Assembly (NCBI GenBank): GCA_016187395.1
Contig: JACPJV010000009.1
Coordinates: forward strand, 1 to 63,114
Length of the DNA stretch: 63,114 nucleotides
Source of the DNA: Candidatus Aenigmatarchaeota archaeon
Lineage (GTDB): Archaea > Aenigmatarchaeota > Aenigmatarchaeia > GW2011-AR5 > JACRAC01
Reading direction: 5' to 3'
In this document: in pieces, positions 1 to 63,114 of the stretch
Layout: each line of letters begins with the position of its first letter
Numbering within the stretch: position 1 is the first letter of the stretch
Made by a program: the position numbers and the translations under genes
The notes under the pieces: generated by a model
What the model was told of the DNA's origin: nothing
What the model saw: the letters and a program-made list of their open reading frames with translations, nothing else
Database searches by the model: none

Positions 1-45
1 GAGATATGTTTAAGAGCATTTCACTGCAATTAATGGTGTGATAAC

Positions 46-234
46 ATGGCAGTTACTCTTGAGATAATTCATAAGGATCTGGAAGAGCTTAAAAAGGAGG
101 TCGAAAACCTCAAGAAAATGATAGTCCCGGAGGAGAGGATAACGGACGACGAAAGGGCCGAAATAAGAAAAACAATAAAAGAAATGGAACGGGGAGAAGA
201 AACAAGGCTTGAAGATGTCTTTAATGATTCATAA
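46..234 (+). CDS. small helical antitoxin-like protein paired with RelE/ParE-like toxin
   Basis: 62-aa charged coiled-coil ORF. Its TAA overlaps the ATG of the next ORF (TAATG 232-236), the usual antitoxin-toxin coupling. Confidence 0.5.
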   Translation: MAVTLEIIHKDLEELKKEVENLKKMIVPEERITDDERAEIRKTIKEMERGEETRLEDVFNDS

Positions 235-497
235 TGTTCGAAATATTTATCAGCAATCAGGCAAAGAAATTTCTCAGGGGAATCGACAGAAAAATCGCGG
301 GAGAAATGACAGATGTTCTTTCGTTTCTGAAGGCAACTCCAATTCCTGTGAAGGATTTTGATGTAAGCAAACTTTCCGGTGAAGAGGATTCTTACAGAAT
401 TCGCATAGGCAGATACCGAATACTCTATAGAATCTACTGGAAAGAAAGGAAGCTCAGAATTATCAGGATAGAAACGAGAGAGGCGGCTTATGATTAG
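234..497 (+). CDS. RelE/ParE-family toxin
   Basis: 87 aa. FISNQAKKFL near the N-terminus and YRIRIGRYRILYRI..LRIIRIETREAAY at the C-terminus resemble RelE/ParE-fold toxins. Confidence 0.7.
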   Translation: MFEIFISNQAKKFLRGIDRKIAGEMTDVLSFLKATPIPVKDFDVSKLSGEEDSYRIRIGRYRILYRIYWKERKLRIIRIETREAAYD

Positions 498-498
498 C

Positions 499-1476
499 TC
501 ACATATTCCAGATCCTATCCGGCTTCTCGGCGGTTTTCAGCTGACCGAAGATTTCTATGAAGTTTTCGGTGCTGGTGAACTGGGACAGAACATTCAATGC
601 AAAGCCGCCGTAGACTGTTTTGACTTCCTGATAGAGGCGCGACCAAGTGCCTAGCGAGAATGCATTGTCCACGATTGCAATCTTCTTCACGTTCTTCAAT
701 GCATCAGCAACCTCTGCGTCAGGGAACGGCCGCATCATGCGCAGCGACAGCAGACCTACCTTTTCGTTCTGCTTTTCTCTCAAAAAACGCACTGCAAGCT
801 TTGCGTTGCTTGTTGCTGATCCATAAGATACAAAAGCGAGCTCTGCGTCATCCAGATGATATCGTTCTACTAAATGCAGGTGCGATTTGGTCTTCTTTTT
901 CCAGTCTGCAGAAAATTCGTGCATCAAAGAATGGGCATTCTTGAGCGCTTTGTGCTGCTGTGCCAAGCCTTCAGTGTCGTGCCGCTCCAGGAGCCTGTGC
1001 CTCTTGTCAATGCTCAATTCTCCGGCAGCATTCCTCACGGTCATGTGACCCACAAGCTCTACGGATTCGAATGTCTGGCGAAGAACGTCGTCAATCACGA
1101 TGCAGGAAGGCATGAGGACTTTCCTGTCCTGTCCTACCGCATATGCGGCGATCACGCTTTCAAAAGCCTCCTGTGCGCTGGCGGGAGCTATGCATAGGGA
1201 ATAATTATGAATCCTGCGGCTCGTGCAGACAACAGGCAGGCGACGGGATGACATGTCCTGGAAGCCTGGCGGATCCTTGAGAAGGACACGCTTTCCTGAA
1301 AGGCATCTGGCAACAGCCGCGCTTACGCCAGCTTCTTTCTGAAGATCTAAAAATTCAGGTTCATATGTTTTTATCTGAGGCATAATTCCTTCCCCTGGAG
1401 AAATCCCTACCAATGCATCTGCCTGGGAAAAGAGTGCTGCACTGACAGCAGCCTGAAAGCTGTTCAAAAAATGCAT
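499..1476 (-). CDS. 2-oxoacid:ferredoxin oxidoreductase alpha-subunit-like protein (divergent)
   Basis: 325 aa. The C-terminal half (VSYGSATSNAKLAVRFLREKQNEKVGLLSLRMMRPFPDAEV..KKIAIVDN) looks like POR/KOR alpha domain II. The N-terminal half is only weakly alpha-like. It follows gamma- and delta-like genes on the same strand. Confidence 0.55.
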   Translation of the reverse strand: MHFLNSFQAAVSAALFSQADALVGISPGEGIMPQIKTYEPEFLDLQKEAGVSAAVARCLSGKRVLLKDPPGFQDMSSRRLPVVCTSRRIHNYSLCIAPASAQEAFESVIAAYAVGQDRKVLMPSCIVIDDVLRQTFESVELVGHMTVRNAAGELSIDKRHRLLERHDTEGLAQQHKALKNAHSLMHEFSADWKKKTKSHLHLVERYHLDDAELAFVSYGSATSNAKLAVRFLREKQNEKVGLLSLRMMRPFPDAEVADALKNVKKIAIVDNAFSLGTWSRLYQEVKTVYGGFALNVLSQFTSTENFIEIFGQLKTAEKPDRIWNM

Positions 1477-1484
1477 AATAACAC

Positions 1485-1835
1485 CTATTTCATCTCACGC
1501 TCCTCCTTGATTGCGCCGGAGTGGCACTCCCTGACGCAGATGAGGCAGCCATCGCATTTGCTGTAGTCTATAACAAGCTTCTTCTCACCCTGGCTTATGG
1601 CATTATGAGGGCAGAACCACACAGGTTCCTTGTCCTCGCTTTTCTCCATAGCAACAGGCCTGAACGTCCTCCAGAATTTGATCTCCGGCATTTCTGCTGG
1701 CTGGACGTTATACTTTATTTCCTTTTCTGATTTCATACCGATCACGCTTGGAATCTTCGATACAGGCTTCTTGCGAGTGCCAGCTCTCCTGCGCCTTTGC
1801 CGTGCTCTCTTTTTCCTGCCTTTTTTCATCATCAA
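1485..1835 (-). CDS. POR delta-like ferredoxin with a single intact Cys motif
   Basis: CDGCLICVRECHSGAI (CxxCxxCxxxC) near the C-terminus. The upstream cluster motif is reduced to FCPHNAI. The N-terminus has a Lys/Arg-rich extension, with an alternative ATG at 1736. Confidence 0.6.
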   Translation of the reverse strand: MMMKKGRKKRARQRRRRAGTRKKPVSKIPSVIGMKSEKEIKYNVQPAEMPEIKFWRTFRPVAMEKSEDKEPVWFCPHNAISQGEKKLVIDYSKCDGCLICVRECHSGAIKEEREMK

Positions 1836-1862
1836 ACTGCAGTAATTACAACTACCAATACC

Positions 1863-1926
1863 CGTTATCTTAATTGCTCGCCTGCAGGCTCGTTATCTTA
1901 ATTGATCGCCGCAGATCGTTAGATCA
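1863..1926. repeat. short tandem direct repeat in the porG-porD spacer
   Basis: CGTTATCTTAATTG[C/A]TCGCC occurs at 1863-1882 and 1891-1910. A partial third copy, CGTTAGATCA, lies at 1917-1926. Confidence 0.7.
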
Positions 1927-2601
1927 TCTGATTTTTGGTTTCATCTTAAAGCCTGCATCCAACTCTTGCATCTTCTCTTCTGCCGGACTAAACTCTTCTA
2001 CTACGGCCTGCTTCAGAGCCTTTAACTGAACCTTCTTGAACACGGATGACAGAAAGCCCAGCAAAAACAGGTTTGGAAAGACGCGCTTTCCCCCGAATAC
2101 GTGCTCAGAGGCATCCACAGCAAAAATGCGGATTTTTCTCTTTTTTAACTGGGGATTTCTGGGCTTTTCCGTGGTGTTTATGATAAGGGCTGATCCCTCG
2201 CGCAACGTCTTTGGATCAAGAAAAGAGGGCTCAAATATGACGGTAAAATCCGCATCTTCCGGCTCTGCAGGGCCTCTTTCAAAAAATTCCTCCCTCTCCA
2301 CCTTAACAAAGGCGCTTACGCCATCTCCGATTCCATATGCATGGTCAGGCACCCAGGCGTTTGCCCGCTGACCAGAAAGCACAGAAGCCATGCCAAACAG
2401 GCGCGCTGCTGTGCGCACGCCCTGTTCAGAATGGCCGCGGAAATGGAATAACATAGCACCACAAACCACTGAAAACGTGGCGCATATCATATGTAAAGAT
2501 AGGAATATAAAACCAGGGGTTTTGGCGGATTCTTGGGGTTCGAGGATGGCATCCTGTGGGAAATTGTCAATATATTCCCATAAATTTAAATACTTTCCCA
2601 C
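1924..2601 (-). CDS. 2-oxoacid:ferredoxin oxidoreductase gamma-subunit-like protein
   Basis: HFRGHSEQGVRTAARLFG ... FTVIFEPSFLD ... LIINT resembles POR gamma. The conserved part begins near internal ATG 2454, so the first ~49 codons are doubtful. Confidence 0.6.
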   Translation of the reverse strand: MGKYLNLWEYIDNFPQDAILEPQESAKTPGFIFLSLHMICATFSVVCGAMLFHFRGHSEQGVRTAARLFGMASVLSGQRANAWVPDHAYGIGDGVSAFVKVEREEFFERGPAEPEDADFTVIFEPSFLDPKTLREGSALIINTTEKPRNPQLKKRKIRIFAVDASEHVFGGKRVFPNLFLLGFLSSVFKKVQLKALKQAVVEEFSPAEEKMQELDAGFKMKPKIR

Positions 2602-2613
2602 ATATATATCAGC

Positions 2614-2901
2614 ATGGAAACTGCAAGGTGTGATGAGCGTGGGAGGGTCGTATTGCCCAAAGAACTGAGGGACGAGTTTGGAGAGGAGTATGTCATTGTA
2701 CGGCTTCCTGGGGAGATACTATTCAAGCCCATTCCTAAAGGCGATCCGCTAAGGGCTTTACGTGAGGAGGGAAAAAAGCTTCCGAAAGACATGTCTGTGG
2801 CGGACCTGAAAAGGCAGGCGAGAGAACTTGCGCTTGAAGAAGTCCTTGAAGAAGAGGAGGAAAGAGAAGAACTGAGAAGAAAAGCAAAGGACAGGCAGTA
2901 G
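2614..2901 (+). CDS. AbrB/SpoVT-type antitoxin (VapB-like)
   Basis: N-terminal RGRVVLPKELRDEFG swapped-hairpin motif and an acidic C-terminal tail. It lies directly upstream of a PIN gene. Confidence 0.7.
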   Translation: METARCDERGRVVLPKELRDEFGEEYVIVRLPGEILFKPIPKGDPLRALREEGKKLPKDMSVADLKRQARELALEEVLEEEEEREELRRKAKDRQ

Positions 2902-2943
2902 CTCCTCAAAAACCCGACACCTGCCTGCTATAGATAGGTAGCG

Positions 2944-3327
2944 GTGCTCACTATGCCGTATGCGGATAGCGATTTTTTCCTTGCGCTGATAAAAGAGGAA
3001 GACTGGCTTGCTGAAAGAGCGGAAAAGATTCTGGAGCAATACAAAGGTCGCATATGGACATCTCACTGGGTAATTGTTGAAATACTGATGCTTGCAAAGA
3101 AACACAACTTAGACCCTGAGAACGTAATTTTCAGGATAAGGCAGTTAGCGAGAATAGAGGGGGATTTTCTCATTCTGATAGCTGTCGCGCATCTTATGAA
3201 AGAAAGGGGCATGCGCGTCTTTGACGCGCTGCACGCGCTTTCCTGCGGTCATGACAGCATCATAAGCTCTGACCGTATTTTTGACAAGATTGGTCTCGAG
3301 AGGATAAAACTGGAGGACGGGGGTTAA
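2944..3327 (+). CDS. PIN-domain toxin (VapC-like)
   Basis: 127 aa. The N-terminal acidic DSDFF segment and FDALHAL..SSD pattern are typical of the PIN fold. The ORF track starts at GTG 2944, and an ATG lies at 2953. Confidence 0.75.
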   Translation: MLTMPYADSDFFLALIKEEDWLAERAEKILEQYKGRIWTSHWVIVEILMLAKKHNLDPENVIFRIRQLARIEGDFLILIAVAHLMKERGMRVFDALHALSCGHDSIISSDRIFDKIGLERIKLEDGG

Positions 3328-3339
3328 TTTACGAACATT

Positions 3340-3615
3340 TCATGTGTTTTTTTCCAGTCCGTATCGCCCACATAATCTATTGAGCCTTTGATTGAAGGGT
3401 TGCAGATAAGCTGGAAGATCCTCACCGTGAACAGAATATAATATTCCTAATTCTGCATCATAGACAGTTTGCATCGCAGAGGTCGAAGCAGAAGGATTTC
3501 TCCGAAGGAAATCTTCTGTCCCGTCTACTATTTGCTTTACATGGCTCATGCCCTGCCATAATGCGCGTCTGCGCCTTTCTTCCTGCATTCTTTTCCAGAA
3601 ACCCATGTCATTCAC
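3340..3615 (-). CDS. hypothetical protein (second gene of an unknown two-gene module)
   Basis: 91-aa ORF abutting the stop of the upstream ORF at 3616. The track start is GTG, with an ATG at 3606. No recognisable motif. Confidence 0.4.
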   Translation of the reverse strand: MNDMGFWKRMQEERRRRALWQGMSHVKQIVDGTEDFLRRNPSASTSAMQTVYDAELGILYSVHGEDLPAYLQPFNQRLNRLCGRYGLEKNT

Positions 3616-4161
3616 CTATTCCATACTTCCTGCGGATTCTACTAGAGCATAATCATCCCTGCATTTGGAATGAACCTCTGCCAAGCGGAAGTGAGGGACG
3701 GATTCTCTGATACCATCTCCAACTATGGAATCAACCTGTTCGGAATTGTAGCCAAGCAAATACAGCCCGGCTTCTGCTGCGTCTAGATACGCCTCCCGCA
3801 TGTCGCTAGAAAACACAGCGGGATTCCCGCCCCGACCGCGCCATTCATCAACTTCAACATCAGACGCGAAAGCCGTAGCCAGAGACCCTTTAACTGCCAC
3901 ATAAAGCTTCCCCCTGTTTTCCGGATTCAGATAAACTTGGCATCTTCCCCTTTTTACAAAAGCTGCAAAAGCCCTTACACTTGAGAACTCCAAATCTTTC
4001 GGTTCTTGAGTCTTATCACGATGGTCAACAACACAGGCCACAGGCATGCTATCACCATGCAAATATCTAACAGGCCAGCCGTATCGCCTTCCTTCAGACG
4101 CTGACGCAAAACCCCTCGCAAATTCGATCCTGTCTTTTAGTGAATTGGTTTCAACGGTCAT
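3616..4161 (-). CDS. hypothetical protein
   Basis: 181-aa ORF with no competing frame and no motif I recognise. Confidence 0.5.
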   Translation of the reverse strand: MTVETNSLKDRIEFARGFASASEGRRYGWPVRYLHGDSMPVACVVDHRDKTQEPKDLEFSSVRAFAAFVKRGRCQVYLNPENRGKLYVAVKGSLATAFASDVEVDEWRGRGGNPAVFSSDMREAYLDAAEAGLYLLGYNSEQVDSIVGDGIRESVPHFRLAEVHSKCRDDYALVESAGSME

Positions 4162-4308
4162 ACAACCAACATACCAAAATATGCCACCACAAGATATATA
4201 AAGATTTCGCCTCTGGAGAGTAGTGACAGAAATAGGCGCGTCTGCGAACCTTTAAATATTCTTTTGTTATAAATAGAAGTGAAAAAGTAATGCTTAGAAG
4301 GCGAGCGC

Positions 4309-4542
4309 ATGGACTTTACAAAGCCTATAAACCCCAGCAAGCATTTCCGCAACACGTGGATGCGCAACTGGGACTGGGATATGAACGATTTGCGTTCTGC
4401 CTTGGTGAATGCGTACAAAATCGATAAAGCGGGCGCGAACAAATACGAAGCTTATGTGCGAAAGGGAGGAAAGAGCAGGAAAATAATCTTCGCAATTATC
4501 GAAGATGAGACATTCATAATAACAGGGAGTGAAAAAACATGA
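4309..4542 (+). CDS. putative small toxin (DUF4258-like guess)
   Basis: 77 aa. SKHFRNTWMRNW...SRKIIFAIIEDETFIITG. It has a 4-nt ATGA overlap with the downstream AbrB-type gene. Confidence 0.45.
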   Translation: MDFTKPINPSKHFRNTWMRNWDWDMNDLRSALVNAYKIDKAGANKYEAYVRKGGKSRKIIFAIIEDETFIITGSEKT

Positions 4543-4886
4543 AAGAAAAAATCTGCGCGGTGTGCCAGGAAGGCAGGCTGGAGGAGGCGGACAACATAGC
4601 CTCTGAAATAGAGGGCTATATTTTCGTGGAGAAGGGGTGGCGCTGCAGCAAATGCGGAGAAGAATTCATCAAGGAAAATGAGGCACAAAGGACCATCGAG
4701 ATAGCGCGCAAACTGGGCATATGGCCCAAGCCGCTTAAACTGCACAGAAGCATCTCAAAATCAGGGCGCGGGCTTGTCTTGCGCATACCTTCTGATCTGG
4801 AAGATGACCTGAATCTAAAGCCGGGGCAAAGAGTCTCTATAAGCCGCGTGGGGCACAAGATAATAGTTGAGACGGAGGGGAAGTAA
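4539..4886 (+). CDS. zinc-ribbon plus SpoVT/AbrB-domain antitoxin-like protein
   Basis: CAVCQ...CSKCG zinc ribbon followed by GRGLVLRIPSDLEDDLNLKPGQRVSI, an AbrB-like beta motif. Confidence 0.6.
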   Translation: MKEKICAVCQEGRLEEADNIASEIEGYIFVEKGWRCSKCGEEFIKENEAQRTIEIARKLGIWPKPLKLHRSISKSGRGLVLRIPSDLEDDLNLKPGQRVSISRVGHKIIVETEGK

Positions 4887-4916
4887 GCTTAAAAGATTTG
4901 GAATTATGATAGAGCT

Positions 4917-5528
4917 ATGCACGAGCTTCCCAAGCTGCCATATTCTTATGATGCCTTAGAGCCGCACATTGATGCGCGCACGATGGAAATCCATCATACG
5001 AAGCACCACCAGACCTATGTCACAAAATTGAATGAGGCGCTTTCTAAACACAAGCAGCTTGGCGGGAAGCCTGTTGACGAATTATTGAAAAATCTGAATG
5101 CGGTGCCTGAAGACATCCGCACGGCTGTAAGGAATCATGGCGGCGGGCATTTTAATCACAGCATGTTCTGGGTGATTATGGGGCCGAAGGGCGGAGGAAG
5201 CCCCGGCGGGGCGCTGGCTGATGCGATTTCAGAAAAATTTGGCGACTTTGCAAAATTCAAGGAGCAATTTTCAAATTCTGCAGCAGGGCTATTTGGCTCG
5301 GGCTGGGCGTGGCTTGTGCTGAGGAATGGGCAATTGGCAATAGAGACTACTCCCAACCAGGACAATCCTGTTTCTTCCGGTGCCAATCCAATTATGGGCA
5401 TTGACGTGTGGGAACATGCGTACTATCTGAAATTTCAAAACAGGCGGCCTGACTACATCGCTGCGTGGTGGAATGTTGTGAACTGGCGGGAAGTAGAAGA
5501 GAATTATAAAAAGGCCCAAAAAATGTAG
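4917..5528 (+). CDS. sod: Fe/Mn superoxide dismutase
   Basis: [23 protein letters not shown] and DVWEHAYYL signatures. 203 aa. Confidence 0.95.
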
Positions 5529-5594
5529 TCATTTGCCGCCTAGAAATAGCCTCTTTCATTAATTATCGTTTACTATAGTTAACTTTAAATCCTA

Positions 5595-5819
5595 ATGTTT
5601 GAATTCATCAGGGAGGCTGTCAGGGAAAAGCTGCTCTCCACATCAGTAAAGACTCTGCCTGATGACATTGCTGAAAATGAAATAAGATGGTTTCTGCAGG
5701 AGAAGAGAAAAACAGGGCAAAATCTTGTCAGCATAATCGAAATTTCTCAAGAGCTTATGCTGCCACCCGGACAGACAGAAAGGATAATGTCCAGACTGAA
5801 GGGCGTGAAGGAGGTTTAG
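5595..5819 (+). CDS. hypothetical small protein (possible wHTH)
   Basis: 74-aa ORF with no strong motif. Confidence 0.45.
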   Translation: MFEFIREAVREKLLSTSVKTLPDDIAENEIRWFLQEKRKTGQNLVSIIEISQELMLPPGQTERIMSRLKGVKEV

Positions 5820-5820
5820 T

Positions 5821-6039
5821 ATGGCACAAATTACCCTGCCAGTCATAAAACTGGCTAACGGCGAAAGCTGGATTCCACTGCACGGTCTTAGCTCGAAAAT
5901 TGTATTCCGAGCTGAAGCAATCCGACTTGCAAAGTTTCGGGTTGCAGATCCTTCCGGGCACAGGATGGACCAGGCAGAAGCTGAAGGAAGCGCGAAATTC
6001 AGGCCGAAGACGTGGGATATATCGAAATTTCAGTTCTGA
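5821..6039 (+). CDS. hypothetical small protein, translationally coupled to 5595..5819
   Basis: GGAGGT at 5810-5815 lies 5 nt before ATG 5821, one nt after the upstream stop. Confidence 0.4.
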   Translation: MAQITLPVIKLANGESWIPLHGLSSKIVFRAEAIRLAKFRVADPSGHRMDQAEAEGSAKFRPKTWDISKFQF

Positions 6040-6165
6040 TGCCAGAAGAACTCACAAACCTTTCGCAAATCATTTTCTACAAACTTTCCGAAACAAATAT
6101 ATATCCCAAAACACATGCGAAATTCGCGGTAAGTTTAAATAAATGCGAATGCAACTAATGCAGCA

Positions 6166-6465
6166 GTGATTCCGATGGTAAACTCGTCAACGTATGCCGA
6201 TATAATCCGCAAGGATGTTTTCACGACGAAAGGCGCATACTGCGGCAAGGTTGCCGATGTGGACCTGGATATGGAAAAGTTCCGCGTGAGGTCACTGGTT
6301 GTCGATGCGGTACGCGGCTCATTCCTTTCTGATATAGTCGGAGAAAAGAGAGGAGTCATAGTACCGTTCCAGATAGTGCAGGCAATCGGGGATATTATCA
6401 TAATAAAGCACATACACCCGACAGCTGCAGAAGAGGCTAACGCAGCAGAAGCAGAAGCTGCGTGA
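6166..6465 (+). CDS. PRC-barrel domain protein
   Basis: GAYCGKVADVDLDMEKFRVRSLVVD...GVIVPFQIVQAIGDIIII resembles a PRC barrel. TTTAAATAA box at 6134-6142. Possible starts are GTG 6166 and ATG 6175. Confidence 0.6.
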   Translation: MIPMVNSSTYADIIRKDVFTTKGAYCGKVADVDLDMEKFRVRSLVVDAVRGSFLSDIVGEKRGVIVPFQIVQAIGDIIIIKHIHPTAAEEANAAEAEAA

Positions 6466-6514
6466 ACGGGAAAAATTCTAAATAATTTCTGGAAGAGGGA
6501 AAAATATCGAAGAA

Positions 6515-6758
6515 ATATAGTGAAGCAAATAAATAAACCCGATATGATCATTTGCTTCCCATACAAGGAGGAACGAAGTTCCTCCTGTACAGCAGAAGCT
6601 TCGCTTCTGCTTGTAGAGTGAACCAAGATTTTTAGTCGGCATTGGTTTCTTGGTTCACTTTATAGTGAAACCACAAATGAAACGGAACATGTATTTGTGC
6701 TTTCCCATATAGCAAACCAACTCTGGTATGCCGTTTATTTAGTTGGTTTGCTATAAAC
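6515..6758. repeat. hairpin-array repeat element (six consecutive stem-loops)
   Basis: ATATAG-hp-CATACAAG-hp(GAGGAAC/GTTCCTC)-CTGTACAG-hp(CAGAAGC/GCTTCTG)-CTTGTAG-hp-TTATAG-hp-CATATAG-hp-CTATAAAC. It fills the gap between convergent genes. Confidence 0.75.
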
Positions 6759-6777
6759 TACAATCTTTGCCCCAGGG

Positions 6778-7239
6778 TTATTGCTGATTCTGGCCATTAC
6801 CGGCTGTTTCGCAAAGTTGTTCTGCAAATCTTAGATATGCAGGGTGTGTTCTGAACGCAGTCGGCTCCCAGATTGGAAATCTTGTACCGCTGTATTCATA
6901 CGTAAGATCGAATCTTTGCACGACTTCTGTGCGGTCTTCAACAAGAACGCCGTTTTCATAACGCTGCCAATCTACGCGCTGGAATATGTAAGGATTTCCG
7001 TCGCCCTCATCGTGGATGCGAAGATAGGATTTGGGTCCATAACCCGGGTCTACGACGTAGACCTTTCCTCTTTTCAAGTCCACTATCCCCCTGATCTTCT
7101 CGCCCGGTATTTTCATGCCGTCCGATAATTCTACAGGTGCCGGCATGGCGTTCTCAAATTCTTTTTCAGGGTAAAGGCGGCCAAACAGTGCCAGACATGC
7201 GACAGCTGCACCTATTATCAATACTTTTCTTGCCTGCAT
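6778..7239 (-). CDS. secreted or membrane-anchored hypothetical protein
   Basis: 153 aa with an N-terminal hydrophobic segment (VLIIGAAVACLALF). No known motif. Confidence 0.55.
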   Translation of the reverse strand: MQARKVLIIGAAVACLALFGRLYPEKEFENAMPAPVELSDGMKIPGEKIRGIVDLKRGKVYVVDPGYGPKSYLRIHDEGDGNPYIFQRVDWQRYENGVLVEDRTEVVQRFDLTYEYSGTRFPIWEPTAFRTHPAYLRFAEQLCETAGNGQNQQ

Positions 7240-7315
7240 GGAAGAAAGGACGATGTAAAGTTTTTATTGCTACTATAAACTGATTTCTCGTTTGCCAGCT
7301 CCGCAGCCATCATCC

Positions 7316-7323
7316 TTTATAAG
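7316..7323 (+). promoter_or_regulatory. TATA-box candidate for aEF-2
   Basis: TTTATAAG about 34 nt upstream of ATG 7354, consistent with a very short leader. Confidence 0.35.
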
Positions 7324-7353
7324 TTTATTTACAAACATAAACGTTGGTATATC

Positions 7354-9525
7354 ATGGCAAAGGATAAAACAGAATTAGTGAAAGAGCTGATGGAACAGCC
7401 GGAGAAGATACGTAATATCGGAATCGCTGCGCACATCGACCATGGAAAAACCACGCTTTCAGACAGCCTGATAGCAGGCGCCGGCATGATTTCAGAGGAG
7501 CTGGCTGGAAAGCAGCTGTTCATGGACTTCACAAAGCAGGAACAGGAACGCGGAATCACTATATGGGCGGCTAATGCAAGCATGGTTCATGATTATGAAA
7601 ATGGGAATTACCTGATAAACCTCATAGACACACCGGGGCATGTGGATTTTTCCGGCGATGTCACCAGGGCAATGAGGGCAGTTGACGGAGTTATAATCCT
7701 TGTTGACGCAGTCGAGAGCGTGATGCCGCAGACAGAAACGGTAATAAGGCAGGCACTGCGCGAGCGCGTTAAGCCAGTCTTGTTTATAAACAAGGTAGAC
7801 AGGCTTATCCGCGAGCTAAAGTTCACGCCAGAGCAGATGCAGAAGCGGTTTGAAAAAATCATCTCTGACGTAAACAGGCTTATCATAAAATATGCAGAGA
7901 AAGAGTTCGCAGAAAAGTGGATAGTGAAGGTGGACGACGGTTCTGTCGCATTCGGGTCAGGCTATCGAAAATGGGCGATATCGGTTCCTGCCATGAAAAA
8001 AATGCAGATAAGCTTCAAGGACATCATAACCTATACGCAGGAAGACAGGGAAAGGGAACTGTCCAAAAAAGCGCCTGTTCACCAGATTTTGCTGAACATG
8101 GTTATCAAGCATTTGCCTAACCCGCTGGATGCGCAGAAATACAGGATTCCAAAGATATGGAAAGGCGATTTAGAATCAGGCATAGGCAAGGATATGCTTT
8201 CCATGAATTCGAAAGGGGTGCTGGCAGGCGTTGTGACCAAGGTATTGCCGGATCCGCATGCAGGAATTGTGGCTACAGCAAGGCTCTTTTCAGGCGCGAT
8301 ATCCCGCGGACAGGAGGTGCGCCTTATAGGACAACACATGACAAGGCGTATACAGCAGGTGGCGATATACAAGGGCCCGCAAAGAGAACAGATGGAAACC
8401 ATATTTGCAGGCAACATAGTGGCAATAACAGGGATACCGGAGGCATATTCAGGAGAGACTATATGCGACCCAAGCATAGAAATGCACCCTTTCGAGGCGA
8501 TAAAGCATATATTCGAGCCTGTAGTCACGAAGAGCGTAGAGCCGAAAAGCCCACAGGACTTGCAAAAGATCATAAATTTCCTGCGCCAGGTTAGCAGGGA
8601 AGACCCGATGCTGGAAATTAACATCAACGAGGAAACAGGCGAGTATCTTGTTTCTGGACTAGGCGAATTGCATATAAACGCAAAGGTAGAAAGGCCGCTT
8701 TCTGAGATGGGCATAGAAATCAAGGTGTCACCACCCATTGTCGTTTACAGGGAGACGGTGGGCGGAAGAGGCCCTGTTGCAGAGGGAGTAAGCTCAAACA
8801 GGCATAACAGGTTCTATCTAAGCGTGGAACCTCTGGAGCCTGCAGTTTTAGAGGCTATAAACGAGGGCAAGATATCAACAGAGAACGTGAAAAAGAACGT
8901 AAAGGAGGTTACAAAGCAGCTCGTAGATTACGGCATGCCGAGGGATGAGGCAAAGAATATAGTCGACATCTACAACAAAAACGTCCTCGTCGATGCAACA
9001 AAAGGAATACAGTACCTTCATGAAACGATTGAGCTTATCACAGAGGCGTTCAGGAACACGGTGAAAAAGGGTCCGCAGTCAAACGAGCCATGCGTTGGGT
9101 TGAAAGTGCTTGTAAATGACGCAAAGCTGCACGAAGATGCGATACACAGAGGACCTGCGCAGGTGCTTCCAGCTGTGAGCGACTCCATCAGGCAGAGCAT
9201 GATGAGGGCAAAGCCCCTGATACTTGAACCTATCCAGGTAATACGCATAGACGTGCCTGAGGAGATCATGGGCGCAGCTATTTCGCAGGTGCAGAACAGG
9301 AGGGGGCAGGTTATTAACATGGAAACAGACCTGGGAACTTCCATGATAACTGCAAAGATGCCTGTTTCAGAAATGTTCGGGTTTGAGGCGCAATTAAAAA
9401 GCGCAACAGGCGGAAAAGGATTCTACTCGCTGATAGACGTGAAGTTTGAAAAGCTGCCGGGAGAGCTGCAACAAAATGTCATAAGCAAAATCAGGCAGAG
9501 GAAAGGACTGGCAGAGGGGCAGTAG
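7354..9525 (+). CDS. fusA: translation elongation factor aEF-2
   Basis: AHIDHGKTTLSD G1 motif, DTPGH, NKVDR, and the diphthamide-region HEDAIHRGPAQ. 723 aa. Confidence 0.97.
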   Translation: MAKDKTELVKELMEQPEKIRNIGIAAHIDHGKTTLSDSLIAGAGMISEELAGKQLFMDFTKQEQERGITIWAANASMVHDYENGNYLINLIDTPGHVDFSGDVTRAMRAVDGVIILVDAVESVMPQTETVIRQALRERVKPVLFINKVDRLIRELKFTPEQMQKRFEKIISDVNRLIIKYAEKEFAEKWIVKVDDGSVAFGSGYRKWAISVPAMKKMQISFKDIITYTQEDRERELSKKAPVHQILLNMVIKHLPNPLDAQKYRIPKIWKGDLESGIGKDMLSMNSKGVLAGVVTKVLPDPHAGIVATARLFSGAISRGQEVRLIGQHMTRRIQQVAIYKGPQREQMETIFAGNIVAITGIPEAYSGETICDPSIEMHPFEAIKHIFEPVVTKSVEPKSPQDLQKIINFLRQVSREDPMLEININEETGEYLVSGLGELHINAKVERPLSEMGIEIKVSPPIVVYRETVGGRGPVAEGVSSNRHNRFYLSVEPLEPAVLEAINEGKISTENVKKNVKEVTKQLVDYGMPRDEAKNIVDIYNKNVLVDATKGIQYLHETIELITEAFRNTVKKGPQSNEPCVGLKVLVNDAKLHEDAIHRGPAQVLPAVSDSIRQSMMRAKPLILEPIQVIRIDVPEEIMGAAISQVQNRRGQVINMETDLGTSMITAKMPVSEMFGFEAQLKSATGGKGFYSLIDVKFEKLPGELQQNVISKIRQRKGLAEGQ
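9487..9525 (+). repeat. direct repeat copy 1 (authentic aEF-2 3' end)
   Basis: The last 12 codons plus stop (KIRQRKGLAEGQ*) recur at 10060-10098 with 34/39 identity. Confidence 0.9.
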
Positions 9526-9568
9526 AAGTGCGAAGGATAAACACCGAAGAAGTGAACCGGTGATTTTC

Positions 9569-9823
9569 ATGCCTTACGAAATTATCGTGAAAGAGCCTGC
9601 AGAAAGGAAGCTGAGAAAATTCCCGAAGGATATACAGCGCAGATTTGCAAAACGCGCGGAAAAGCTGGCGGAAAACCCGCATTCATTCGGCAAGCCTTTG
9701 AGGAATGTTCTGGCAGGCTATTGGGAAGATTACTTCGAAAGAAGATTCCGCATAATTTATACTATTGACGAAAATTCAAAAACTATTACTATAGAAGCCA
9801 TAAAGCACAAGGATGAATTCTAG
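9569..9823 (+). CDS. RelE/ParE-family toxin
   Basis: AERKLRKFPKDIQRRFAKRAEKLAENP...RFRIIYTIDENSKTITIEAIKHKDEF. GGTGA lies before ATG 9569. The track start is GTG 9560. Confidence 0.7.
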   Translation: MPYEIIVKEPAERKLRKFPKDIQRRFAKRAEKLAENPHSFGKPLRNVLAGYWEDYFERRFRIIYTIDENSKTITIEAIKHKDEF

Positions 9824-10005
9824 AGCCCGAGCTCTTTCCTCACTTCTTTCCAAGGTCTGCCCTTGGAAGTTTTGGATTCCTTGATTTGTTCCATAAGTTC
9901 CTTATCACCCAGAATTTCTATAGTTCTCTGCATACTCTCGTACTCGTCTTTGGAAATAACAACATAGCTAGTTTCATGCCTACCTTTTTCCATCAGCACA
10001 GACAT
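9820..10005 (-). CDS. Phd/YefM-family antitoxin
   Basis: VVISKDEYESMQRTIEILGDKELMEQIKES is a typical Phd/YefM core. GGTGA SD and a TTTAAAT box lie upstream on the minus strand. Confidence 0.7.
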   Translation of the reverse strand: MSVLMEKGRHETSYVVISKDEYESMQRTIEILGDKELMEQIKESKTSKGRPWKEVRKELGL

Positions 10006-10059
10006 GGCATCACCGAACTAATAAATAGGCAAACTGATTTAAATTGATTTGTATCCCGA

Positions 10060-10098
10060 AAAATCAGGCAGAGGAAGGGGCTGGCAGAAGGACAGTAA
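10060..10098 (+). repeat. direct repeat copy 2 (orphan aEF-2 3' end)
   Basis: Encodes the identical KIRQRKGLAEGQ* peptide. All 5 differences from 9487-9525 are synonymous, including TAG to TAA. Confidence 0.9.
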
Positions 10099-10174
10099 CT
10101 TTAGTATTCTTCGGCATTTAGATATCTTTGAAGGAAAGGCTTAATTTATTGCTGTTTTTGAAGAAAAGCCAACG

Positions 10175-10184
10175 TTTAAATATA
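10175..10184 (+). promoter_or_regulatory. TATA-box candidate for aEF-1alpha
   Basis: TTTAAATATA about 35 nt upstream of ATG 10219. An AGGTG SD lies 6 nt before the ATG. Confidence 0.4.
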
Positions 10185-10218
10185 TTACTATCATACGTTT
10201 GTGAGTGAAGGTGTAAAT

Positions 10219-11484
10219 ATGGCAGCAAAACCTCACATGAACCTTGTGACAATAGGGCACGTAGACCACGGCAAGTCTACACTAGTAGGCAGGCTGCTCT
10301 ACGACAGCGGCAACTTTCCTGAAACAGAATTGAGAAAACTAAAGGAGCTGGCAAAGGAACTTGGAAAGGAAACATTTGAATTTGCATTTATAATGGACCG
10401 TGCAAAGGAAGAAAGAGAGAGAGGAGTCACCATAGACGTAATGCACCAGAGATTTGACACTAAAAGATATTACTTCACGATCATAGACGCGCCCGGCCAC
10501 AGGGACTTTGTCAAGAACATGATTACCGGTGCAAGCCAGGCAGACGGCGCTATCCTGGTCGTGTCTGCAAAGGACGGTGTGCAGGAGCAGACGAAGGAGC
10601 ATATATGGCTATCAAAAATTTTCGGCATAAAGCAGCTTATTGTTGCGCTGTCCAAAATGGACGAGGTAGGATGGGAAGAGGCAAGGTACAAGGAAACCAA
10701 GGAATCTGTGACAAAGCAATTGAAGGGAGCTGGTTTTGATGTAAGCAAGATAAAATGTGTCCCTGTTTCTGCCTATGAAGGAGACAACCTCGTGAAGAAG
10801 AGCGATAACATGAAATGGTACAACGGCCCGACGCTTGTTGAGGCACTGGATGATTTCGAAGTGCCGCCACAACCGGTTGACAAGCCACTAAGACTGCCTA
10901 TTCAGGACGTCTATTCAATCACAGGCGTTGGCACGGTGCCTGTGGGCAGGGTCGAGACTGGAGTTATGAAGGTCGGAGACAAGATAATTTTCATGCCTTC
11001 AAAGGCTCTTGGCGAAGTGAAGACGATAGAGATGCATCACGAGCAGATACAGGAGGCAAGGCCCGGCGACAATGTAGGCTTTTCTGTGAGAGGAGTGGAC
11101 AAGAAGCAGATAAAGCGGGGCGATGTTGTTAGTCACGCTGACAAGCCGGCGAAGGTAGTCAAAGAATTTACAGCACAGATTCTTGTGCTAAATCACCCGA
11201 GCGTGATAAGCAAAGGCTATACGCCCGTATTCCACGCGCACACAGCGCAGGTTGCGTGCACTATAATTGATATCGTAAAGCAGATAGACCCGAAGACAGG
11301 CGCTGCCGTGAAGGAGCATCCGGATTTCATAAAAACAGGCGATGCTGCTATTGTCAAAGTAAAGCCGACAAAGCCTTTTATCATAGAAGCCCAAAAAGAA
11401 TTCCCTGAGATGGCAAAATTTGCAATCCGCGACATGGGACAGACCGTGGCGGCAGGAATATGCCTGGAGACCGTGACAGAATGA
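10219..11484 (+). CDS. tuf: translation elongation factor aEF-1alpha
   Basis: [24 protein letters not shown] and SKMD motifs. The track ORF begins at GTG 10201, but the SD supports ATG 10219. Confidence 0.97.
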
Positions 11485-11873
11485 GGAATCCTTGCAAGAA
11501 AATGAATTCTTATAATTTTCATTCTAAAATTCCTTATGCCTTCAGGACATCAATACCAGACTGTCCGCAATCTGTTGACGCCACGGCAGATGGCAAATCT
11601 GTTTTTGCGGCTGGAAAGGTCAGATGAGTTCTTAGTAGAGGGTGGCGATAATCCTCCAAGACTGCCCTGCCACGTTTATGTGAAAGGCGCAAATGTCTGC
11701 GTGGGCTATTTAGGGGACGATTCTGCTGAAATCGTTGACAGTCACAGGAGAGATACGCGTGCCCGTAGAAGAAATCTGAGAAGAATTTTCTATTCTGTCT
11801 GAACTTCTGGCAACTGAAAATCGAGGGGCTATTCTACAGCAATCTTTATTTGGAGTTTTTCAAGAGAATATGC

Positions 11874-12809
11874 ATGGCTATTGTGGAAAGCGTCCTGATA
11901 TTCATAGCGGCTTTATTCATATTGGCCAAGGCAAGCAGCTTTGCCGTGAGGCATACGGTGCGATTCTCAAAACTATCCGGCATAAACCAGCTTGCCGTGG
12001 GATTTTTACTACTCGCTATCTCTACTTCATTGCCTGAGATAACTATTACAATTTTATCAACGCTAAGAGGAGAAGGCTTGCTGGGATTAAGCACTGCCGT
12101 CGGCTCGAGCATAGGGGATATGACGCTAATACTCGGAATAGCGGCGTTCTCAGGATTTGTAACGCCAAAAAGAGACAGGTCTGAGGTCGAGTTTGCGCTG
12201 ATTACAGGGGCAGCAGTCGCATTTATAATTCTTATTCTTCGTACAGCCGGGCCGGTTTTTGGAATATTCGGACTGGTTGTATTCTTCGCTTACATGCACT
12301 TCATAGTCAAGGAAGGTATCCCAATAAAAAACAATATTTCAAAGAAGGGATTGAAGACACCTGTAATGATAAAATCTGCAATCTACGCGATAGCATCGGT
12401 TATAGTCGTAGCTATAAGCGCGAATTTTCTGGTAAACAGCGCTGTGGAAATATCCTTGGCAGCAGGCGTTAGTGAAGCTCTGCTCGGCGCAACTGTAATT
12501 GCTTTCGGATCATTTATGCCAGAACTCACCCTCACCGTCGTGGCGATGAGGCACAGGAACGTGGAGCTGGCCCTGGGAAATGCAGCAGGATCTGTGATCA
12601 CCAATGTTGCACTAGTAGGAGGAATAGCCGCCCTGGGCGCATTCACGCTTGACCTTGTGGCGTCTGTGGCAGTATCCTTCCTTATCGTCGGGTGCATGAT
12701 AGGGTATAAGATGATTGATAGAGGCAGGTTCGGGATAATGGAAGGGATATTTCTATGCAGCTTGTATTTCGCTTACCTGATAATAATGATCCTAATCAGC
12801 CAGATTTGA
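11874..12809 (+). CDS. Na+/Ca2+ exchanger (CaCA/YrbG-like) membrane protein
   Basis: Two alpha-repeat-like motifs, GSSIGDMTLILGI and GNAAGSVITNVALVGG, in a polytopic protein. ATG 11874 lies within the track ORF that starts at 11850. Confidence 0.8.
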   Translation: MAIVESVLIFIAALFILAKASSFAVRHTVRFSKLSGINQLAVGFLLLAISTSLPEITITILSTLRGEGLLGLSTAVGSSIGDMTLILGIAAFSGFVTPKRDRSEVEFALITGAAVAFIILILRTAGPVFGIFGLVVFFAYMHFIVKEGIPIKNNISKKGLKTPVMIKSAIYAIASVIVVAISANFLVNSAVEISLAAGVSEALLGATVIAFGSFMPELTLTVVAMRHRNVELALGNAAGSVITNVALVGGIAALGAFTLDLVASVAVSFLIVGCMIGYKMIDRGRFGIMEGIFLCSLYFAYLIIMILISQI

Positions 12810-12867
12810 CGTCAAACAATAAAAGTTTCCGTTCCAAATCTTTATAATAAGCAGGAGAAATCTAATT

Positions 12868-13626
12868 ATGAGATTTTTGCCGGCATTTTTACTTACAGCA
12901 GCGATTGCCTATGCGCATGGAACAGAACAGGGAGAGGCTGATGGCAGCGGCATCGTCTTGACGTCGTTCATAATACTACTTGTTCTTATCGGAATTTCAT
13001 ATACGGGTAAGGAGCACATAAAAGAAAAAGGAAAAATCATTATTTTTTCATTAATAGTACTCTTGGTTATTGCAACTACCGCGTACATAGCGGCAGGAAC
13101 TGTTTTGAAAAATATAGAAAGCGCAACAGGAGGCCCTGTGCACTGGCACGCTGATTTTGAGATATGGACTTGCGGAGAAAAGGTTGACATTGAGGACCCC
13201 ATGGGATTTGAAAACAGGGTCGGCACGCCCGTTTTCCATGAGCACGGCGATGACAGGATTCATGTTGAAGGCACGCTAAGGCAGCTGAACGAGGCGAGCC
13301 TGCACGAGTTTTTCGAAGTGATAGGAGGTGCTCTGGAGGCAGGCAGGATTGCAGTTGCAACAAACGATGGAGTGGAGGAATTTGTGAACGGACAAGCATG
13401 CAACGGTAATCCGGCAAAGGTACAGGTATTTCTCTACAAGACAGAAGGAGAAACATATGCGCAGCAGAAGCTGGAGGATTTTGAAAACTACGTGATTTCT
13501 CCATACCCGAATGTGCCTCCTGGCGATTGCATTATAATTGAATTCAGCGAGGAGAAGGAAGAGACAGACAGAATGTGCGCAAGCTACAGAATTGCAGAGC
13601 AGAATGGAGAAATAAGTGAGGGATGA
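12868..13626 (+). CDS. membrane-anchored protein with His-rich extracytoplasmic domain
   Basis: Signal/TM segments followed by HWHADFEIWTCGE and FHEHGDDRIHVEG. It sits directly upstream of a CcdA/DsbD-like gene. Confidence 0.6.
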   Translation: MRFLPAFLLTAAIAYAHGTEQGEADGSGIVLTSFIILLVLIGISYTGKEHIKEKGKIIIFSLIVLLVIATTAYIAAGTVLKNIESATGGPVHWHADFEIWTCGEKVDIEDPMGFENRVGTPVFHEHGDDRIHVEGTLRQLNEASLHEFFEVIGGALEAGRIAVATNDGVEEFVNGQACNGNPAKVQVFLYKTEGETYAQQKLEDFENYVISPYPNVPPGDCIIIEFSEEKEETDRMCASYRIAEQNGEISEG

Positions 13627-13629
13627 AAA

Positions 13630-14340
13630 ATGGCAGTAGAGGCTTTTTTGCCTTCGATAGGCGTTGTCGCAGTCACGGCACTTATAGATTCCATCAATCC
13701 GTGCGCGATAGGCGTGCTTATTCTGATGTTGTCTGTTCTGTTAGGCGCAAGGCAGAAAACGAAAAAAGTCCTGCAACTGGGATTTGCCTATATATTTGCT
13801 GTTTTTGCCGTATACCTGCTGGCAGGGCTAGGGCTGATATATTTCTTTTCTACGATTCCGCTATACCTGACGGAATATCTGTCAATAACAGTCGGAATAA
13901 TAATCATAGCGGCTGGTTTGCTTGAGATAAAGGATTTCTTCTGGTACGGGCGCGGACTCTCGCTGGCAATTCCACCATCGATGGCTAAGAAATTGCATAT
14001 CTACAGCACGAGGACGACGATAGCAGGGGTGCTCTTTTTAGGGGCATTTGTCTCTGCTGTGGAGCTGCCGTGCACAGGAGCGCCTTATCTTGCGATAATT
14101 ACTCTTCTGTCGCAGTATTTCGACGTAACTGCATTCATGCTTCTGGTGCTTTACAACATTATATTTGTCGCGCCGTTGATAATTATTCTGCTGCTTGTAG
14201 CAGGAGGCAAGAAGTTGCATGAGATCAAGAGATGGAAGCAGAAGAACAGGCCATATATGCGGCTTTTTGCAGGGCTGCTGCTCGTAGCAATGGGATGGCT
14301 GCTGATGATTATTGCAAATGGAACAATAAACTTCGGATAG
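13630..14340 (+). CDS. CcdA/DsbD-family thiol:disulfide transmembrane electron transporter
   Basis: Six-TM protein with the two conserved membrane Cys contexts, SINPCAIGVL and ELPCTGAPYL. Confidence 0.75.
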   Translation: MAVEAFLPSIGVVAVTALIDSINPCAIGVLILMLSVLLGARQKTKKVLQLGFAYIFAVFAVYLLAGLGLIYFFSTIPLYLTEYLSITVGIIIIAAGLLEIKDFFWYGRGLSLAIPPSMAKKLHIYSTRTTIAGVLFLGAFVSAVELPCTGAPYLAIITLLSQYFDVTAFMLLVLYNIIFVAPLIIILLLVAGGKKLHEIKRWKQKNRPYMRLFAGLLLVAMGWLLMIIANGTINFG

Positions 14341-14362
14341 CGAATGGATAGGGGTTGATTGG

Positions 14363-14629
14363 ATGTACGTGATAAAGCGAGGCGGGAAAAAGGAAAGGTT
14401 TGACCAGAGGAAGGTCTATGCATCGTGCTACGCTGCCTGCCTTAGCACTTCAATGAACAAAAGAGATGCGGAAAAGATCTGCGAGAAGGTGGCTGTAGAA
14501 GTAAAAAGGTGGATCAAGAAAAAGAAAGAAGCGACATCAGACCAGATTTTTAAGGAGATTGTTAAAGGAATGAAAAAGCAAGACAGGAACGCGGCATTCA
14601 TGTACGAGACGCACAGGGATGTGTCGTAA
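14363..14629 (+). CDS. stand-alone ATP-cone domain protein
   Basis: MYVIKRGGKKERFDQRKVYASCYAA matches the ATP-cone N-terminal pattern. 88 aa. Confidence 0.65.
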   Translation: MYVIKRGGKKERFDQRKVYASCYAACLSTSMNKRDAEKICEKVAVEVKRWIKKKKEATSDQIFKEIVKGMKKQDRNAAFMYETHRDVS

Positions 14630-14631
14630 AT

Positions 14632-15882
14632 TTACTTCCGGGTGAGCGCGCGTATTAAGTCTCTGTCAGATATTCCCATCGAGGCCAACTTTCTTTTTGC
14701 CTCCTCATAAACCAGTTTTCTTCTTCTCTCAAATTCTTCGTCTATCTTTACCGCCGTAGCGCGTTCAAAGACAGACAGAAGAAGGCTTTCATCAGCAGGC
14801 TCTGGATGAGGATCTGCAAGGGCTGCTTCGAACAGCTTGCAGCATCTTTCTAAAACTCCAACGGCTTCAGGATATTCACTCTTTTTAATTGGATCCGAAC
14901 TCTTGAAGGCTACGTCAAAATATCCTGAGAAGCGCTTTCTGTCGTAATCAAGCCTTCTTTCTGCCATTTCCACGGCATACGCAACCCATAGGGGCATATT
15001 GTAAAGCGCGGATGCAAAAGATCGGGCAGATTCATGGATTTTTCTTTCATCTTCTGATTCCACGGTTGACGTATGATCAACCCTGCTTATTGCGATTTTT
15101 CCACTCCCTACGTGCGCTATTACGTGGTTTTGCCCAAGAAACGAATCCGGATGCATGACCAGTCTGGAGTCAGCAAGAGCTCTGCATTCAAATGCATGCC
15201 ATTGCAAAAGCGACTCGTAAAGTCTGCAAATACATTCTTTTATTTCTCTTAGCTCTTCCGGAGATGCGTGCTGCAGGTGCCTGCGCATCAGAACTTCAAA
15301 CTCATCCTGCCTGAGGTCACTCTCAATATCCGGCAGCTGAAGCACTTCGGAGTATAAAGGCTCGTTTTGCCATGTCAGAAACGGATATTCTATTGCGCCT
15401 GCGAACCTGCATGGCGAGGCCAATCCTAATTTCGAGTAGGCTTCTCCTAAAATTTCAAATGCCCTGCGGGAATTCCGAATATTTTCACGGGTAAGAAAAT
15501 TCCACGGCCTTCCATCCCTGTATCCAGGAAACGGAACGCAGAGCAGTTTGGAATGCAAAAGCCGCTCAACTGCCTGCGCATCCGGCACAGACTCTGCAGA
15601 ATGATCAACGTCCCGTATGATATTTTTTTCTGAGGCTGAGACTGTCCGTGTTATCACTCCTTTGGGATCTGCCCCTTTGATTCTATAAACTTCGCCATTT
15701 TCTTCTGTCAAAATCCCTCTTCCGCCGGAATTGTAGCAGTTCATATCTCCGTCTTCTGATGCAAAAAGAGGGAGCCTTTCAGATAGCCACGGGGGCATTT
15801 CTCCGGTTGTAGCATGCGGAGTAGCGTAGGTTTTCACAGGGACCTCTACCCGCACACTTTCCAGTATGCTTTTGTATGCCAT
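14632..15882 (-). CDS. hypothetical protein, possibly protein-kinase/APH-like fold
   Basis: HPDSFLGQNHVI (H-x-D..N) and ISRVDHTS (DxG-like) are spaced as in kinase-like catalytic loops. ATG 15882 sits ~23 nt downstream of a TTTAATAATTA box. The track ORF extends to 15918. Confidence 0.5.
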   Translation of the reverse strand: MAYKSILESVRVEVPVKTYATPHATTGEMPPWLSERLPLFASEDGDMNCYNSGGRGILTEENGEVYRIKGADPKGVITRTVSASEKNIIRDVDHSAESVPDAQAVERLLHSKLLCVPFPGYRDGRPWNFLTRENIRNSRRAFEILGEAYSKLGLASPCRFAGAIEYPFLTWQNEPLYSEVLQLPDIESDLRQDEFEVLMRRHLQHASPEELREIKECICRLYESLLQWHAFECRALADSRLVMHPDSFLGQNHVIAHVGSGKIAISRVDHTSTVESEDERKIHESARSFASALYNMPLWVAYAVEMAERRLDYDRKRFSGYFDVAFKSSDPIKKSEYPEAVGVLERCCKLFEAALADPHPEPADESLLLSVFERATAVKIDEEFERRRKLVYEEAKRKLASMGISDRDLIRALTRK

Positions 15883-15914
15883 AGAGTAAGGCCGGAGAAT
15901 AATTATTAAAGCAT

Positions 15915-15941
15915 TCATCCAGTCAGTTCAATTTCGATATC
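15915..15941 (-). repeat. orphan copy of the uS10 gene 3' end
   Basis: On the minus strand it encodes DIEIELTG*, versus NIEIELTG* at the real rps10 end (16490-16516). 22 of the first 26 nt are identical. Confidence 0.75.
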
Positions 15942-16458
15942 AGTCCAGAGTTCTGCGAGTTCCCCAGTATTTGCGCCATTTGTCAAGCAAATAGCCGTAG
16001 AGCCTTGCCGTTCCTCCGCCCAGCAGAAGTCCTGTGGGCAAAGCCACAGCCATTTCCTTCCATGATGCGCCTGAATAGTACAATATTGCTGAATATGTAG
16101 GTATCTGAAATGACAGCATGGCAGATGTGTCCACAAAGCGCTTTTTTGCGCGGCTGCTGTCCATGTCAGCTTTCCATAATCCTGCATACCAGTGCCTGTA
16201 CACGCCGTAAAGCCTGGCAACTGTAAGGTGAAACAAAACACTCCCTACCCTTGACTTCAGGACTTCTTCCGGTTCCATGCCCGCCCAGAAGTATTCCATT
16301 GATCCCAGCAATGGCGTGTAGAACATCAAAGAGCATGAGGTATCAACGAGGTAGTTTTTAAAACCATTCCACATTCTTCGGCTTCTTCTTATTCCGTACA
16401 ATTCATCAAGCAACTCAGGGCTTTGGACAGGATTTGCGTCATCTGCTTCTTTGTTCAT
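15940..16458 (-). CDS. alaE: AlaE-like L-alanine exporter family membrane protein
   Basis: VDTSCSLMFYTP..GME.E...SR...LYGVYRHW and FQIPTYSAILYYSGASW...YGYLLDKWRK align, from memory, with E. coli AlaE (ADTFAMVVY..GMSFEQ..SR..YGMYRD; FQSPVYVAILLVVGADW..YGYFLDYCRR). Confidence 0.7.
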   Translation of the reverse strand: MNKEADDANPVQSPELLDELYGIRRSRRMWNGFKNYLVDTSCSLMFYTPLLGSMEYFWAGMEPEEVLKSRVGSVLFHLTVARLYGVYRHWYAGLWKADMDSSRAKKRFVDTSAMLSFQIPTYSAILYYSGASWKEMAVALPTGLLLGGGTARLYGYLLDKWRKYWGTRRTLD

Positions 16459-16489
16459 GACTATAGAATTCAGCAGAAAAAGCCTTAAA

Positions 16490-16819
16490 TCATCCGGTCA
16501 ATTCTATTTCAATATTAACATCACGGGGAATTCTAATTCTTGTAATGCTGTGGAGAACACGCTCATTTGCTGCTACATCCAGGATTCTTTTGTGTATGCG
16601 CATCTCCCAGTGCTCCCAGTTGCCGCCACCGCCGCCGCGGTGCATGCCGTCGCCGCACGGAGTCTTCATGACAGGTATTTTCAGCGTCTTCGTAGGCAGC
16701 GGAATAGGACCTCTAACGACTACACCTGCCTTGTCTGCCATATCCTTTATTTCTGTGCATATGGAGTCAAGCTCCTTCGGGTCCTTTCCCGCCAGCTTTA
16801 TGCGCGCTGTCTGTACCAT
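16490..16819 (-). CDS. rps10: 30S ribosomal protein uS10
   Basis: ARIKLAGKDPKELD...GPIPLPTK...WEMRIHKRILD signatures. 109 aa. Confidence 0.95.
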   Translation of the reverse strand: MVQTARIKLAGKDPKELDSICTEIKDMADKAGVVVRGPIPLPTKTLKIPVMKTPCGDGMHRGGGGGNWEHWEMRIHKRILDVAANERVLHSITRIRIPRDVNIEIELTG

Positions 16820-16883
16820 AATATCACGTGAAACTGCTTTAACTCTGTATTAAGAATAAGGTATATAAGCGTTGCAGCAGGTT

Positions 16884-17264
16884 TCATTTCTTCCATACAG
16901 AGATTTTCTTGAGGACTTTGAGAAATCTTTGCCTGTTTTCAGGGTTCGTAAGAATGACAATGAAAACCTTGTCTTTCCCGTAGAAAATATCGATTCTTGT
17001 TCCTGTTTGGTGTATGTGCTCTCTTGTTGCCCCTGTGTAACTTTCATGCCTGTCTACGAAATCTTCAACCTTCTTTTCAACTGTATCTATATCTTCACCT
17101 TCCTTGTAATCAGAATATTTCACATCAACCATACCCCCGTAGCCAAAAGCCATTTCAAAGAATGTCTTGAGCCAGGGAAAGAAATGCTTATTTTTCCTAA
17201 CGATAAGATAGTTGAATGCATCCGCATTCCCTGCTCCAAGAATAGTTGCTTTTGGTATTTTCAT
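16884..17264 (-). CDS. hypothetical protein
   Basis: ORF trimmed to internal ATG 17264 to avoid overlapping the ndk start. No motif recognised. Confidence 0.4.
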   Translation of the reverse strand: MKIPKATILGAGNADAFNYLIVRKNKHFFPWLKTFFEMAFGYGGMVDVKYSDYKEGEDIDTVEKKVEDFVDRHESYTGATREHIHQTGTRIDIFYGKDKVFIVILTNPENRQRFLKVLKKISVWKK

Positions 17265-17316
17265 AGATAAAGTAAAACCCACAACAAATATAAACCTTGC
17301 TTTACATTCAGAGGCT

Positions 17317-17826
17317 ATGAAAGAAAGGACACTTGTCATTATCAAGCCTGACGGCGTTGAGCGCAACCTGATAGGGAAGATAATAGATTATTACGAAAGG
17401 GGAGGATTGAAGATAACTGCAATGAAGATGGTCAGGGCGGACAAGGCGCTTGTAGGCAGGCATTATCCCGAGGATGACGAGTACATGACTACGCTGGGCA
17501 AGAAGAGCGAGAAGGCAGGCGAAAAAATCAAGGACTACAAGGCGATGGGGCGCAAAATAGTAGGATGGCTGCGAACGTACATAACAAGAGGACCTGTTGT
17601 TGCGATGGTGCTTGAGGGCACAAACGCAATACAGCGCGTGCGTGAAATAACAGGCTACACAGACCCCTCTGCCGCGGAAAAAGGAACGATAAGAGGCGAT
17701 CTTGGAAATGATTCTATCCTGAAGGCAAACAAGGAGCGGCGATCTGCAGAGAACCTGATTCATGCGTCAGGCAACAGGGAAGAAGCGGAAAGGGAGATAA
17801 AACTGTGGTTTCCTGAGATGGGATGA
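17317..17826 (+). CDS. ndk: nucleoside diphosphate kinase with insertions
   Basis: ERTLVIIKPDGV, GPVVAMVLEG, TIRGDLG and NLIHASGN (active-site His). Two inserted segments relative to ~150-aa NDKs. Confidence 0.9.
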   Translation: MKERTLVIIKPDGVERNLIGKIIDYYERGGLKITAMKMVRADKALVGRHYPEDDEYMTTLGKKSEKAGEKIKDYKAMGRKIVGWLRTYITRGPVVAMVLEGTNAIQRVREITGYTDPSAAEKGTIRGDLGNDSILKANKERRSAENLIHASGNREEAEREIKLWFPEMG

Positions 17827-17835
17827 AGGTAATTG

Positions 17836-17977
17836 ATGTAGTGGTCTACATGTAATCTTCGAAAGAACTCCAATTAAAACCTCTGACTTCAGTCAGAGGA
17901 TAAAATACCGAGTTCTTTCGAGATGCTTTGCTTCAAGAAACCGCAGGCTTTAGCCTGCGGTTCATATGGAAGCAAAT
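17836..17977. repeat. nested-hairpin repeat element downstream of ndk
   Basis: ATGTAG/CTACAT hairpin, then TCGAAAGAACT[..CCTCTGAC ttca GTCAGAGG ATAAAATACCG]AGTTCTTTCGA, then TTGCTTC[..CCGCAGGC ttta GCCTGCGG..]GAAGCAA. Confidence 0.6.
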
Positions 17978-18168
17978 CATTTTCGCCATAATTTCTGCCG
18001 TATATATCAATGTCAAGAGATGAGAAAGACTTCTGGCAGTTTCTAAATAAACAGCCTTTTCTTGCATATATAATACTTTCTACTGCTAATCTGTTTTAAT
18101 GAGGAAAAGTGAAACGAGCGTTCTTCAGGACGCATTGCAGAACGCTCATGCAGTTTACGGTGATTTTC

Positions 18169-19887
18169 ATGCAGAATATTCGCCAGCCTATAATCGCAGT
18201 TTTGGGACACGTGGATCACGGGAAGACCACGTTTCTTGATAGAATCAGGCAGACGACTGTGGCTGCAAAGGAGCCTGGCCAGATTACGCAGGCGATAGGC
18301 GCGAGCGTGGTGCCTAAAAATGTCATTGAGAAGCTGTGCGGAAATCTGCTGGAAAAATTCAGATTTTCTGTGGAAGTGCCTGGACTGCTTTTCATAGACA
18401 CGCCAGGGCACGAGGCATTTACATCATTGCGCAGGCGCGGCGGCGCGCTGGCGGATCTGGCCGTGCTTATTGTTGATATAATGGAAGGCGTTATGCCGCA
18501 GACAGAGGAATCCCTGCGCATCCTGAAAGAAGAAAAAACGCCATTCGTCGTGGCTGTGAATAAAATTGACAGGATAAGAGGATGGCGTTCATTGGGCGAA
18601 GAGCAGCCTGATTTTGCAAAGCAGGAATTTGAGGAAAGATTCTACAAGGTGCTTGAACAAATATCAAGATTTGGATTTGCCTGCGACAAGTATGACAGGA
18701 TTCCTGATTTCAAAAAAGCCGTGGCAGCTGTGCCTATGAGCGGAAAGACAGGAGAAGGCGTGCCTGAAATAATGGCAATGCTGGTCGGCCTTTCACAGAC
18801 TTTTCTGAAGATAACAGAAGAAGGACGCGGCTTTATTCTGGAAGTAAGAGAAACAACAGGACTGGGAAAAACAGCTGATGTGATTCTTTACGACGGTAAA
18901 ATAGAAAAAGGCAGCTGGATAGCTGTCGGAGGTCCAGACCCATTTCTAACCAAAATAAAGGCTTTGTTAGTAATCAAACCTCTGAAGGAAATGCGAGCAG
19001 AGAATCATTTTTTGCAGGTAGATGAATGCGCAGCAGCCTGCGGAGTAAAAATTGCTGCACCTGAAATTGAAAGGGCAGTAGCAGGTGCCGGGATAATCGT
19101 AGGGAAGGATAAAAAAAGCGCAGAAGAATCACTGGAAGAGCTGGAAAAGGAACGAATGCAAACAGAGGTTCACAGGGAAACAGAAGGGCTTGTGGTAAAA
19201 ACTGATACAATCGGAAGTTTAGAGGCGTTGCTTAATGTTCTCAAAGACTATCCGATAAAAGAAGCGACCATAGGAGCGGTAACAAGAGGGAATATACTTC
19301 TTGCGCAGGCGAACGAAGAAGAAAAGAACAGGGTCGTGATTGCGTTCAATGCAGATACTTCAGAAGAAATGCAGGCTCTGGCAAAGAAAAGCGGTGTTGC
19401 AATAATAAAAACTGATGTCATATATCACATCATAGACGAATACGAAGATTTTGTGAAAAGACTTGCTGAAGAACTGATGGACAAACAGGTTGCAGATGCA
19501 ACAAGGCCTGCTGAAATCCATATTCTAAAAGGATACGTGTTCAGGCAGAGCCATCCTGCTATAGTGGGCTGCGAAATAAAAGGCATTCTGAAGCCCGGTT
19601 GTTCCCTGTTAAAAGAAGGCAGAGGAATAGTAGGAACTGTAAAACAAATGCAGAAGGAGGGCAAAAATGTTGAGGATGCAAAAAGCGGGGACAAGGTGGC
19701 CGTGAGCATCGAGGGACCGACAGTCGGGAGGCAGATAGAGGAAGGAGACGTTTTATACACAGATATAAGCAGCGAGGATTACAAAAAACTGCGCGAATAT
19801 GAAGAGCTGCTTACAAAAGATGAAGCGGATATCTTAGAAATAGTTGCGGAAATGAAAAGGAAATCCGACAAGATGTATGGGTTGTGA
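18169..19887 (+). CDS. infB: translation initiation factor aIF5B (IF-2)
   Basis: RQPIIAVLGHVDHGKTTFLDRIR, DTPGHEAF and NKIDR. The start is placed at the ATG just before the G domain. The track ORF starts at 18109. Confidence 0.93.
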   Translation: MQNIRQPIIAVLGHVDHGKTTFLDRIRQTTVAAKEPGQITQAIGASVVPKNVIEKLCGNLLEKFRFSVEVPGLLFIDTPGHEAFTSLRRRGGALADLAVLIVDIMEGVMPQTEESLRILKEEKTPFVVAVNKIDRIRGWRSLGEEQPDFAKQEFEERFYKVLEQISRFGFACDKYDRIPDFKKAVAAVPMSGKTGEGVPEIMAMLVGLSQTFLKITEEGRGFILEVRETTGLGKTADVILYDGKIEKGSWIAVGGPDPFLTKIKALLVIKPLKEMRAENHFLQVDECAAACGVKIAAPEIERAVAGAGIIVGKDKKSAEESLEELEKERMQTEVHRETEGLVVKTDTIGSLEALLNVLKDYPIKEATIGAVTRGNILLAQANEEEKNRVVIAFNADTSEEMQALAKKSGVAIIKTDVIYHIIDEYEDFVKRLAEELMDKQVADATRPAEIHILKGYVFRQSHPAIVGCEIKGILKPGCSLLKEGRGIVGTVKQMQKEGKNVEDAKSGDKVAVSIEGPTVGRQIEEGDVLYTDISSEDYKKLREYEELLTKDEADILEIVAEMKRKSDKMYGL

Positions 19888-19903
19888 TACAAAAGGTGAT
19901 GAT

Positions 19904-20551
19904 ATGACGAGTGGGACGTATCCGCTTTTTGATAAATTGACAGGCGACTACGCCTTCTACAGGGAACAGAGTGACTTGATGACAAAAGTTTTTCCAGAAG
20001 GACAGCGAATATTAAGCCTCGGAGATGGGTTTGGGAATGTCTCCAGAATGCTGGCTACCAGATGCAGTGTTGTCGACGTTGATATAGATAATGAGGCATG
20101 CAGATACATAAGGAAAAAGGACGGGAAAATCGCGGTCGTAAGAGGAAATGTTCACTACCTTCCTTTTGCTGATAGTGCTTTCGACGGCGCAGTATGCCCC
20201 AGCAATTTCGGAGTTTTTCAAGAACGAAAGTTTCTCTACGAAACTGCACGAGTGCTGAGGATAGGTGCGTTGCTTTCAGTAACAGGATTTAACAGGGAAA
20301 AGATGCAAGGAGTATCGGTAAAAAACATACTTCCAGAACTAGAGCGACGAGCGCGAAGAGTTTTGTCAGAAGAGGAATTATGGATATTACCGTTGTATCT
20401 GGAGGGAGTCAGAGAAAGGTTTGAGTGTATGAATTTGGAACCGTCTATAGGTGAGGTGATGTCTTTACTGAAGTCAGCTGGATTCTCTATCCAAGACACC
20501 TCTTCTTTTCACAGAGGATATAACTGGCATGCCGTGGCCGAAAGGAAGTGA
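19904..20551 (+). CDS. class I SAM-dependent methyltransferase-like protein
   Basis: ILSLGDGFGNVSRMLA (motif I-like), VVDVDIDNEA, and LPFADSAFDGAV. Moderately degenerate. Confidence 0.6.
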   Translation: MTSGTYPLFDKLTGDYAFYREQSDLMTKVFPEGQRILSLGDGFGNVSRMLATRCSVVDVDIDNEACRYIRKKDGKIAVVRGNVHYLPFADSAFDGAVCPSNFGVFQERKFLYETARVLRIGALLSVTGFNREKMQGVSVKNILPELERRARRVLSEEELWILPLYLEGVRERFECMNLEPSIGEVMSLLKSAGFSIQDTSSFHRGYNWHAVAERK

Positions 20552-20554
20552 TAA

Positions 20555-20704
20555 TGTGAAACAAGGAAATAATACCGACATGTCCTTGTTTCACATTATA
20601 CAAGCAGAACCATTCGGGTTCTGCTGTACAGCAGGAGCTCTGCTCCTGCTTGTAGTGCACAAGGAATTATCATATCCCGATTTATTCCTTGTAGCACTAT
20701 AAAA
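20555..20704. repeat. hairpin-array repeat element, copy related to 45177-45325
   Basis: 13-bp perfect stem TGTGAAACAAGGA/TCCTTGTTTCACA, then TACAAG-CAGAACC/GGTTCTG-CTGTACAG-CAGGAGC/GCTCCTG-CTTGTAG, then stem TGCACAAGGA/TCCTTGTAGCA and CTATAAAA. It starts 4 nt after a stop codon. Confidence 0.85.
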
Positions 20705-20911
20705 TGGTCGTGGAACTCTTTCCAGCTGTGAATGACAGCGACAGAGCGGTAGGAAAGGCTACATGATAAAAAATGCAGAAAAATACACCAACTTTTTTAG
20801 AATTGTAATCAGAGAGATGACGAGCAGGAAGTTGCTATCTATTAAGAGTAAGTAAGAAATATAAAGAAGGATTAAAAACTTCAGCTTTTAAATTTTTCAG
20901 AGACGATTCTT

Positions 20912-22657
20912 TTGAGGTGTGGGCGTGTGGGGGAAAAACAACTGTACGATTTTGTGATAACAGCGGATGAGTCGTGCATGCACAACTATAACATGAGCTT
21001 TATGGCCGGCTTCCTCTCGTGCGTGCCTATCGACAGACTGCCAAAGCAGGTAAAGGAATACATTGAGAACAGATTCTTTTCTACAGTGCCGAACAACGAC
21101 GGGAAGGCTGAGCTTGCGATATTATCCTTGCGCAAGATAGAGTCGTATCTGACAGAGCTTGGATATAATGTCGTTGTTTGCCCTCCGCAGCTTGTGCAGA
21201 ATTTTGATGCAAAGGTCTGGCTGGTTTCAACGATGGATCCTTTCGGGATAGGCCCTGCTACGACAACGATGGTTGGTCTTGCAGGAGGAAAGGAACCATT
21301 CAACAAGTATTTCTTTGAAAGGCTTATAGGAAAGATAAGAGAAAGGAGCAACGCACCGATTATCGCAGGAGGGCCCGGCGTGTGGGAATTCGACCTGTTC
21401 AAGGAAGAACAGGCAAGGATGAATATAAACTGCGTGTTCACCGGTGCAGTTGAAAGTGCGCCGCGTGAATTCTGGCAGAGTATATTAGAGGGCAGGGTGC
21501 CTGAAAAATACCACAATATTCATGTGATGAGACCTGATCCCTACCCGATAATAGGGACGAGCTTCTGGGGCATGGTTGAGATAAGCAGAGGTTGCGGAAG
21601 GGGGTGCCAGTTCTGTGACATGGAATTAATGAGCGGATTCAAGTGGATTCCGAAGGAATTTATAATAAAAGAGGCAGAACTGAACGCAGAATCGCCTTAT
21701 ACTGATACAATTACCTTGCTGTCAGAAGACACACTTCGGTATGGAACAGCAGTAGGCGAATGGAAGCCAAACGGCAAGATAAATGAATTATGCAAAGAGC
21801 TTGTCAAATTCGGAAAGCCGCTTTCTTTCACGCATTGTTGCTTAGCGACAGCCCTGGCAAACCCAAGGGTTACGGAGGAATTTTCAGAGATAAGCGGGCT
21901 TAGTGAAAAGAGGATGACAGGGTTCCAGACAGGAATAGAGAGCGGATCACCGAGAATTATCGCGAGGTACATGGTCGGCAAGCTCAAGCCGTGGAAGCCT
22001 GAGGACTGGCCTGAGGTTGTTGAACAAGGAATGGCGGTCATGATAGATAATTACATAATTCCGCACTGCACTATTGTTATGGGCCTGCCCGAGGAAACGC
22101 CGGATGACACTGTCAAGACTATAGAATTAATAGACCGTCTTCAAGGATATCCTTCGCTTATACTGCCGCTATTCTTCGTGCCGCTCAGCGTGATAAAAGA
22201 CAGGCCTTTTGTTGCTGACATGCTCTCCTCTGAACAGAGAGACTTGCTAATAGCAAGCGCAAGACATACTGCGAAGTGGGCGCAAAGGCTGCCAAACTGG
22301 TCGGGCTCTTTAGGATTAAAAGACAAGATTGTCTTCACAGCAGGCGCAAGATACTGCTTCGATTTCATGGAAACTCTGAAGACAGGAGAGAAATGGGATA
22401 TGACAAAGATGCTGTCTGCAGTTATGAAGGCGTCGCTTGCAGCCACGTGGGATCATATGAGGCACAGGGGGCAGAAGCTGGAATACTGGAATAAGACGAA
22501 GAGGCAATACCCGGTAGTTGAAAGGATCTCGCAGATGCGTGCCATGCCTATGATTGCAAGCATGCAAGCAGACAGGCCGCCCGGAAGCGGGTGCGGATGC
22601 GGAATGGGCGGAACAGCGAATAACCTGATGGCGGAGAATCTATCAAAGGGATTGTAA
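20912..22657 (+). CDS. radical SAM protein with N-terminal B12-binding-like domain
   Basis: EISRGCGRGCQFCDM (CxxxCxxC) after a Rossmann-like N-domain. C-terminal PPGSGCGCGMGG tail. TTG start after a CTTTTAAATTTTT box. Confidence 0.8.
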   Translation: MRCGRVGEKQLYDFVITADESCMHNYNMSFMAGFLSCVPIDRLPKQVKEYIENRFFSTVPNNDGKAELAILSLRKIESYLTELGYNVVVCPPQLVQNFDAKVWLVSTMDPFGIGPATTTMVGLAGGKEPFNKYFFERLIGKIRERSNAPIIAGGPGVWEFDLFKEEQARMNINCVFTGAVESAPREFWQSILEGRVPEKYHNIHVMRPDPYPIIGTSFWGMVEISRGCGRGCQFCDMELMSGFKWIPKEFIIKEAELNAESPYTDTITLLSEDTLRYGTAVGEWKPNGKINELCKELVKFGKPLSFTHCCLATALANPRVTEEFSEISGLSEKRMTGFQTGIESGSPRIIARYMVGKLKPWKPEDWPEVVEQGMAVMIDNYIIPHCTIVMGLPEETPDDTVKTIELIDRLQGYPSLILPLFFVPLSVIKDRPFVADMLSSEQRDLLIASARHTAKWAQRLPNWSGSLGLKDKIVFTAGARYCFDFMETLKTGEKWDMTKMLSAVMKASLAATWDHMRHRGQKLEYWNKTKRQYPVVERISQMRAMPMIASMQADRPPGSGCGCGMGGTANNLMAENLSKGL

Positions 22658-22746
22658 ACAGAATTATTCATTCGATTCTTTCCAGGGCAAACAAATAGGC
22701 TTTTAAATCTTGCTTACCTTGAGTCAGAAAGGTGCATGCATGTTTC

Positions 22747-22795
22747 GTGGGAAGAGCGAAGCTCTTCCACGTCCAGAAGAGCCAGCAGCTCTTCT
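22747..22795. repeat. double GC-rich hairpin module upstream of rps6e
   Basis: GGAAGAGC gaa GCTCTTCC and AGAAGAGC cagca GCTCTTCT separated by 6 nt. These are the same purine-arm/pyrimidine-arm stem type as the other repeat loci. Confidence 0.55.
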
Positions 22796-22828
22796 TAGAT
22801 CATGCAGGAAAACGTGAGGTGTGTTTCG

Positions 22829-23278
22829 ATGCCTGTGTTCAGATTCGTGGTGAGCAGCGGAAGCAAAAGCTGGCAAGTGGAGAAAGAGCAGTCGGAATGC
22901 CCTGTTCTCGGAAAGAAGATCGGAGAGACTTTTAATGCAGGCTTTCTGGGGCTGGACGGTTATTCTTTGAAAATAACCGGAGGAACGGACAAGGACGGCA
23001 TTCCCCAAAACAAAAACCTTGAAATTACCGGCAAAAGGAAACTGCTGTTCACAAGAGGCTTTGGGTTCTCTGGCAAGAAAAGACCTCCTGGAAGGAAGAA
23101 GGTGAAAGCAACAATGCGCAAAGGACTCAGAAAGAGAAGAATATCAAGGGGGAACATCATTAGTGCGGACACGATGCAGATTAATTGCATAGTTCAGGAA
23201 GAAGGCCCGAAGAAGATGGAGGACATACTGCCAAAGAAGGAAAAGGCAAAGGAAGCGAACGCGACAGAGAAGAAGTAG
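22829..23278 (+). CDS. rps6e: 30S ribosomal protein eS6
   Basis: FRFVVSSGSKSWQVE...LGKKIGETF...KITGGTDKDGIPQ pattern. Lys-rich C-terminus. Confidence 0.9.
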   Translation: MPVFRFVVSSGSKSWQVEKEQSECPVLGKKIGETFNAGFLGLDGYSLKITGGTDKDGIPQNKNLEITGKRKLLFTRGFGFSGKKRPPGRKKVKATMRKGLRKRRISRGNIISADTMQINCIVQEEGPKKMEDILPKKEKAKEANATEKK

Positions 23279-23339
23279 GAAGAAAATATCCTAAAGACAG
23301 CTTTAAATAAATTTTCTATTTGTTGAATTTAGTGAGCGT

Positions 23340-23939
23340 ATGGATATAGAACAACTAGGCAATTCCACCTCTGTTATAAGATTTGACGGCTGGCATTTTG
23401 CGCCTGTTGCAAGGAAAATTAAGGAAATTTTGCGCGAACGTCCTGACGCGGCTTTGCAATACGGTGATATTGTGATGGCGAGACTTGAAGCTGAAGAGCT
23501 GGATGTTGGCGAATTCGAGATAGGCACGAGATTTGGAGAGGGCCTGGCACTTGTAAATCTAGAATCAGGAGAGAGCGTTGTTTCACCTTCTGAAGGACAG
23601 ATGGATATCAGGAGGTACAGTGCGCAATTTGCACGGAAATACAAATGGAGCGATGTAAATTTCCGCGTTCTGGTTCCCGAAAGAAAGGGCATGATATATG
23701 TTGCTCATGATATTCCTGGAAGAAGCGATAGGACGTTTGTTCAATGGGCATATCACGCTCACGGTAGAGAGGCAGAAGAGATTCTCTCGGACGCAGAGTA
23801 CGGAATGTTTCAAGTATCGGGTAAACCTGTCCTTAATCTTGCCAATCTTATAAGAGGGGAACGCGCCTTTCTTATGGGAGAAGTGCTTATTGGGGCGACC
23901 GGTATTTACAGAGAGATTCCTAGAGGAAAATCTATCTAA
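23340..23939 (+). CDS. ORFan, paralog A of the pair flanking aIF2-gamma
   Basis: Shares LDVGEFEIGT, RRYSAQFARKY, RVLVPE..G.IYV, DIPGRSD..FVQW and YREIPRG blocks with 25396..25974. Confidence 0.6.
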   Translation: MDIEQLGNSTSVIRFDGWHFAPVARKIKEILRERPDAALQYGDIVMARLEAEELDVGEFEIGTRFGEGLALVNLESGESVVSPSEGQMDIRRYSAQFARKYKWSDVNFRVLVPERKGMIYVAHDIPGRSDRTFVQWAYHAHGREAEEILSDAEYGMFQVSGKPVLNLANLIRGERAFLMGEVLIGATGIYREIPRGKSI

Positions 23940-24086
23940 CTTTGGTGAGGAGAACAAACCTGTATTACCTCTGCCTGAAGATCAGAGGTTTTAAGAGGAG
24001 GCTTCCGCAGATAAACTATCAATTCGGTATTTGTTCCTTGTTCAATATTGCAGAGCCTTAATCAGCTCGCTCCGCTCCTTATCATA

Positions 24087-24096
24087 CATTTAATAC
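24087..24096 (+). promoter_or_regulatory. TATA-box candidate for aIF2-gamma (leaderless GTG)
   Basis: CATTTAATAC is centred ~27 nt upstream of GTG 24119. Confidence 0.35.
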
Positions 24097-24118
24097 TTTA
24101 TTCCACACCTTTAGTGAG

Positions 24119-25348
24119 GTGATTATTTTCACAAAGGAAGAGAAGGGAGGGAGGACTGAAGTAAGCATAGGCGTTGTGGGTCACGTAGACCATGGAAAGA
24201 CTACGCTTGTGAAAGCATTAACAGGCAAATGGACTTCCACATACAGCGAAGAATTAAAAAGAGGGATCACAATCAGGCTAGGCTATGCTGACGCGAAATT
24301 TTATTATTGCGAGAAAGACAATTCATATTGTCCAACTCAGAAATGCAGCAAATGCTTTGGTGATGCTAAATTTGCAAGGGCAGTGTCGTTTGTGGATGCA
24401 CCCGGGCATGAGACGCTGATGGCGACGGTACTGAGCGGCGCAGCGCTAATGGACGGCGCGCTGCTGATTATATCTGCGACTGAAAAATGTCCCAGACCGC
24501 AAACGGCTGAACACTTAAAGGCGCTGGAGATTGCGGGCATAGGCAAGATCGTGATCGTGCAAAATAAAATAGATGCTGTTGATGAAAAAAGGGCAAGGGA
24601 AAGTTGCAGGGAGATAAAGGATTTTGTGAAAGGATCCATAGCTGATAATTCACCAATAATCCCTGTATCAGCATTGCACAATGCGAACATAGACATACTC
24701 ATAGAGACGATAGAAAAAGTAATCGAAACACCGGAGCGGAGCCTGAATGATGATTCTGTATTCTATGCGGCACGATCATTTGACGTGAACAAGCCCGGGA
24801 CAGACATTGAAAAGCTCAAGGGAGGCGTTATAGGAGGGGCGCTTTCCAAAGGGAGCATAGAGAAAGGGTCTGAGATAGAAATAGCCCCCGGCTTTAATGA
24901 GAATGGCGTATTCAAAAAACTAAAAACAAAAGTAGTGGGCATAGTGCAGGCGGATTTGCCTCAGGAAAAGGCATATCCAGGCGGACTGGTTGCACTGGAA
25001 ACATCTTTGGACCCGAGCCTGACAAGAGGCGATGTTCTGGCAGGAAATCTTGCAGGGCTTCCTGGAAAGCTGCCTGAATGCAAATTTGTGGTAAAATTCA
25101 AGCCAAACCTTTTTGACTATGTCATAGGCGTGGGCGGGCAGACAGTTGTAAGCCCGATAAAAACAGGCGACGCCCTTCTTGTAACACATGCGGTTGAAAA
25201 AAGCGTGGGCGCGGTCACGTCAGGCTCTGAAAAAGGCGTGGAATTAAAATTAAAGATACCGCTGTGCGTGCAGAAAGGGGATAAAATTGCACTATCAAGG
25301 CAGTCTGGCGGACGCTGGCATCTGATAGGATGGGGGGAGATAGTGTAG
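24119..25348 (+). CDS. eif2g: translation initiation factor aIF2 gamma subunit
   Basis: GVVGHVDHGKTTLVKALTG, the Cys-knuckle CEKDNSYCPTQKCSKC, DAPGHE and QNKID. Confidence 0.95.
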   Translation: MIIFTKEEKGGRTEVSIGVVGHVDHGKTTLVKALTGKWTSTYSEELKRGITIRLGYADAKFYYCEKDNSYCPTQKCSKCFGDAKFARAVSFVDAPGHETLMATVLSGAALMDGALLIISATEKCPRPQTAEHLKALEIAGIGKIVIVQNKIDAVDEKRARESCREIKDFVKGSIADNSPIIPVSALHNANIDILIETIEKVIETPERSLNDDSVFYAARSFDVNKPGTDIEKLKGGVIGGALSKGSIEKGSEIEIAPGFNENGVFKKLKTKVVGIVQADLPQEKAYPGGLVALETSLDPSLTRGDVLAGNLAGLPGKLPECKFVVKFKPNLFDYVIGVGGQTVVSPIKTGDALLVTHAVEKSVGAVTSGSEKGVELKLKIPLCVQKGDKIALSRQSGGRWHLIGWGEIV

Positions 25349-25395
25349 ATTAAAGGATTCTGCTTTTAATTAAGTTATATCATGAGCGTGAAAAC

Positions 25396-25974
25396 ATGCT
25401 ATCAAACCAAGCTAGTGTTGTGAGTCTGGATGAACTGGAGTTAAAGCCCTATATAGTAATTGGGCGAAAGCTTGTGCATGGAGCGCCTAGACTAGCCTTT
25501 GTATTAGGAAAGCTTGTTCTGGTTGGAATTAGAGGCGAAAGGCTGGATGTTGGCGAATTTGAAACAGGCACGATGGAAAGAGAGGTAGAAATAGCAAGAC
25601 GAACTCGGGGAGAAGATTATTTAATGGATGTTTCATATGGACAACCTGTTGTAAGAAGACATAGAGCACGATACGCAAGAAGGTATATGGATGGATTTGA
25701 TGATGAAACTAGGGTACTGGTTCCACAAGACGATGGTCGGATATATGTTGTGCAGAATATACCACGCAGGCCTGACCATTTCGTGCAATGGGATGATTAT
25801 TCCCATGATCCTGAAAAGGAAAGGGTTCTTGACAGTGCTGATTGCGCGATATTTCTAGCGACTAATGCTTCTATAATGCCTTTGGTCGCACTTGTAGGCA
25901 AATCTCACGCCTTGTTTTTGCATAGGGGTTCAGGTTCAGGTGGAAGTTACAGAGAGCTTAATAGGAGAAACTAA
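25396..25974 (+). CDS. ORFan, paralog B of the pair flanking aIF2-gamma
   Basis: LDVGEFETGT, RRHRARYARRY, RVLVPQDDGRIYV, NIPRRPDHFVQW and YRELNRR align with 23340..23939. Confidence 0.6.
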   Translation: MLSNQASVVSLDELELKPYIVIGRKLVHGAPRLAFVLGKLVLVGIRGERLDVGEFETGTMEREVEIARRTRGEDYLMDVSYGQPVVRRHRARYARRYMDGFDDETRVLVPQDDGRIYVVQNIPRRPDHFVQWDDYSHDPEKERVLDSADCAIFLATNASIMPLVALVGKSHALFLHRGSGSGGSYRELNRRN

Positions 25975-26023
25975 AAGGATTCACGAATACATGCAGAATT
26001 CAAAAGGAAACCAATAAGAAGAA

Positions 26024-26272
26024 TCACTTCTTCTTTGACTGCTTCTCGCGGCGTTGCCATCTTATATCCTCGTACTCGATCCAGGCGACTATAAGACCAA
26101 CGAATATCAGGAATAATCCGAACAGTCCTACGAAGACGGTCTTGAACGCGCCTATCGCACTAGAGCCTATCACGCCGGACCAGACATTTGTACCAATAAA
26201 GTCAGCGGCGTACCAGTACAATCCTGCCAGAACAACTATTATCCCGATTATCAGTTTTACTGCTGAATTCAT
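26024..26272 (-). CDS. small two-TM membrane protein
   Basis: 82 aa with two hydrophobic helices and a basic C-terminal tail. Confidence 0.55.
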   Translation of the reverse strand: MNSAVKLIIGIIVVLAGLYWYAADFIGTNVWSGVIGSSAIGAFKTVFVGLFGLFLIFVGLIVAWIEYEDIRWQRREKQSKKK

Positions 26273-26302
26273 GACACCACTCCAAGATTTTATGACTATA
26301 TG

Positions 26303-26312
26303 CTTAAATATC
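26303..26312 (+). promoter_or_regulatory. TATA-box candidate for rpl15e
   Basis: CTTAAATATC about 33 nt upstream of ATG 26341. Confidence 0.35.
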
Positions 26313-26340
26313 TTCTTTGATCAATCAATAAGGCGATTGC

Positions 26341-26844
26341 ATGAAGTCTGCTTACAGGTATATTTCAGAATCATGGCTTTCTGCAGAAAAGAAGCAGAGG
26401 CTTATAGAATGGAGAGGGCAGAAAAGCATTCAAAGGATAGCCAGGCCGACAAGGCCTGACCGTGCGCATGCGCTGGGATGGAAAGCAAAGCAGGGTTTTA
26501 CTGTTGTAAGGGTGCGCATAGGAGGGGGGTCAAGAAAGAGACCAGCGCCACAGAAAGGCAGAAAGCCCAGGAAAAAAGGGCAATTCTTTACCCCTGCAGT
26601 AAGCATGCAAAGAACGGCAGAGCAGCGGGCTGCACGAAAACACAAAAACATGGAGGTTTTGAATTCATATTATGCGGGCGAGGACGGCACGAGCAAGTTC
26701 TTTGAAGTCATGCTTATAGACAGGAGCCACCCGTCTGTAATTGCAAATAAAAATGCGCGAAGGATTGCAGAGCAGCGCGGCAGGGCATTCAGGGGCAGGA
26801 CGAGCGCAGGGCAGAAAGGGCGCAATGAGAGGAGGAAGAGGTAG
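26341..26844 (+). CDS. rpl15e: 50S ribosomal protein eL15
   Basis: RPTRPDRAHALGWKAKQGFTVVRVRI..GG.RK and FFEVMLIDRSHP are typical of L15e. Confidence 0.93.
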   Translation: MKSAYRYISESWLSAEKKQRLIEWRGQKSIQRIARPTRPDRAHALGWKAKQGFTVVRVRIGGGSRKRPAPQKGRKPRKKGQFFTPAVSMQRTAEQRAARKHKNMEVLNSYYAGEDGTSKFFEVMLIDRSHPSVIANKNARRIAEQRGRAFRGRTSAGQKGRNERRKR

Positions 26845-26902
26845 AATATTCTCATTCATTAGTGATAAATAATCTTAAATAGTTTACGATCTTACTATTT
26901 CT

Positions 26903-27364
26903 ATGTTCAGGCGATCCGAGAGGTCTGGAATTGTATTGTCAGCTGCGGTTATTTTAGCTGGAACAGCTGCTTTTGCTACCCATTATGCGAGTAAAAGACT
27001 AGGAAATGTAATTACTTCTGCGTATTCGTTACCCGCTGATGCCCGTTATTTTGATGCAAAAGCCCGTCGTCTTGAAAGGGGGGTGCAGGAACTTCAAGAA
27101 ACAAATGATTATTACACCAATTATTTACGATCACTGCGCTCAGATGAGCTGAGAAAACTGCGGGAGCAAAGTATCGAAGCGCAGAATCATAATCGCCATG
27201 TTTACGAACTCCTGCAAGAAGGGAAAGTTGAAGAAGCGCGAGAGCTTGCAGGAATATATGTCACTGAAAACCAGGATGAATTCAAAGCCAATCTGGAAGC
27301 TCTGCATACTACGGCAGCGATTAGACACATGCCTTCTGAAGCAAGGGTTGCGGAAAAAAAGTAA
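26903..27364 (+). CDS. membrane-anchored coiled-coil hypothetical protein
   Basis: N-terminal TM (IVLSAAVILAGTAAFA) followed by a helical charged region. Confidence 0.45.
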   Translation: MFRRSERSGIVLSAAVILAGTAAFATHYASKRLGNVITSAYSLPADARYFDAKARRLERGVQELQETNDYYTNYLRSLRSDELRKLREQSIEAQNHNRHVYELLQEGKVEEARELAGIYVTENQDEFKANLEALHTTAAIRHMPSEARVAEKK

Positions 27365-27393
27365 CCGTTTTTATACACGATCTCCCCAAATTC

Positions 27394-27675
27394 TTACAGG
27401 TCGTACCCCAGATATTCTTTGATCAGCTTCTTTATTTCTTGTGCTCTTTTAGGATTCAGCGACACCTGCAGGCCGTAGTGAGCGGGCTTCGTCATGATAA
27501 AGCCTTCCCTCACGAGGTCATCGGCAAGATTCTTCACGTTCTTCAGGCCATGCTTGCCCAAGGCTTCTGACCTGAATATGCGGAACATGTTTTCATACGC
27601 CGTATGGCTCTCACCCCATTTTCTTTTTCTTGCAAGGGCGAAAAGAATCTTGGCGCGGAAAACACCATTATTCAT
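27394..27675 (-). CDS. hypothetical small protein (possible wHTH)
   Basis: 93-aa ORF with no strong motif. Confidence 0.45.
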   Translation of the reverse strand: MNNGVFRAKILFALARKRKWGESHTAYENMFRIFRSEALGKHGLKNVKNLADDLVREGFIMTKPAHYGLQVSLNPKRAQEIKKLIKEYLGYDL

Positions 27676-27735
27676 AACTTTACATGGATGTAAAGTTTTA
27701 AATAGTTTGGGTGCCGTATGTTTGCAGTGATAATC

Positions 27736-28059
27736 ATGGACAAATCCATGCTGTTGGAAGTAATAGGAGACACGATAGAAAACAGATTCTTGGATTTCCT
27801 TATCGAAGGGCGCGGGCTTGACTATTCAAAAAAGGACATAGCAGAAGGATGCGGAATATCAAGGCCGACTGTTTATGCAATATTGCCAAAGATGTTGAAG
27901 GAAGGACTCGTGAAATCCACAAGAAAGATAGGGCGCGTGCAGCTTTACACACTGAATGAAAAAAGCGAGAAGGTAAAAATTATGTTAAAACTCGAAGAGA
28001 TGCTTTTGAAAAAATCATTTGAGGAAGTCGGTGCAGGGAAAATGAAGATTCCTGCTTAA
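27736..28059 (+). CDS. winged-helix transcriptional regulator
   Basis: DYSKKDIAEGCGISRPTVYAILPKMLKEGLVKSTRKIGRVQLYTLNE is an HTH plus wing pattern. Confidence 0.6.
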   Translation: MDKSMLLEVIGDTIENRFLDFLIEGRGLDYSKKDIAEGCGISRPTVYAILPKMLKEGLVKSTRKIGRVQLYTLNEKSEKVKIMLKLEEMLLKKSFEEVGAGKMKIPA

Positions 28060-28068
28060 TTTCTTTCA

Positions 28069-28104
28069 AACCTCCTGCATAACCTCCCCTTTCAGGAGCT
28101 TTCT
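28069..28104. repeat. perfect 36-bp direct repeat, distal copy
   Basis: AACCTCCTGCATAACCTCCCCTTTCAGGAGCTTTCT is identical to 28812-28847. Confidence 0.95.
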
Positions 28105-28158
28105 ATCCTGCAGAAAACCTTAAATAAGTAATCTTACTTATCTTACTTAGGTGATAGA

Positions 28159-28386
28159 ATGACGAACATGACTCTGGCAGTTCCTGAAGACCTGAAAGAG
28201 GCGATGGACAGGCACAAGGAAGTCAGGTGGAGCGAGATAGCAAGGCAGGCGATGTGGGAGCATGCACGAAAGCTAGAACTGATGGACAAGCTTCTTGCAA
28301 AGAGCAGGCTGACCGAGAAAGACGCAGAGGAATTGGGCCATAAAATAAAGCATGGAATTGCAAGGAGACACGGGCTGGTAAAATGA
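28159..28386 (+). CDS. VapB-like antitoxin
   Basis: MTLAVPEDLKEAMDRHKEVRWSEIARQA pattern. 4-nt ATGA overlap with the PIN gene. Confidence 0.6.
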   Translation: MTNMTLAVPEDLKEAMDRHKEVRWSEIARQAMWEHARKLELMDKLLAKSRLTEKDAEELGHKIKHGIARRHGLVK

Positions 28387-28805
28387 AAATCGTGGTGGAT
28401 ACGAACAGAATAATAGCAGCTTTAGTCAAAGACAGCACAACGCGGGAAATCCTGTTCGACAGAAATTTTGAGTTTGTAACACCAGACCATACTATAAAGG
28501 AAGTATACGAGCATAAAGACGAATTGAAGGTCAAAACAAATCTCAGCAATGAAGAATTTGACATCCTCATGGCATTTATTTTCGAGCGCATTGAGATTAT
28601 CCCAGAATCAGATTACAGGGATTTTATGGAAGAATGCAGGAATGATATAAGTGATCCGGATGATGTGCCGATTCTTGCTGCGGCTGTCGCCATCAAAACC
28701 GATGGCATATGGGCGCATGACCCTCATTTCAGAGAACAAAACAAGATAAAGGTATTTACGAATATAGACATGCTGAGATTCAGTGGCCGAATGAAATCAG
28801 GTTGA
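28383..28805 (+). CDS. PIN-domain toxin
   Basis: KIVVDTNRIIAAL ... DPDDVPILAAAVA ... DGIWAHDPHF, the acidic residues of the PIN fold. Confidence 0.75.
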   Translation: MKIVVDTNRIIAALVKDSTTREILFDRNFEFVTPDHTIKEVYEHKDELKVKTNLSNEEFDILMAFIFERIEIIPESDYRDFMEECRNDISDPDDVPILAAAVAIKTDGIWAHDPHFREQNKIKVFTNIDMLRFSGRMKSG

Positions 28806-29105
28806 TTACTTAACCTCCTGCATAACCTCCCCTTTCAGGAGCTTTCTCTGGAGGCCCAGGATGAGAAGCTCTGCATCATTATCGCTATAGCCCAACTTTT
28901 TCAGGATCTTTATTCCTTCCGGCAATATTTTGGCGGATACGTTCTTCGACAGCTGGGGATCAAAGGAGAAGAAAGTGGCTTCGAAAGGTATTTTTTCCTC
29001 CAGTTGCATTTCACCGCGCATGGTTATGACGTTGTTTCCATAAGGCGCGAAGCCCTTGACGTAAACGGCGAAATCAGGGACAGGCATGATATCAGCTGAA
29101 ATCAT
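28806..29105 (-). CDS. hypothetical protein whose 3' end is the cassette target
   Basis: 99-aa ORF. Its last 14 codons include repeat copy 28812-28847. Confidence 0.5.
   Translation of the reverse strand: MISADIMPVPDFAVYVKGFAPYGNNVITMRGEMQLEEKIPFEATFFSFDPQLSKNVSAKILPEGIKILKKLGYSDNDAELLILGLQRKLLKGEVMQEVK
28812..28847. repeat. perfect 36-bp direct repeat, gene-proximal copy
   Basis: Identical to 28069-28104. On the minus strand it encodes RKLLKGEVMQEV of ORF 28806..29105. Confidence 0.95.
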
Positions 29106-29137
29106 GGATTTTAAAGCGTTCTTTGCAAAGGCATTCT

Positions 29138-29884
29138 ATGACCTATTACGACCTGCACGTGCACGTGAGGGACAGCGGAGGGGAGAATTCTGCAGACGAC
29201 ATTATATCTATGGCTTCGAAGCTGGGGCTATCCGGGGTAGGCATTGTGCTGCATGCAGAACAGGGATTTGATTCGTTCGATGAATACAAGAAGAAGGGAG
29301 AAAAGGCAGGCATAGACATCGTGTCAGTAGCGCTTGCCCAGGCGAAGAATGTAAATGACATAAAGAGGCTTGTTGCAAAGACAAGAAGCAAGGCTGAGAT
29401 CGTTGCAGTATATGGAGGGGATTACGACATAAACAGGGCTGCCTGCGAAAATCCTATGGTTGACATCCTTTTCCACCCCGAGCGCGGCAGGATAGATTCA
29501 GGCATAGATCATATATGCGCCAGGGCTGCTGCGGAAAACGAAGTAGCTATAGAAATAAATTTTCACGAGCTTCTTGAGAGCTACAGGAAGAAGCGCATAC
29601 GCGTCTTTGCAAGGATGATAAGAAACGTAATGCTCTGCGGGAAGTTTGGCGCTAAAACTATAGCCACCTCAGGTTCAATCTCAAAATGGGACATGCGCTT
29701 TGGAAGGGAGCTGGCGGCTATACCGTACCTGCTTGGGGAAGAATTAGGCAAGAGCATAGAAAGCGCATCCACGATCCCAGAAGATATTGTGAAAAAGAAC
29801 AGGGAAAAGCTGGCAGGAAAGAAGTGGGAGGGCGTTGCTGTGGTAGAGGATTTAACGCAGTTTACAAAAAAGGAAGGTGAGTAA
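29138..29884 (+). CDS. rnp3: RNase P protein component 3 (Rpp30)
   Basis: MTYYDLHVHV start and a TIM-barrel/PHP-like pattern. A Pop5 gene lies downstream. Confidence 0.8.
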   Translation: MTYYDLHVHVRDSGGENSADDIISMASKLGLSGVGIVLHAEQGFDSFDEYKKKGEKAGIDIVSVALAQAKNVNDIKRLVAKTRSKAEIVAVYGGDYDINRAACENPMVDILFHPERGRIDSGIDHICARAAAENEVAIEINFHELLESYRKKRIRVFARMIRNVMLCGKFGAKTIATSGSISKWDMRFGRELAAIPYLLGEELGKSIESASTIPEDIVKKNREKLAGKKWEGVAVVEDLTQFTKKEGE

Positions 29885-29984
29885 TATGGTTGAAGAAATA
29901 AGCAGCAGAACAGAAGGAACGGATTATGTATCTGAATACAACATGTTTGCATCTGTCCCGAGAGACATGATGAAGACCGATACT

Positions 29985-30188
29985 CCACCGCCTACAATGC
30001 GAATCGAAGATTCGCATGTACAGAAGGAATCTTTGATTCCTTCTTGTAAAGGCGGTGGTTTCACAAGGTCTTCAGCACAAGGAGAAGCGAGCTTCTCCTG
30101 TGCAGGAGGAACTTCGTTCCTCCTTGCATGCCAAAGAAGTTCGGTATCTTATCCTCTGCCTAAAGGCAGAGGGTTTAGAACTTCTTTG
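29985..30188. repeat. hairpin-array repeat element between rnp3 and rnp2
   Basis: CCACCGCC-TACAA-hp-TGTACAG-hp-CTTGTA-aa-GGCGGTGG, then CACAAG-hp-CTGTGCAG-hp-CTTGCA, then nested CAAAGAAGTT[CGGTATCTTAT CCTCTGCC taaa GGCAGAGG]AACTTCTTTG. Confidence 0.7.
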
Positions 30189-30247
30189 AGCATGAACAAA
30201 ACATTCATTCTATTTTTTCCTTTAATGAAGAATCTAGGTGAATAAAA

Positions 30248-30604
30248 ATGGAACCTAAAAGACTCCCGCCAAGCCTTCGCGCAAAATCGCGATACGTCAT
30301 CTTCGAAGTGATAAGCGAAGGAAAGGTTGTTTTCGAGGATGTAACGAAGGCTATTTGGAATGCTGTCACAGAATGGCTTGGGGAGATGGGAAGCAGCGAG
30401 GCAAGGCTGTGGATAGTCAAAAATCTGTACAGCGACAGCAAACAGATAGGAGTGATAAAATGCGCTCATGACAGGGTGGAGCACATTCGCGTTTCTCTTG
30501 CGCTTGTGAAGATGACAGGAGAAACACGGGCTATAATCAGGGTTATCGGCGTGACAGGAACTATAAAGGCAGCACAGCTGAAGTATCTGGAGGCAGGGAA
30601 GTGA
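30248..30604 (+). CDS. rnp2: RNase P protein component 2 (Pop5)
   Basis: LPPSLRAKSRYVIFEV N-terminal signature. 118 aa. Confidence 0.8.
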   Translation: MEPKRLPPSLRAKSRYVIFEVISEGKVVFEDVTKAIWNAVTEWLGEMGSSEARLWIVKNLYSDSKQIGVIKCAHDRVEHIRVSLALVKMTGETRAIIRVIGVTGTIKAAQLKYLEAGK

Positions 30605-30608
30605 TAGC

Positions 30609-31124
30609 ATGAAGGGCAGATTTCCAGATAAAGCCAGAATAATTTCTTTGTTCAGAAAAGTTAGGGATATTCCTTATAGAATTCCCGTGAAGTATGGAGA
30701 AGAGGACTTCTGCTGCAGCGGCAAAAGCAAACTTTTGCATAAATTGCTGACAAAGGAGGGATGCAAGGTAAGGTACAGAGTTTGCGTGTTCAGGTGGAGC
30801 GACCTGAATATTCCGCAGGAGCTTGAAGGCATAAAGCACGACAAGGAGTGCACACACACCTTTCTGGAAATTATGATCGAAGGAAAATGGAGGGTCTTGG
30901 ATGCAACATGGGACAGTAGATTGAAAAACCTGTTTCATGTCAACGAATGGAATGATAAATCTGCTATGAAAATAGCGGTAAAGCCTATTAAGACATTCTC
31001 GCCGGAAAAGAGCGTGGATGTCATCAAAAAATATTCAGGAAGGGAAGCGATGGAAAGGGATCTGAAGGCGAATGGCAAGTTCTATAAGGCGTTCAATGAA
31101 TGGCTTGAAGAGAACAGGAGGTGA
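30609..31124 (+). CDS. transglutaminase-like cysteine protease superfamily protein
   Basis: A putative Cys-His-Asp arrangement: CSGKSKLL, HTFLEI and LDATWD. Confidence 0.6.
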   Translation: MKGRFPDKARIISLFRKVRDIPYRIPVKYGEEDFCCSGKSKLLHKLLTKEGCKVRYRVCVFRWSDLNIPQELEGIKHDKECTHTFLEIMIEGKWRVLDATWDSRLKNLFHVNEWNDKSAMKIAVKPIKTFSPEKSVDVIKKYSGREAMERDLKANGKFYKAFNEWLEENRR

Positions 31125-31128
31125 TAAG

Positions 31129-31392
31129 ATGACCCGTGAGTTGGAAAAAAGAATAAGGGCAATGGAAGAAAGGAACAGGCGCGTTGAGGCTGACAAGGCA
31201 TGGGAACTCAGCTATGCAAGAAGAGGTTTGCTGACGCTTTTCACGTATCTGGCTGTGGCGCTTTATCTATTTGCCGTCAGAATTCCAGAGCCTTGGCTTA
31301 ATGCGATAGTGCCTGCGGTTGCGTTTATGCTTTCTACCCTCACGCTGCCATTTTTCAAAAGGATGTGGATAAGACACATTTATGAGAAATGA
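31129..31392 (+). CDS. small two-TM membrane protein
   Basis: Charged N-terminal helix followed by two hydrophobic helices. ATG 31129 lies within the track ORF. Confidence 0.5.
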   Translation: MTRELEKRIRAMEERNRRVEADKAWELSYARRGLLTLFTYLAVALYLFAVRIPEPWLNAIVPAVAFMLSTLTLPFFKRMWIRHIYEK

Positions 31393-31394
31393 AA

Positions 31395-31592
31395 TTATTT
31401 TTTTCTGAAAATTTTATATAAGCCGTAAGCCAGCAGAATCCATCCAAGGATGTAGAGATGCACGGACCATTCACGCAGGTCTTCCTGCAAATGCGCTATG
31501 GTCTGGATAAAGACAAGGGAATGTCCTTCGATTGCTGAAATAAATGCAATAAGCAGGACTCCTGCGGCAAGAAAAATATGCGAGCGCTTCAT
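31395..31592 (-). CDS. small membrane protein
   Basis: 65-aa two-TM core starting at internal ATG 31592. The upstream Arg-rich part of the track ORF is doubtful. Confidence 0.4.
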   Translation of the reverse strand: MKRSHIFLAAGVLLIAFISAIEGHSLVFIQTIAHLQEDLREWSVHLYILGWILLAYGLYKIFRKK

Positions 31593-31633
31593 GATGACAG
31601 TATGGTAATCATAAAATAAAAAAGGAGTAATTC

Positions 31634-31792
31634 TCAGCATTCGCATAGGACCTCGGCTTCTCCGCAGCTCATGCACTTGGGCATGCAGTGCTCGCCTCCG
31701 CACCCATGGTCTTCCACATGCACTTTCGATTCAGAGCCGCAGATGTCGCATTTCCAGTCCTTTGTTTCTCCGCCGCATGTCTTGCAAGCCAT
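31634..31792 (-). CDS. small Cys-rich metal-binding-like protein
   Basis: MACKTCGGETKDWKCDICGSESKVHVEDHGCGGEHCMPKCMSCGEAEVLCEC has 12 Cys in 52 aa, including several CxxC pairs. Confidence 0.5.
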   Translation of the reverse strand: MACKTCGGETKDWKCDICGSESKVHVEDHGCGGEHCMPKCMSCGEAEVLCEC

Positions 31793-32043
31793 TTGCTCAC
31801 TGCGGAAATTCTGGAAATGAAGTATAAAAAGGCGCTGGGGATGGGAGATTCCGCATAGAAGTTGCGAGGCAACTTCATACACCTTTGAACCCATGCGTCC
31901 TTTCGGACACCAGCTAACTGGCATAAAATTCCAGGCTGGCGCCTTAAACCAAATTTCCCGCATCTTTTCTTTTGAAAGAAAAGAGGCTCTTGGCTACCCC
32001 AGCTTTCTATGATGAAACATTAATGAAACTTAATAAAGAAAAT

Positions 32044-32445
32044 TCACTCCAGCTTCCGGTACCTGTATTTCAACAGCAGGACACCGAGCACGAGAAATGT
32101 TGCGACGACGGGCGCAAACAGCATGCCTGCGCCTACGCCATAGCCGATGCCTACGAGAACCCAGAGCATGGCGGCAGTGGTCATGCCGTGCACGTGCACA
32201 CCGACTTTTATAATAACGCCTGCGCCAAGAAAGCCGACGCCTGTCACGATGGCGGGCAGAAGCCTTGCCAGATCCTCGCTGGCCATATCAGACATCATTA
32301 TTGCGAAAAGCGCAGTAGCCATTGAGATAAGGGCGGCATCGCGCATGCCAAAAGGCTTTCTTGACATGTCACGCTCTATACCTACGACAACACCAAGGAT
32401 TACGGCTACCACAAGCCTTACGACGATGTCAATCTCAGCGACCAT
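32044..32445 (-). CDS. mgtC: MgtC/SapB-family membrane protein
   Basis: VRLVVAVILGVVVGIERD ... GVGFLGAGVI ... GMTTAAMLWV signatures. Confidence 0.85.
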   Translation of the reverse strand: MVAEIDIVVRLVVAVILGVVVGIERDMSRKPFGMRDAALISMATALFAIMMSDMASEDLARLLPAIVTGVGFLGAGVIIKVGVHVHGMTTAAMLWVLVGIGYGVGAGMLFAPVVATFLVLGVLLLKYRYRKLE

Positions 32446-32514
32446 GATATCATGCCCATGGATGCAGAATATAAGGATTTCGCAGATTGTGAAGAGACGA
32501 AAGCGATAAATAGG

Positions 32515-33153
32515 CTAAAGGCTTCTGACAAGCTCTAATGTAACTTCATCTAGGGTTTCTACAGCCACATCAGCTTTTGACAGGTCTTGTCTACCTTTGT
32601 TTCCTATTTTAACGCCAACAACTTTCATTCCAGCCTTTTTTGCAGAAAGAATGCCCGGTGTCGCATCTTCAAGGGCTACGCATTGCTCAGGTCGTAAATC
32701 TAACGCCCACGCAGCTATAAGGTATGGTTCTGGGTGCGGTTTACTGTTTTCTGTATCGTACATTTCGCAGGTTACCTTTGCATCGAAGCAGCCTTCTACC
32801 CCAGCTCTCTGAAGAATAATATTGACTTGATGGAGTGTGCTTCCAGACACAACGCCTAATTTGTAGCGCGGTTTGAACCTTCTTACAGATTCCGCAACAC
32901 CAGGAAATACAGGAACATCGGGAAGCTCTCTTTCGTAGATTTCAAAATGATCCTGCAGGGCTTTTTCTGCTATAGCTCTTGACCTAAAAAAATCCCTGTA
33001 AAATTTCTCGTCCGTTACTCCTATAAATCTCTCCAGCTCTTCTTGAGACGGCTCTCTGCCATATTTTCCTAAAACTTCTTTAGCGACACGCATCCCCAGC
33101 GTTTCTGAATCAACCATTAATCCGTCCACATCGTAAAGTATCGCTCTTGTCAT
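32515..33153 (-). CDS. HAD-superfamily hydrolase (beta-phosphoglucomutase-like)
   Basis: AILYDVDGLMVDSE motif I, VVSGS motif II, and EDATPGILSAKKAGMKVVGV motif III/IV. Confidence 0.8.
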   Translation of the reverse strand: MTRAILYDVDGLMVDSETLGMRVAKEVLGKYGREPSQEELERFIGVTDEKFYRDFFRSRAIAEKALQDHFEIYERELPDVPVFPGVAESVRRFKPRYKLGVVSGSTLHQVNIILQRAGVEGCFDAKVTCEMYDTENSKPHPEPYLIAAWALDLRPEQCVALEDATPGILSAKKAGMKVVGVKIGNKGRQDLSKADVAVETLDEVTLELVRSL

Positions 33154-33218
33154 AAGCCGATATGGCTTTGGAAAAGCTTTTATTCTGTTTTTATGGCTTC
33201 TGCCAAACAATTGTTTCT

Positions 33219-34121
33219 ATGTCAGGCATGGTAAAGCTTGCAGAATGCGAAGAAAGAACGCAAAAAGAAAGAAGCATAGGAGAGCTTCTGCAAAACGGCA
33301 TGATAATCTTAGATAAGTGGACTGGACCTACGTCACGGGATGTGGTAGGAATCTTGAAAAAGATATTGGAATTAAAAAAGGCCGGTCATCCGGGCACGCT
33401 GGACCCTCCTGCTACGGGCGTATTGCCGGTAATGCTTGAGAACGCCACCAAGGTCATGCCTGCATTGCAAGGACTGGACAAAGAGTACGTTGCTGTCATG
33501 CACATGCACAGGGATTTTGACGAAGATGAAATAAAGAAAAAGCTGGCGGAGTTTGTCGGGGTAATAAAGCAAAAACCCCCTCTCAGGAGTGCGGTTGCGC
33601 GGGTTGTCAGAGAAAGGCGCGTTTACGAAGCAAATCTTTTGCAAAAGGAGGGGCGCAATATCTGCGTACGCATAAAATGCCAGGCAGGAACTTACATAAG
33701 ATTGATTGCGCATGATTTAGGCAAAAAGCTCGGGAGCGGCGCGCATCTGAAGGAGCTGCGAAGAACAGCGGCAGGACCTTTTACTGAACAGGACGCAGTG
33801 AAAATCCAGGATGTGCAGGATGCGTATGAGAAATACAAGAAAGGCAATATTGATGCAATCAAAAAGATCATAAGGCCTGTAGAAGATGCCGTGATGCACG
33901 TAAAGAAGGTTATAATCAAGGACAGTGCCATAACGAATGTAAAAAACGGTTCGCCGCTTTTTACGTCAGGTTTATGCAGCGTTTCATCGAATGTAAGAAA
34001 AGGAAATATGATCGCTATGATGTCTTTGGACGGCTTTCTGATCGCGCTCGGCATTGCAAAGATGGATCTCATAGAAATGAAAAAACGCGGCGTAGCCGTA
34101 AAAACGGACAGGGTTATGTGA
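33219..34121 (+). CDS. cbf5: tRNA/rRNA pseudouridine synthase Cbf5 (H/ACA RNP catalytic subunit)
   Basis: GHPGTLDPPATGVLPV catalytic-Asp motif and a C-terminal PUA-like region. Confidence 0.9.
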   Translation: MSGMVKLAECEERTQKERSIGELLQNGMIILDKWTGPTSRDVVGILKKILELKKAGHPGTLDPPATGVLPVMLENATKVMPALQGLDKEYVAVMHMHRDFDEDEIKKKLAEFVGVIKQKPPLRSAVARVVRERRVYEANLLQKEGRNICVRIKCQAGTYIRLIAHDLGKKLGSGAHLKELRRTAAGPFTEQDAVKIQDVQDAYEKYKKGNIDAIKKIIRPVEDAVMHVKKVIIKDSAITNVKNGSPLFTSGLCSVSSNVRKGNMIAMMSLDGFLIALGIAKMDLIEMKKRGVAVKTDRVM

Positions 34122-34152
34122 ACGATATAAAACCAGGAATAATGATAATGCC

Positions 34153-34689
34153 ATGAAACTGGAGATTGAGGGCGAAAGGATTGTCATAAGAGCATTAAGG
34201 AAAACCGATGCCAGAGACATTCAGAGGCATGCGAAAAGAAGGGAAATAAGCAGGTACAGCAATGTGCCGCATCCGTATACAATGAAGAAGGCCCGCGAGT
34301 TCATAAGACATTCCCATAAAGAGATGCGAAAAGGCAGTGCATATCATCTCGGCATCGCGAACAAGAGAACAGGGAAGATAATTGGCATGATAGCGCTGGG
34401 CATCGATAAAAAAAACAGGAATGCAGAAGCAGGCTACTGGCTTGCAAAGGAATACCGGGGGCGAGGGATTGCGACAGAAGCATTAAAGCTGATTCTAAGT
34501 TTCGGCTTCAGGAGGCTGAAGCTTGTAAGAATATGGGCAAGAGTCATGCATCCGAACAAAAGGTCTGCAGAGCTTCTCGAGAGATGCGGATTCAGGTACG
34601 AGGGGCGGCTGAGAAAAAACACCTTCAGAAACGGGAGGTGGATGGATGACCTGAGGTATGGCATACTGAGAGAAGATTACAAGAGTTGA
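34153..34689 (+). CDS. GNAT N-acetyltransferase (RimJ/RimL-like)
   Basis: YWLAKEYRGRGIATEALKLILSFGF acetyl-CoA binding motif. Confidence 0.85.
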   Translation: MKLEIEGERIVIRALRKTDARDIQRHAKRREISRYSNVPHPYTMKKAREFIRHSHKEMRKGSAYHLGIANKRTGKIIGMIALGIDKKNRNAEAGYWLAKEYRGRGIATEALKLILSFGFRRLKLVRIWARVMHPNKRSAELLERCGFRYEGRLRKNTFRNGRWMDDLRYGILREDYKS

Positions 34690-34704
34690 TATGCAGCTTT
34701 GCAA

Positions 34705-35316
34705 TCACGTCTTTATCCCGTAAGCAGCGCGTATGATTATTGCAAGCGGTATGCTCACAAGTATGTACCAGAGAATCCATCCCCACTCGCTCCCGACAAC
34801 CGGAACAGAAAAAGGCATTGTTGCAACAATGGCGTAGCTTTTTAGCTGCCCCTTTTCTTCAGAGAATTTCCACAGCTTATTTCCTACAGTCATGGAGCAG
34901 GGAAGATTGCATTCACTATCTCCTACACGTATTGTGCTGTCGGAAATGCCCAGTGAAAAGACATTTCCATTAAGCTTTATCTCTGTCGCATCCAAAGGTA
35001 CGCTTACGTCATTGAATTCTGATGCAAGAAACGGAAGCACCAACGCCACGATTACAAGCGACACTATCATAGGCTTCATGTTCATCCGCATCATGTCGCG
35101 CTGGGCTGTCATCATCTCTTTCATGAATTCCTTTGATTTTTCCGGGCTATCCTTAGACACTTTTCTGGCTTCTGCCGACAGGAAAGCAACGCGTTCTTTT
35201 AATGCAGAGGCTTTTTCCTGGTTTATCAGAAACCTATAGAAGACATTTATGATAAGAAGCACTACAGCTGCTATGATAGTGACAGACACGGACGGATTCA
35301 ACGCTTCGAAGACCAT
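34705..35316 (-). CDS. DUF106/EMC3-like (archaeal Oxa1-superfamily) membrane protein
   Basis: TM helix, then the coiled coil KERVAFLSAEARKVSKDSPEKSKEFMKEMMTAQRDMMRMNMKPM, then further TMs. Confidence 0.6.
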   Translation of the reverse strand: MVFEALNPSVSVTIIAAVVLLIINVFYRFLINQEKASALKERVAFLSAEARKVSKDSPEKSKEFMKEMMTAQRDMMRMNMKPMIVSLVIVALVLPFLASEFNDVSVPLDATEIKLNGNVFSLGISDSTIRVGDSECNLPCSMTVGNKLWKFSEEKGQLKSYAIVATMPFSVPVVGSEWGWILWYILVSIPLAIIIRAAYGIKT

Positions 35317-35367
35317 AGAGGTAAACTGGATAAGAAGACTTTTATAGATATTCTGCTTTGTTCATCC

Positions 35368-36072
35368 ATGACGGAATTACTTTATCTTCACGACTCTTAT
35401 ACAAAAGAGTCTGACGCAACTGTTGTAAAGGCAGAAGGCAAAAGGATAGTACTGGACAAAACATGCTTCTACCCAGGAGGAGGCGGGCAGCCAAGGGATA
35501 AAGGGCCTATTGAAAAAGAGGGAGAAAAGTTTGAAATCATTAATGCAAAGAAAGAGGGGAATGATGTCGTGCTTGAAGTTGATAAAGAAGGCCTTTCCTC
35601 AGGAGATAACGTGCACGTAACCATAGACTGGGACTATCGCTACAAGCTCATGCGCATGCATACAGCTGCGCATATCATAGACGCTGTTCTATACAAAGAA
35701 GCTAATGCATTATGCACAGGCAACCAACTTGGAGCTGAGAAAAGCCGCATAGATTTTTCTCTGGAAGTTCTGGATATGGATAAAATGAAAAAATATTTTG
35801 AAGAGGCGAATGAACTTGCCAAAAGAGGGATAGAAGTCAAAATCTATTTCATGAAGAGGGAAGAAGCATTGAAAATCCCCGGCATAGTGAAACTGGCGGC
35901 TGTGATGCCTCCTGCTGTTGAAGAGCTGCGGATAGTGGAAATACCGGGCATAGACATACAGGCTGATGGAGGGACACAGGTGAAGAATACGAAGGAAATA
36001 GGCACAATTGAACTGCTGTCTGTGGAGAACAAGGGCAAAAGCAACAGGAGGGTTTATTTTACTGTGCAATGA
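35368..36072 (+). CDS. alaX: AlaX-type alanyl-tRNA editing protein with altered zinc motif
   Basis: MHTAAHII (HxxxH) is present, but the usual CGGTH motif reads DGGTQ. Confidence 0.8.
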   Translation: MTELLYLHDSYTKESDATVVKAEGKRIVLDKTCFYPGGGGQPRDKGPIEKEGEKFEIINAKKEGNDVVLEVDKEGLSSGDNVHVTIDWDYRYKLMRMHTAAHIIDAVLYKEANALCTGNQLGAEKSRIDFSLEVLDMDKMKKYFEEANELAKRGIEVKIYFMKREEALKIPGIVKLAAVMPPAVEELRIVEIPGIDIQADGGTQVKNTKEIGTIELLSVENKGKSNRRVYFTVQ

Positions 36073-36077
36073 TTCAG

Positions 36078-36557
36078 CTATTTCTTCACCCTCACCACAA
36101 CGGTCTTTGCGAGCAGATCTCCAATCCTCTGCCTGCGATTTGTTACAGCTATTACGATAAGGCCAAGAATATATAGAAAAGGCAGGGCATCAATAAAGCG
36201 AAGAATGTTTCTGGCAAAGGCTGACAAATAGCCGCAAGGCTTCCCGTCTTCCCTGACGACAATGATACCCAAGGCCATCTTGCCGATGGTCTGGCCGCGC
36301 CAGCCCTCAAGGACGAAGCCGTAGAGGAAATTAATGATTACAACGACAAATATCGCAAAGATGAATGAAAGAAATGAAAACATCCCTCCAGTTGCCGTGC
36401 TTCCTGTTGCAAGCGTGCCGGCAGCAAAAGCGCTGAAGAAAGTCACTCCAAGTATGAACAAAGACACTATTCCAAGTATAATCCAGTCTATGACTATCGC
36501 TGCTATTCTATGCCCTATTACATCGGATTCTGTTCCCTTGATTGGTTTTGGCTGCAT
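36078..36557 (-). CDS. RDD-family membrane protein
   Basis: HRIAAIVIDWIILGIV ... GQTIGKMALGIIVV ... RQRIGDLLAKTVVV pattern. Confidence 0.65.
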   Translation of the reverse strand: MQPKPIKGTESDVIGHRIAAIVIDWIILGIVSLFILGVTFFSAFAAGTLATGSTATGGMFSFLSFIFAIFVVVIINFLYGFVLEGWRGQTIGKMALGIIVVREDGKPCGYLSAFARNILRFIDALPFLYILGLIVIAVTNRRQRIGDLLAKTVVVRVKK

Positions 36558-36609
36558 TATAGTTCTTTCACAAAAGCGTATTTAAATTCACCATGATTCA
36601 AATTCTGTC

Positions 36610-36900
36610 ATGAGGATTGTTTTTGAAATAAGCGGTGACAAGTTGTCCCAGGCAGAACAGTTGCTGAAAAAAGATGACATCGTAGGCAGGCAGAGCATTG
36701 CAATCAGAAACGCCAGCGTGCTTGGACTCGAAGGAGATATATTCATAATCATCGACGGAAATGAAGCTGCAATCAAAAGGGCTCAGGAATTACTGAAGGG
36801 CATAGCACAGAAATCGAAGAAAGAAGATCTTGTGCTGAAAAAGTATGACGAGCTTGAGGAAAAGGCTGCAGAAGGCTTCGGGGCGATATTGGGAGAATGA
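36610..36900 (+). CDS. hypothetical protein
   Basis: 96-aa ORF with clean coding appearance and no motif recognised. Confidence 0.45.
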   Translation: MRIVFEISGDKLSQAEQLLKKDDIVGRQSIAIRNASVLGLEGDIFIIIDGNEAAIKRAQELLKGIAQKSKKEDLVLKKYDELEEKAAEGFGAILGE

Positions 36901-36934
36901 TTTGCTTTAAATCCGTTTGTTCTAAACGCGTAGA

Positions 36935-37162
36935 ATGGAAGCGTACGTTTTGATAACCGTTGACCCGAACATGGACAACCAAGTATTCAAGGCTATCCAG
37001 AAACTCCCGGAGGTCAAAGAAACGCACATATTATTTGGCGACTGGGATGTTGTGGCAAAGCTGGAGATGGGAAATCCGGAGCAGCTGGGCAGTATAGTTA
37101 TAGCAAAAATCCGCTCGATAGAGGGAGTTCGCCAGACGAAGACGCTGATTGTGGCGAGATAG
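36935..37162 (+). CDS. stand-alone Lrp/AsnC-type ligand-binding (RAM) domain protein
   Basis: 75 aa. AYVLITV...V..I..LPEVKETHILFGDWDVVAKLE is a typical RAM-domain pattern. Confidence 0.6.
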   Translation: MEAYVLITVDPNMDNQVFKAIQKLPEVKETHILFGDWDVVAKLEMGNPEQLGSIVIAKIRSIEGVRQTKTLIVAR

Positions 37163-37198
37163 AATCAACCAATTTAAACGTACATTATTATTCTTAGC

Positions 37199-38419
37199 AT
37201 GGACTTCGCAGATCTGCACATACATTCGCATTATTCCCGCGCCACGAGCAAGGACATGGATTTGAGGCATTTAGCAGAAGGCGCGAAAACAAAAGGCCTT
37301 ACAATTCTTGGAACAGGGGATTTCACGCATCCGCAATGGCTGAAAGAATTAAAAATGCAATTAAAGGAGGCAGGCGAAGGCATTTATGAACATGGAGGAA
37401 TTAAATGGATCCTGCAGGCAGAGATTTCGCTGATATACACGAAAGGCGGAAAGGGCAGGAGGGTTCATCACCTTATACTTGCTCCCTCCTTTGAGGTTGT
37501 TGATCAAATAAATGCGTGGCTTGACAAGAAGGGAAGACGAGATTACGACGGCAGGCCTATTTTCGGATTCAGCAGCGAGGAGCTTGTGGAAAGCATGATG
37601 GGCATTTCAAAGGACATAATGATAATACCGGCGCATGCGTGGACTCCATGGTTCTCTATCTTCGGAAGCAAGAGCGGCTTCGATAGCGTGGAAGAATGTT
37701 TTGGTGACAAATCAAAATTTATTTTTGCATTGGAGACAGGCTTATCCAGCGACCCTTTGATGAACTGGCGCGTTTCTTCTCTGGATAACTATACGCTTGT
37801 CAGCAACAGCGATCCGCACTCGCCGTATCCCTGGCGTCTAGGAAGGGAGGCAAATGCATTCACGCTCAAGAAAACGGATTACAATCATCTTATAGAGGCG
37901 ATAAAGACGAAAAGGGGATTTGAGTTCACGATAGAGGTTCCGCCGGAATATGGAAAATACCACATTGACGGTCATCGCCTTTGCAATTTTTCCACAGAGC
38001 CCAGCAAAAGAAACGGCGACAGATGCCCGAAGTGCCAAAGGCAACTAACGATAGGCGTGCTGGCGCGGGTGGAAGAACTGGCTGACAGGCCAGATGGCTT
38101 CATTCCAAAGGAGGCAGTGCCGTTCAAATCTTTGTTGCCATTAGCGGAGCTCATAGCTGCGGCGACAGGCTATGGTGTTGCATCAAAAAAGGCGATGGAA
38201 TTATACAGCCAGCTTATTACAAGGTTCGGCAATGAATTTTCCATACTCTTGGAGGCCGGGGAAAGAGAGCTGGCGAAAACAATCCCGGAAAATCTTGCGC
38301 GGCTCATAATAAAGAACAGACAGGGCAAAATAAAAATAGAGCCCGGCTATGACGGCGTGTACGGAAAGCCTGTTCTCAACTCAGGAAAGGAGAGCACGCT
38401 TGGGGAGTTTGTGAGATGA
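37199..38419 (+). CDS. endonuclease Q-like PHP-domain nuclease
   Basis: FADLHIHSHYSRATSKDM..GLTILGTGDFTHPQW N-terminus and an internal CPKCQ zinc finger, as I recall for archaeal EndoQ. Confidence 0.7.
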   Translation: MDFADLHIHSHYSRATSKDMDLRHLAEGAKTKGLTILGTGDFTHPQWLKELKMQLKEAGEGIYEHGGIKWILQAEISLIYTKGGKGRRVHHLILAPSFEVVDQINAWLDKKGRRDYDGRPIFGFSSEELVESMMGISKDIMIIPAHAWTPWFSIFGSKSGFDSVEECFGDKSKFIFALETGLSSDPLMNWRVSSLDNYTLVSNSDPHSPYPWRLGREANAFTLKKTDYNHLIEAIKTKRGFEFTIEVPPEYGKYHIDGHRLCNFSTEPSKRNGDRCPKCQRQLTIGVLARVEELADRPDGFIPKEAVPFKSLLPLAELIAAATGYGVASKKAMELYSQLITRFGNEFSILLEAGERELAKTIPENLARLIIKNRQGKIKIEPGYDGVYGKPVLNSGKESTLGEFVR

Positions 38420-38449
38420 ACTTTAATCGTTTTCTCGGCAATCGCAAAC

Positions 38450-39031
38450 ATGGCAGTTGCTTTTTCCATTGGCAAAGAGCTTGTCGCGAGAAGGCATGAA
38501 AGGCTTCATGTGATAGGAGTCTTGGGAAGGCTTGATGTTCCGCTGGAAAGGGTCAGGGAATTGTACAAAGGTGAAATGCGAATGGACGTTCCCATAGGAA
38601 CGTCAGTTTACCCTACTGAGATTGCCCCTGTAAAGGAGGAGCCGCAGTACGGCAGGGACTTCCTCGCATGCTTTCACTTCACACCGCCTGTAGATATTAC
38701 TTTGGCACGGGCGTATGACGGTGAGTCGTCCATAGTGACATACAGCCTTGACGATTCCAGAGCAAGGCAGCTTATACGAGACATTACTCGTAACATAGGG
38801 TTTGTACCTTCACCACCAACCCCGGATTTCGTCAGGAGGGTTGAAGAGGGCTTTGAAATAGAGAGGCTGATCTACTACACTCTAGAGGCAATGGCAGGAA
38901 TGGCGAGAGCAAGCTTGGAATCTGCATTCGGTGCTGTCCACTATTCTAATTTCCTTCACAGATACTGGGGACTTTCGAAAGAGGAAGGCATTAGAAGGGC
39001 ATCAAAGAGGTTTGGAGTGACGATGCACTAG
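38450..39031 (+). CDS. hypothetical protein
   Basis: 193-aa ORF with no motif recognised. Confidence 0.5.
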   Translation: MAVAFSIGKELVARRHERLHVIGVLGRLDVPLERVRELYKGEMRMDVPIGTSVYPTEIAPVKEEPQYGRDFLACFHFTPPVDITLARAYDGESSIVTYSLDDSRARQLIRDITRNIGFVPSPPTPDFVRRVEEGFEIERLIYYTLEAMAGMARASLESAFGAVHYSNFLHRYWGLSKEEGIRRASKRFGVTMH

Positions 39032-39188
39032 TCTTTTAACGGCTTCTGCGAAATATCATTATGCCGCTACCACATGCCCTTATTGCAGCGAGGAGATAGG
39101 AACGGCGAAAGTCATGAATCTTGGATCAGACAAGATATTCTACGTATGCCACAAATGCAACAAGGTGCTTTCTGTGGGGAATGAATAA
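39021..39188 (+). other. zinc-ribbon reading frame lacking a canonical start before its first CxxC
   Basis: The frame opens after TGA 39018-39020 and encodes ..TTCPYCSEEIGTAKVMNLGSDKIFYVCHKCNKVLSVGNE*. The first ATG/GTG/TTG is ATG 39114, after the CPYC. Confidence 0.3.
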
Positions 39189-39345
39189 AGGCTCTCCGGC
39201 TTATATAAATTTCTATCCAGAATTTCTGATGCCTATACCGATAGAAGAATACGAGGGGATAAGATGGGGCTTTGTCTTCCTGAGAACGATATTCTACGCC
39301 GATCTGGAGACAGACAACGGAGAGGCGCAATTCCGGAAAATATAG
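39181..39345 (+). CDS. hypothetical small protein
   Basis: ATG 39181 overlaps the stop of the zinc-ribbon frame (ATGAATAA). 54 aa. Confidence 0.3.
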   Translation: MNKGSPAYINFYPEFLMPIPIEEYEGIRWGFVFLRTIFYADLETDNGEAQFRKI

Positions 39346-39482
39346 GAGCAGGTATCACGAATCAATGCCGGGATTCAACGAGGGCATTAAGGACGTGGTG
39401 GAGGTGAGCGTGCGATTGTTATTGGAAGATGATGAAAATAGAAAGGCTTAAAGACTTTTTGGCGTAGTTTATTACTGATTTT

Positions 39483-39857
39483 ATGAACTTGATAATTGAT
39501 AATATGGAGTTAAGGCAGCTACTGGATGATGCTGGCAGACATGTTGGCGCCAGTATGTACACCCGCTTCCCTGGAGGATTTGATAGAAAAGATGACAGCC
39601 GTATAAACTTTCATTGTTTTCAAGACGCAACTGACGGTTGCCACGAGGCTAGATTACATAGAATTTATTCCGGTGGACTTTTCGGCAAACCATGTACCAG
39701 ACCTAAACACTTTCAATATCAGGGAATCAATGAAGCTGTCGCTTTGGCTAGGCTCGTGCAGTTTCTTTATGAAAGTGTCGAAACAAGCTATCCGGCATCT
39801 GGGTTGATGGGGCGTTTGGGGTTGAAGAGGCGATTTCGAAGTCACAGGTGCATTTGA
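39483..39857 (+). CDS. hypothetical protein (possibly the 5' part of a frameshifted gene)
   Basis: 124-aa ORF. The downstream ORF frame is already open from ~39825. Confidence 0.35.
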   Translation: MNLIIDNMELRQLLDDAGRHVGASMYTRFPGGFDRKDDSRINFHCFQDATDGCHEARLHRIYSGGLFGKPCTRPKHFQYQGINEAVALARLVQFLYESVETSYPASGLMGRLGLKRRFRSHRCI

Positions 39858-39906
39858 TACTGCTGATGAGCGTGAATATAATCATGGTGGTCGTCCAGGA
39901 AATGTT

Positions 39907-40233
39907 TTGGTTGTTGATATGATTCTTCCAGATCATCTTGCTATGAAAATTTTTGGGCAGATTAAAAGAACCCCGAAATTTGCAAGGGAACTTGTTGAAA
40001 AGGTTGTAATTGAAAATTTAGGTATTTCAGACAATGATTGGAGAAGAGGCCAACCAATAAGCTATGATGCTAATCCAAATCCGATGCGCCCACCGTACGG
40101 GGCATGGGCCAGAAATAAAGGGGGATATTCAAAAATGGCAATTCAAGAGTCAGGCGCGAGAATATCATATGGAGAAGACCCATTTGGTAGAGCACTAGAG
40201 TTTAGAGAATATTCAGTAATTGATGTGAAATAA
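39907..40233 (+). CDS. hypothetical protein (possibly the 3' part of a frameshifted gene)
   Basis: The TTG-start track ORF is open upstream to about 39825 (RGDFEVTGAFDTADEREYNHGGRPGNVLVVD). Confidence 0.35.
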   Translation: MVVDMILPDHLAMKIFGQIKRTPKFARELVEKVVIENLGISDNDWRRGQPISYDANPNPMRPPYGAWARNKGGYSKMAIQESGARISYGEDPFGRALEFREYSVIDVK

Positions 40234-40291
40234 TCCTGTCATCTCTATAACCTGAATTAGTGAATCATATGATAAAAAAGCGTACTATCTT

Positions 40292-40669
40292 TTATTTCCC
40301 TTTCCTGAATTTCAGCGCAGCGGAATTTATGCAGAACCTCTTTCCTGCAGGCTTGTCGCTGAAAAGATGGCCTAAATGCCCTCCGCATCTCTTGCACAAA
40401 ACCTCTGTCCGCACCATGTCATGGCTCCGGTCTTCTTTCAGCTCTATGCTATTGCCTTCAGCCTTCCAGAAGCTGGGCCAGCCGCTGCCTGAGTCATATT
40501 TCGCCTCAGAAGAGAAAAGCTCTGCGCCGCAGCCTGTGCACATGTATGTGCCCTTGTCCTTGTTGTAAAGCAGCTTGCCTGTGAAAGGCGGCTCCGTGCC
40601 TTTTTTACGCAAGATTGAATATTGCTCTGGCGTGAGCTTTTTTTGCCACTCTTCATCGCTTATCGGCAT
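40292..40669 (-). CDS. msrB: peptide-methionine (R)-S-oxide reductase MsrB
   Basis: [27 protein letters not shown] and RFCINS motifs. Confidence 0.93.
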
Positions 40670-40753
40670 GAATTATCCTGCACATCTTTTCTTTAAAAGA
40701 GAAATAATAAATGGTGACCTGTCATACATTACGGTAGCCAATATTACATGTCA

Positions 40754-41410
40754 CTAAATGTTTTCAAAAATGAAAGACATTAATTTTCTTTCTGCTGAAT
40801 GCAAGTGTTCCTGATAAGTTTGACGCGATACGCCGAATTGCTGTGCAAGTTTGTCCATATCAGCTCTTTTTGGAGTTTCATAATACCCGTTTTCAATTGC
40901 GATGTGTAAGGCCTTTCTTTGCCTATCCGTAAGGTCTGGGAATATCTTCGGGATGTATATATCGCCCTGCTTTATTTTTGTTAATGAAACGAGCTGGATA
41001 TCGAAAACGTCAGGCGCTTTCTGCATTAAATTTAACAATTGTTTTTTACCCCAGCTTGCAAATTCCCAATACTCGTAACCGTCAGGCTTCAGTATGATGG
41101 GTTTATTCTGAAAGAGTGACCGATCGAAGAAAGGAGCATAATAGCTTTTTTGCAAGCTTTCAACGTTTAATGTAAAAAACATATTTCCTACAGGCAAAAT
41201 TGTTCTGATACTCTTTATTTTTCTTACGTCAGAGAGAAAACTTGATTTATTTTGGCTTGAGCCTTCCAAAATGTGAATTTCTGTGTAAAAGAAATTCCTT
41301 TTATTTTGGTACGCATTGACAAGGTAAACGTAATCGATAATCCCGTGTTTTACGCATAGCGGCTCGACCAGACAGTTTTCGTGCAAAACCTTCATTTTTG
41401 CTAGCCACAT
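40754..41410 (-). CDS. HTH_10 (Bat-like) transcriptional regulator
   Basis: C-terminal LTDRQRKALHIAIENGYYETPKRADMDKLAQQFGVSRQTYQEHLHSAERKL. Confidence 0.7.
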   Translation of the reverse strand: MWLAKMKVLHENCLVEPLCVKHGIIDYVYLVNAYQNKRNFFYTEIHILEGSSQNKSSFLSDVRKIKSIRTILPVGNMFFTLNVESLQKSYYAPFFDRSLFQNKPIILKPDGYEYWEFASWGKKQLLNLMQKAPDVFDIQLVSLTKIKQGDIYIPKIFPDLTDRQRKALHIAIENGYYETPKRADMDKLAQQFGVSRQTYQEHLHSAERKLMSFIFENI

Positions 41411-41491
41411 TAAGAATTTATGTTTCTCACAATTTAAATACCAGCGTGTGCTGGTATTAACTTAAACTACTATACTGTAGTAAATATATAG

Positions 41492-42967
41492 ATGAGAGTG
41501 TATCTAGTAAACGCAGCCAATGACGACACCTCCGCCACGGCCAACGATAAAACATTTCCGGCAGCTGGTGTGTTATCGCTTGCTTCGGCTGTAAAGCTGT
41601 ACAGGCCTGACGTAGAAGTTTACGCCCGGGACGGCCAAGTATACGCGTTAGAAAATATATTTGCAGATATAAAATGTTTGAAGCCCGATGTTGTCGGAAT
41701 TAGCGTTCTGGGGACGTCTTATCAGAATTCTTTGAAAATAGCAGAAGCTGCGAAGAATAGTGGGGCGACCACTGTTTTTGGTAACGACCATGCAGCTATA
41801 ATGGCTAAAAACATACTGAATTCTCGTGATGTTGTTGATTATATCTGTATTGCTGATGCAGGTGAATATCCATTTCTTGAGATTTTGGAATTTCTAGAGG
41901 GCAGAAGAAAGATAAGCGAAGTCTCAAAATTAGCATATAGAACAAATCAAGGCATAACTATGAATCATGGCCCAGAAATGCCGCTTGCTCCTAACTCAAC
42001 AATTCTTGATAGCATACCCACATTAGATAGAACATTGTATCCACAGAGTCATTGGAATGAGTATCGCGACAATTATTGGCAAAGATATGCCAAAACACAC
42101 CATGGCGAAAATGTTAAAGGTGTCGATACAATCAATAGAGCCCGTGGCTGTTCCAGATTCAAAGACGCATGCCTATTTTGTGGCATTGCGGACCTTTCAA
42201 TGAGACTTTCGAGTCCAGAAATGTTTTGGAGGGAGGTACTTACGGGAATGCAGCAAACGAATGCAAATATATTCTATGAAGCTTTTGACAGCATGAGCAG
42301 CGCACCTGGGTGGATCAGACGTCTTGTTGTTGCAAAGCCAAAAAATGCAGAAAATGCCAGATTTTTCGTATACACACAAGCTTTAGAAACAACTAGAAAT
42401 TTGGTAGAGCTATACAAAGATCTCGGAGTTTACCGCGTCAATATGGGTTATGAATCCGGTGACGACAACATGCTAAAGCGGCTGAAAGGTCCAAAAGACA
42501 GTGTGCAGCAAAACAAGAATGCATCACTAATGTACAGGGATTCGGATATTCGTATCTATGGGTCTCTTGTCTTGGGTGGACCTGGCGAGACGCATAAAAC
42601 ACTGCAAAGAAGTGTAGATTTTGCACGGTGGGCCGTTGACAACGATGTCATTGCCGCTATTGAGGCGCAGCCGCTGTTTCCAGAAATGAATGCCCGGGCC
42701 GGGAAATGGCTTATGAACCCTGATCTTGCCATAAGTGATTCTGAGAAAATGGGTTTTTCAATCAGAGATAGAAATTTGCTTTTCCAAATGCCATCAAAAT
42801 ACAGGAGCAGAGACGATCAATGGTTCGGCGACGAAATTGCAAAAGACTGGACTGAGATATTCTGCAATGTAAGCTATGACGATCTATTGAATGCAGCAAG
42901 AGAAATTAGGAGCTATGCTGCAAAGCATGGCTATGCCGAAGGCAGTGGCGTATCAAAAGAGCTATAG
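41492..42967 (+). CDS. B12-binding-domain radical SAM protein with non-canonical Cx6Cx2C motif
   Basis: N-terminal Rossmann/B12-like domain (PDVVGISVLGTSY...). Cluster motif RGCSRFKDACLFCGI. Radical-SAM-like GYESGDDNML. Confidence 0.75.
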   Translation: MRVYLVNAANDDTSATANDKTFPAAGVLSLASAVKLYRPDVEVYARDGQVYALENIFADIKCLKPDVVGISVLGTSYQNSLKIAEAAKNSGATTVFGNDHAAIMAKNILNSRDVVDYICIADAGEYPFLEILEFLEGRRKISEVSKLAYRTNQGITMNHGPEMPLAPNSTILDSIPTLDRTLYPQSHWNEYRDNYWQRYAKTHHGENVKGVDTINRARGCSRFKDACLFCGIADLSMRLSSPEMFWREVLTGMQQTNANIFYEAFDSMSSAPGWIRRLVVAKPKNAENARFFVYTQALETTRNLVELYKDLGVYRVNMGYESGDDNMLKRLKGPKDSVQQNKNASLMYRDSDIRIYGSLVLGGPGETHKTLQRSVDFARWAVDNDVIAAIEAQPLFPEMNARAGKWLMNPDLAISDSEKMGFSIRDRNLLFQMPSKYRSRDDQWFGDEIAKDWTEIFCNVSYDDLLNAAREIRSYAAKHGYAEGSGVSKEL

Positions 42968-42973
42968 CCTTCA

Positions 42974-43207
42974 TTGAGTCTATCAGGTAGGGCAAGCCAC
43001 ACTTATGCTTATTATGGTCTATCTGTTTTTGAGATGATAATATCTCAGTTTGGGATAACTGAGGAAAAAAGAAGGATTGCGGACAGCCTTATGGATAGGC
43101 TGATGGTGAGAGACAAATTCAGGGAAATAATGGAAGAAGAACTAAGGGAAATAATAAAAGAGGAAGGTGGAATCACCTTCCTTGAACATGAAGGTGACCT
43201 ACCCTAG
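42974..43207 (+). CDS. hypothetical small acidic protein
   Basis: TTG-start track ORF. An ATG-started 57-aa version (MIISQFGITEEKRR...) is possible. No motif. Confidence 0.3.
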   Translation: MSLSGRASHTYAYYGLSVFEMIISQFGITEEKRRIADSLMDRLMVRDKFREIMEEELREIIKEEGGITFLEHEGDLP

Positions 43208-43796
43208 CCTGTCTTCTGTAGGCTTCCTTCACAAGCCTCGCAAAAGTTTTCTTTTCCCGAGGGTTTTCTTTTGTGAAAAGAAAAGCCTCGCAACATTTGT
43301 CTAAGCGCTACGCCGTGCGAAGGCGCAGGAAATTGCTCTCGCAATTTCATACACCTCTGCACAACCTTCTTGCACCCATGCATCTGAGCTCGTTTCACCG
43401 GGGAACAAACGTTCCAATGCTCATTGAATTTCTCGCATTTTCCCGTATCGTTTCTGTACCTCAGTGCTGCTTTCCAGCAACTCTGCACCTTTACTGCAAA
43501 ACCGAAATTTCGCAGTGGGTGGACAGAGCTTCCTCAGAAGGAGAAACTAGTTACGGCAAACTGACGTTGCGCGAATGCAAAATGCTCGTGTTTCACACGA
43601 GCCATTCACCCGTCGTCCATTCACCTTATCCCTTCACCCTCTTCCTTAGAGGGCAAAAAGATCAACTTCATCCTCCTCCCGAAAGTTGCTGACAGGTCAC
43701 CGATAATATCTTCAAGGGAAAGGATTAAAACCTTTGCATTTTGCATGAACTGCTACTGAAAATTATAACCGCGATAAATCTGCTCTAAATAAGGTT

Positions 43797-45155
43797 TTAT
43801 CTGGCCGCAGCTTTGACCTTATTCAGGCCGTTTGACGTCAACGTATGCTTTCTGAACAGCCTTGGATGAGCCTTTTCCCTATGTTTCTTTATTTTTATAG
43901 ATGCCTCATATATGCCTACGCCTATTACTGCAACCGCGATTTCATATAAAATAAGTGCAGGCTCGAACTGCATGAACATCAAGAAGCTGCTCGCTATCCC
44001 GAGCAGGGCAAGGAGGGGGAATTTGCCTATGCTTATTGGAGACCTGAACGTGCGCTTTGCTTTCGGCATCTTGTAGCGAAGCTGTATGACTGCGGCATTT
44101 ACAAAGAGATATACGGCAAAGATGCCGACATCTGTTAATGACGCTATAGTCTTTATGCCGCCGATGAATAGAAATAAAATCGAAAAAATCATCACGGTGA
44201 AGACTGAAATGTAGGGAGTTTTTCTTTTCCCTAGCCTGCCGAATGCATTGGGCAGGGTATTGTTCGAGGAAAGTCCGTAGAGCATCCTTGAGGCGACGAT
44301 GAGTATGATCAAAACTGTGTTGCCTGTGGCGAACAGCGCTATCACAGACATCAGAAGGCTTGCTTGGGGGATGCCTGCAGAAACAACCTCTGCAAGGGGA
44401 GCAGCAGATTGCGACAAGGCATCGGCGCCTATTGCAGTAACAGAGGCCAGAGAGACAAGGATGTATAGGAGGGTGGATATCCCCAAAGCAATGACCAATG
44501 CCTTAGGTATAATCTTGCTGGCGTTCTTTGTTTCTTCTGACATGTTAACAAGCTCTTCAAAGCCCAGATAGGCAAAAAAGATGAGGGCAGTGGCTGGAAG
44601 CACTGAAGAAAGCCCGCTTGGAGAGGAGAAATAATTTGTTTCCATTTTTCCAAAAAGCATAAAGCCAATTATGATTGCAAGCAGAAGCCCTGACATTTCT
44701 ATGATTGTGGAAACAACCTCAATACGCGTCGAGCTTCTGATTCCGATATAATTCACTAATGAAACAAGGACAAGCAGCCCTGCAGCTGCGGCTAGCTGAG
44801 GAACTCCAAACAGGAAGGAAAAATAGCCGGCAAAGCCAAGGGCGACCGTGGTGGCAGAGACGACAAGCGTAAAAAGCATAATCCACTGGACGATGAATGA
44901 AAGATATTTTTTCCCAAAGGCTTTTTTTGTGTAAACATATTCAGCCGCGTCTTTCGGGAACATGCCTGCAAGTTCTGCATAGCTCAGGCCTGTGAATGTA
45001 GCTATGATGGCAGCAACAATAAAGGAAAGCCAGACAGCGTTGCCTGCGATGCCAGCTGCCTGGCCTATAAGAACGTAAATGCCGGCGCCAAGTATGATTC
45101 CTATGCCGTAAAACGTCGCGGTAAACAAGGAAAGCTCCCTTTTCAGCTTGGGCAT
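43797..45155 (-). CDS. APC-superfamily amino acid permease
   Basis: 12-TM pattern with FYGIGIILGAGIYVLIG near the N-terminus. Confidence 0.85.
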   Translation of the reverse strand: MPKLKRELSLFTATFYGIGIILGAGIYVLIGQAAGIAGNAVWLSFIVAAIIATFTGLSYAELAGMFPKDAAEYVYTKKAFGKKYLSFIVQWIMLFTLVVSATTVALGFAGYFSFLFGVPQLAAAAGLLVLVSLVNYIGIRSSTRIEVVSTIIEMSGLLLAIIIGFMLFGKMETNYFSSPSGLSSVLPATALIFFAYLGFEELVNMSEETKNASKIIPKALVIALGISTLLYILVSLASVTAIGADALSQSAAPLAEVVSAGIPQASLLMSVIALFATGNTVLIILIVASRMLYGLSSNNTLPNAFGRLGKRKTPYISVFTVMIFSILFLFIGGIKTIASLTDVGIFAVYLFVNAAVIQLRYKMPKAKRTFRSPISIGKFPLLALLGIASSFLMFMQFEPALILYEIAVAVIGVGIYEASIKIKKHREKAHPRLFRKHTLTSNGLNKVKAAAR

Positions 45156-45176
45156 ATATAGAATTATTTTCCGGTA

Positions 45177-45325
45177 TTTATAGTGCTACAAGGAATAAAT
45201 CGGGATATAATAATTCCTTGTGCACTACAAGCAGGAGCAGAGCTCCTGCTGTACAGCAGAACTCGGAGAGTTCTGCCTGTATACTGTGAAACAAGGATAT
45301 GCCGGTATTATTTCCTCGTTTCACA
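45177..45325. repeat. hairpin-array repeat element, inverted copy of 20555-20704
   Basis: The reverse complement aligns almost base for base with 20555-20704. The CAGAACC/GGTTCTG arm is replaced by CAGAACTC/GAGTTCTG. It abuts the ALDH stop codon. Confidence 0.85.
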
Positions 45326-46858
45326 TTAAGGGATATTTTTTCCATAAACAACTCTATGCCAGGGCTTTCTTGCCCTGCCCGATTGGTCTATGTAGACGTG
45401 CTTTATGTTCGTGTATTCTTCTAATGAAAAAATAGATAGGTCTTTGCCAAAGCCGCTCTGCTTGTAACCGCCATGAGGCATCTCGCTGACAAGCACGCCA
45501 TGCTCGTTGAGCCACACTGTGCCGAAGCGCAGCTGCGCAGCAAGGCGCATCGCCTGCGTGATATCACGACCCCAGACGCTTGCCGCCAGGCCGTAAATCA
45601 CGTCATTAGCCTCTTCAACAGCCTGCTCGAGATTTTCGTAAGTCAGGATAGTTAGTACAGGGCCAAATATTTCCTCCTGGCATATTTTCATACTCTGCTT
45701 TGCATTTGTGAAAATGGTCGGCATCAAGTACGCGCCCTTTTCAAAAAATTTGCCTTTCGGTCTTGTGCCACCATAGATTAATTTCGCATTTTGCTGGACG
45801 CCTGATTTGATATAGCCTTCCACTCTGTCCCTCTGGCGCATGCTCACAAGCGGACCCATATCGGTGTTGTAATTAAGCGGATCACCAATTCTGAATTTGC
45901 GAACTTCTGCAATGAGTTTTTTCACAAAGGAATCATGCTGTTTTTTATGAATAAACACGCGCGTAACAGCTGTGCAGTCCTGGCCTGTGTTCCAGAATGC
46001 TCCTGCTGCTGCGCCTTTTGCTGCTGCATCCAAATCAGCGTCGGACATGACTATCATCGGCGCCTTGCCGCCGAGCTCCAAATGCAATCTTTTCACATTC
46101 GCGCTTGACGCCTGCATTATCTTCCTCCCTGTCGATGTGTCGCCGGTCATCGCTATCATGTCTATCTTTGTGTTTTCCGCAATAGCCGCGCCCACGATAT
46201 CGCCCGGCCCTGTCACTACATTCAGCGCGCCTTTTGGCAATCCTGCCTTTTCCGCAAGCTTTGCAAACTCAAGCAGCGTGAGTGGCGTGTAGCTTGCCGG
46301 CTTGACAACCAAGGTATTACCAGCTGCAAGCGCAGGCGCCATCTGCCATGTAGCGATGTAAAGCGGATAATTCCAAGGCACTATACAACCAATAACGCCA
46401 ATAGGCTCGCGGCGGATGATGCTTGTTCCGAGTGCAGCATGGCGCCCTTTTTTGCTGTAATCTGCGTATTCGTATGTGGATTCGCCGAGAAGGACACGGG
46501 TAAGCCCTGCAAAGTAGCGCCAGTTGTCGATGATGAACGGAAAATCAGATTCCGTGGCATAGCGTATGCTTTTGCCGACATTCGTTGCCTCGAGCCGCGC
46601 AAGACGGCTAAGATTTTTCTCAATTAAGTCGGCAATCTTCCAGAGAACCGAGGCACGCTCGGCTGGGGTCACCTGTGGCCAATGACCTTTGTCAAATGCG
46701 GTGCGGGCTGCATCCGCTGCCTTGCGTACGTCTTCTTTTGTACCTTTCGGGACTTTTGCTATTATGCGGGAATTTGCAGGATTTACGACACTGTAAAATT
46801 CGCCGGATTCAGAATTGCACCACCGGCCATTTATGTACATCTTGCAGACAGAAGGCAT
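45326..46858 (-). CDS. NAD(P)-dependent aldehyde dehydrogenase
   Basis: WNYPL, LELGGKAP and FWNTGQDCTA catalytic-Cys context. 510 aa. Confidence 0.9.
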   Translation of the reverse strand: MPSVCKMYINGRWCNSESGEFYSVVNPANSRIIAKVPKGTKEDVRKAADAARTAFDKGHWPQVTPAERASVLWKIADLIEKNLSRLARLEATNVGKSIRYATESDFPFIIDNWRYFAGLTRVLLGESTYEYADYSKKGRHAALGTSIIRREPIGVIGCIVPWNYPLYIATWQMAPALAAGNTLVVKPASYTPLTLLEFAKLAEKAGLPKGALNVVTGPGDIVGAAIAENTKIDMIAMTGDTSTGRKIMQASSANVKRLHLELGGKAPMIVMSDADLDAAAKGAAAGAFWNTGQDCTAVTRVFIHKKQHDSFVKKLIAEVRKFRIGDPLNYNTDMGPLVSMRQRDRVEGYIKSGVQQNAKLIYGGTRPKGKFFEKGAYLMPTIFTNAKQSMKICQEEIFGPVLTILTYENLEQAVEEANDVIYGLAASVWGRDITQAMRLAAQLRFGTVWLNEHGVLVSEMPHGGYKQSGFGKDLSIFSLEEYTNIKHVYIDQSGRARKPWHRVVYGKNIP

Positions 46859-46917
46859 GATTTAATTGAGTTATGGACGATATATAAGTTTTATTCAGGC
46901 GTAAGAATACTTATTGC

Positions 46918-48072
46918 ATGAAACGAATTGTAGTCTTGGGCGGAACCGGCAACATAGGGCGCTGGGTTGTTAGGGACCTCTATGACAGCTGCAAGGATTG
47001 CGAGATAGTTATTGCAGCGAAAGACAGCAAGAAAGCAGGGGAATATGCGAAGAAATTCAAGAGTAGCAGAGTGAAGAGCGCAGGTGTAGATGTTACTGAT
47101 ATCAATAAAACGGCAAAACTTCTGAAGGGCGCAGATGTTTGTATTAACTGCGTAATTTACTACCTCAATTTGCACGTGATGAAAGCCTGCCTGCGGACGA
47201 AATGCCATTATCTGGATCTTGGCGGGCTTTTCCACATGACCAGAAAGCAGCTAAAGCTCCATAAACAATTCAAAAACAAAAACATTCTTGCCATACTGGG
47301 CTGCGGCAGCACGCCTGGCATCACCAATGTACTTGCAGCCTATGGGGCGAGATTTTTTGACAGTATTCATGAAATACATATAAGCTTCGCAGATGCGGAT
47401 TTCACGAAATACGACCAGCCGTTTGTGCTGCCTTACACGATGTACACGCTTTTTGACGAGTATATGATGAAGCCCCCGCTTTTTACTAAAGGCAAATTGA
47501 AGATTGTAGAGCCTAGAAGTGGCGAAACCCGGATAGAATTTCCTAAGCCTACGGGCAAGATAAAAGGATTTTACACGATTCATTCGGAACTGGCAACAAT
47601 ACCAAAATCATTCAAAGGAGTGAAGGAATGCAGTTTCCGAGTCACATTTCCTGAAGAATTTTCAAGGAAGATGGAATTCCTTATAGACGCGGGTTTTGCC
47701 TCTGACAAAGAAATTGGCATAGGTAAAAGCAAGATAAAGCCGCGAGACTTCACAGCAAAAATCATGGACAGGTGGATTCCAAAGGACGTGAAAGTCAAAG
47801 ACATAGAATGTCTGCGTGTGGAGATGAAAGGAAAGAAAAGCGGCAGGAAAAAGCAACTTATTGGTTATTGCCTCACCAAAAGCAACAAGAAATACAATAT
47901 ACCTGCCGGGACTTACGACACAGCTGTGCCGCCTTCTATCATTGCGCAGATGATTACAGGAGGCAAAATTTCAAAGAGAGGAGTGCTCCCGCCGGAAAAA
48001 TGCATAGAGCCTGGATATTTCTTGAGAGAACTTCGGAAGAGGGGGATAAGGGTTTTTGTGAGGAAGAAATGA
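46918..48072 (+). CDS. saccharopine dehydrogenase-like NAD-binding protein
   Basis: MKRIVVLGGTGNIGRWV Rossmann start and GCGSTPGITNVLA motif. Confidence 0.75.
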   Translation: MKRIVVLGGTGNIGRWVVRDLYDSCKDCEIVIAAKDSKKAGEYAKKFKSSRVKSAGVDVTDINKTAKLLKGADVCINCVIYYLNLHVMKACLRTKCHYLDLGGLFHMTRKQLKLHKQFKNKNILAILGCGSTPGITNVLAAYGARFFDSIHEIHISFADADFTKYDQPFVLPYTMYTLFDEYMMKPPLFTKGKLKIVEPRSGETRIEFPKPTGKIKGFYTIHSELATIPKSFKGVKECSFRVTFPEEFSRKMEFLIDAGFASDKEIGIGKSKIKPRDFTAKIMDRWIPKDVKVKDIECLRVEMKGKKSGRKKQLIGYCLTKSNKKYNIPAGTYDTAVPPSIIAQMITGGKISKRGVLPPEKCIEPGYFLRELRKRGIRVFVRKK

Positions 48073-48075
48073 AAT

Positions 48076-49446
48076 TTACTTCCTGAACCTCGCCGCCTTC
48101 ACGGCGCTTCTCGGTATCTTCGCTGCTTTCATCGCTTCCTCGAATGTTGCAAGGGTTTTTTGCAGGTCTTTTTTCGAGTGAGAGAAGCACGTGTACATCG
48201 GCTCTTCAAAGTCCTCTTCGATCATGATGCCGCGAAGAAGAAGCTCATATTGCAATCTTCCACAAAGGTTTACATCGCATGCACCCAAATCCCTGTAGTT
48301 CGTGATTTCTTTTTTCTTCGTAGGCACGTACATGAACATGCCAGGATAACCCTGGATTATTGCACTGATTTTGCCCTTTTCAAAAATATCTCCGAGCCCT
48401 CTCATAAGCTTGCTGCCATAATTATTGATGTGATTGAACACTTTCCTTTTCCTAAGTTCTTCTATTGTCGCTATGGATGCGGCCATGGAAACAGGGTTGC
48501 CTGCGAATGTCCCTCCGTGCACTACGTGGCCAGGGCCCTTTCCAATAATTTCCATAACGTCTCTGATTCCTGTTATGGCAGCAATAGGATAGCCGTTGCC
48601 CATGGATTTTGAAAACGTGGCAAGGTGCGGCTTTATCTTGAACTTCTCTTGTGCGCCTCCCATTGCAAGACGGAAGCCTGTCTTCACTTCATCAAAAATA
48701 AGAAGCAAATCATATTTTTCGCACAGTTCCTTCAGGTGCTTCAGATAGCCTGGCTTTGGAGGAATGGCAGCGGCGTTGCCCATTACAGGTTCAGTTATAA
48801 CGGCGGCAGTATGCCTGTGGTTCTTTTTTACAGTTTTTTCTATGCGCTCAAAGTCATTCCATCTTTCTGTTATTACAAGCTTCTTTATTGCCTCCGGGAT
48901 GCCTAGTGACTGGGGATGAGGCTTTCCAATGTTTGCGGTAAAAGGCATGTGCTGCGTGGAAAACAGAAGATAGTCGTGCGCGCCGTGATAGTGCCCCTCG
49001 AACTTTATTACTTTCTCTTTCTTCGTATAGCCTCGCGCTATCCTTAGTGCGTGCATTGTAGCTTCCGTGCCGCTGTTTGCAAAACGAGTCATTTCTGCAT
49101 TTGGAACTACGCGGCAAAGGAGTTTTGCAAGCTTTACTTCCAGTTCATTATCAAGACCGTAAACAGTTCCTTTCTCGTCTGCTTTATGAACAGCCCTGTG
49201 AACAGCAGGATAACTGTGTCCAAGAATAACAGGTCCGAAGGCAAGGCGATAATCTATATACTCATTTCCATCAACATCCCATATATGCGAGCCGAATGCC
49301 CTTTCAATAAAAATTGTACAGGCAGCGAAGCTGCAGACAAAGGGGTTTGCCCATAATCTTGCGTTCGAAGAAACGCCTGCAGGAATGTATTTCAATGCCT
49401 CTTCGTAAAGTCTTAGTGATTTAGAAAAGCCTTTGTGACTTCTCAT
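48076..49446 (-). CDS. class III PLP aminotransferase (GSA-aminomutase-like)
   Basis: LIFDEVKTGFR and TFSKSMGNGYPIAAI (PLP Lys) motifs. Confidence 0.85.
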   Translation of the reverse strand: MRSHKGFSKSLRLYEEALKYIPAGVSSNARLWANPFVCSFAACTIFIERAFGSHIWDVDGNEYIDYRLAFGPVILGHSYPAVHRAVHKADEKGTVYGLDNELEVKLAKLLCRVVPNAEMTRFANSGTEATMHALRIARGYTKKEKVIKFEGHYHGAHDYLLFSTQHMPFTANIGKPHPQSLGIPEAIKKLVITERWNDFERIEKTVKKNHRHTAAVITEPVMGNAAAIPPKPGYLKHLKELCEKYDLLLIFDEVKTGFRLAMGGAQEKFKIKPHLATFSKSMGNGYPIAAITGIRDVMEIIGKGPGHVVHGGTFAGNPVSMAASIATIEELRKRKVFNHINNYGSKLMRGLGDIFEKGKISAIIQGYPGMFMYVPTKKKEITNYRDLGACDVNLCGRLQYELLLRGIMIEEDFEEPMYTCFSHSKKDLQKTLATFEEAMKAAKIPRSAVKAARFRK

Positions 49447-49477
49447 AAGAGTAGCTGTTTTTCCCTTAATTAATAAC

Positions 49478-49624
49478 TTATTTTTTCAAATTAACAGCGT
49501 GTCTGGCTATTTCCAGGCTGCACGAAGAATGATTTTTGCACCATTCTTCGCATTTTTCTGCCCACGGCTTGTCCTGATACCTTAACCCGCATATACTGCA
49601 TGCGTACAATTTTTTGCTTTTCAT
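49478..49624 (-). CDS. unannotated 48-aa Cys-rich protein (below ORF-track cutoff)
   Basis: Reverse strand reads MKSKKLYACSICGLRYQDKPWAEKCEEWCKNHSSCSLEIARHAVNLKK*. Confidence 0.45.
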   Translation of the reverse strand: MKSKKLYACSICGLRYQDKPWAEKCEEWCKNHSSCSLEIARHAVNLKK

Positions 49625-49667
49625 TTATGTTCACCCCGTAATACGGGCTGAATCCCCAATGTGCGTT

Positions 49668-49937
49668 TCATAGGGGATAGTTTTTTCTAAGGAATTCATA
49701 GAGCTCATCGCTGCATATTAACGGAAAATCAGGCCTGCCCTCGATTTTTATGCGGCCGTCTATAATCACAGTCGGAACAACTTTCACGCCGCATTTTTCT
49801 GCTCTTTTCATGCCTTCTCTGCTGTTCATGCTGTGCTCTGTCAGTTCGCAGCCGGCGCACTTTCCAATAACAAGCTCATCCAGAAAATCCCTGCATAATT
49901 TGCAGTTGCCGGTAAAGAGCTCTATTTTGTGCGTCAT
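49668..49937 (-). CDS. thioredoxin-fold (glutaredoxin-like) protein
   Basis: IELFTGNCKLCRD (CxxC) and VVPTVIIDGRIKIEG. Trimmed to ATG 49937 to avoid overlapping the PadR gene. Confidence 0.6.
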   Translation of the reverse strand: MTHKIELFTGNCKLCRDFLDELVIGKCAGCELTEHSMNSREGMKRAEKCGVKVVPTVIIDGRIKIEGRPDFPLICSDELYEFLRKNYPL

Positions 49938-50010
49938 GATAGGAAGTGGCTTTCCAGAAATAAGAAGCTTGCAGACGGAGATAGAAAGAATCTCCGGATG
50001 GTTTCTTTCC

Positions 50011-50430
50011 TTAACTCCTTTTGCTGGATGAATTCTTATACGACTTTGCGCAATTCTTGCAGCAGAAGCTCTTGCCGCCTTTTCTAAAAATGCCGCTGTA
50101 AATTTCACAGCCGCAGTGGGCGCATTTTTTTAATTTCTGCCTTATTGCTATTTTGACAAGCTCCGAGAAATGATTAATCATTGACTTTGCAAAAGATTTT
50201 CCTTCAGTGGTAAGCACATAGATTTTTTTCCTGTCTTGAATGGAGACTTTGACAAGCTTTTTTTCCCGCATGTTCTGCAGCAAGGGATAGATCTGCCCTG
50301 CGCTGGGCTTTTTTCCGATGGCATTGCCTATCTCTCTCATGATATCATATCCATGCCGGGGTTTTTCTGACAGCAATGCCAGGATATAAAATTTTGTCAG
50401 GTTAGTCACGTACCCTTCTTCTATTTTCAT
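50011..50430 (-). CDS. PadR-family regulator fused to a TRASH-type Cys motif
   Basis: PRHGYDIMREI..GQIYPLLQNMREKKLV (PadR) plus C-terminal CAHCGCEIYSGIFRKGGKSFCCKNC. Divergent from copA. Confidence 0.75.
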   Translation of the reverse strand: MKIEEGYVTNLTKFYILALLSEKPRHGYDIMREIGNAIGKKPSAGQIYPLLQNMREKKLVKVSIQDRKKIYVLTTEGKSFAKSMINHFSELVKIAIRQKLKKCAHCGCEIYSGIFRKGGKSFCCKNCAKSYKNSSSKRS

Positions 50431-50506
50431 AATGCTATTTGAACCTGCAAGCTTAAATAACTATCTTTATAAGATATATCTGATAATAATACAGTAGGTG
50501 GTGAAA

Positions 50507-52813
50507 ATGGCCGAAGATAAAAACCATGTGGAAGAGGAGACGATAGGAATCAGGGGCATGCACTGCGCGTCCTGTGTTCTGAAAATAGAGAAGGCGCTCA
50601 AGAAGCAAAGCGGCGTAAAGGATGCGAGCGTAAACCTGCCGATGGAGACGGCTTATGTGAAATATGATACTGAAAAAACAGATTTAGAAAGGATAAAGGA
50701 GGCGGTGAGGAAGCTCGGTTACAAAGTTGAAGAAGAGCATACAATGCGCAATGATATGGACAGCCACGAAAATCATGAAGACGGCAAGCACGAGCATGAC
50801 ACTGCTGAAGGCCTGAAAAGAAAATTTTATGTTGGTGCCATTCTCAGCGCGATAATCTTCCTCGGAAGCTTTCCTGAGCTGTTTCCGTTTGCAGGTATCC
50901 TTGGCAACCCTGTTCTGCTGCTGATACTCGTCATACCAGTGCAGTTCTGGGTGGGCTGGCAGTTTTACGCGGGCGCGTGGGCTGCGGCAAGGGCAAAAAC
51001 AACAGATATGAACACCCTAATTGCCGTAGGCACTTCAGCGGCATTCTTCTACAGCGCTGCTGTTGTTCTGTTTCCGGAATTCCTTGGCTCGCAGGGAGCG
51101 CTGTACTTTGACACGGCAGCCGTGATAGTGACACTCATCATATTAGGCAGATATCTTGAGGCAATAACAAAGGGACGCGCATCAGAGGCGATAAAGAAGC
51201 TGATGGGGTTGCAGGCAAAGACAGCAATAGTAATCAGGGACGGAAAGGAAGTGGAAATTAACCTGGACGATGTAGTTGCTGGCGATATCATAATCGTGAA
51301 GCCCGGGGGGAAAATACCTGTAGACGGAATTGTCATAGGTGGCTCTTCGACGGTGGACGAGAGCATGATAACAGGCGAATCTATTCCTGTAGAAAAAAGA
51401 AAGGGTTCGCAGGCGATAGGAGCAACGATAAACAAGCACGGCCTGCTGAAAATCAGGGCGACAAAGGTCGGGAAAGAGATGATGCTGTCGCAGATAATAA
51501 AGTTGGTCGAAGGCGCGCTAGGCTCAAAGGCGCCGCTCCAGAGGCTGGCCGACAAGGTATCTTCGTATTTTGTGCCGGCTGTTATTCTTATTGCATTAGC
51601 ATCCTTTGCGGTATGGTATGCTGCGGGCGCTATGATACTTGCAGGAAGCCCGTTTCTTTCAGGATTAGCATCAGGGCCATTCCTGTTTTCCTTTGTGATA
51701 CTCATCTCAATACTCATCGTGGCATGCCCGTGCGCGCTCGGCCTTGCCACGCCTACGGCAATAATGATGGGAACAGGGCTTGGAGCGAAAAATGGAATAC
51801 TTATCAAAGGCGCGGAGCATCTGGAAATGGCGCACAAGATTGACGCAGTAATTTTTGACAAGACAGGCACTCTTACAAAAGGCGAGCCGGAAGTAACGGA
51901 TATCATCTCTGCCGGGAAGATGAAGAAAAAAGATATTCTTAGGATAGCTGCGATAGTGGAAAAGGGTTCAGAGCACGCGCTTGGCGAGGCTATAATAAAT
52001 GAGGCAAAGAAGCTGAAAATGCATATTCCTGATGCGAGGAACTTCAAGGCAATAACAGGGAAGGGCGTTTCTGCGACATACAAGGGAAAGAAAATCCTGC
52101 TAGGCAACAGGTCTCTGATGAAGGAAAACAAGATTGCTGCTGACAAATTTGAGCAGCAGCTTCAAAAACTGGAAAACGAGGGGAAAACAGCGATGCTGGT
52201 GGCTTATGGAAAAGAAGTCATAGGAATAATAGCTGTCGCAGATACGCTGAAGGAAAATTCAGCAGAAGCTGTAAAACAACTGCATAAAATGGGCAAGAAG
52301 GTTATAATGATAACAGGTGACAACGAGCGGACAGCGAAGGCGGTAGCAAAAAAGGTCGGGATAGACGATGTGCTTGCAGAGGTGTTGCCTGGCGACAAGG
52401 CATTGGAGATTAAAAAACTGCAGAAAAAAGGCCACAAAGTCGCGATGGTTGGTGATGGAATTAATGATTCGCCTGCGCTTGCGCAGGCAGACCTTGGGAT
52501 AGCAATAGGATCCGGAACTGACATAGCTTTGGAAACAGGAGGCATAGTACTGATAAAGGATGATTTGCGCGACGTTGTTACTTCCATTGACATAAGCCGC
52601 TACACGGTCAGGAAGATAAGACAGAATCTCTTTTGGGCTTTTATCTACAACATAGCTGCCATCCCGATTGCAGCTGGCGTGCTTTATCCCTTTATAGGCT
52701 TTTTGCTCAACCCTATGATTGCGGCAGGCGCGATGGCTTTTTCATCAGTATCTGTTGTAGGGAATTCGCTGCTGATGAAGAGGTACAGGACGAGGATGAA
52801 AGGAAAAAAGTAA
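50507..52813 (+). CDS. copA: copper-translocating P1B-type ATPase
   Basis: [11 protein letters not shown] domain, CPC in [19 protein letters not shown], and [10 protein letters not shown]. Confidence 0.95.
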
Positions 52814-52823
52814 AGGTGTTCAA

Positions 52824-53318
52824 ATGGAGACGCGGATTATTAACAGGATAAAGAATATTGGCATGCTGATTGCAGGTATCTCTGCCGTGGGTTTTCTAGT
52901 TCTTCTCATCCTCTCCCTGCAGATAGCAGAATCCCAGCATCTTGCATGCCCGGGCTTAACTGCAGGCTGCACCGCGCTCGGTCACTTCCCGCTTCTGGCC
53001 TTTATCGGGCTTGCTGCGCTTGCGGCGCTCATCTTCTCAGGCGGATGGATATACGTGAAGGCGGGCAGAGAGCTTGCATATTCAATGCAGACGCGTACAG
53101 GGCTTCTGGAAGCTGCGAAGAGGCTGAGGGGAGAAGAGAAGGCGCTTTATGATTTTGTTGTGCAAAATGAAGGCACGGCTTTCCAGAACGACATCGTGAA
53201 AAGCCTTAGCTATTCGAAAGTAAAGGTTTCCCGCATTCTGGACAGGCTTGAGACAAAGGGACTCATCGAGCGCAGGCGCAGGGGAATGGCGAATCTTGTC
53301 ATCCTAAAAAGCAGCTGA
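52824..53318 (+). CDS. membrane-tethered winged-helix regulator with Cys pair in the outer loop
   Basis: Two TM helices flank LACPGLTAGCTAL. C-terminal wHTH (QNDIVKSLSYSKVKVSRILDRLETKGLIERRRRG). AAGGTG SD lies 5 nt before the ATG, just after the copA stop. Confidence 0.6.
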   Translation: METRIINRIKNIGMLIAGISAVGFLVLLILSLQIAESQHLACPGLTAGCTALGHFPLLAFIGLAALAALIFSGGWIYVKAGRELAYSMQTRTGLLEAAKRLRGEEKALYDFVVQNEGTAFQNDIVKSLSYSKVKVSRILDRLETKGLIERRRRGMANLVILKSS

Positions 53319-53337
53319 AACCAGTTTCACCCTGTTC

Positions 53338-53345
53338 CGCTATAT
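53338..53345 (+). promoter_or_regulatory. TATA-box candidate for the Cys-motif operon (leaderless)
   Basis: CTATATGC is centred ~27 nt upstream of ATG 53369, and no SD precedes that ATG. Confidence 0.3.
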
Positions 53346-53368
53346 GCTGTTTCGTTCTATATTCTGGC

Positions 53369-53986
53369 ATGAGCGACAACAAGAGCATGGCAGCTATGAC
53401 ACTGGTCATAGTGGCTGTGGCAATCATGGCATTCAACCAGTATACCTTGATGTCCATAAACGGAGGCACAGCTGCAATAACAGGAAACGTCGTGGCTGAG
53501 CAGCAGAACGCAGCCACGCTGCAGGAGGCGATAGACGCGGTCATTCCGAGAGGTGTGCCTGCTGTCTACGGCGAGGAGCTCGGGGTGAGCTTTGACAAGC
53601 CGCAGGAGTCGCTGAACATACTTGCGAATCTGGACGGCGACCTTTATGACAACGGCAAGCTGCACTTCGCTGATTTGACGGCAGAGCAGCAGGAGAGCTA
53701 CAAGCAGATAGGCGCGTCGATTGCATGCGAGTATTGCTGCGGAGCAACCACGCTGATCTTCAGCAACGGCCAGCCTGCGTGCGGGTGCGCGCACTCGGCA
53801 GGCATGAGAGGGCTTGCAATGTATTTGCTCATAAACAATCCAGAAATGAGCAACGAGCAGATTTTGGATGAGCTAACAGACTGGAAGGCGCTGTTCTTCC
53901 CCAAGGAGATGGTTGCCAAATACATGCAGCAGAACGGGCTGACGCAGGGCGCGGCAGAGCTTCCGGATATGGTAGGAGGGTGCTAA
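53369..53986 (+). CDS. single-pass protein with CCG / P-x-CGC Cys cluster and C-terminal MVGGC
   Basis: N-terminal TM. CEYCCGATT...QPACGCAHSAGMRG resembles the PCYCGC-motif family. It ends in LPDMVGGC*. Confidence 0.6.
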   Translation: MSDNKSMAAMTLVIVAVAIMAFNQYTLMSINGGTAAITGNVVAEQQNAATLQEAIDAVIPRGVPAVYGEELGVSFDKPQESLNILANLDGDLYDNGKLHFADLTAEQQESYKQIGASIACEYCCGATTLIFSNGQPACGCAHSAGMRGLAMYLLINNPEMSNEQILDELTDWKALFFPKEMVAKYMQQNGLTQGAAELPDMVGGC

Positions 53987-54008
53987 GCGAATCGTGAGGT
54001 TGATTTCA

Positions 54009-54278
54009 ATGGCAAGAAAAACAGAGGATGAAGAAAATTTAGAAGATGACAGCAAAACCGGGTGGCATGCAAGCAGACAAAGAGAAAGCAGCGTAAGCAC
54101 GGTTCTGATTGTGCTGCTGGCTGTGCTGGTGCTATTCTCTGCAGCGCAGGCTGTGCAATTGGCAGAGATAAGGAGCGAAGGGTTGCCTTTGACAGGAAAC
54201 GTTGCAGCGCCGCAGCAGCAGGCGCAAGTGCCACAAAGCCTGCAGAATGATCTCCCTGAAATGCAGGGTGGTTGCTGA
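54009..54278 (+). CDS. single-pass mini-protein ending in MQGGC
   Basis: GTGAGGTGA SD lies 5 nt before ATG 54009. TM, then LTGNVAAPQQQ, ending in LPEMQGGC*. This resembles the head and tail of 53369..53986. Confidence 0.5.
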   Translation: MARKTEDEENLEDDSKTGWHASRQRESSVSTVLIVLLAVLVLFSAAQAVQLAEIRSEGLPLTGNVAAPQQQAQVPQSLQNDLPEMQGGC

Positions 54279-54336
54279 TGTGTTTTGTTTTAATTTTGTA
54301 TCATCTTCAGAGGGAAATTTGGAAAGGAGGTGTTGT

Positions 54337-54462
54337 ATGAAAAGATGCTTAGAAACGCGCGGAAAGGGTGAGAGAGAAATGAAGGTAAAGATGTGTAGCA
54401 TGGCTGGCGAATGCAGATGCGGCAATGATGACTGCTGCTCACGGAAGGGTGAAAAGGAATAA
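54337..54462 (+). CDS. 41-aa Cys-rich micropeptide
   Basis: GGAGGTG lies 4 nt before the ATG. Sequence MKRCLETRGKGEREMKVKMCSMAGECRCGNDDCCSRKGEKE*. Confidence 0.45.
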   Translation: MKRCLETRGKGEREMKVKMCSMAGECRCGNDDCCSRKGEKE

Positions 54463-54484
54463 CATACATTTACGAGGTGCTATT

Positions 54485-55045
54485 ATGATAAAAACAAAAA
54501 GAATTTTTCTGATGATCATAGGCTTTTTCACTTTAATTTCTCTTTCAATACCTGCATTTGCGCACTGCCCGCTGTGCACGGCTGCGACAGGAGCGGTTGT
54601 CGCTGGCGCGCGGGTTGCGGGAATAGACGACGCGGTCGTAGGCACGTTCATAGGCGCTTTTATTGTATCAACGGGATTTTGGACAACCAGGATAATCAAC
54701 AAAACATTCAATAAAAAATTGCTCACTGCGGCTCGTTATCATAAATTGCAAAACATTTTCAATCCCTACATGCTTTCAGCTGTGTTTGCTGTTATGACGA
54801 TAGCGAGTTTTTATGTTTCAGGATTGCTGGGCGCGATGCCTGAATACACATTTATCTTCGGGATGGAAAGGCTGCTGTTTGGGATTATCATGGGAAGCAT
54901 TTTGAGTGCGGCATCATTCAGATTCCATTCACTGGCCAGAAGCATGCATCAGAACAGGAACTACTTTCCGATGCAGGGGATTATAATGCCTTTGCTTGTT
55001 TTGGCTGCAGCTGATTTTGGACTGTATGTGGTGGGTTTGATATGA
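54485..55045 (+). CDS. polytopic membrane protein with HCPLC after the signal-like segment
   Basis: GAGGTG lies 5 nt before the ATG. FFTLISLSIPAFAHCPLCTAATGAVVAG, followed by several TM helices. Confidence 0.55.
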   Translation: MIKTKRIFLMIIGFFTLISLSIPAFAHCPLCTAATGAVVAGARVAGIDDAVVGTFIGAFIVSTGFWTTRIINKTFNKKLLTAARYHKLQNIFNPYMLSAVFAVMTIASFYVSGLLGAMPEYTFIFGMERLLFGIIMGSILSAASFRFHSLARSMHQNRNYFPMQGIIMPLLVLAAADFGLYVVGLI

Positions 55046-55476
55046 GAGGAAAAAATTCAGGAGGTGATTTATCGAAGGCGCAGGATCTTGTGATGGCCAC
55101 GGTGAATCTCATAGCGCTGGAGGAGCATCTGGCATTCACCGCACTGAAGACAGGCGAGAGGGATTTTTACGAGATTGCAAGAGGCGTGCGTAAAATCCGG
55201 ATACAATGCCTGCGTGAACTTATAGGCGAGCCAAAGGGCGAACTATGGTGCTCGTCCAAGCACACGCTTTCGGCAATGATGCGGATGTTTGAGGTAGCCA
55301 GCAAGGAGGAAGGCGAGAAGTGCAAATTTTATCTGGATTTCGCCTTTGACCTGTACAAGCTCTTTTGGCTGTTCAGGGAGGTTGCGAGGGGACAAAATGA
55401 CGAGCTTCGCTCGTCCATACGCCACCGCGGTGATGCGGATGAAATTAAAGCTGGAAAAACTGAAGTCAAAGCTTGA
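55042..55476 (+). CDS. soluble helical hypothetical protein
   Basis: ATGA overlap with the upstream gene. 144 aa, no motif recognised. Confidence 0.5.
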   Translation: MRGKNSGGDLSKAQDLVMATVNLIALEEHLAFTALKTGERDFYEIARGVRKIRIQCLRELIGEPKGELWCSSKHTLSAMMRMFEVASKEEGEKCKFYLDFAFDLYKLFWLFREVARGQNDELRSSIRHRGDADEIKAGKTEVKA

Positions 55477-55523
55477 CAAGGCTCTGAAAGATGCATTAGC
55501 CTGCTGCTTTGAGGAGTGAGAAT

Positions 55524-55913
55524 ATGAAAGGAATCTATATTGCGGTTGTCGTGTTTGCAATTGTGGTTGTAGGGGCAGTTTTGGCAATATCAGCAGCACC
55601 ATCAGAAGGCATAAGGCTTCCTTATTATGCAACAAGCCAGCCGATGACAAAGGAGGCTTATATGTTCGCTGTCGAGAATCCGGAACAGCTGAATGGAATA
55701 AATTGTTACTGCGGCTGCATGCAGCATTCGCACAGCGGTCGCATCCATAGCCGTGGTCTATTAGACTGCTTCATGAAGGAAGACGGTTCATTTGAAAAAC
55801 ATGCAAGCGAGTGCGACATGTGTCTTAATGATGCATTGGCAGTGAAGCAGATGAGCCTTGATGGAGTGCAGAAAGATGAAATAAAAGCCGCGATTGATGA
55901 TAAGTATAGGTGA
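55524..55913 (+). CDS. PCYCGC-motif family single-pass protein
   Basis: GAGGAGTGA SD. TM, then NCYCGCMQHSHSG...LLDCF...HASECDMC. Confidence 0.6.
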   Translation: MKGIYIAVVVFAIVVVGAVLAISAAPSEGIRLPYYATSQPMTKEAYMFAVENPEQLNGINCYCGCMQHSHSGRIHSRGLLDCFMKEDGSFEKHASECDMCLNDALAVKQMSLDGVQKDEIKAAIDDKYR

Positions 55914-55918
55914 ATGCA

Positions 55919-56161
55919 ATGAGCGAAAAAATAAAACCGAAGGCGCTGGCGCTGACCTTCGCCACAGCAGCCTTTATCCTTGATGTGGCGGGCTATGTGT
56001 GGCACGGACTGCTTGGACAGCCATCTTTTATGAATGATCTCTACCCGGGATTCTGGGGCGACCCTGTGCTCCTGCTCTGGGGATTGGCAGGCACGCTGGC
56101 AGGCGCTTATGTGCTCGGCTACATATTCGCCTGGGTTTACAACTGGGCGGAAAAGAGGTGA
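55919..56161 (+). CDS. small two-TM membrane protein
   Basis: AGGTGA SD lies 5 nt before the ATG. 80 aa. Confidence 0.5.
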   Translation: MSEKIKPKALALTFATAAFILDVAGYVWHGLLGQPSFMNDLYPGFWGDPVLLLWGLAGTLAGAYVLGYIFAWVYNWAEKR

Positions 56162-56165
56162 TTAG

Positions 56166-56525
56166 ATGAAGGGAAGAAAGGGCAAGAAATCCGGGGCAGC
56201 ATTAGGAATAGCGTTGACACTGGTTGCTGCAGTTTTGGTTTTGGCAGCATCTATTTCCTTTGCACACGGAAGTTCAGAAAACAGCAGTACAATGAATCAT
56301 GGAATGACAGGCGTTCAGTCTGGAAGCATGATGCAGGCGCATGCAATGATGGGCGGACATACGAGCAGCATGATGAATCATATGAGCATGGTGCAGGATC
56401 ATCATGATGGCACTGCAGAAGAAGGTATAGAAAACATGATAAAACACATGGATGAGGACGGCGACGGAGAATGCGATTTTTGCAAAATGTCCGTAGATGC
56501 ATGCAAAAGGATGATGAGCGAATGA
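56166..56525 (+). CDS. secreted Met/His-rich protein (Cu(I)-binding-like)
   Basis: Signal/TM, then MNHGMTGVQSGSMMQAHAMMGGHTSSMMNHMSMVQDHHDG and the C-terminal CDFCKMSVDAC. Confidence 0.6.
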   Translation: MKGRKGKKSGAALGIALTLVAAVLVLAASISFAHGSSENSSTMNHGMTGVQSGSMMQAHAMMGGHTSSMMNHMSMVQDHHDGTAEEGIENMIKHMDEDGDGECDFCKMSVDACKRMMSE

Positions 56526-56534
56526 ATGCACGTT

Positions 56535-56600
56535 TGTGAGCAGGAGCAAAGCTCCTGCTACACAGCAAGAGCTTCGCTCTTGCTTGTGCCGCAGCACAAG
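56535..56600. repeat. triple-hairpin repeat module inside the operon
   Basis: TGTGAGCAGGAGC aaa GCTCCTGCT(A)CACA, GCAAGAGC ttcg CTCTTGC and TTGTGC cgca GCACAA. Same stem types as the other loci. Confidence 0.55.
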
Positions 56601-56614
56601 CGTGGGGTTTGATC

Positions 56615-57115
56615 ATGATTAGCAAGAACGGTAATAGTGCAAAGAGGGCAGGAACTGCAGGAGCCACGGCAGGCGGACTTGGCTTCAGTTTTGCGACGTG
56701 CCACAGCGTATGCCAGGCATTGTTGTCCGTGTTCGCTATAGCAGGCATTACCTTGCTGGGAATGCCCCTTGCATTCCTGGAACCGTACAGCGTGCCGCTG
56801 CTGATTCTTGCTGCCATATCAATCGGGATAAGTGTGTGGATGTGCAAAAGGCATCATCTGCCCCTGCGCACGCTGCTCAAGCCTTTTGGAATAGGGCTTC
56901 TGGCTGCGTTGGTGATAGTGCTGTCAGTCTTCAGCTTCACCGTGCTAGCTACTGGCGAGATTGGCGCAAGCGCAGATGCGAATGCTGCGGCAGGCGGCGC
57001 GGGAACCAGCCAGTTTCCTGACAAGTGCGCTGTGCCGGAAGGCTACACAGAAGAGGAATGGATTCAGCACATGGGGCATCATCCTGATTTGTATGCGGAA
57101 TGCCTGGGTGGATAA
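56615..57115 (+). CDS. polytopic membrane protein with CHSVC motif
   Basis: A Gly-rich segment then FATCHSVCQALL in the first TM. C-terminal tail CAVPEGYTEEEWIQHMGHHPDLYAEC. Confidence 0.55.
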   Translation: MISKNGNSAKRAGTAGATAGGLGFSFATCHSVCQALLSVFAIAGITLLGMPLAFLEPYSVPLLILAAISIGISVWMCKRHHLPLRTLLKPFGIGLLAALVIVLSVFSFTVLATGEIGASADANAAAGGAGTSQFPDKCAVPEGYTEEEWIQHMGHHPDLYAECLGG

Positions 57116-57116
57116 G

Positions 57117-57206
57117 ATGACAAAAGATTCCATAAGATATACATGCAGCTGCGACTGCAGGATTTCAAGGAAAGAATGTTCATGCAGGAACATCGAATCT
57201 TGCTGA
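57117..57206 (+). CDS. 29-aa Cys-rich micropeptide
   Basis: GGGTGGA lies 4 nt before the ATG, which is 1 nt after the upstream stop. Sequence MTKDSIRYTCSCDCRISRKECSCRNIESC*. Confidence 0.4.
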   Translation: MTKDSIRYTCSCDCRISRKECSCRNIESC

Positions 57207-57223
57207 AGATTGGGGGTGATATC

Positions 57224-57265
57224 ATGAAGAAAAAACAAAAGAAAAAGCAGCATGGATGCTGCTAG
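57224..57265 (+). CDS. 13-aa Lys-rich micropeptide ending in GCC
   Basis: GGGGGTGA lies 4 nt before the ATG. Sequence MKKKQKKKQHGCC*. Confidence 0.3.
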   Translation: MKKKQKKKQHGCC

Positions 57266-57276
57266 GAGGTTTCAAC

Positions 57277-57750
57277 CTACACCCTGGCGTAAGTTGAACT
57301 TCTTGCCCCTTTTGCTGGAGCGCTCGCTCCTGTCAGGTCCAAAAATTTCCTGCGAAGCCTCTGAATAGCAGGATCTCTGCTGCTTGCTCTTGCGTATGGC
57401 GGGGCGCGGAAGGCAAGCGTACCATCCTCTAAGCATGGAACAATCTGCATAATTTCACCCTGCGTATCCAGCAAATATCTGCGGAAAGGCGTCTGCAAGA
57501 TCGGGCGCAGGTCTTCCCTTCCGTTCGAATGTCTAAGAAATCTGGCTAGATAAAATCCATCTGATGCGAAAGGTGTTCGCGTATATACAAATGCCACATC
57601 AACTCTTCTTCCACCCATTGAGGTGCCTTCTGCAACCACGATGTATCCAGGCTCACAATTTGGCAAATCTTCAAGAAGGTCGCCGGGAATAACAAGAGTA
57701 TTCTCGTTCACGCCATGGTTTGAAGCATGACCTACAGCTCTATCCCTCAT
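57277..57750 (-). CDS. hypothetical protein
   Basis: ATG 57750 lies ~25 nt downstream of a CTTTAAATAT box (57771-57780, minus strand). The track ORF starts at TTG 57765. Confidence 0.45.
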   Translation of the reverse strand: MRDRAVGHASNHGVNENTLVIPGDLLEDLPNCEPGYIVVAEGTSMGGRRVDVAFVYTRTPFASDGFYLARFLRHSNGREDLRPILQTPFRRYLLDTQGEIMQIVPCLEDGTLAFRAPPYARASSRDPAIQRLRRKFLDLTGASAPAKGARSSTYARV

Positions 57751-57786
57751 GTCTGAACAATGCAAGGAAAATATTTAAAGGAAAAA

Positions 57787-59214
57787 TCATACCGGTATTT
57801 TTACCGCTTTCTTCTGGGATGTTTCTTTCTTTGGTTCTCCAAAGACCTTCACGCTTTTGATATTGACGAATTCTAACAGTCCATAGCGCGAAAGCTCGCG
57901 GCCGTAGCCGCTTTTTTTAATACCACCGAAAGGCATTCGAGGATCTGATCGTGGAGTGCCATTCACAAAAACAACGCCTGCCTCTATGCGTTTCGCAAGC
58001 TTTTCACCTTTCTTCACATCTGAGGTCCAGATGCTTGCGCCAAGCCCGTAGTCTGTTTTATTAGATATGCTTACTGAGTTGCGGTCGGTTTTTGCCGGTA
58101 TTATTGCTGCGACAGGCCCGAAAACCTCCTCGTTGAAAAGACGCATGCCTCTTTTGACATTTGTGATGGCAGTTGGCTCGTAGAAGAAGCCGTTGCCTTC
58201 CATGCGCCGACCGCCTAAAAGCAATTTAGCCCCCTTGCTTAGCGCGTCAGCAACTTGCTCTTCCAGCCCCTGTCTTTGTTCTTCCCTGACAAGAGGGCCT
58301 ACCTGCGTTGCCGGATCCATAGGATCGCCAACTTTATATTTTCTCATATTTTCCGCAAAAAGCTGCTCAAATTCCTGCAGGCGATTTTCCACAACAATGA
58401 ATCTTTTAGCAGCTATGCAGCTTTGCCCTGTGTTATGAAGACGTCCTTTGGCTGCAGCTTCACACGCCTTTTGCATATCCGCGTCAGACAAAACAATGAA
58501 CGGATCGCTGCCGCCTAATTCCAGAACGCATTTTTTCAGGTATTTTCCTGCTGTTTTCGCTATGTCTATCCCTGCTTCTACGCTTCCTGTTAATGAAACG
58601 GCATTAACATACCTTGATCTTATCAGCGCATGCACGGTTGCATGATCAGTGATTATAGAGCGAAAGGTGCTTTCAGGAAATCCTGCCTCGACAAAACACT
58701 GTTCTATTGCAAGGGCACATTGAGGCACAATGTTAGAGTGGCGGAGTATAACACAATTCCCAGCTGCAAGGGCAGGCACGGCACAGCGGAATGCCTGTGA
58801 GAAGGGATAATTCCAGGGCATTATCGCAAGTATGGTTCCTAAAGGTTCGAATGCAATATAGCTTTTTGTTGCATCTGTCTGGACGATTTCAGGCTTAAGA
58901 AAATTCTCTGAATTGTCAGCGTAATATTCGCAGATAAGGACGCATTTTTCTATTTCTGACTCTGCTTCCGCAACAGGCTTTCCCATCTCTGTCGTAATCA
59001 GGCGTGCGTAGGATTGCTTATTCTTTCGCAGAACATTCGCAAGCTTTCTCAGAAAGGATGCCCTTTCCTTTACCTTAATGCGCCTCCATTTCCTGAATGC
59101 CCTCCTCACTTCCTTGGCTACCGCCTTGGCTTCTTTCACAGCTTCTGAACCGCTTATTGCCTCGAACTCGCGGTTTACCTGTTCGGTGGCAGGATTGATG
59201 GACTGGATATTCAT
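57787..59214 (-). CDS. NAD(P)-dependent (succinate-)semialdehyde dehydrogenase family
   Basis: MPWNYPF, LELGGSDPFIV and HNTGQSCIAAKR catalytic-Cys context. Confidence 0.88.
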   Translation of the reverse strand: MNIQSINPATEQVNREFEAISGSEAVKEAKAVAKEVRRAFRKWRRIKVKERASFLRKLANVLRKNKQSYARLITTEMGKPVAEAESEIEKCVLICEYYADNSENFLKPEIVQTDATKSYIAFEPLGTILAIMPWNYPFSQAFRCAVPALAAGNCVILRHSNIVPQCALAIEQCFVEAGFPESTFRSIITDHATVHALIRSRYVNAVSLTGSVEAGIDIAKTAGKYLKKCVLELGGSDPFIVLSDADMQKACEAAAKGRLHNTGQSCIAAKRFIVVENRLQEFEQLFAENMRKYKVGDPMDPATQVGPLVREEQRQGLEEQVADALSKGAKLLLGGRRMEGNGFFYEPTAITNVKRGMRLFNEEVFGPVAAIIPAKTDRNSVSISNKTDYGLGASIWTSDVKKGEKLAKRIEAGVVFVNGTPRSDPRMPFGGIKKSGYGRELSRYGLLEFVNIKSVKVFGEPKKETSQKKAVKIPV

Positions 59215-59261
59215 GCGTAGAATTTAGAATCGGAGGAATAAAAGCATTTTTCCAGCCCTTG

Positions 59262-59714
59262 CTATTTCCTGAACCCACCAAGATAGTTGAGCACAAAGAG
59301 CAGCAGCCCTATGCTCACCAGGTTCAAAAGCCAGCTGAACTGGACGAAGAACGTGAACGCGCTGACAGGCAAAAACAGCGCGCCAAGCGAGGCGCAGGCA
59401 GGGCACTGCGCGATCAGGAGGCCGATGAAATAACCAGCCCCGCTAACTCCTGTTCCTTTTGCTTTCATGTTAATCGGGCATGCCTTTGGCTGGCGCCACG
59501 TATAAACCTGATAGGAGACTGTTATCCCGAAAAGCACGGCGAAAATCACAAACAGGATTGCATTATACCACGGTATAATGGATATCCAGATGTCAAAATT
59601 CGCGATATTAAACAGTACCTGCGTGTAGATGTAGATAAATGCAAATACAACAGAAGACGCAGCTGCAAGCAGAAGATAACTGCGCATCTTCAGGACTTCG
59701 ACCAGTTTCATCAC
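59262..59714 (-). CDS. polytopic membrane protein with CPAC motif
   Basis: GTGVSGAGYFIGLLIAQCPACASLGALFLP within a four-TM protein. Confidence 0.55.
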   Translation of the reverse strand: MMKLVEVLKMRSYLLLAAASSVVFAFIYIYTQVLFNIANFDIWISIIPWYNAILFVIFAVLFGITVSYQVYTWRQPKACPINMKAKGTGVSGAGYFIGLLIAQCPACASLGALFLPVSAFTFFVQFSWLLNLVSIGLLLFVLNYLGGFRK

Positions 59715-59780
59715 GCCACCTTTCCAATGCCTGTTTTTAAATGTCAGGCTTAATTAAAACACAAGTCAAAAAATCGCAAA

Positions 59781-60410
59781 TCAATTCTGCGGCTCAAACT
59801 CCTCGCGCTCTGCATGGCCATCACCATGCCCTTCATGACCTGAGCCGCCGCATCCGTCTTCCAAATCCCAGACTTCAGCGATCTGTTCAGAATCGAAATT
59901 GTATTCAGTAATCAGGTATTTTGCCTGCCCTTCGAACGCGTACCAGCGCCAGCACTTGCAGCAGCAGGGTCCGCCTTCGTGAGACATCTGCATAGCTTCG
60001 TCATATACAGCCTGCTGCTCTGGCGTTAATTGAATAGTTTTCTGGTAATCCAGAAGCTCCTCTGCAAGGGAGCGGGGAATGTCGTATGGGTCGGGAGGGA
60101 TTTTATCTATATGCGAATATTTCTTCAGCCCTTCCACCTGCTCCGCATACCTGTGAAAATCCATGGCAGAGCAGCAGGCGCCCTGCAGCCTGTCTCCCTG
60201 AACGCGCTCAAGGATATCCGGGCCTGCGCAGAAGTTTGTGCCTGCCTTGCTGAGCAGGGCGAATTTTGCTGTGAGGGTGTCAGACGAATGAGCCTCGGTT
60301 TCTATGTGCGGCTTTGGCAGAAAAATGAAGGTGCTTGCAACAACGACTACTAAGATGACAGAAGCAATAATTACAAGTGAGCTTTTTTTAACGGCAATTT
60401 CTTCCTTCAT
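59781..60410 (-). CDS. single-pass Cys-cluster protein, paralog-like to 53369..53986
   Basis: TM, GACCSAMDFH ... GGPCCCKCWRWYAFEGQAKYLITEYNFDSEQIAEVW, and a C-terminal GCGGSGHEGHGDGH. Trimmed to ATG 60410. Confidence 0.55.
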   Translation of the reverse strand: MKEEIAVKKSSLVIIASVILVVVVASTFIFLPKPHIETEAHSSDTLTAKFALLSKAGTNFCAGPDILERVQGDRLQGACCSAMDFHRYAEQVEGLKKYSHIDKIPPDPYDIPRSLAEELLDYQKTIQLTPEQQAVYDEAMQMSHEGGPCCCKCWRWYAFEGQAKYLITEYNFDSEQIAEVWDLEDGCGGSGHEGHGDGHAEREEFEPQN

Positions 60411-60424
60411 TTTATCACCGATGT

Positions 60425-61420
60425 TTACAGAACCATCCACATGTTTCCTCCATCCGTCGTCTTAAGAACAAGTCCGGACTCGTCTACCGCATATACTACG
60501 CCTGGACTGGATGGATTTATCGCAATGCCTGCGATCGGACCCCTTCCATCGAGCTTTCTCCAGCTTGCGCCTTCGTCGGTGCTCTTGAATATGCCGTCTT
60601 TTGTCCCTGCATAGAGCGTGCGCAGATCTGCCTGCACGTTTGCCAAGGCAAATATGGTGGAATCGTCAAATTCTTCTGTTACCTTTGTCCAGCCGCAGAA
60701 GCAGCTGAAGCTGCTGTAGAGACCGCCGCTCGTTCCTGCAAGCAGCAGCCCCCAGTTATCCCAGCCCATGGATTTATCCATGGATGTCTGCACAGCTAGG
60801 TAGCCGAGAGAGCGCACGCCCGGATTCTCAGGTCCGTCATCCATGCGCTTCCATGTTTTACCGCCGTCTGTTGAGCGGAAAACCCCGTAGCCGACAGAGT
60901 ATGCAAGATGTAAATCTGGATTGCGCTGGTTTATGGTAAAGCCGTGTATATCTGTCCCGCTTATACCTGAATCCCATCTTACCCATGTATTCCCTCCATC
61001 AGTGCTTTTTATTACCCCCAGATCGTGCCCGCCCGCATAGATTATATTTTCATCCCGCGGATCTAAAACAAGGCTCATGAAGTCGCCCGCATTGACGTCT
61101 CCGCGCACGTCAACCTTTGCCCATGTAGCGCCCTCATCCATGCTCCTGTAGAGCCCGTTGTGTGAGCCCATAAGCAGCACGCGGCTTTCCGGCAGCAGCG
61201 CAAGTGCATGAACATGTCCGTAAGTACCGCTTGCCGCAGCTTCGCTGCCAGATTCAGATTGCGTCCCTGGCGCTGTAGTTTGTATGGCTGTGTTTCCAGT
61301 TATGCCTGGCTGCAGCACTGCCATCGTGCCGATCCCGGCCGCAGCCCCGACAGCCAGCGCCGCAATCGTGACAATAAGAATTAGCGAACTCTTTTTCATC
61401 GAAGTCCTTTCCTCTTCCAT
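60425..61420 (-). CDS. secreted BNR/Asp-box beta-propeller protein
   Basis: Repeated S/T-x-D-G-G-x-T-W boxes (DEGATWAKV, DGGNTWVRW, DGGKTWKRM, DEGASWRKL, DGGNMW) after an N-terminal TM. Confidence 0.7.
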   Translation of the reverse strand: MEEERTSMKKSSLILIVTIAALAVGAAAGIGTMAVLQPGITGNTAIQTTAPGTQSESGSEAAASGTYGHVHALALLPESRVLLMGSHNGLYRSMDEGATWAKVDVRGDVNAGDFMSLVLDPRDENIIYAGGHDLGVIKSTDGGNTWVRWDSGISGTDIHGFTINQRNPDLHLAYSVGYGVFRSTDGGKTWKRMDDGPENPGVRSLGYLAVQTSMDKSMGWDNWGLLLAGTSGGLYSSFSCFCGWTKVTEEFDDSTIFALANVQADLRTLYAGTKDGIFKSTDEGASWRKLDGRGPIAGIAINPSSPGVVYAVDESGLVLKTTDGGNMWMVL

Positions 61421-61452
61421 TTCATCACCAAGTATTACAACATATGTAAGGC

Positions 61453-62187
61453 TTAGAATTTAAATGCGTTAATCTTTGCCCTTGCCGAGTTGATATGCCT
61501 TTTTGTTTCCTGCACCTTTGCCGCATATCTATCCGCCAAGGCCTCCTCATTCCCGGATTCGCCGAAAGCGCGGAAGAGGGTGAACGGCGATAATTTCATA
61601 AGCAGCGAGGAGAAGCGGAGGGCTGAAGCGCGCGACTTAAGGTGATGTATTTCATGCAAGAGCACTGCTTCCAGCTCCTTTCTGCTGAGTATATCCAGAA
61701 GTCCTGCTGAAACAAAGATAGCGGAACGCGCTGTGCTGAAGGCTCTCGGAAATGCGCCGTCGAGGAGGAATATTCTTGGCTTTTTCATTCCATTTTTCTT
61801 TGCATGCCTCCCGGCAAAACTTCTCATCCACCTTGGGGCATTAATGCTATTCCGCATGTAGAAGCCCGGGATAATCACAAAGCCTGCAAGAGCGGCGAGC
61901 AGCAGGGTGCTTGGCAGCGAGTAAGCCACCAGGTGGGACACATCGGAATAGCATGCGCTGCAGCCGACGCCGCAGCCGAAATTGGTAAAGAGCATAACGG
62001 GTGTGAAAAAGAGGGAGGCAAGATGCAGGTATATCAGCCCTATCTTGCCCTTTGCAGATGGGGTGGCCTTCTTCAGCACAATGAAGCTGACTGCTGCTAT
62101 TGACAGTGCTAAAAGGGCTAACGGCACCTTCATATCAGGCGTAAAGCCCTGAAAGCAGCCGAGTATCAGGGGGGAAAAATCTGCCAT
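61453..62187 (-). CDS. BlaR1/M56-like membrane metalloprotease (sensor-less, short)
   Basis: Four TM helices, then LLHEIHHLKSR (HExxH). It sits directly downstream of a BlaI-family gene. Confidence 0.65.
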   Translation of the reverse strand: MADFSPLILGCFQGFTPDMKVPLALLALSIAAVSFIVLKKATPSAKGKIGLIYLHLASLFFTPVMLFTNFGCGVGCSACYSDVSHLVAYSLPSTLLLAALAGFVIIPGFYMRNSINAPRWMRSFAGRHAKKNGMKKPRIFLLDGAFPRAFSTARSAIFVSAGLLDILSRKELEAVLLHEIHHLKSRASALRFSSLLMKLSPFTLFRAFGESGNEEALADRYAAKVQETKRHINSARAKINAFKF

Positions 62188-62196
62188 ATTATCACG

Positions 62197-62601
62197 CTAT
62201 TCTGCTCTCTTCTTTTTCCTGGAAAACCGCCCATTGAAATAAGAAACAGCGGTATGGCCGAAGCGGTCAAGGAGCCTTTCGACAACCGCGTCCATGACTG
62301 AAAGCTCGAAATCCCTTTGTGACAAAAGGGGCGAATAAATATAATGACTTCCTCCCCTTCCCTGCGCTATCTCGCGCCCAACAAGCCTTTTCTTATGGAG
62401 CCGGTCCAGAATAACGGCTACGGATGTCAGAGCGATTTTTTTCATGCGGAGCTTTGCATGCACGTGACGCACGCGTATTCCGCCATCATAGCGCCACAAT
62501 ACCCTGATAACATCGTGTTCCAGAGGGCTCAGCGTATGGATATCACGACCTATGCGTATGCGCGGGATAGAAATCTTGGCACTGCGTTCAATCTTAGGCA
62601 T
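62197..62601 (-). CDS. BlaI/MecI/CopY-family transcriptional repressor
   Basis: LSPLEHDVIRVLW...VRHVHAKL...TSVAVILDRLHKKRLVGRE wHTH. ATG at 62601. The track ORF starts at TTG 62622. Confidence 0.75.
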   Translation of the reverse strand: MPKIERSAKISIPRIRIGRDIHTLSPLEHDVIRVLWRYDGGIRVRHVHAKLRMKKIALTSVAVILDRLHKKRLVGREIAQGRGGSHYIYSPLLSQRDFELSVMDAVVERLLDRFGHTAVSYFNGRFSRKKKRAE

Positions 62602-62618
62602 AAGTATGATACAATGAA

Positions 62619-63114
62619 TCAAACCCTTGCAAGCTGCTGCTCGATTGCCTGGCTCAGTGCAGAATAAGGCTGCGCTCCGACAACGCTCACATACCCGATG
62701 TCATCGTTGCCTATGATAAAGGTCGGAGTTCCGCTGACACCGGCAGCAGCGCCATCGCTGAAATCCAAGTCTATCTTGCCCTGATACTTGCTTGAGTCAA
62801 AGCAGCCGTCGAATTGCGCTGCATCCAGACCTAGATCAACTGCCCACTGCTTCACCGTTTCATCGCCGACGTACGGCACGGTTCCTGAACCAACCTTCTC
62901 CTGCTCTTCAAATATTTTGTCATGCATCTCCTCCCCCCTGCCCTGCTCCGCAGCGCATTCAAACGCATTCGCGTAAGGCCCGGCTCCCTCGTGGAAACTT
63001 AATGGAAAGTGCTTATAGACGAACAAAACCTTGCCGCTGTCAACATAATTTTGTAAAATTTGCTGATGAGAGGCTGTAAAGTATCTTCGGCAGAACGGGC
63101 ACTGGAAATCGCTG
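62619..63114 (-). CDS. DsbA-like thiol:disulfide oxidoreductase (5' end outside window)
   Basis: The reverse strand of 63027-63114 reads SDFQCPFCRRYF (CPFC active site) in frame with the track ORF. C-terminal GTPTFIIG is a cis-Pro loop-like motif. Confidence 0.75.
   Translation of the reverse strand, partial: SDFQCPFCRRYFTASHQQILQNYVDSGKVLFVYKHFPLSFHEGAGPYANAFECAAEQGRGEEMHDKIFEEQEKVGSGTVPYVGDETVKQWAVDLGLDAAQFDGCFDSSKYQGKIDLDFSDGAAAGVSGTPTFIIGNDDIGYVSVVGAQPYSALSQAIEQQLARV

Follow-up and report, generated by a model that had tools for sequence, protein, structure and literature searches.

At positions 6515-6758 of a 63,114-nucleotide stretch of DNA from a Candidatus Aenigmatarchaeota archaeon (the whole stretch is called the window below), six hairpins follow each other, separated by TA-rich linkers. 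A preliminary description, made from the sequence alone, read this array as a six-hairpin version of a repeat, with selection acting on a fold in RNA or in cruciform DNA. The question is whether the array is one RNA gene or a piece of repetitive DNA, and what keeps its hairpins paired.

The genes of the window include those for aEF2, aEF1A, aIF5B, aIF2-gamma, S6e and RNase P proteins. The proteins nearest to the window aEF2 were from Candidatus Aenigmatarchaeota (top identity, 81%), and groundwater metagenomes contained the window DNA. Exact-protein look-ups of window proteins found no record, a tRNA/tmRNA scan found none, and a phage megablast of positions 5000-9000 gave no match. The array is flanked by two convergent genes, one encoding a PRC-barrel protein (6166-6465, plus strand), the other a small protein predicted to be membrane-bound or secreted (6778-7239, minus strand).

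Architecture of the array and its modules

All the linkers, stems and loops quoted in the preliminary description were confirmed at their positions. The array starts with ATATAG, followed by the stem of the first hairpin (GAAGCAAAT, 19 nt, ATTTGCTTC) and by CCATACAAG. Its centre reads GAGGAAC gaa GTTCCTC, CTGTACAG, CAGAAGC ttc GCTTCTG and CTTGTAG; then come AGTGAACCAAGA, 19 nt, TCTTGGTTCACT and TTATAG, followed by TGAAACCACAAAT, 14 nt, ATTTGTGCTTTCC and CATATAG, and the array ends with CAAACCAACT, 18 nt, AGTTGGTTTG and CTATAAAC. A hairpin scan recovered all six perfect stems (Table 1). The predicted fold of a 261-nt stretch had an energy of -92.3 kcal/mol, compared with -52.0 +/- 4.4 kcal/mol for shuffled sequences (z = -9.2), and none of 200 shuffles was as good.

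The hairpins are of two types. The short hairpin has a 9-bp stem (AG plus 7 variable bp on one side, 7 plus CT on the other), i.e. about seven variable but perfectly complementary bp above a conserved AG/CT foot, with a purine-rich 5' arm and a loop that is 3 nt long in about 22 of 24 cases and has no conserved sequence. It was only ever found as an inverted pair sharing 2 nt, which forms a 54-bp core: two inverted TAC-(bulged A)-AG-N7-loop-N7-CT-GTA hairpins that overlap by two bases (TA, CA or TG). In the 6.5-kb array, both core units are lengthened by TAC/GTA past one bulged base, and the central TA of TGTACA is common to both. With a covariance model of the core (R1), this copy scored 68-71 bits on either strand, and metagenome contigs ended at its borders, at 6561/6562 and 6615.

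The long hairpin has a variable stem of 9-17 bp and a loop of 14-19 nt, which, when oriented, reads YATRTCCG(G)-WTTATTT (also summarised as ATRYCSG..TTTATTT). The hairpin is preceded by TATA(T)G (5') and followed by (C)ACTATAA (3'), with TATAG/CTATAA as its bounds. The CCGRYAT-like core that the loops had been said to share is real, and is the reverse complement of the oriented motif. Loops and flanks were conserved across contigs of 29-49% GC. The four long hairpins of the 6.5-kb array are in mixed orientation; on the minus strand, the first one reads TATGG-stem-gATCATATCgggTTTATTT-stem-ACTATAT. Metagenome contigs began at 6660/6661, at hp5, and contig ends were found at 6757, at hp6.

A further module (X), present twice in the window, is asymmetric; its lower stem covaries, its internal loop is GGTRTYTYAT and its upper hairpin CCTCTGNC. 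In the archaeal contig L001 (446-556), the tip of the upper hairpin of module X is replaced by a core doublet. Other, unrelated intergenic hairpins were also found in the window, e.g. at 17939-17962 and 27676-27697. The stretch 6515-6758 is a mosaic of repeat modules, not one RNA gene.

Table 1. Coordinates of the stems, repeat modules and related features (window positions, unless a contig is named)
Feature	Position	Strand	Description
Perfect stem, hp1	6522-6558		9 bp, 19-nt loop; hairpin scan
Perfect stem, short hairpin 1	6566-6586		9 bp, loop GAA; hairpin scan
Perfect stem, short hairpin 2	6591-6611		9 bp, loop TTC; hairpin scan
Perfect stem, hp4	6617-6659		12 bp; hairpin scan
Perfect stem, hp5	6672-6699		7 bp; reaches 6667-6704 past one C.C mismatch
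Perfect stem, hp6	6708-6755		15 bp; hairpin scan
Long-hairpin module beta (hp1)	6515-6563	-	Linker ATATAG, stem GAAGCAAAT/ATTTGCTTC, 19-nt loop
Core, 54 bp	6562-6615	.	Two short hairpin units in inverted orientation
Core unit 1	6566-6586		AGGAGGAAC gaa GTTCCTCCT
Core unit 2	6591-6611		AGCAGAAGC ttc GCTTCTGCT
Long hairpin hp4	6614-6665	-	GTAG + AGTGAACCAAGA/TCTTGGTTCACT (12 bp); minus-strand loop carries CCAATGCCG
Long hairpin hp5	6661-6712	-	TATAG-TGAAACCACAAAT ... ATTTGTGCTTTCC-CATATAG; 7+4 bp stem with C.C mismatch
Long hairpin hp6	6706-6758	+	TATAGCAAACCAACT/AGTTGGTTTGCTATA (15 bp), loop ctggTATGCCGTTTATTT
Module X, second copy	17863-17925	-	
Element B, complete, 152 bp	20552-20703	+	beta(-) - core - beta(+)
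Core copy F, degenerate	22743-22803	+	Directly upstream of S6e gene
Core copy C1	29985-30058	+	Occupies loop of outer hairpin CCACCGCC/GGCGGTGG (nested); Rpp30-Pop5 spacer
Core copy C2	30073-30132	-	91% identical to reverse complement of 6.5-kb core
Module X	30132-30188	+	Lower stem, conserved internal loop GGTATCTTAT, upper hairpin CCTCTGCC
Element D	45177-45328	-	Inverted copy of B, 93% identity over 152 nt
Core copy E	56532-56601	+	TGTGAG..CTACACAG..CTTGTG plus one extra hairpin
Tandem short hairpins	L013 12190-12329, 567-616; L008 8010-8057, 13805-13851		
Intein-bearing relatives	L018 3094-5562; L019 4488-6965; P0065, P0074, P0089 and others		

Copies, genomic positions and insertion polymorphism

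The modules of the array recurred at five or more further sites of the window and also on further Aenigmatarchaeota contigs. The pattern TACAAG..CTGTACAG..CTTGTA had two matches in the window and a stricter linker pattern had five, the expectation being 0.00 for each. The R1 model found at least seven core loci in the 63 kb, with scores of 40-71 bits, near 6.5, 20.6, 22.7, 30.0 (two copies), 45.2 and 56.5 kb. The scores of the most symmetric copies (A, at 6.5 kb, B and C2) were near-equal on the two strands. The copies at 20.6 and 45.2 kb, which the preliminary description had recognised, are homologous to the array; it had missed the two cores at 29985-30132 and those at 56532-56601 and 22743-22803. 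Elements B and D (20.6 and 45.2 kb) are dyad-symmetric 152-bp elements with inverted ends, at unrelated loci, and are, as judged by their sequences, recent inverted duplicates. They bracket 24.5 kb including essential genes (aIF2-gamma, S6e, RNase P proteins), and a large inversion between strains could arise through the pair.

Outside the window, the core was found in an archaeal MAG contig (L001, two copies), in a contig of 29% GC (L004/L005) and in contigs of 49% GC (L008-L010), whose aEF2 is 77% identical to that of the window. None was present in 126 kb from seven other Aenigmatarchaeota loci, and the distribution of the core across relatives is patchy. Scans of viral contigs with the core and long-hairpin patterns found none. 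Two hits of a metagenome pattern scan (L002 and L003) proved to be chance matches in high-GC coding DNA. Other hairpins, tandem and short, with purine-rich 5' arms and loops of 3-4 nt, were observed directly after the aEF2, aEF1A and RpoA'' genes of Aenigmatarchaeota contigs. Those of L013 and L008 have other linkers (e.g. GAGC, AGGCC), and the core model detected none of them; they may be diverged relatives of the core family.

All six window loci touched at least one gene 3' end, and none of the six lay between divergent genes. The units stand where genes end, and several have taken the place of the final codons, stop codon included. Element B starts right after the TGA stop of a methyltransferase gene (19877-20551), the terminal TAATGTGAAAC of element D provides the TAA stop of an aldehyde dehydrogenase gene (45326-46858, minus strand), and copy E starts 10 nt past the stop codon of gene 56166-56525. 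In L008, the first hairpin carries the aEF2 stop in its loop, and the NDK stop falls within a weak core match. The rule is not absolute, since one L008 array lies between divergent genes, beside tRNA-end fragments. No intrinsic terminator (G+C-rich hairpin plus T run) was found in 6515-6758, the sole match in 6000-7500 being at 7046-7064. The long hairpins have a TATAAA-like 3' flank, but the idea that it donates a promoter was rejected, as its distance from the start codons does not suit this at D and B. The NDK gene of the window (17212-17826) encodes a 204-aa product with the Pfam NDK domain in two stretches (the best, residues 119-202), which suggests that it carries an insertion or an N-terminal extension compared with the NDKs of L008 and L011 (174-180 aa).

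In the source metagenome, the summed contig depth was 57-3878 over 6510-6755, as compared with 4-12 in the flanks, and the modules stood at 10-700 times the flank depth; these values sum all contigs at >= 80-90% likeness and may pool several organisms. Contig ends clustered at 6556/6561, 6615, 6660/6661, 6695 and 6757, which are module boundaries, and many contigs passed from the array into unrelated sequence. A similar depth and contig-end pattern was observed for B and C. One contig, in which two long hairpins are joined by TA, skipped exactly 20599-20652, and another, joining CCACCGCC-TA-AAGGCGGTGG, skipped exactly 29993-30046. These core-less contigs share TA at the junction and, their matching flanks being short, are probably paralogous loci. 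The core is a separable unit, able to sit in the loop of another hairpin.

A presence/absence difference at one and the same locus was found in a single case, which concerns relatives (L009 versus L008 and L010) and not the window organism. L008 and L009, which encode the same aEF2, differ over about 1.3 kb by a 113-bp insert in L009 and by nothing else; L010, like L008, has no such insert. The insert, CA-AAAATGAATTTGAC...core...GTCAAATTCATTTT-CA, has perfect 14-bp inverted ends and CA..CA flanks, and folds into an outer 15-bp stem around three hairpins. It lies at the rpoA'' end, where it changes the C-terminus of RpoA'' from KMKASQKK to KMKASQK and supplies the stop codon. A precise palindrome deletion in L008 and L010 would be a less likely source of this difference than an insertion in L009. 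The 2-bp direct repeats found beside elements (CA..CA, TA..TA, TG) may be a target-site duplication, but are just as readable as portions of extended hairpins. The units are apparently INTERSPERSED and mobile. A non-exhaustive scan of about 45 window ORFs and 8 L005 ORFs brought up no gene for a transposase, an HUH or RAYT protein or a recombinase, which is weak negative evidence since these ORFs represent only part of the genome. Apparent indels in L011 and L012 were runs of N.

We also noted that L008 (1-640) and L009 (1-470), which are near-identical strains, are wholly different upstream of the rpoH operon, where L009 has tRNA genes with introns, while in L008 two copies of a tRNA 3'-end fragment (TCGAATCCCGTCGGGCCCA, AATCCCGTCGGGCCCA) flank a hairpin array. 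This suggests an integration or a rearrangement at a tRNA gene.

Pairing and covariation

Alignment A3, of 13 core copies, served for the covariation test. In the two short stems, 100% and 98% of the cells were paired, and 15 of the 18 stem pairs changed on both sides, with 55-61 double-sided changes. The covariation score was 0.60-0.65, compared with 0.22 in shuffles (0/500 reached the score) and 0.03-0.15 with slid partners. The pairing of the core is therefore maintained, and the claim that the stems differ and yet remain complementary holds beyond both controls; covariation support, on whose absence the preliminary description would have been given up, was clearly present.

The linkers had been described as conserved single-stranded parts. 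They are indeed conserved, but their TAC/GTA portions were paired in 100% of the cells, the 5' TAC with the middle GTA and the middle TAC with the 3' GTA, and these pairs covary from A-U to G-C (alignment pairs 6-8/33-35 and 34-36/61-63). The stem TACA/TGTA that would close a 3-way or 4-way junction (pairs 6-9 with 60-63), as had been proposed, showed one-sided variation and was kept paired only via G-U. This argues against such a junction; the linkers extend the short hairpins by 3 bp instead.

Only 2 of about 234 stem cells were G-U. RNA with so much compensated change normally has many wobble pairs, and pairing that is restricted to Watson-Crick pairs means that both strands can fold, as in DNA palindromes. 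Because of this near-exclusive Watson-Crick pairing, the mostly 3-nt loops, the two-fold symmetry and the patchy distribution, we favour DNA palindromes over an RNA-specific fold. Thus, where selection on structure in RNA or in cruciform DNA had been left as a choice, the pairing is kept and a DNA hairpin or cruciform fits it better.

Several stem variants were shared between loci or organisms: CAGAACC between B and L001, GAGAAGC between C2 and L001, GCGAATC between L001 and L008 (with a shorter CGAATC in C1), and GAGGAAC between A, C2 and one metagenome fragment. Many of the compensated cells therefore represent spread copies and not independent events in place.

For the long hairpins, covariation rests on pairwise comparisons. 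Those of L005 (29% GC) and L006 (40% GC) have the same flanks and loop, with two compensated stem changes. Elements B and D differ at 10 of 152 positions, mostly in loops and linkers, with one compensated change from C-G to T-A and one G.T; the placement of these changes was weakly significant (binomial P ~0.02). RNAalifold found no structure in a MAFFT alignment of the long hairpins, because their stem registers differ.

Nature and origin of the repeats

We think it likely that the locus is a BIME-like mosaic of non-autonomous palindromic mobile DNA units, carried by some Aenigmatarchaeota (DPANN). It is, accordingly, not one structured RNA locus, but a cluster drawn from a high-copy, modular, insertion-polymorphic family. 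Repetition, modularity and structural conservation are demonstrated, as is the insertion polymorphism in one relative, and selection for hairpin formation at the DNA level is the best reading of the pairing. By analogy with IS200/IS605, REP-RAYT and attC, we propose that the units spread as DNA and that the enzyme mobilising them would recognise not a fixed sequence but a folded structure, either a hairpin or a cruciform. Such a recognition would explain that the stems drift by compensated changes only, with feet, bulges, loops and linkers being fixed. After insertion, the units would be transcribed together with their neighbouring genes, as hairpins of the 3'-UTR or between cistrons, and may have the secondary effect of stabilising transcripts or of terminating them, as REP/BIME do; by this analogy, a secondary role as transcribed 3'-end hairpins is plausible.

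A more specific version of this proposal, which we put forward tentatively and consider somewhat unlikely, is that an as yet undescribed archaeal system, equivalent in DPANN to REP-RAYT or IS200/IS605, moves hairpin DNA and has the units as its substrates. Its enzyme would recognise a bulged base within a folded hairpin. Pairing with the central dinucleotide of the element would determine which target dinucleotide (TA, CA or TG) is used, and columns 7, 34 and 63 would covary three ways for this reason. Stop codons of essential genes (aEF2, RpoA'', NDK) would be the preferred sites of grafting, where the elements would supply new C-termini, stop codons and 3'-end hairpins.

Could the arrays be primarily cis-acting structured RNA, i.e. 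multi-hairpin 3'-UTR or intercistronic elements that would shield mRNA 3' ends, end transcription or guide processing, with RNA folding as the target of selection? Their position after stop codons or in spacers of highly expressed operons (aEF2-aEF1A, aEF1A-S10, NDK-aIF5B, RpoA''-L30e, Rpp30-Pop5) and the lack of window copies between divergent genes (0/6) would be explained in this way, as would the very stable predicted fold and the strong covariation; mismatched stems were few, and the few stem cells that are not Watson-Crick pairs are G.T on the sense strand. However, two G-U in about 234 cells, despite 55-61 double-sided changes, is not what an RNA would lead one to expect, and the short loops, about 22 of 24 of them 3 nt long, are unconserved. 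Because of the two-fold symmetry, one transcript would contain the loop motif both sense and antisense; both module X and the long hairpins are found either way round with respect to the flanking genes; and one L008 array lies between divergent genes. There is no hairpin-plus-T-run terminator within the element, and no Rfam family was matched, at the gathering threshold in the whole window or credibly by E-value over 6400-6850 (best, 21.9 bits as against a gathering score of 45). Seven related loci have no cores, and insertion is polymorphic. We therefore judge a primary RNA function to be improbable; as a secondary, co-opted role, it is compatible with a mobile family. H/ACA, C/D-box and K-turn sRNAs, SECIS, CRISPR, ORB boxes of origins and attC were rejected on account of the missing boxes and pockets, the dispersed copies and the perfect stems.

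A double-stranded palindrome might also be a chromosomal site for protein binding or cruciform formation, recognised by a nucleoid protein, a topoisomerase or a recombination protein and duplicated by recombination, not transposition. Watson-Crick-only palindromes with 3-nt centres and dyad symmetry would suit such a site, the conserved loop and linker motifs could be protein contacts, and B and D do form a 24.5-kb inverted pair. Nevertheless, a dimeric sequence-specific binder would not tolerate half-sites that vary freely in their stems, and the 113-bp insert with its own inverted ends, the nested cores, the high copy number and the contig breaks fit mobile DNA better, so that we consider this explanation very improbable. 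That unrelated palindromes or ordinary terminator hairpins were brought together by chance, with neither family nor covariation, deserves hardly any credit: unrelated intergenic hairpins do exist in the window, but this reading is refuted by the expectation of 0.00 for the linker patterns, the model scores of 40-71 bits at seven window loci, the conservation of loops and flanks across contigs of 29-49% GC, and the shuffles, none of 500 of which exceeded the observed covariation.

The best fit for the family is thus a REP/BIME- or MITE-like set of palindromic mobile repeats in an unexpected host group. Like the REP/BIME of Enterobacteria and Pseudomonas, which are mobilised by RAYT/TnpA-REP, it consists of short, extragenic palindromic units in high copy number, which form mosaics of alternating orientation with short conserved linkers, after genes and between cistrons, and for which hairpin formation appears to weigh more than the strand. 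A GTAG immediately precedes the long hairpin where it joins the core (CTTGTAG), though only at such junctions (6610-6616 and 20648-20654), the sequence being TATAG or TATG elsewhere. The differences are that the host is archaeal (DPANN), that there are two unit classes plus nested forms, that stems vary and loops and linkers are conserved, whereas in REPs the stem sequence itself is conserved, that most units are tagged with TATAG instead of GTAG, that some overlap stop codons, and that no RAYT gene was found within the window. Unlike in REPINs, the two short units have different stems, each self-complementary, and form no joint long hairpin.

MITEs such as the Correia/NEMIS elements of Neisseria, the palindromic elements of Rickettsia and SM1-SM4 of Sulfolobus are non-coding, 50-150 bp long and have inverted ends; the core and element units (54-152 bp, against an upper limit of about 500 bp for MITEs) are also non-coding and present in multiple copies. 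Strain-polymorphic insertion is a further likeness, and the possible 2-bp (TA-type) flanking repeat resembles that of MITEs derived from IS630/Tc1. Rickettsia palindromic elements also change the C-terminus of proteins by insertion at gene ends, as in the present family (PMC10969869). On the other hand, no parent insertion sequence was found among the about 45 window and 8 L005 ORFs, the inverted ends vary between copies (AAAATGAATTTGAC, CCACCGCC, long hairpins), the conserved parts are the internal modules and not the ends, and units go down to 54 bp. The arms of classical MITEs and REPs are conserved in sequence, which makes the variable stems unusual. The ends of IS200/IS605 and the attC sites of integrons, recombination substrates that are recognised as folded single-stranded DNA, also combine a conserved structure, with a conserved bulged base, foot and flanks, with variable stem sequences; the covariation of the flanking dinucleotides with the internal one is loosely similar to the pairing of guide and cleavage site in IS608. 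Yet no Y1 transposase or integrase was found in the ORFs scanned, the units are inverted pairs on both strands and not like-oriented left and right ends, and there are neither R/L boxes nor gene cassettes.

A limited literature search found no description of the core/long-hairpin family, and full-text searching turned up no paper that connects Aenigmatarchaeota with MITEs. In a 2024 review, the archaeal hosts of MITEs are given only as Sulfolobus, Halobacterium, Haloquadratum, Desulfurococcus and 'several other' genomes, without naming DPANN archaea (PMC10969869). For bacteria, surveys of REPs report BIME clusters as well as units tagged with GTAG or CGTC (PMC3733652); for archaea, generic palindromes resembling REPs are reported in a tool paper of 2025 (PMC12306157). 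DPANN archaea have small, streamlined genomes. The family would add a new case to the structure-dependent mobile DNA of archaea. Its repeats explain the fragmented assembly of these genomes, in which contigs break at the repeats, and its units offer markers for strain typing. It also invites caution, as covariation in paralogous palindromes is no proof of a functional RNA.

Other features that point to insertion were also noted. Inteins with LAGLIDADG domains are present in RpoA'' and aEF2 of several relatives (proteins of about 1200 aa; Table 1) and absent from the window genes. Between aEF2 and aEF1A, the window contains a ParE-type toxin gene (9560-9823, plus strand) and, on the opposite strand, a small ORF (9820-10005) that is Phd/YefM-like by eye. 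A 38-bp direct repeat with 89% identity (9487-9524 and 10060-10097), which duplicates the 3' end of the aEF2 gene, brackets this pair, and the whole (9487-10097) looks like a toxin-antitoxin cassette inserted with target duplication. A PIN-domain toxin gene (28383-28805), with a small ORF upstream (28159-28386), is bracketed by a perfect 36-bp direct repeat (28069-28104 and 28812-28847) and forms a second toxin-antitoxin cassette, the flanking target-length duplication being about 36-38 bp in the two.

Follow-up and report, generated by a model that had tools for sequence, protein, structure and literature searches.

The window, that is, the whole stretch of 63,114 nucleotides analysed here (contig JACPJV010000009.1 of a Candidatus Aenigmatarchaeota archaeon), carries an intact aEF-2 (fusA) gene whose closest relatives belong to Ca. 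Aenigmatarchaeota, with up to 81% amino acid identity. The end of this gene occurs twice, and the DNA between the two copies is occupied by a small convergent gene pair of the toxin-antitoxin kind. The features of the locus are as follows.

7354-9525, forward strand: aEF-2 (fusA) gene, 723 aa, intact; Pfam domains GTP_EFTU, EFG_III, EFG_IV and EFG_C
9487-9525, forward strand: copy 1 of the gene end (attL-like), AAAATCAGGCAGAGGAAAGGACTGGCAGAGGGGCAGTAG; translated end of aEF-2, comprising the last 12 codons and a TAG stop
9487-9503, forward strand: 17-nt identical run AAAATCAGGCAGAGGAA, codons of the KIRQRK motif; putative crossover or conversion tract
9526-10059, no strand: insert between the copies, 534 nt; G + C 0.39-0.42, versus 0.46-0.52 in fusA and tuf
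9569-9823, forward strand: RelE/ParE-superfamily toxin gene, 84 aa; PF05016, 35.2 bits (cut-off 23), E 1.8e-8
9820-10005, reverse strand: putative YefM/RelB-type antitoxin gene, short (61 aa), Phd/YefM-like
10006-10059, reverse strand: putative antitoxin promoter region; TATA-like CTATTTATTA at 10028-10019, ATTTAAAT at 10044-10037, GGTGA ribosome-binding site
10060-10098, forward strand: copy 2 of the gene end (attR-like), AAAATCAGGCAGAGGAAGGGGCTGGCAGAAGGACAGTAA; untranslated orphan of the aEF-2 end, with TAA
10117-10138, forward strand: native fusA-tuf spacer motif TTTAGATATCTTTGAAGGAAAG
10219-11484, forward strand: aEF-1alpha (tuf) gene, identified by Pfam; start conserved with relatives

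Gene-end copies and the native spacer

Both copies encode KIRQRKGLAEGQ and then a stop codon. The initial annotation had reported that positions 9487-9525 recur at 10060-10098 with 34/39 identity; coordinates and counts were reproduced exactly on recomputation, and direct comparison bore out that the first 17 nt are the same in both copies and that all five differences are silent (AAA/AAG, GGA/GGG, GAG/GAA, GGG/GGA and TAG/TAA). The gene-end repeat is unique within the window, and no second match to it appeared in shuffles of the window. Copy 2 is untranslatable in place: it lacks a start codon, and its frame is closed by a TGA five codons upstream. Five silent differences out of five have P = 6e-4 under random substitution, which rises no further than P = 0.01 when changes in the coding copy are confined to silent ones. 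The pattern (P about 6e-4 to 0.01) does not fit drift following a simple target duplication, and it supports the earlier proposal that the two copies had separate coding histories. In addition, the differences are one-sided, affecting 0/5 codons in the left part and 5/8 in the right, a bias which in the window is only marginally significant (Fisher two-sided, 0.075), and their confinement to the right part fits a crossover or a conversion tract. The KIRQRK motif is conserved in 120 aEF-2 homologues and the tail beyond RKG is hypervariable across them; only the closest relative (P0001, 81% identity) has the LAEGQ tail in common with the window, so the donor of a foreign tail would have been a close relative.

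The polarity of the two copies can be read from the spacer motif TTTAGATATCTTTGAAGGAAAG, which begins 19 nt past copy 2, occurs once in the window and was absent from all of 100 shuffles. Among 162 loci it was found only in the fusA-tuf spacers of L072, L073 and L078, plus L060, which is the window itself. Copy 1 is adjoined on its 3' side by cassette DNA, without the native spacer motif, which follows copy 2 only. Since the spacer motif of the relatives stands right after copy 2, copy 2 is the native gene end; its 3' part would be the resident original gene end, and the 3' 22 nt of copy 1 were probably imported together with the cassette. In more distant relatives the tail occurs once, the spacer measures 140-238 nt and the same spacer motif is present, and excision of 573 nt from the window would leave a spacer of 120 nt, compared with 140-238 nt in L002, L072, L073 and L078. 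The statement that fusA and tuf are usually adjacent holds for these closest relatives, but only for about half of the Aenigmatarchaeota loci examined. No empty site of the same species was present in the databases, the nearest aEF-2 being 81% identical, and a second tail copy was absent from about 30 related loci save L011, which has its own cassette.

The putative toxin-antitoxin pair and its relatives

The insert was said at the outset to consist of 534 nt with just a RelE-like and a Phd-like gene, and indeed the length is exact and the gene content was confirmed; only about 97 nt are non-coding, without pseudogene fragments. The toxin matches RelE (9g12_A, E 1.4e-6) and Rv2866 (3g5o_B, E 2e-5) in the PDB. 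Its gene runs in the same direction as fusA and has a GGTGA ribosome-binding site, and the cassette alignment revealed no conserved toxin-specific promoter. The antitoxin matches Pfam PF02604 with E 0.008 and 16.3 bits, below the cut-off of 29.8. Its family consists of 13 members of 59-72 aa, the profile of which matches 9g12_C (E 0.019), 3g5o_A (E 0.028) and 8yxv_B (E 0.0037), in the C-terminal halves only; these matches fall on the antitoxin chains of complexes whose toxin chains match the toxin. The stretch upstream of the antitoxin gene (10006-10059) is conserved among cassette copies and probably acts as its promoter, judging from the motifs that it contains. The toxin and antitoxin genes converge, their stop codons overlapping in CTAG, and are not an operon. 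As a toxin-antitoxin cassette the insert is unusual, since the pair is a convergent one with an N-terminally minimal antitoxin.

Type II systems of the RelBE and YefM-YoeB kind (Rv2865-Rv2866, PDB 3g5o; RelBE, PDB 9g12) resemble the pair in that both of their chains are matched here. The window antitoxin, however, is without roughly the first 35 residues, which form the DNA-binding and dimerisation part. Furthermore, in contrast to the RelBE and YefM-YoeB operons, the window pair is convergent with overlapping stops, and this layout is kept in all contexts seen. The conserved convergent layout together with the shortened antitoxin is a modest but genuine extension of the type II forms known.

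A search for the cassette elsewhere found the same convergent pair in at least five other genomic contexts, and therefore the gene pair is mobile as a unit. The convergent arrangement is present in L063-L069, L145-L149 and L152, and wherever the DNA next to the antitoxin gene is covered, the toxin gene lies beside it without exception. In the comparison with L063, L065 and L070 the homology sets in about 30 nt upstream of the antitoxin start and ends about 15 nt beyond the start of the toxin gene, and a related gene pair lies in the repeat-separated cassette array of L152. Flanking repeats were not detectable around the copies of the family in other genomes, so that tail duplication is not obligatory for movement of the cassette. 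No free or viral copy with a tail mimic was found in the search, in which viral contigs were included.

Further cassettes flanked by gene tails

A peptide-level scan of 1.09 Mb (the window and about 160 loci) gave flanking tail duplicates in just three cassettes, namely the one at aEF-2, a second one in the window and one in L011, plus one hit in the L152 array. The second cassette of the window is arranged as follows.

28069-28104, reverse strand: orphan gene-tail copy, reading RKLLKGEVMQEV and then TGA
28159-28805, forward strand: VapBC operon between the 36-nt copies, composed of a vapB-like gene (28159-28386) and a PIN-domain vapC (28383-28805)
28806-29105, reverse strand: host gene, called as 93-99 aa; last codons RKLLKGEVMQEV, then K and a stop

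A perfect 36-nt direct repeat (28069-28847) encloses the VapBC pair, its second copy being located at 28812-28847, inside the tail of the host gene. The vapC gene matches PIN_2 PF10130 (E 1.4e-20) and the vapB-like gene matches VapB_Sulfo NF050799 (E 9e-4, below the cut-off). In the host-gene orthologues P0135 and P0136 the tail region is kept and the downstream neighbours differ.

The third case, L011, is from another Aenigmatarchaeota genome and has a 51-nt repeat of the aEF-2 tail flanking a gene for 143 aa and an MNT-like nucleotidyltransferase gene. Its copies differ at seven positions, and all seven differences are silent (P 1e-5 to 1e-3) and clustered (6/7 versus 1/9, Fisher 0.009). Both aEF-2 repeats, in the window and in L011, begin within 6 nt of the same KIR(Q/E)RKG codons. 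The non-coding slack is 63 and about 8 nt in L011, and the vapBC cassette is similar. The three cases come from two genomes, affect two host genes and involve toxin-antitoxin pairs of three unrelated types; their shared architecture suggests that the route is general in Aenigmatarchaeota, a phylum of DPANN archaea without genetics.

Origin of the insertion

No integrase of any kind, and no tyrosine or serine recombinase, Cas1, PolB or transposase, was detected in the insert or in any of the 40 window ORFs of at least 150 aa that were scanned, and about 30 related loci revealed no recombinase past fusA. The best match between possible terminal inverted repeats was 7 nt, which was equalled in 56 of 200 shuffles. 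With integrase-type elements the insertion shares direct repeats, one of which overlaps a gene end, and the restoration of that gene end by element-borne sequence, but a tyrosine or serine recombinase gene of its own is lacking; with CIMEs it shares att-like flanks without recombination and transfer genes. The ends were regarded as attL/attR-like in the initial annotation, and this view gained support from the silent-only differences, the one-sided spacer motif and the two further cases.

The favoured reading, which is probably correct though well short of certain, is that a non-autonomous mobile unit of 573 nt with attL/attR-like hybrid ends recombined into the resident aEF-2 end. The unit would be composed of the convergent RelE/ParE toxin, the short YefM/RelB antitoxin and one copy of an aEF-2 end, and would have entered the last 39 nt of the resident gene. 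The incoming DNA would have brought its own aEF-2 tail, which had a past as coding sequence in a related LAEGQ-bearing lineage, and the exchange would have occurred inside the conserved AAAATCAGGCAGAGGAA run (KIRQRK codons) to give two products: a translated hybrid end made up of the resident 5' part, the imported 3' part and a new TAG, and an untranslated orphan made up of the resident 3' part and TAA, with the native fusA-tuf spacer still attached. The insertion would leave the protein sequence of aEF-2 unaltered. Because such an exchange leaves a hybrid and a resident gene end, the ends would be attL/attR-like and not a target duplication of the transposase type. The catalyst may have been a tyrosine integrase supplied in trans, as for bacterial cis-mobilizable elements, or, equally possibly, host homologous recombination, with the conserved gene end serving the cassette as a homology arm that it carries along. 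After insertion the toxin would be read through from the fusA promoter and the antitoxin expressed from its own convergent promoter, and addiction to the pair would stabilise the insert. Several results count against the favoured reading: no recombinase was detected in the cassette, among the 40 window ORFs or past fusA in about 30 related loci, neither a free or viral copy with the tail mimic nor a same-species empty site was found, other copies of the cassette family have no detectable flanking repeats, and the one-sidedness of the differences in the window is marginal.

Four other explanations have to be weighed against this reading. The insert may be the decayed remnant of a larger integrase-bearing element (a provirus, a plasmid or similar) in which deletions spared the toxin-antitoxin pair and both att sites, that is, a CIME by descent. 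In bacteria one commonly finds att-flanked remnants without a recombinase at the 3' end of a housekeeping gene (PMC7563491), integrated elements of archaea are known to enter protein genes in their 3'-distal parts (PMC6563490), and toxin-antitoxin pairs would resist deletion; nevertheless, decay is unlikely in view of the small non-coding share of the insert and its freedom from pseudogene fragments, of the equal compactness of the L011 and vapBC cassettes, of the same compact unit formed by the gene pair elsewhere, and of the lack of an integrase-bearing element at fusA in about 30 related loci, although this sample is small. Somewhat less likely still is homology-facilitated illegitimate recombination or allelic transfer, by which a cassette-bearing fragment from a relative replaced the resident fusA 3' region, with one crossover in fusA and the other join in or just before the resident tail, which was left as a relic. 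Such a transfer would account for the silent-only differences and for an identical tract beside a diverged one without any att-specific enzyme; the highly conserved fusA would offer a long homology arm, and gene order past fusA is variable in the phylum, so that the orphan tail may have been the sole right-hand homology. Random joins, on the other hand, predict relics of widely varying length, whereas both aEF-2 repeats start at nearly the same codons and the vapBC case again has a 36-nt tail, and an original event that made a tail-flanked cassette in the donor would still be needed.

A target-site duplication, in which an enzyme of the transposase or casposase kind made staggered cuts some 36-51 nt apart and the two copies then diverged, is very improbable. 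It is true that casposons are known to target the 3' end of aEF-2, as the initial annotation had stated for Thaumarchaeota and as the literature on family 1 confirms (PMC4046053, PMC4779613, PMC6563490), that one casposon has a 35-nt duplication (PMC4779613), that a family 1 casposase can integrate substrates without terminal inverted repeats in vitro (PMC8464041), and that the vapBC repeat is perfect. However, under drift, silent-only differences have a probability of 6e-4 to 0.01 for the window repeat and of 1e-5 to 1e-3 for that of L011, terminal inverted repeats do not exceed chance, and the enzymes concerned (Cas1, PolB, transposase) were not found in the insert or among the 40 window ORFs scanned. 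Target duplications of casposons are identical when made. Most measure 13-14 nt (PMC8464041, PMC4779613), and the 13-bp family 1 target ATTGATAAAGAGT (PMC8464041) is unlike the repeat. The insertion resembles family 1 casposons (PMC4046053, PMC4779613, PMC8464041) in the gene end targeted, its position within the last 39 nt of aEF-2 being in the target region of that family, in leaving the gene intact and in having direct repeats. It differs from them in the 39-nt repeat with silent-only differences, in place of a 13-bp target duplication, and in its host, which belongs to Aenigmatarchaeota (DPANN) and not to Thaumarchaeota. With Cas1, PolB and terminal inverted repeats absent from the insert as well, a link to casposons is not supported; a family B DNA polymerase would not fit in 534 nt.

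The least probable explanation, hardly to be credited, is an assembly artefact through a chimeric join at the repeat, or else a second copy that is a conserved functional element without insertion. The window is evidently a metagenome contig, but the Logan assembly of run SRR12113424 (L060, 2378 nt), which is independent of the window assembly, is 100% identical to 9286-11663 across both junctions. The longest run without mismatch between the copies is 17 nt, which is shorter than the k-mers usual in assembly, so that the repeat is unlikely to have caused a chimeric join. A functional element is opposed by the about 30 related loci that have no second copy, L011 with its own cassette excepted.

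Under the favoured reading of a recombined mobile unit, the silent-only scars indicate that the cassette travelled with a foreign coding gene end and entered an essential translation gene whose protein stayed the same. To our knowledge, there is still little explanation of how toxin-antitoxin pairs on chromosomes pass from one genome to another. Should the process work without a dedicated recombinase, a simple, testable route would be available to selfish cassettes, with conserved gene ends as landing pads, and the CIME concept would extend to archaea. A far-reaching possibility, which is tentative and more doubtful than the insertion itself, is that DPANN archaea hold an undescribed class of minimal, recombinase-less toxin-antitoxin cassettes with a host gene-end copy as a portable landing pad, which would be inserted by host homologous recombination with the protein unaltered and would spread across species in a homing-like manner behind essential genes, the pair being a new convergent type II form with a promoterless, host-fed toxin and an antitoxin without its DNA-binding half.

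Among known systems, streptococcal CIMEs are islands that are bounded by att sites, encode no recombinase and lie at the 3' ends of fda, rpsI, rpmG and rplL; they measure 1.2-13 kb, or 130-220 bp in the case of microCIMEs (PMC7563491). They resemble the insertion in having a direct repeat on either side, one copy being formed by the 3' end of a housekeeping gene, in carrying cargo only, without integrase or transfer genes, and in a size range that includes the small one seen here. In contrast to them, the present host is archaeal (DPANN), the cargo is a toxin-antitoxin pair alone with no sign of a larger ancestor, and the repeat copies have diverged as alleles of one coding tail, whereas CIME att cores are identical. 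An integrase-bearing partner for CIME-type mobilisation was found neither at fusA in about 30 loci, which are a small sample, nor in viral contigs. Archaeal integrated elements in the 3'-distal regions of genes include NitEve-E2 of Nitrososphaera, and reconstitution of the ORF with a new stop codon is documented for such elements (PMC6563490). Elements of the NitEve-E2 type are similar in gene-end insertion, in direct repeats and in restoring the frame with a different stop, but they encode a tyrosine integrase, are kilobases long and have short att sites. Archaeal att sites measure 29-69 bp in Crenarchaeota, with which the repeats of 36-51 nt agree, and have a median of 17 bp in Thaumarchaeota (PMC6563490). 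Integron toxin-antitoxin cassettes and the Microcystis ParE/ParD module, which is flanked by 152-bp direct repeats (PMC7935541), are likewise compact, promoter-bearing mobile pairs bounded by repeats; their bounding repeats, however, are intergenic or cassette-borne, whereas those here are the coding end of the neighbouring gene. An integron cassette was considered and rejected, the flanking repeats being gene tails without an attC-like site and no integrase being encoded among the 40 window ORFs of at least 150 aa. For annotation, orphan copies of gene tails can serve as a cheap marker of recent insertions.

Duplicated aEF-2 gene end and its insert

The aEF-2 gene (fusA, 7354-9525) encodes 723 aa, and its final 12 codons plus TAG stop (9487-9525, copy 1) are present again at 10060-10098 (copy 2) with 34/39 identity, the leading 17 nt being identical. 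The differences between the copies are AAA/AAG, GGA/GGG, GAG/GAA, GGG/GGA and TAG/TAA, and both copies read KIRQRKGLAEGQ followed by a stop. The coordinates, the identity, the 17-nt identical start and the five silent differences reported in the initial annotation were exact to the base on recount. No third copy of the 39-nt tail is found in the window, and shuffled windows gave 0 second matches to it. Copy 2 was also described as untranslated, and this holds because an in-frame TGA lies five codons upstream of it and a start codon is absent.

Between the copies lie 534 nt with room for two genes, as had been noticed from the sequence (RelE-like and Phd-like):

9569-9823, + strand, RelE/ParE-superfamily toxin gene, 84 aa (PF05016)
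9820-10005, - strand, short antitoxin gene, 61 aa (family of 59-72 aa), weakly matching YefM/RelB-type antitoxins

The toxin matches PF05016 with 35.2 bits (cut-off 23) and, in the PDB, RelE (9g12_A, E 1.4e-6) and Rv2866 (3g5o_B, E 2e-5). The family of the 61-aa protein is small but real (13 members, 59-72 aa), and in the solved complexes that the toxin matches, its profile hits the antitoxin chains (9g12_C RelB, 3g5o_A Rv2865 and 8yxv_B). Because these matches, which are weak (E 0.004-0.03), are confined to the C-terminal halves of those chains, the protein appears to be a YefM/RelB-type antitoxin minus roughly the first 35 residues, that is, the N-terminal half.

The genes converge, with overlapping stop codons (CTAG). 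A search for the same cassette elsewhere, which the initial annotation had proposed, found at least five other genomic contexts in which the pair is convergent and its ends overlap in this way or abut (L063-L070 and L144-L152, loci fetched from other genomes and metagenomes), so the convergent layout is not an accident of the window locus. This layout, kept across contexts (L063, L065-L069, L070, L145-L149 and L152), is unusual for type II systems; a limited literature search found no prior description of it or of the truncated antitoxin of such a pair. Flanking repeats were not found around the other copies of the cassette in L063, L065, L070, L144 and L145, nor was a free element or virus with an aEF-2 tail mimic or the toxin found in viral contigs. 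Rfam families and RNA structure were likewise not found in the region.

The cassette copies share DNA homology over a stretch bounded some 30 nt upstream of the start of the antitoxin and some 15 nt beyond that of the toxin. Since this conserved DNA includes TATA-like boxes upstream of the antitoxin and stops shortly past the toxin start, the cassette would bring a putative promoter for the antitoxin and no conserved one for the toxin. The toxin gene lies 3' of a co-directional host gene in every context having upstream sequence, and for this reason, together with the absence of a conserved toxin promoter, the toxin here is probably read through from fusA.

Native gene end and related fusA loci

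The motif TTTAGATATCTTTGAAGGAAAG at 10117-10138, 19 nt past copy 2, is unique in the window and occurs among 162 fetched loci only in the fusA-tuf spacers of L072, L073 and L078 and in L060, the Logan assembly of the window locus itself; it is absent from the DNA 3' of copy 1. Removal of one copy with the insert (573 nt) leaves a fusA-tuf spacer of 120 nt, and the spacers of insert-free relatives are 140-238 nt (L002, L072, L073 and L078). Because the spacer motif follows copy 2 and not copy 1, and because a 120-nt spacer is left after this deletion, we conclude that copy 2 and the DNA downstream of it represent the resident end of the gene, and that the cassette brought in the 3' part of copy 1. 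This agrees with the attL/attR-like product at a gene end that had been proposed: the repeats are attL/attR-like, copy 1 gives the gene a new stop and the native spacer adjoins copy 2 only. The codons of the closest relative were also considered as a guide to the native copy and were uninformative, the silent sites being saturated.

Shortly past the aEF-2 stop, this clade has the conserved motif TTTARATA(0-8 nt)TCTTTGAARGAAAG, present in the window (10117-10138), L072 (5991-6018), L073 (6020-6047) and L078 (6097-6124). In the relatives it belongs to an inverted repeat GATTACT...AGTAATC, and a role as promoter, operator or terminator between fusA and tuf is possible.

Candidatus Aenigmatarchaeota (DPANN) supply all of the best aEF-2 matches, with identity up to 72% in species-representative genomes (C-terminal third) and 81% for the closest aEF-2 in 5.8 billion proteins (full length). 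A relative with an empty site had been named as a check; exact look-ups of the window aEF-2, tuf, toxin and wHTH gene retrieved either nothing or the Logan contig of the window itself, and the collections searched contained no empty site from the same species. In 120 aEF-2 homologues KIR(E/Q)RKG is nearly invariant and the residues after it are hypervariable. Because LAEGQ is common only to the window and the closest relative (P0001) among these homologues, the copy 2 peptide is lineage-specific and both copies come from this narrow clade.

Among 132 fusA loci from one genome scan and one metagenome scan, a duplicate of the aEF-2 tail occurs in one, L011. Long fusA-tuf gaps (L001, L007, L008, L009, L012, L014, L076 and L081) were considered as insertions and rejected: since they contain ordinary genes (DEAD-box helicase, amidophosphoribosyltransferase-like and HAD hydrolase), they are gene-order variation, not cassettes. 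In the closest relative (L061, ENA ANAN16 scaffold) the fusA-tuf spacer at 6031-6684 carries minus-strand ORFs of 61 and 58 aa without a family match and, directly past the aEF-2 stop, two copies of the hairpin GAATTTCTTTTC..GAAAAGAAATTC; no tail duplicate was found in this spacer. The fusA-tuf spacer is a variable spot in the clade of the window and L061. In addition, several aEF-2 homologues of about 1190-1257 aa from Aenigmatarchaeota (P0065, P0074, P0089, P0090, P0103, P0106 and P0112) have extra PF14528 and PF14890 matches, which would be LAGLIDADG and intein-splicing domains. In that case inteins have invaded aEF-2 in part of the phylum, and the gene is a target of two kinds of selfish element.

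Recurrence of the architecture

Another Aenigmatarchaeota genome, L011 (JAZDJX010000053.1), has a second, independent duplication of the aEF-2 tail: the gene end, reading ITKIRERKGMSKEFRV and a stop, is present again 1158 nt downstream, the whole arrangement spanning 4928-6136. The 51-nt tail copies have seven differences, all silent (P 1e-5 to 1e-3) and clustered (6/7 vs 1/9, Fisher 0.009), with the identical tract on the 3' side. Its cargo is a 143-aa gene without a family match and a gene for a 206-aa MNT-like nucleotidyltransferase, the pair having its own putative promoter with an operator-like direct repeat; tuf is absent downstream of aEF-2. Both aEF-2 repeats start 6 nt or less from the same conserved codons.

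Among the short-range direct repeats of the window, the strongest is a perfect 36-mer at 28069-28104 and 28812-28847, which encodes the 12 codons preceding the final one (RKLLKGEVMQEV) in the minus-strand gene 28806-29105. This gene now ends in VK and a stop, and the orphan copy in V and a stop. The copies enclose a vapB-like gene and a vapC gene with a PIN domain (PF10130, E 1.4e-20), and the architecture is the same as that of the aEF-2 cassette. For this vapBC cassette no clean empty-site comparison was found, the downstream neighbours of the host-gene orthologues being different (CorA, or an unrelated gene of 140 aa). The 36-nt and aEF-2 repeats have in common only a GAAAGG(G)-like heptamer, which was found by eye, stems from K-G codons and is too short to count as a motif.

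When 1.09 Mb of DNA (window and about 160 loci) was scanned at the peptide level for gene-tail duplicates, the hits were these three cassettes (window aEF-2, window vapBC and L011), the only cases of the architecture, and repeats inside the array of L152. Gene-end integration with frame restoration, recombinase-less att-flanked elements and mobile toxin-antitoxin cassettes are already known, and repeat-flanked toxin-antitoxin loci are reportedly discussed by Pandey and Gerdes (2005). A limited literature search found no description of a minimal unit of toxin-antitoxin genes only, flanked by coding gene-end copies with silent-only divergence and recurring in a DPANN phylum.

Possible origin and comparison with known elements

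In the best-supported account, the cassette would have arrived on DNA bearing the aEF-2 tail of a related lineage, in which it presumably sat behind aEF-2. The incoming DNA would have recombined with the resident gene inside the conserved KIRQRK codons, leaving a translated end of hybrid origin and the native end as an orphan, catalyzed either by an integrase in trans or by host homologous recombination on the short conserved run. An artefact is one rival, but chimeric assembly at the repeat is unlikely, because the Logan assembly of SRR12113424 (L060) is 100% identical to window 9286-11663, spanning both junctions, and the longest identical run shared by the copies is only 17 nt. Duplication of the transposase type is another; against a simple target duplication, the differences are silent only and one-sided (differing codons, left 0/5 and right 5/8, Fisher two-sided 0.075). 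Five substitutions placed at random in the 39-mer would all be silent with a probability of 6e-4; with free drift of the orphan and none but silent changes allowed in the coding copy, the probability is 0.01. Because of this pattern the copies look like a mosaic of an identical tract (crossover or conversion) and a part from two alleles with heavy silent-site divergence, accumulated while both were translated, and the two coding histories before joining that had been suggested from the sequence gain support, since drift makes such differences improbable.

Homology-facilitated illegitimate recombination that would have left a relic is a further rival. The insert might also be a larger element that decayed; however, all three cassettes are compact, two unrelated host genes are used and no recombinase was found, so we lean towards a non-autonomous cassette. 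No deletion remnants of a larger element were found.

The 3'-distal region of aEF-2 is a target of thaumarchaeal family 1 casposons (PMC4046053, PMC4779613 and PMC6563490), in line with the initial annotation, but the link to them fails. The insert is not a casposon because it has no Cas1, PolB or terminal inverted repeats (chance level only) and because the repeat (39 nt vs 13-14 nt), the target (unrelated to the known target sequence, PMC8464041) and the host phylum (Aenigmatarchaeota vs Thaumarchaeota) all differ. Integrase-type integrated elements are like the insert in their attL/attR-like repeats and in a reading frame rebuilt with a new stop codon, as in NitEve-E2, and repeats of 36-51 nt fall inside the crenarchaeal att range (PMC6563490). 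They are, however, expected to have a recombinase, and none was found in the insert or among the 40 window ORFs of at least 150 aa scanned; the 428-aa ORF at 14632-15918 has no family match. Bacterial CIMEs are att-flanked, lack a recombinase and reside at the 3' end of housekeeping genes (PMC7563491), and they are the closest named concept; no partner element with an integrase was found at related fusA loci or in viral contigs. Integron cassettes have an attC site and an integron integrase, neither of which is present here; a relative of the toxin/antitoxin pair does lie in a repeat-separated cassette array in L152.

This integron-like array (L152 1-6201, the end of a 121-kb contig, JGI Ga0129287_10000020) contains HepT/MNT, the convergent Phd-like/ParE pair, a PIN pair, a 72-aa gene and a Fic gene. 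Repeats of about 40-130 nt recur between the genes, some of them overlapping ORF ends, and no integrase was found within the 6 kb fetched.

Elsewhere in the window, paralogous genes at 23340-23939 (199 aa) and 25396-25974 (192 aa), without a Pfam match, flank the aIF2-gamma gene (24119-25348) and share about 60 nt of conserved sequence (23470-23529 and 25514-25573). A family of palindromic elements of about 35-55 nt (e.g. CAGCAGAAGCTTCGCTTCTGCTTG) is scattered at 6562-6616, 20621-20655, 29993-30129, 45226-45261 and 56535-56589; they could be REP-like, MITE-like or terminator elements. A similar hairpin-containing 39-mer is found on both sides of fusA in another fetched locus (L004, 3-41 and 2724-2762).

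Follow-up and report, generated by a model that had tools for sequence, protein, structure and literature searches.

When the end of rps10 in the window (the whole 63,114-nucleotide stretch of DNA that was analysed) was compared with the sequence downstream of it, a second, orphan copy of the last eight codons (24 nt, stop codon included) was found, and the two copies lie on either side of an AlaE-family gene. Gene ends duplicated in the same manner were also observed at aEF-2 and at a gene for a 99-aa protein in the window and at infB in a relative, which brings the total for the phylum to about ten. The best explanation, to which we give about an even chance, is an att-like duplication, in which a small DNA, bringing its own copy of the end of a conserved gene, integrated there.

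The rps10 end and the AlaE-family gene

The target gene rps10 (uS10; minus strand, 16490-16819; 109 aa) is intact. Its product matched the Pfam Ribosomal_S10 profile with an E-value of 8e-25 over the full length (positions 1-98 of 98) in an unbroken reading frame. It shares 77-91 % identity with rps10 of Aenigmatarchaeota, and from these relatives the host phylum was identified as Candidatus Aenigmatarchaeota (DPANN). An exact database look-up of the protein returned no record. The gene closes with the functional terminal segment NIEIELTG and a stop codon (minus strand, 16490-16516; AAT ATT GAA ATA GAA TTG ACC GGA TGA), of which the last 24 nt (16490-16513) form the repeat proper. The orphan copy, (D)IEIELTG and a stop codon, is located on the same strand at 15915-15941 (GAT ATC GAA ATT GAA CTG ACT GGA TGA), with its 24-nt core at 15915-15938. 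Both readings agree with those of the initial annotation, and so do the four differences that it listed in the shared 24 nt (ATC/ATT, ATT/ATA, CTG/TTG and ACT/ACC), all four of which are synonymous. A fifth difference between the 27-mers, AAT/GAT, marks the border of the repeat. Identical runs shared by the copies at rps10 do not exceed 6-7 nt, a small length for a crossover core.

Chance similarity or faulty assembly was considered, given the shortness of the repeat and an assembly-gap artefact that mimicked a further case in a relative (L020). The significance of the similarity had been left for checking. The orphan matches the rps10 27-mer at 22/27 positions and stands at exactly the predicted place, whereas no other site in the window exceeded 18/27 and 200 shuffled versions of the window yielded 20/27 at most. 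In addition, the junction of the AlaE-family gene, the orphan and the downstream gene was base-identical in a separately assembled 1010-nt Logan contig (L082, run SRR12113385), which ends before rps10 and stems from a run that may be the window's own source. Since the pattern is also found in six other loci from different samples, chance or artefact has a negligible probability.

The 548 nt between the 27-mer copies contain a single ORF, as had been described, and its TGA overlaps the first codon of the 27-nt orphan by two bases. The ORF, the presumed cargo, encodes an AlaE-family small membrane protein of 172 aa (minus strand, 15940-16458; Pfam PF06610, E-value 1.2e-20, 74.5 bits with a cut-off of 25), which matched positions 7-138 of the 141 in the profile; no NCBIfam family was obtained at an E-value of 0.01 or lower. 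Translation would start at M1 (16458) or at M29 (16374), the second of which is the database call (144 aa), and homologues span 80-99 % of the 172-aa form. The 31-nt spacer after the rps10 stop (minus strand, 16459-16489) contains TTTAAGG, a putative TATA-like box approximately 30 nt upstream of the ATG at M1, and a promoter of the gene's own probably lies immediately downstream of the rps10 stop. The spacer also contains AATTCTAT, which is antisense to a part of the rps10 end, ATAGAATT. With a hydropathy window, which is crude and not a topology predictor, four hydrophobic stretches were observed in the protein (approximately residues 37-51, 66-87, 112-126 and 135-158). The predicted product is likely a small four-helix membrane exporter, and its role is probably the export of small solutes; alanine is suggested as the substrate by E. 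coli analogy only.

A test for a bacterial origin of the AlaE-like protein had been suggested, and the phylogenetic distribution of its relatives did not support such an origin. The profile retrieved 89 relatives, 80-odd of them at 36-55 % identity. Those among them with a taxon name (36-51 %) belong to Nanoarchaeia, Woesearchaeota and Pacearchaeota, all DPANN, while the named bacterial relatives (Nitrospinota and Nitrospirota) reach only 30-32 %. Because the closest named relatives are DPANN, the bacterial ones are this distant and the GC content of the gene (47.8 %) is the same as that of the genome, the gene is, as judged from its relatives and composition, a patchily distributed DPANN gene and no recent bacterial import. 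The nearest homologues in other genomes have different neighbours every time, and no duplicated gene ends were seen in their contexts.

The gene downstream of the orphan (minus strand, 14632-15882) encodes a 416-aa protein with no match in Pfam or NCBIfam. Its homologues (33-58 % identical) never adjoin rps10 in other genomes, and synteny gave no empty site. A TATA-like box, TTTAATAATT, is present 5' of the gene and directly after the orphan. We also considered whether the orphan serves this gene. The ATG within the GGATGA of the orphan is probably not its start; the gene is called from 15882, and homologues cover 97 % of a 428-aa query, which fits the shorter call. A role of the orphan as promoter does not fit either, as the TATA-like boxes come after the orphan at rps10 and approximately 80 nt away from it at aEF-2.

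Duplicated gene ends in the window and in the phylum

When the end of every ORF in the window was scanned against 5 kb on either side, three real cases were obtained (rps10, aEF-2 and the 99-aa gene). The shared architecture that the initial annotation saw at aEF-2 is therefore real, and the third case in the window and infB in the related locus L090 are additions to it. The aEF-2 gene (plus strand, 7354-9525) has its functional end, KIRQRKGLAEGQ and stop, at 9487-9525; the orphan of this 39-nt repeat is at 10060-10098 on the plus strand, and tuf is next, at 10201. The first 17 nt of the two copies are identical and are followed by five differences, all synonymous (TAG/TAA counted). Between them lie a gene for a ParE/RelE-like toxin (plus strand, 9560-9823; Pfam ParE_toxin, E-value 2e-8) and, convergent with it, a Phd/YefM-like fragment (minus strand, 9820-10005; PhdYeFM, E-value 0.008, below the cut-off).

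The third target, the 99-aa gene (minus strand, 28806-29105), adjoins the RNase P p30 gene. Its 36-nt repeat is identical at 36/36 positions. The functional copy is at 28812-28847 and the orphan at 28069-28104, both on the minus strand. The gene now ends with MQEVK and a stop, while the orphan reads MQEV and then TGA, which resembles the original stop; the new codon and stop (AAGTAA) come from the insert. The cargo is a VapBC-type pair (plus strand, 28159-28805) antisense to the target, with a PIN-domain toxin (Pfam PIN_2, E-value 1.4e-20) and, in the antitoxin position, a 75-aa ORF with no Pfam family above the cut-off. The fourth target is infB of L090, with a second copy of its end 565 nt further downstream; the two match at 30/30 positions and then read GGG CTT TAG and GGA TTA TGA, and the insert holds a 177-aa gene 36 % identical to the next gene. 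The copies at the 99-aa gene (36 nt), aEF-2 (17) and infB (30) are thus identical on the 5' side and differ only towards the 3' side.

A total of 143 usable Aenigmatarchaeota rps10 loci from species-representative genomes and metagenomes were surveyed. An orphan rps10 end, that is, a second IEIELT(G/D)-stop downstream, was present in 7/143 loci, representing six distinct sequences. The usual arrangement in the nearer loci is rps10, then adk or ndk at 2-130 nt and then infB, with no orphan, and as adk or ndk follows rps10 directly in most relatives, something was added in the window. rps10 is divergent from ndk in the window and likewise in L083, the closest relative (91 % rps10 protein identity), and no convincing inverted repeats were found that would explain the inversion. 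All rps10 orphans start at the same isoleucine codon, within 2 nt. A gene is enclosed in two of the seven loci, the window (the AlaE-like gene, orphan 551 nt after the rps10 stop) and L040 (a 71-aa ORF, 218 nt). The remaining five loci (four distinct sequences), L083 included, enclose only a hairpin spacer of 38-69 nt, with the orphan 55 nt (L017), 69 nt (L083), 39 nt (L088, identical to L090) and 38 nt (L093) after the stop. The fillings are the AlaE gene, the 71-aa ORF or hairpins of two unrelated kinds.

Orphan-bearing loci are scattered over the rps10 tree beside orphan-less sisters. L016 lacks a block of approximately 75 nt that is present in its sister L017, where the insert is bracketed by GATTT relative to L016; L091 is without the orphan seen in L093; and rps10 and the 71-aa ORF of L040 are 95 % identical to L039/L104, with the divergence starting exactly at the L040 orphan. 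A shared left-end motif, GATTTYMAT, was dropped, as its frequency in the window is that expected by chance. The initial annotation had described an AlaE insertion bounded by a duplicated gene end. The orphan is real and does bound a single gene, but the duplication cannot be attributed to the AlaE insertion. Orphans with no inserted gene, an outcome that the initial annotation had named as refuting its reading, exist in some relatives (L017, L083, L088 = L090 and L093), including the sister L083, and the AlaE insertion therefore need not have made the duplication. The AlaE gene either came with the duplicating event or entered an existing duplication like that of L083. The search for an empty site downstream of rps10 had a corresponding result: most relatives have adk or ndk and no orphan, but none of the 143 loci is close enough to show the window site without AlaE, and the sister L083 is already orphan-bearing.

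When 1.3 Mb of related loci were scanned at the nucleotide and peptide levels, true cases were observed only at rps10, plus the one at infB. The window and L090 each have more than one case, and most genomes showed none. Candidates for older orphans from the peptide scan were rejected as tandem paralogues (L058 and L086, which look different), the assembly gap in L020, or paralogous C-termini. No larger element was found at rps10 in the 143 loci, up to 10 kb downstream. In IMG/VR, the rps10-end pattern gave two chance matches within phage genes only, and the 36-mer of the repeat at the 99-aa gene gave no match.

The gene-less forms L017, L088 and L093 share one order: stop-codon hairpin, second hairpin, orphan. 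In each, the sequence that follows the rps10 stop is exactly complementary to the rps10 end of the same genome (TGAAATCGA/TCGATTTCA or TGAAATAGAG/CTCTATTTCA), so that ATCGA/TCGAT in one form stands against ATAGAG/CTCTAT in another. In the second hairpin, the lower stem CATCAGA...TCTGAATG is conserved and the upper stem covaries. This hairpin recurs once elsewhere in L016, between two convergent genes, which marks it as a repeated, terminator-like sequence. A stop-codon stem-loop was also predicted in about 10 of 67 folded orphan-less loci, and the antisense strand after the rps10 stop is for this reason probably native. The orphans of L093 and L017 have their own matching 3' flank (GAA...TTC; the functional end has GAG...CTC), so that the orphan resembles a whole terminal unit of rps10.

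According to these folds, the sequences may be shaped by RNA or DNA structure. A functional structure was weighed as an explanation of the orphan itself, which would mimic the coding end and compete for the antisense strand as a terminator or switch, AlaE having entered the loop later. The gene-less forms fold strongly in comparison with shuffles (z = -6.0 for L017, -4.8 for L093 and -2.5 for L088), and the complementarity to each genome's own rps10 end, the kept lower and covarying upper stem and the stem-loops at orphan-less loci all suit such a role, as does the fact that, in L017, the positions at which orphan and real end differ are G-U compatible with the partner strand that they share. 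However, 12 nt of the repeat are left unpaired by the antisense strand, and the nine differences located there are synonymous without exception; in L093, the orphan is a poor pairing partner of that strand. The spacer of L083 folds with a z of only -1.46, is unrelated to the other gene-less spacers and has no significant similarity to that of the window. In the window, 551 nt separate the orphan from the rps10 stop, and it forms no hairpin itself; the copies at aEF-2, infB and the 99-aa gene are separated by genes and not by hairpins; and no Rfam family matched the hairpin region. We regard a structural origin as quite unlikely.

Origin of the duplicated ends

In the eight pairs of functional and orphan ends (six rps10, aEF-2 and infB), 33/33 nucleotide differences are synonymous. 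If one copy had drifted neutrally, the chance of this would be 1e-2 to 1e-4 per pair and approximately 5e-25 jointly. The last residue (G or D) of each rps10 orphan is that of its own genome, with the exception of L040. The pattern argues that either both copies derive from working gene ends or the orphan itself is under coding-like constraint.

The 33/33 pattern strongly disfavours duplication in place followed by decay, as would arise from a target-site duplication at a staggered cut of 24-39 nt or from tandem duplication by unequal crossover. An orphan left to drift should gain mainly nonsynonymous changes, and 0/33 were found. In its favour, the insert is flanked exactly by direct repeats, the 36/36 match at the 99-aa gene would suit a fresh event, the L090 cargo is paralogous to the next gene, and the L017 insert has its GATTT brackets. 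However, the AlaE-like and 416-aa proteins, when compared as a test of tandem duplication in the window, were unrelated; the two L090 genes are only 36 % identical where the repeat is 30/30; and there are no terminal inverted repeats and no transposase. This origin is very unlikely.

Direct repeats of a gene end arise when integrative elements insert at the 3' end of a tRNA or protein-coding gene. In the att-like duplication that we favour, an incoming small DNA with its own last 24 nt of rps10 would have recombined into the resident rps10 end. One copy would complete rps10, and the other would be stranded beyond the insert, beside the resident downstream DNA. We infer that the two copies come from different lineages, the synonymous differences being the two lineages' versions of the gene end, and that recombination was site-specific or took place via short homology, with the enzyme presumably acting in trans. 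The AlaE-family gene would be cargo drawn from the DPANN gene pool, and the rps10 end would be a recurrent site in the phylum, with the same process acting at aEF-2 and the 99-aa gene in the window and at infB in the relative. The inserts may be remnants or non-autonomous miniatures of larger elements. If cassettes came and went, each copy would periodically be the working end, which would keep both clean.

Integration is supported by the direct repeats of the target end that flank the inserts, with the target gene intact. Further support comes from the recurrence of the rps10 orphan, with one starting codon and varied fillings, beside orphan-less sisters, from the synonymous-only differences, and from the 5'-side identity at three sites, with a new stop from the insert at the 99-aa gene. 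Toxin-antitoxin genes (two sets) and a small membrane protein of patchy distribution are cargo of a kind expected in mobile DNA, and the targets are mostly highly conserved translation genes (rps10, aEF-2 and infB), among which EF-2 is a known archaeal integration target. Against it, the five loci (four distinct sequences) that are duplicated with no cargo are odd for an integrative element. No integrase, casposase, transposase or other recombinase was identified with Pfam in the inserts or in the approximately 50 window ORFs scanned, and the inserts measure 0.04-0.75 kb with zero to two genes. We give the integration reading about an even chance because of the missing recombinase, the tiny inserts, the absence of a larger element, the lack of a long rps10 core and the hairpin-only fillings.

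The synonymous-only differences and the missing recombinase would also be accounted for by a scar that needs no dedicated element. Here, rps10 of a related lineage, together with its downstream DNA, replaced the resident gene by a homologous crossover on the left and an illegitimate or microhomology join on the right (homology-facilitated illegitimate recombination). The resident end would survive as the orphan because the right join falls just upstream of its last 24 nt. L040 fits well, as it matches L039/L104 (95 %) through the 71-aa ORF and switches DNA exactly at the orphan. So do L093 and L017, whose orphans carry their own pairing 3' flank as a whole resident terminal unit would. The downstream gene order after rps10 is not conserved in the phylum, so that a right-hand homologous crossover is often impossible, and the L090 cargo and the resident neighbour are homologues with 36 % identity. 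Illegitimate joins should vary, yet 6/6 distinct rps10 orphans start at the same codon (within 2 nt) despite at least three unrelated fillings, and the 36/36 and 30/30 stretches resemble a recombination core and not diverged orthologues. We consider this scar possible but rather unlikely.

An exchange system in Aenigmatarchaeota for cassettes that carry no recombinase was judged unlikely. The terminal codons and stop-codon hairpins of rps10, aEF-2 and infB would serve as docks with frequent cassette turnover, and the hairpin-only forms would be empty docks; as the copies alternate as working gene end, both would remain coding-competent. In a bolder version, the stretch between the copies may be removed from the RNA or bypassed and the orphan translated. 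An archaeal bulge-helix-bulge intron or ribosomal bypassing seems improbable, since the copy offsets fall in all three frames, the first copy ends in a stop codon and no bulge-helix-bulge motif was seen by eye.

Comparison with known systems and significance

Bacterial CIMEs are integrase-less, att-flanked islands left behind by ICEs, as at the 3' end of Streptococcus thermophilus fda, and are presumably either remnants or mobilised in trans. They resemble the present inserts, which are small, flanked by att-like repeats, free of recombination genes and located at the 3' end of housekeeping genes. The CIMEs differ in occurring in bacteria and in descending from established ICE families whose integrase is known, whereas no parent element is known here. 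Mobile elements inserted in organelle genes, for example in atp6 of Allomyces, bring a replacement for the C-terminal coding part and strand the original downstream. There too, two terminal coding copies are found, one functional and one orphan, both from real genes; unlike our cases, a homing endonuclease gene is present, and the domain of life is different.

Integron cassettes share with the inserts a similar size, one or two tightly bounded ORFs, the frequent toxin-antitoxin cargo and, in the gene-less forms, a hairpin-forming site. In contrast to integrons, no attC core (RYYYAAC/GTTRRRY) was found at the junctions, no array is present, IntI was not found in the window, and the ends of several different host genes serve as sites. 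Casposon target duplications measure 14-15 nt, while the repeats described here measure 24-39 nt (39 nt at aEF-2). The aEF-2 insert is like a casposon in having the EF-2 3' end as its target, but it contains no Cas1 and no polymerase, and inspection by eye revealed no terminal inverted repeats.

The closest archaeal comparison is with the integrated elements (iMGEs) of Thaumarchaeota, 14/68 of which have protein-coding genes as targets, in their 3'-distal part (Krupovic et al. 2019, PMC6563490). In the sections of that study used here, thaumarchaeal casposons target EF-2 most often, and the element NitEve-E2 supplies a replacement stop codon, as does the insert at the 99-aa gene (PMC6563490). 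Direct repeats of the gene end flank the insert and the gene is reconstituted in both systems, and both have conserved targets, EF-2 included (PMC6563490). As with the iMGEs, some relatives may show an empty site (L016 beside L017, for instance). The thaumarchaeal elements are kilobases long and encode their own recombinase, unlike the inserts of 0.04-0.75 kb with no integrase (PMC6563490). rps10 and infB do not occur among the iMGE targets in the same sections (PMC6563490). As far as these sections describe the iMGEs, the rps10 repeat also differs from theirs in having no long identical core.

The present cases stand out by their purely synonymous differences (33/33), by the small size of the inserts and their lack of an integrase in a DPANN lineage, by rps10 and infB as new candidate targets, and by forms whose only filling is a hairpin. 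DPANN archaea have tiny genomes with much gene exchange, and the route by which genes enter them is poorly known. If the duplicated ends were only decayed ordinary integrative elements, they would be a modest addition to existing knowledge. If they mark a regular route of gene entry, they would provide a sequence signature for recently acquired genes in uncultured archaea, would add rps10 and infB as new integration targets, and would offer a test case for the movement of cassettes that have no integrase.

Orientation of rps10 and elements at its stop codon

At most Aenigmatarchaeota loci, adk or ndk and then infB lie downstream of rps10, with all genes on the same strand. The usual order is not kept in the window (16490-17826) or in its sister locus L083 (1-1625), where rps10 is divergent from ndk/infB. 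As this divergent arrangement is found in both, an inversion or other rearrangement, one breakpoint of which lies at the rps10 locus, is older than the split between the window and L083. Inverted repeats flanking the rearranged region were looked for and none were found.

A 126-aa ORF (16451-16831, plus strand) runs antisense across the entire rps10 (16490-16819, minus strand). When genes were called naively by the longest ORF, this antisense ORF won over rps10. An exact look-up of the window's rps10 protein in the protein collection returned no record, and it is possible that this absence is due to the antisense ORF displacing rps10 in gene calling.

At a minority of the loci, such as L023, L107, L109, L100 and L043, the rps10 stop is often followed by three or more bases that are complementary to the Glu-Leu pair of codons located five codons upstream, with the pairing pattern GAR YTN A ... 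T RR YTC. Thus, a stem-loop containing the stop codon is predicted at these loci.

A repeated hairpin in Aenigmatarchaeota

One hairpin recurs in several genomes; its lower stem, CATCAGA...TCTGAATG with a single bulged A, is constant, and its upper stem covaries. The hairpin is located downstream of rps10 in three relatives that carry a second copy of the rps10 3' end (L017 5355-5381, L088 3118-3143 and L093 699-723), and between two convergent genes in L016 (5240-5265, minus strand), the sister of L017 that lacks such a copy. The hairpin had no match in Rfam. It may be a repeated element of Aenigmatarchaeota, similar to REP sequences or to terminators.

Similar gene ends and paralogous ORFs

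In L163 (9182-10733), an IMG/VR phage contig, a 444-aa phage ORF ends in EGELPWQR-stop and the identical nine-residue end occurs again 190 nt downstream; this contig has no relation to the archaeal duplications. The apparent duplicated gene end in L020 (217-347) was rejected as an artefact, as the same sequence lies on both sides of an N run, which marks a scaffolding gap. Gaps of this kind can mimic a duplicated gene end.

Within the window, adjacent ORFs of 205 aa (53369-53986) and 94 aa (53994-54278) both end in LP(D/E)M.GGC-stop and have a Gln/Ala-rich stretch in common. The two appear to be paralogues, small proteins that are either membrane-bound or secreted, and not a gene with an orphan copy of its end. 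Another paralogous pair (199 aa, 23340-23939; 192 aa, 25396-25974) lies on either side of the eIF2-gamma gene (24119-25348). These two share stretches of 60 nt and 29 nt with 75-76% identity, and neither has a Pfam match.

The aEF-2-tuf spacer

Between the aEF-2 end and its orphan copy, a ParE/RelE-like toxin ORF (plus strand) and a Phd/YefM-like ORF (minus strand), which together span 9560-10005, are convergent with a 4-nt overlap. In contrast, the usual toxin-antitoxin operon has the antitoxin followed by the toxin. The Phd/YefM-like ORF matched its profile below the cut-off and over the C-terminal half alone. The two ORFs may be fragments of separate events.

The aEF-2-tuf spacer is 43-70 nt in distant Aenigmatarchaeota and 0.9-2 kb in nearer ones, where various genes occupy it, among them genes for small membrane proteins and a DEAD-box helicase-like ORF. 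In L101, L038, L103, L100 and L087, the spacer lacks an orphan aEF-2 end. The aEF-2-tuf spacer is itself a variable hot spot.
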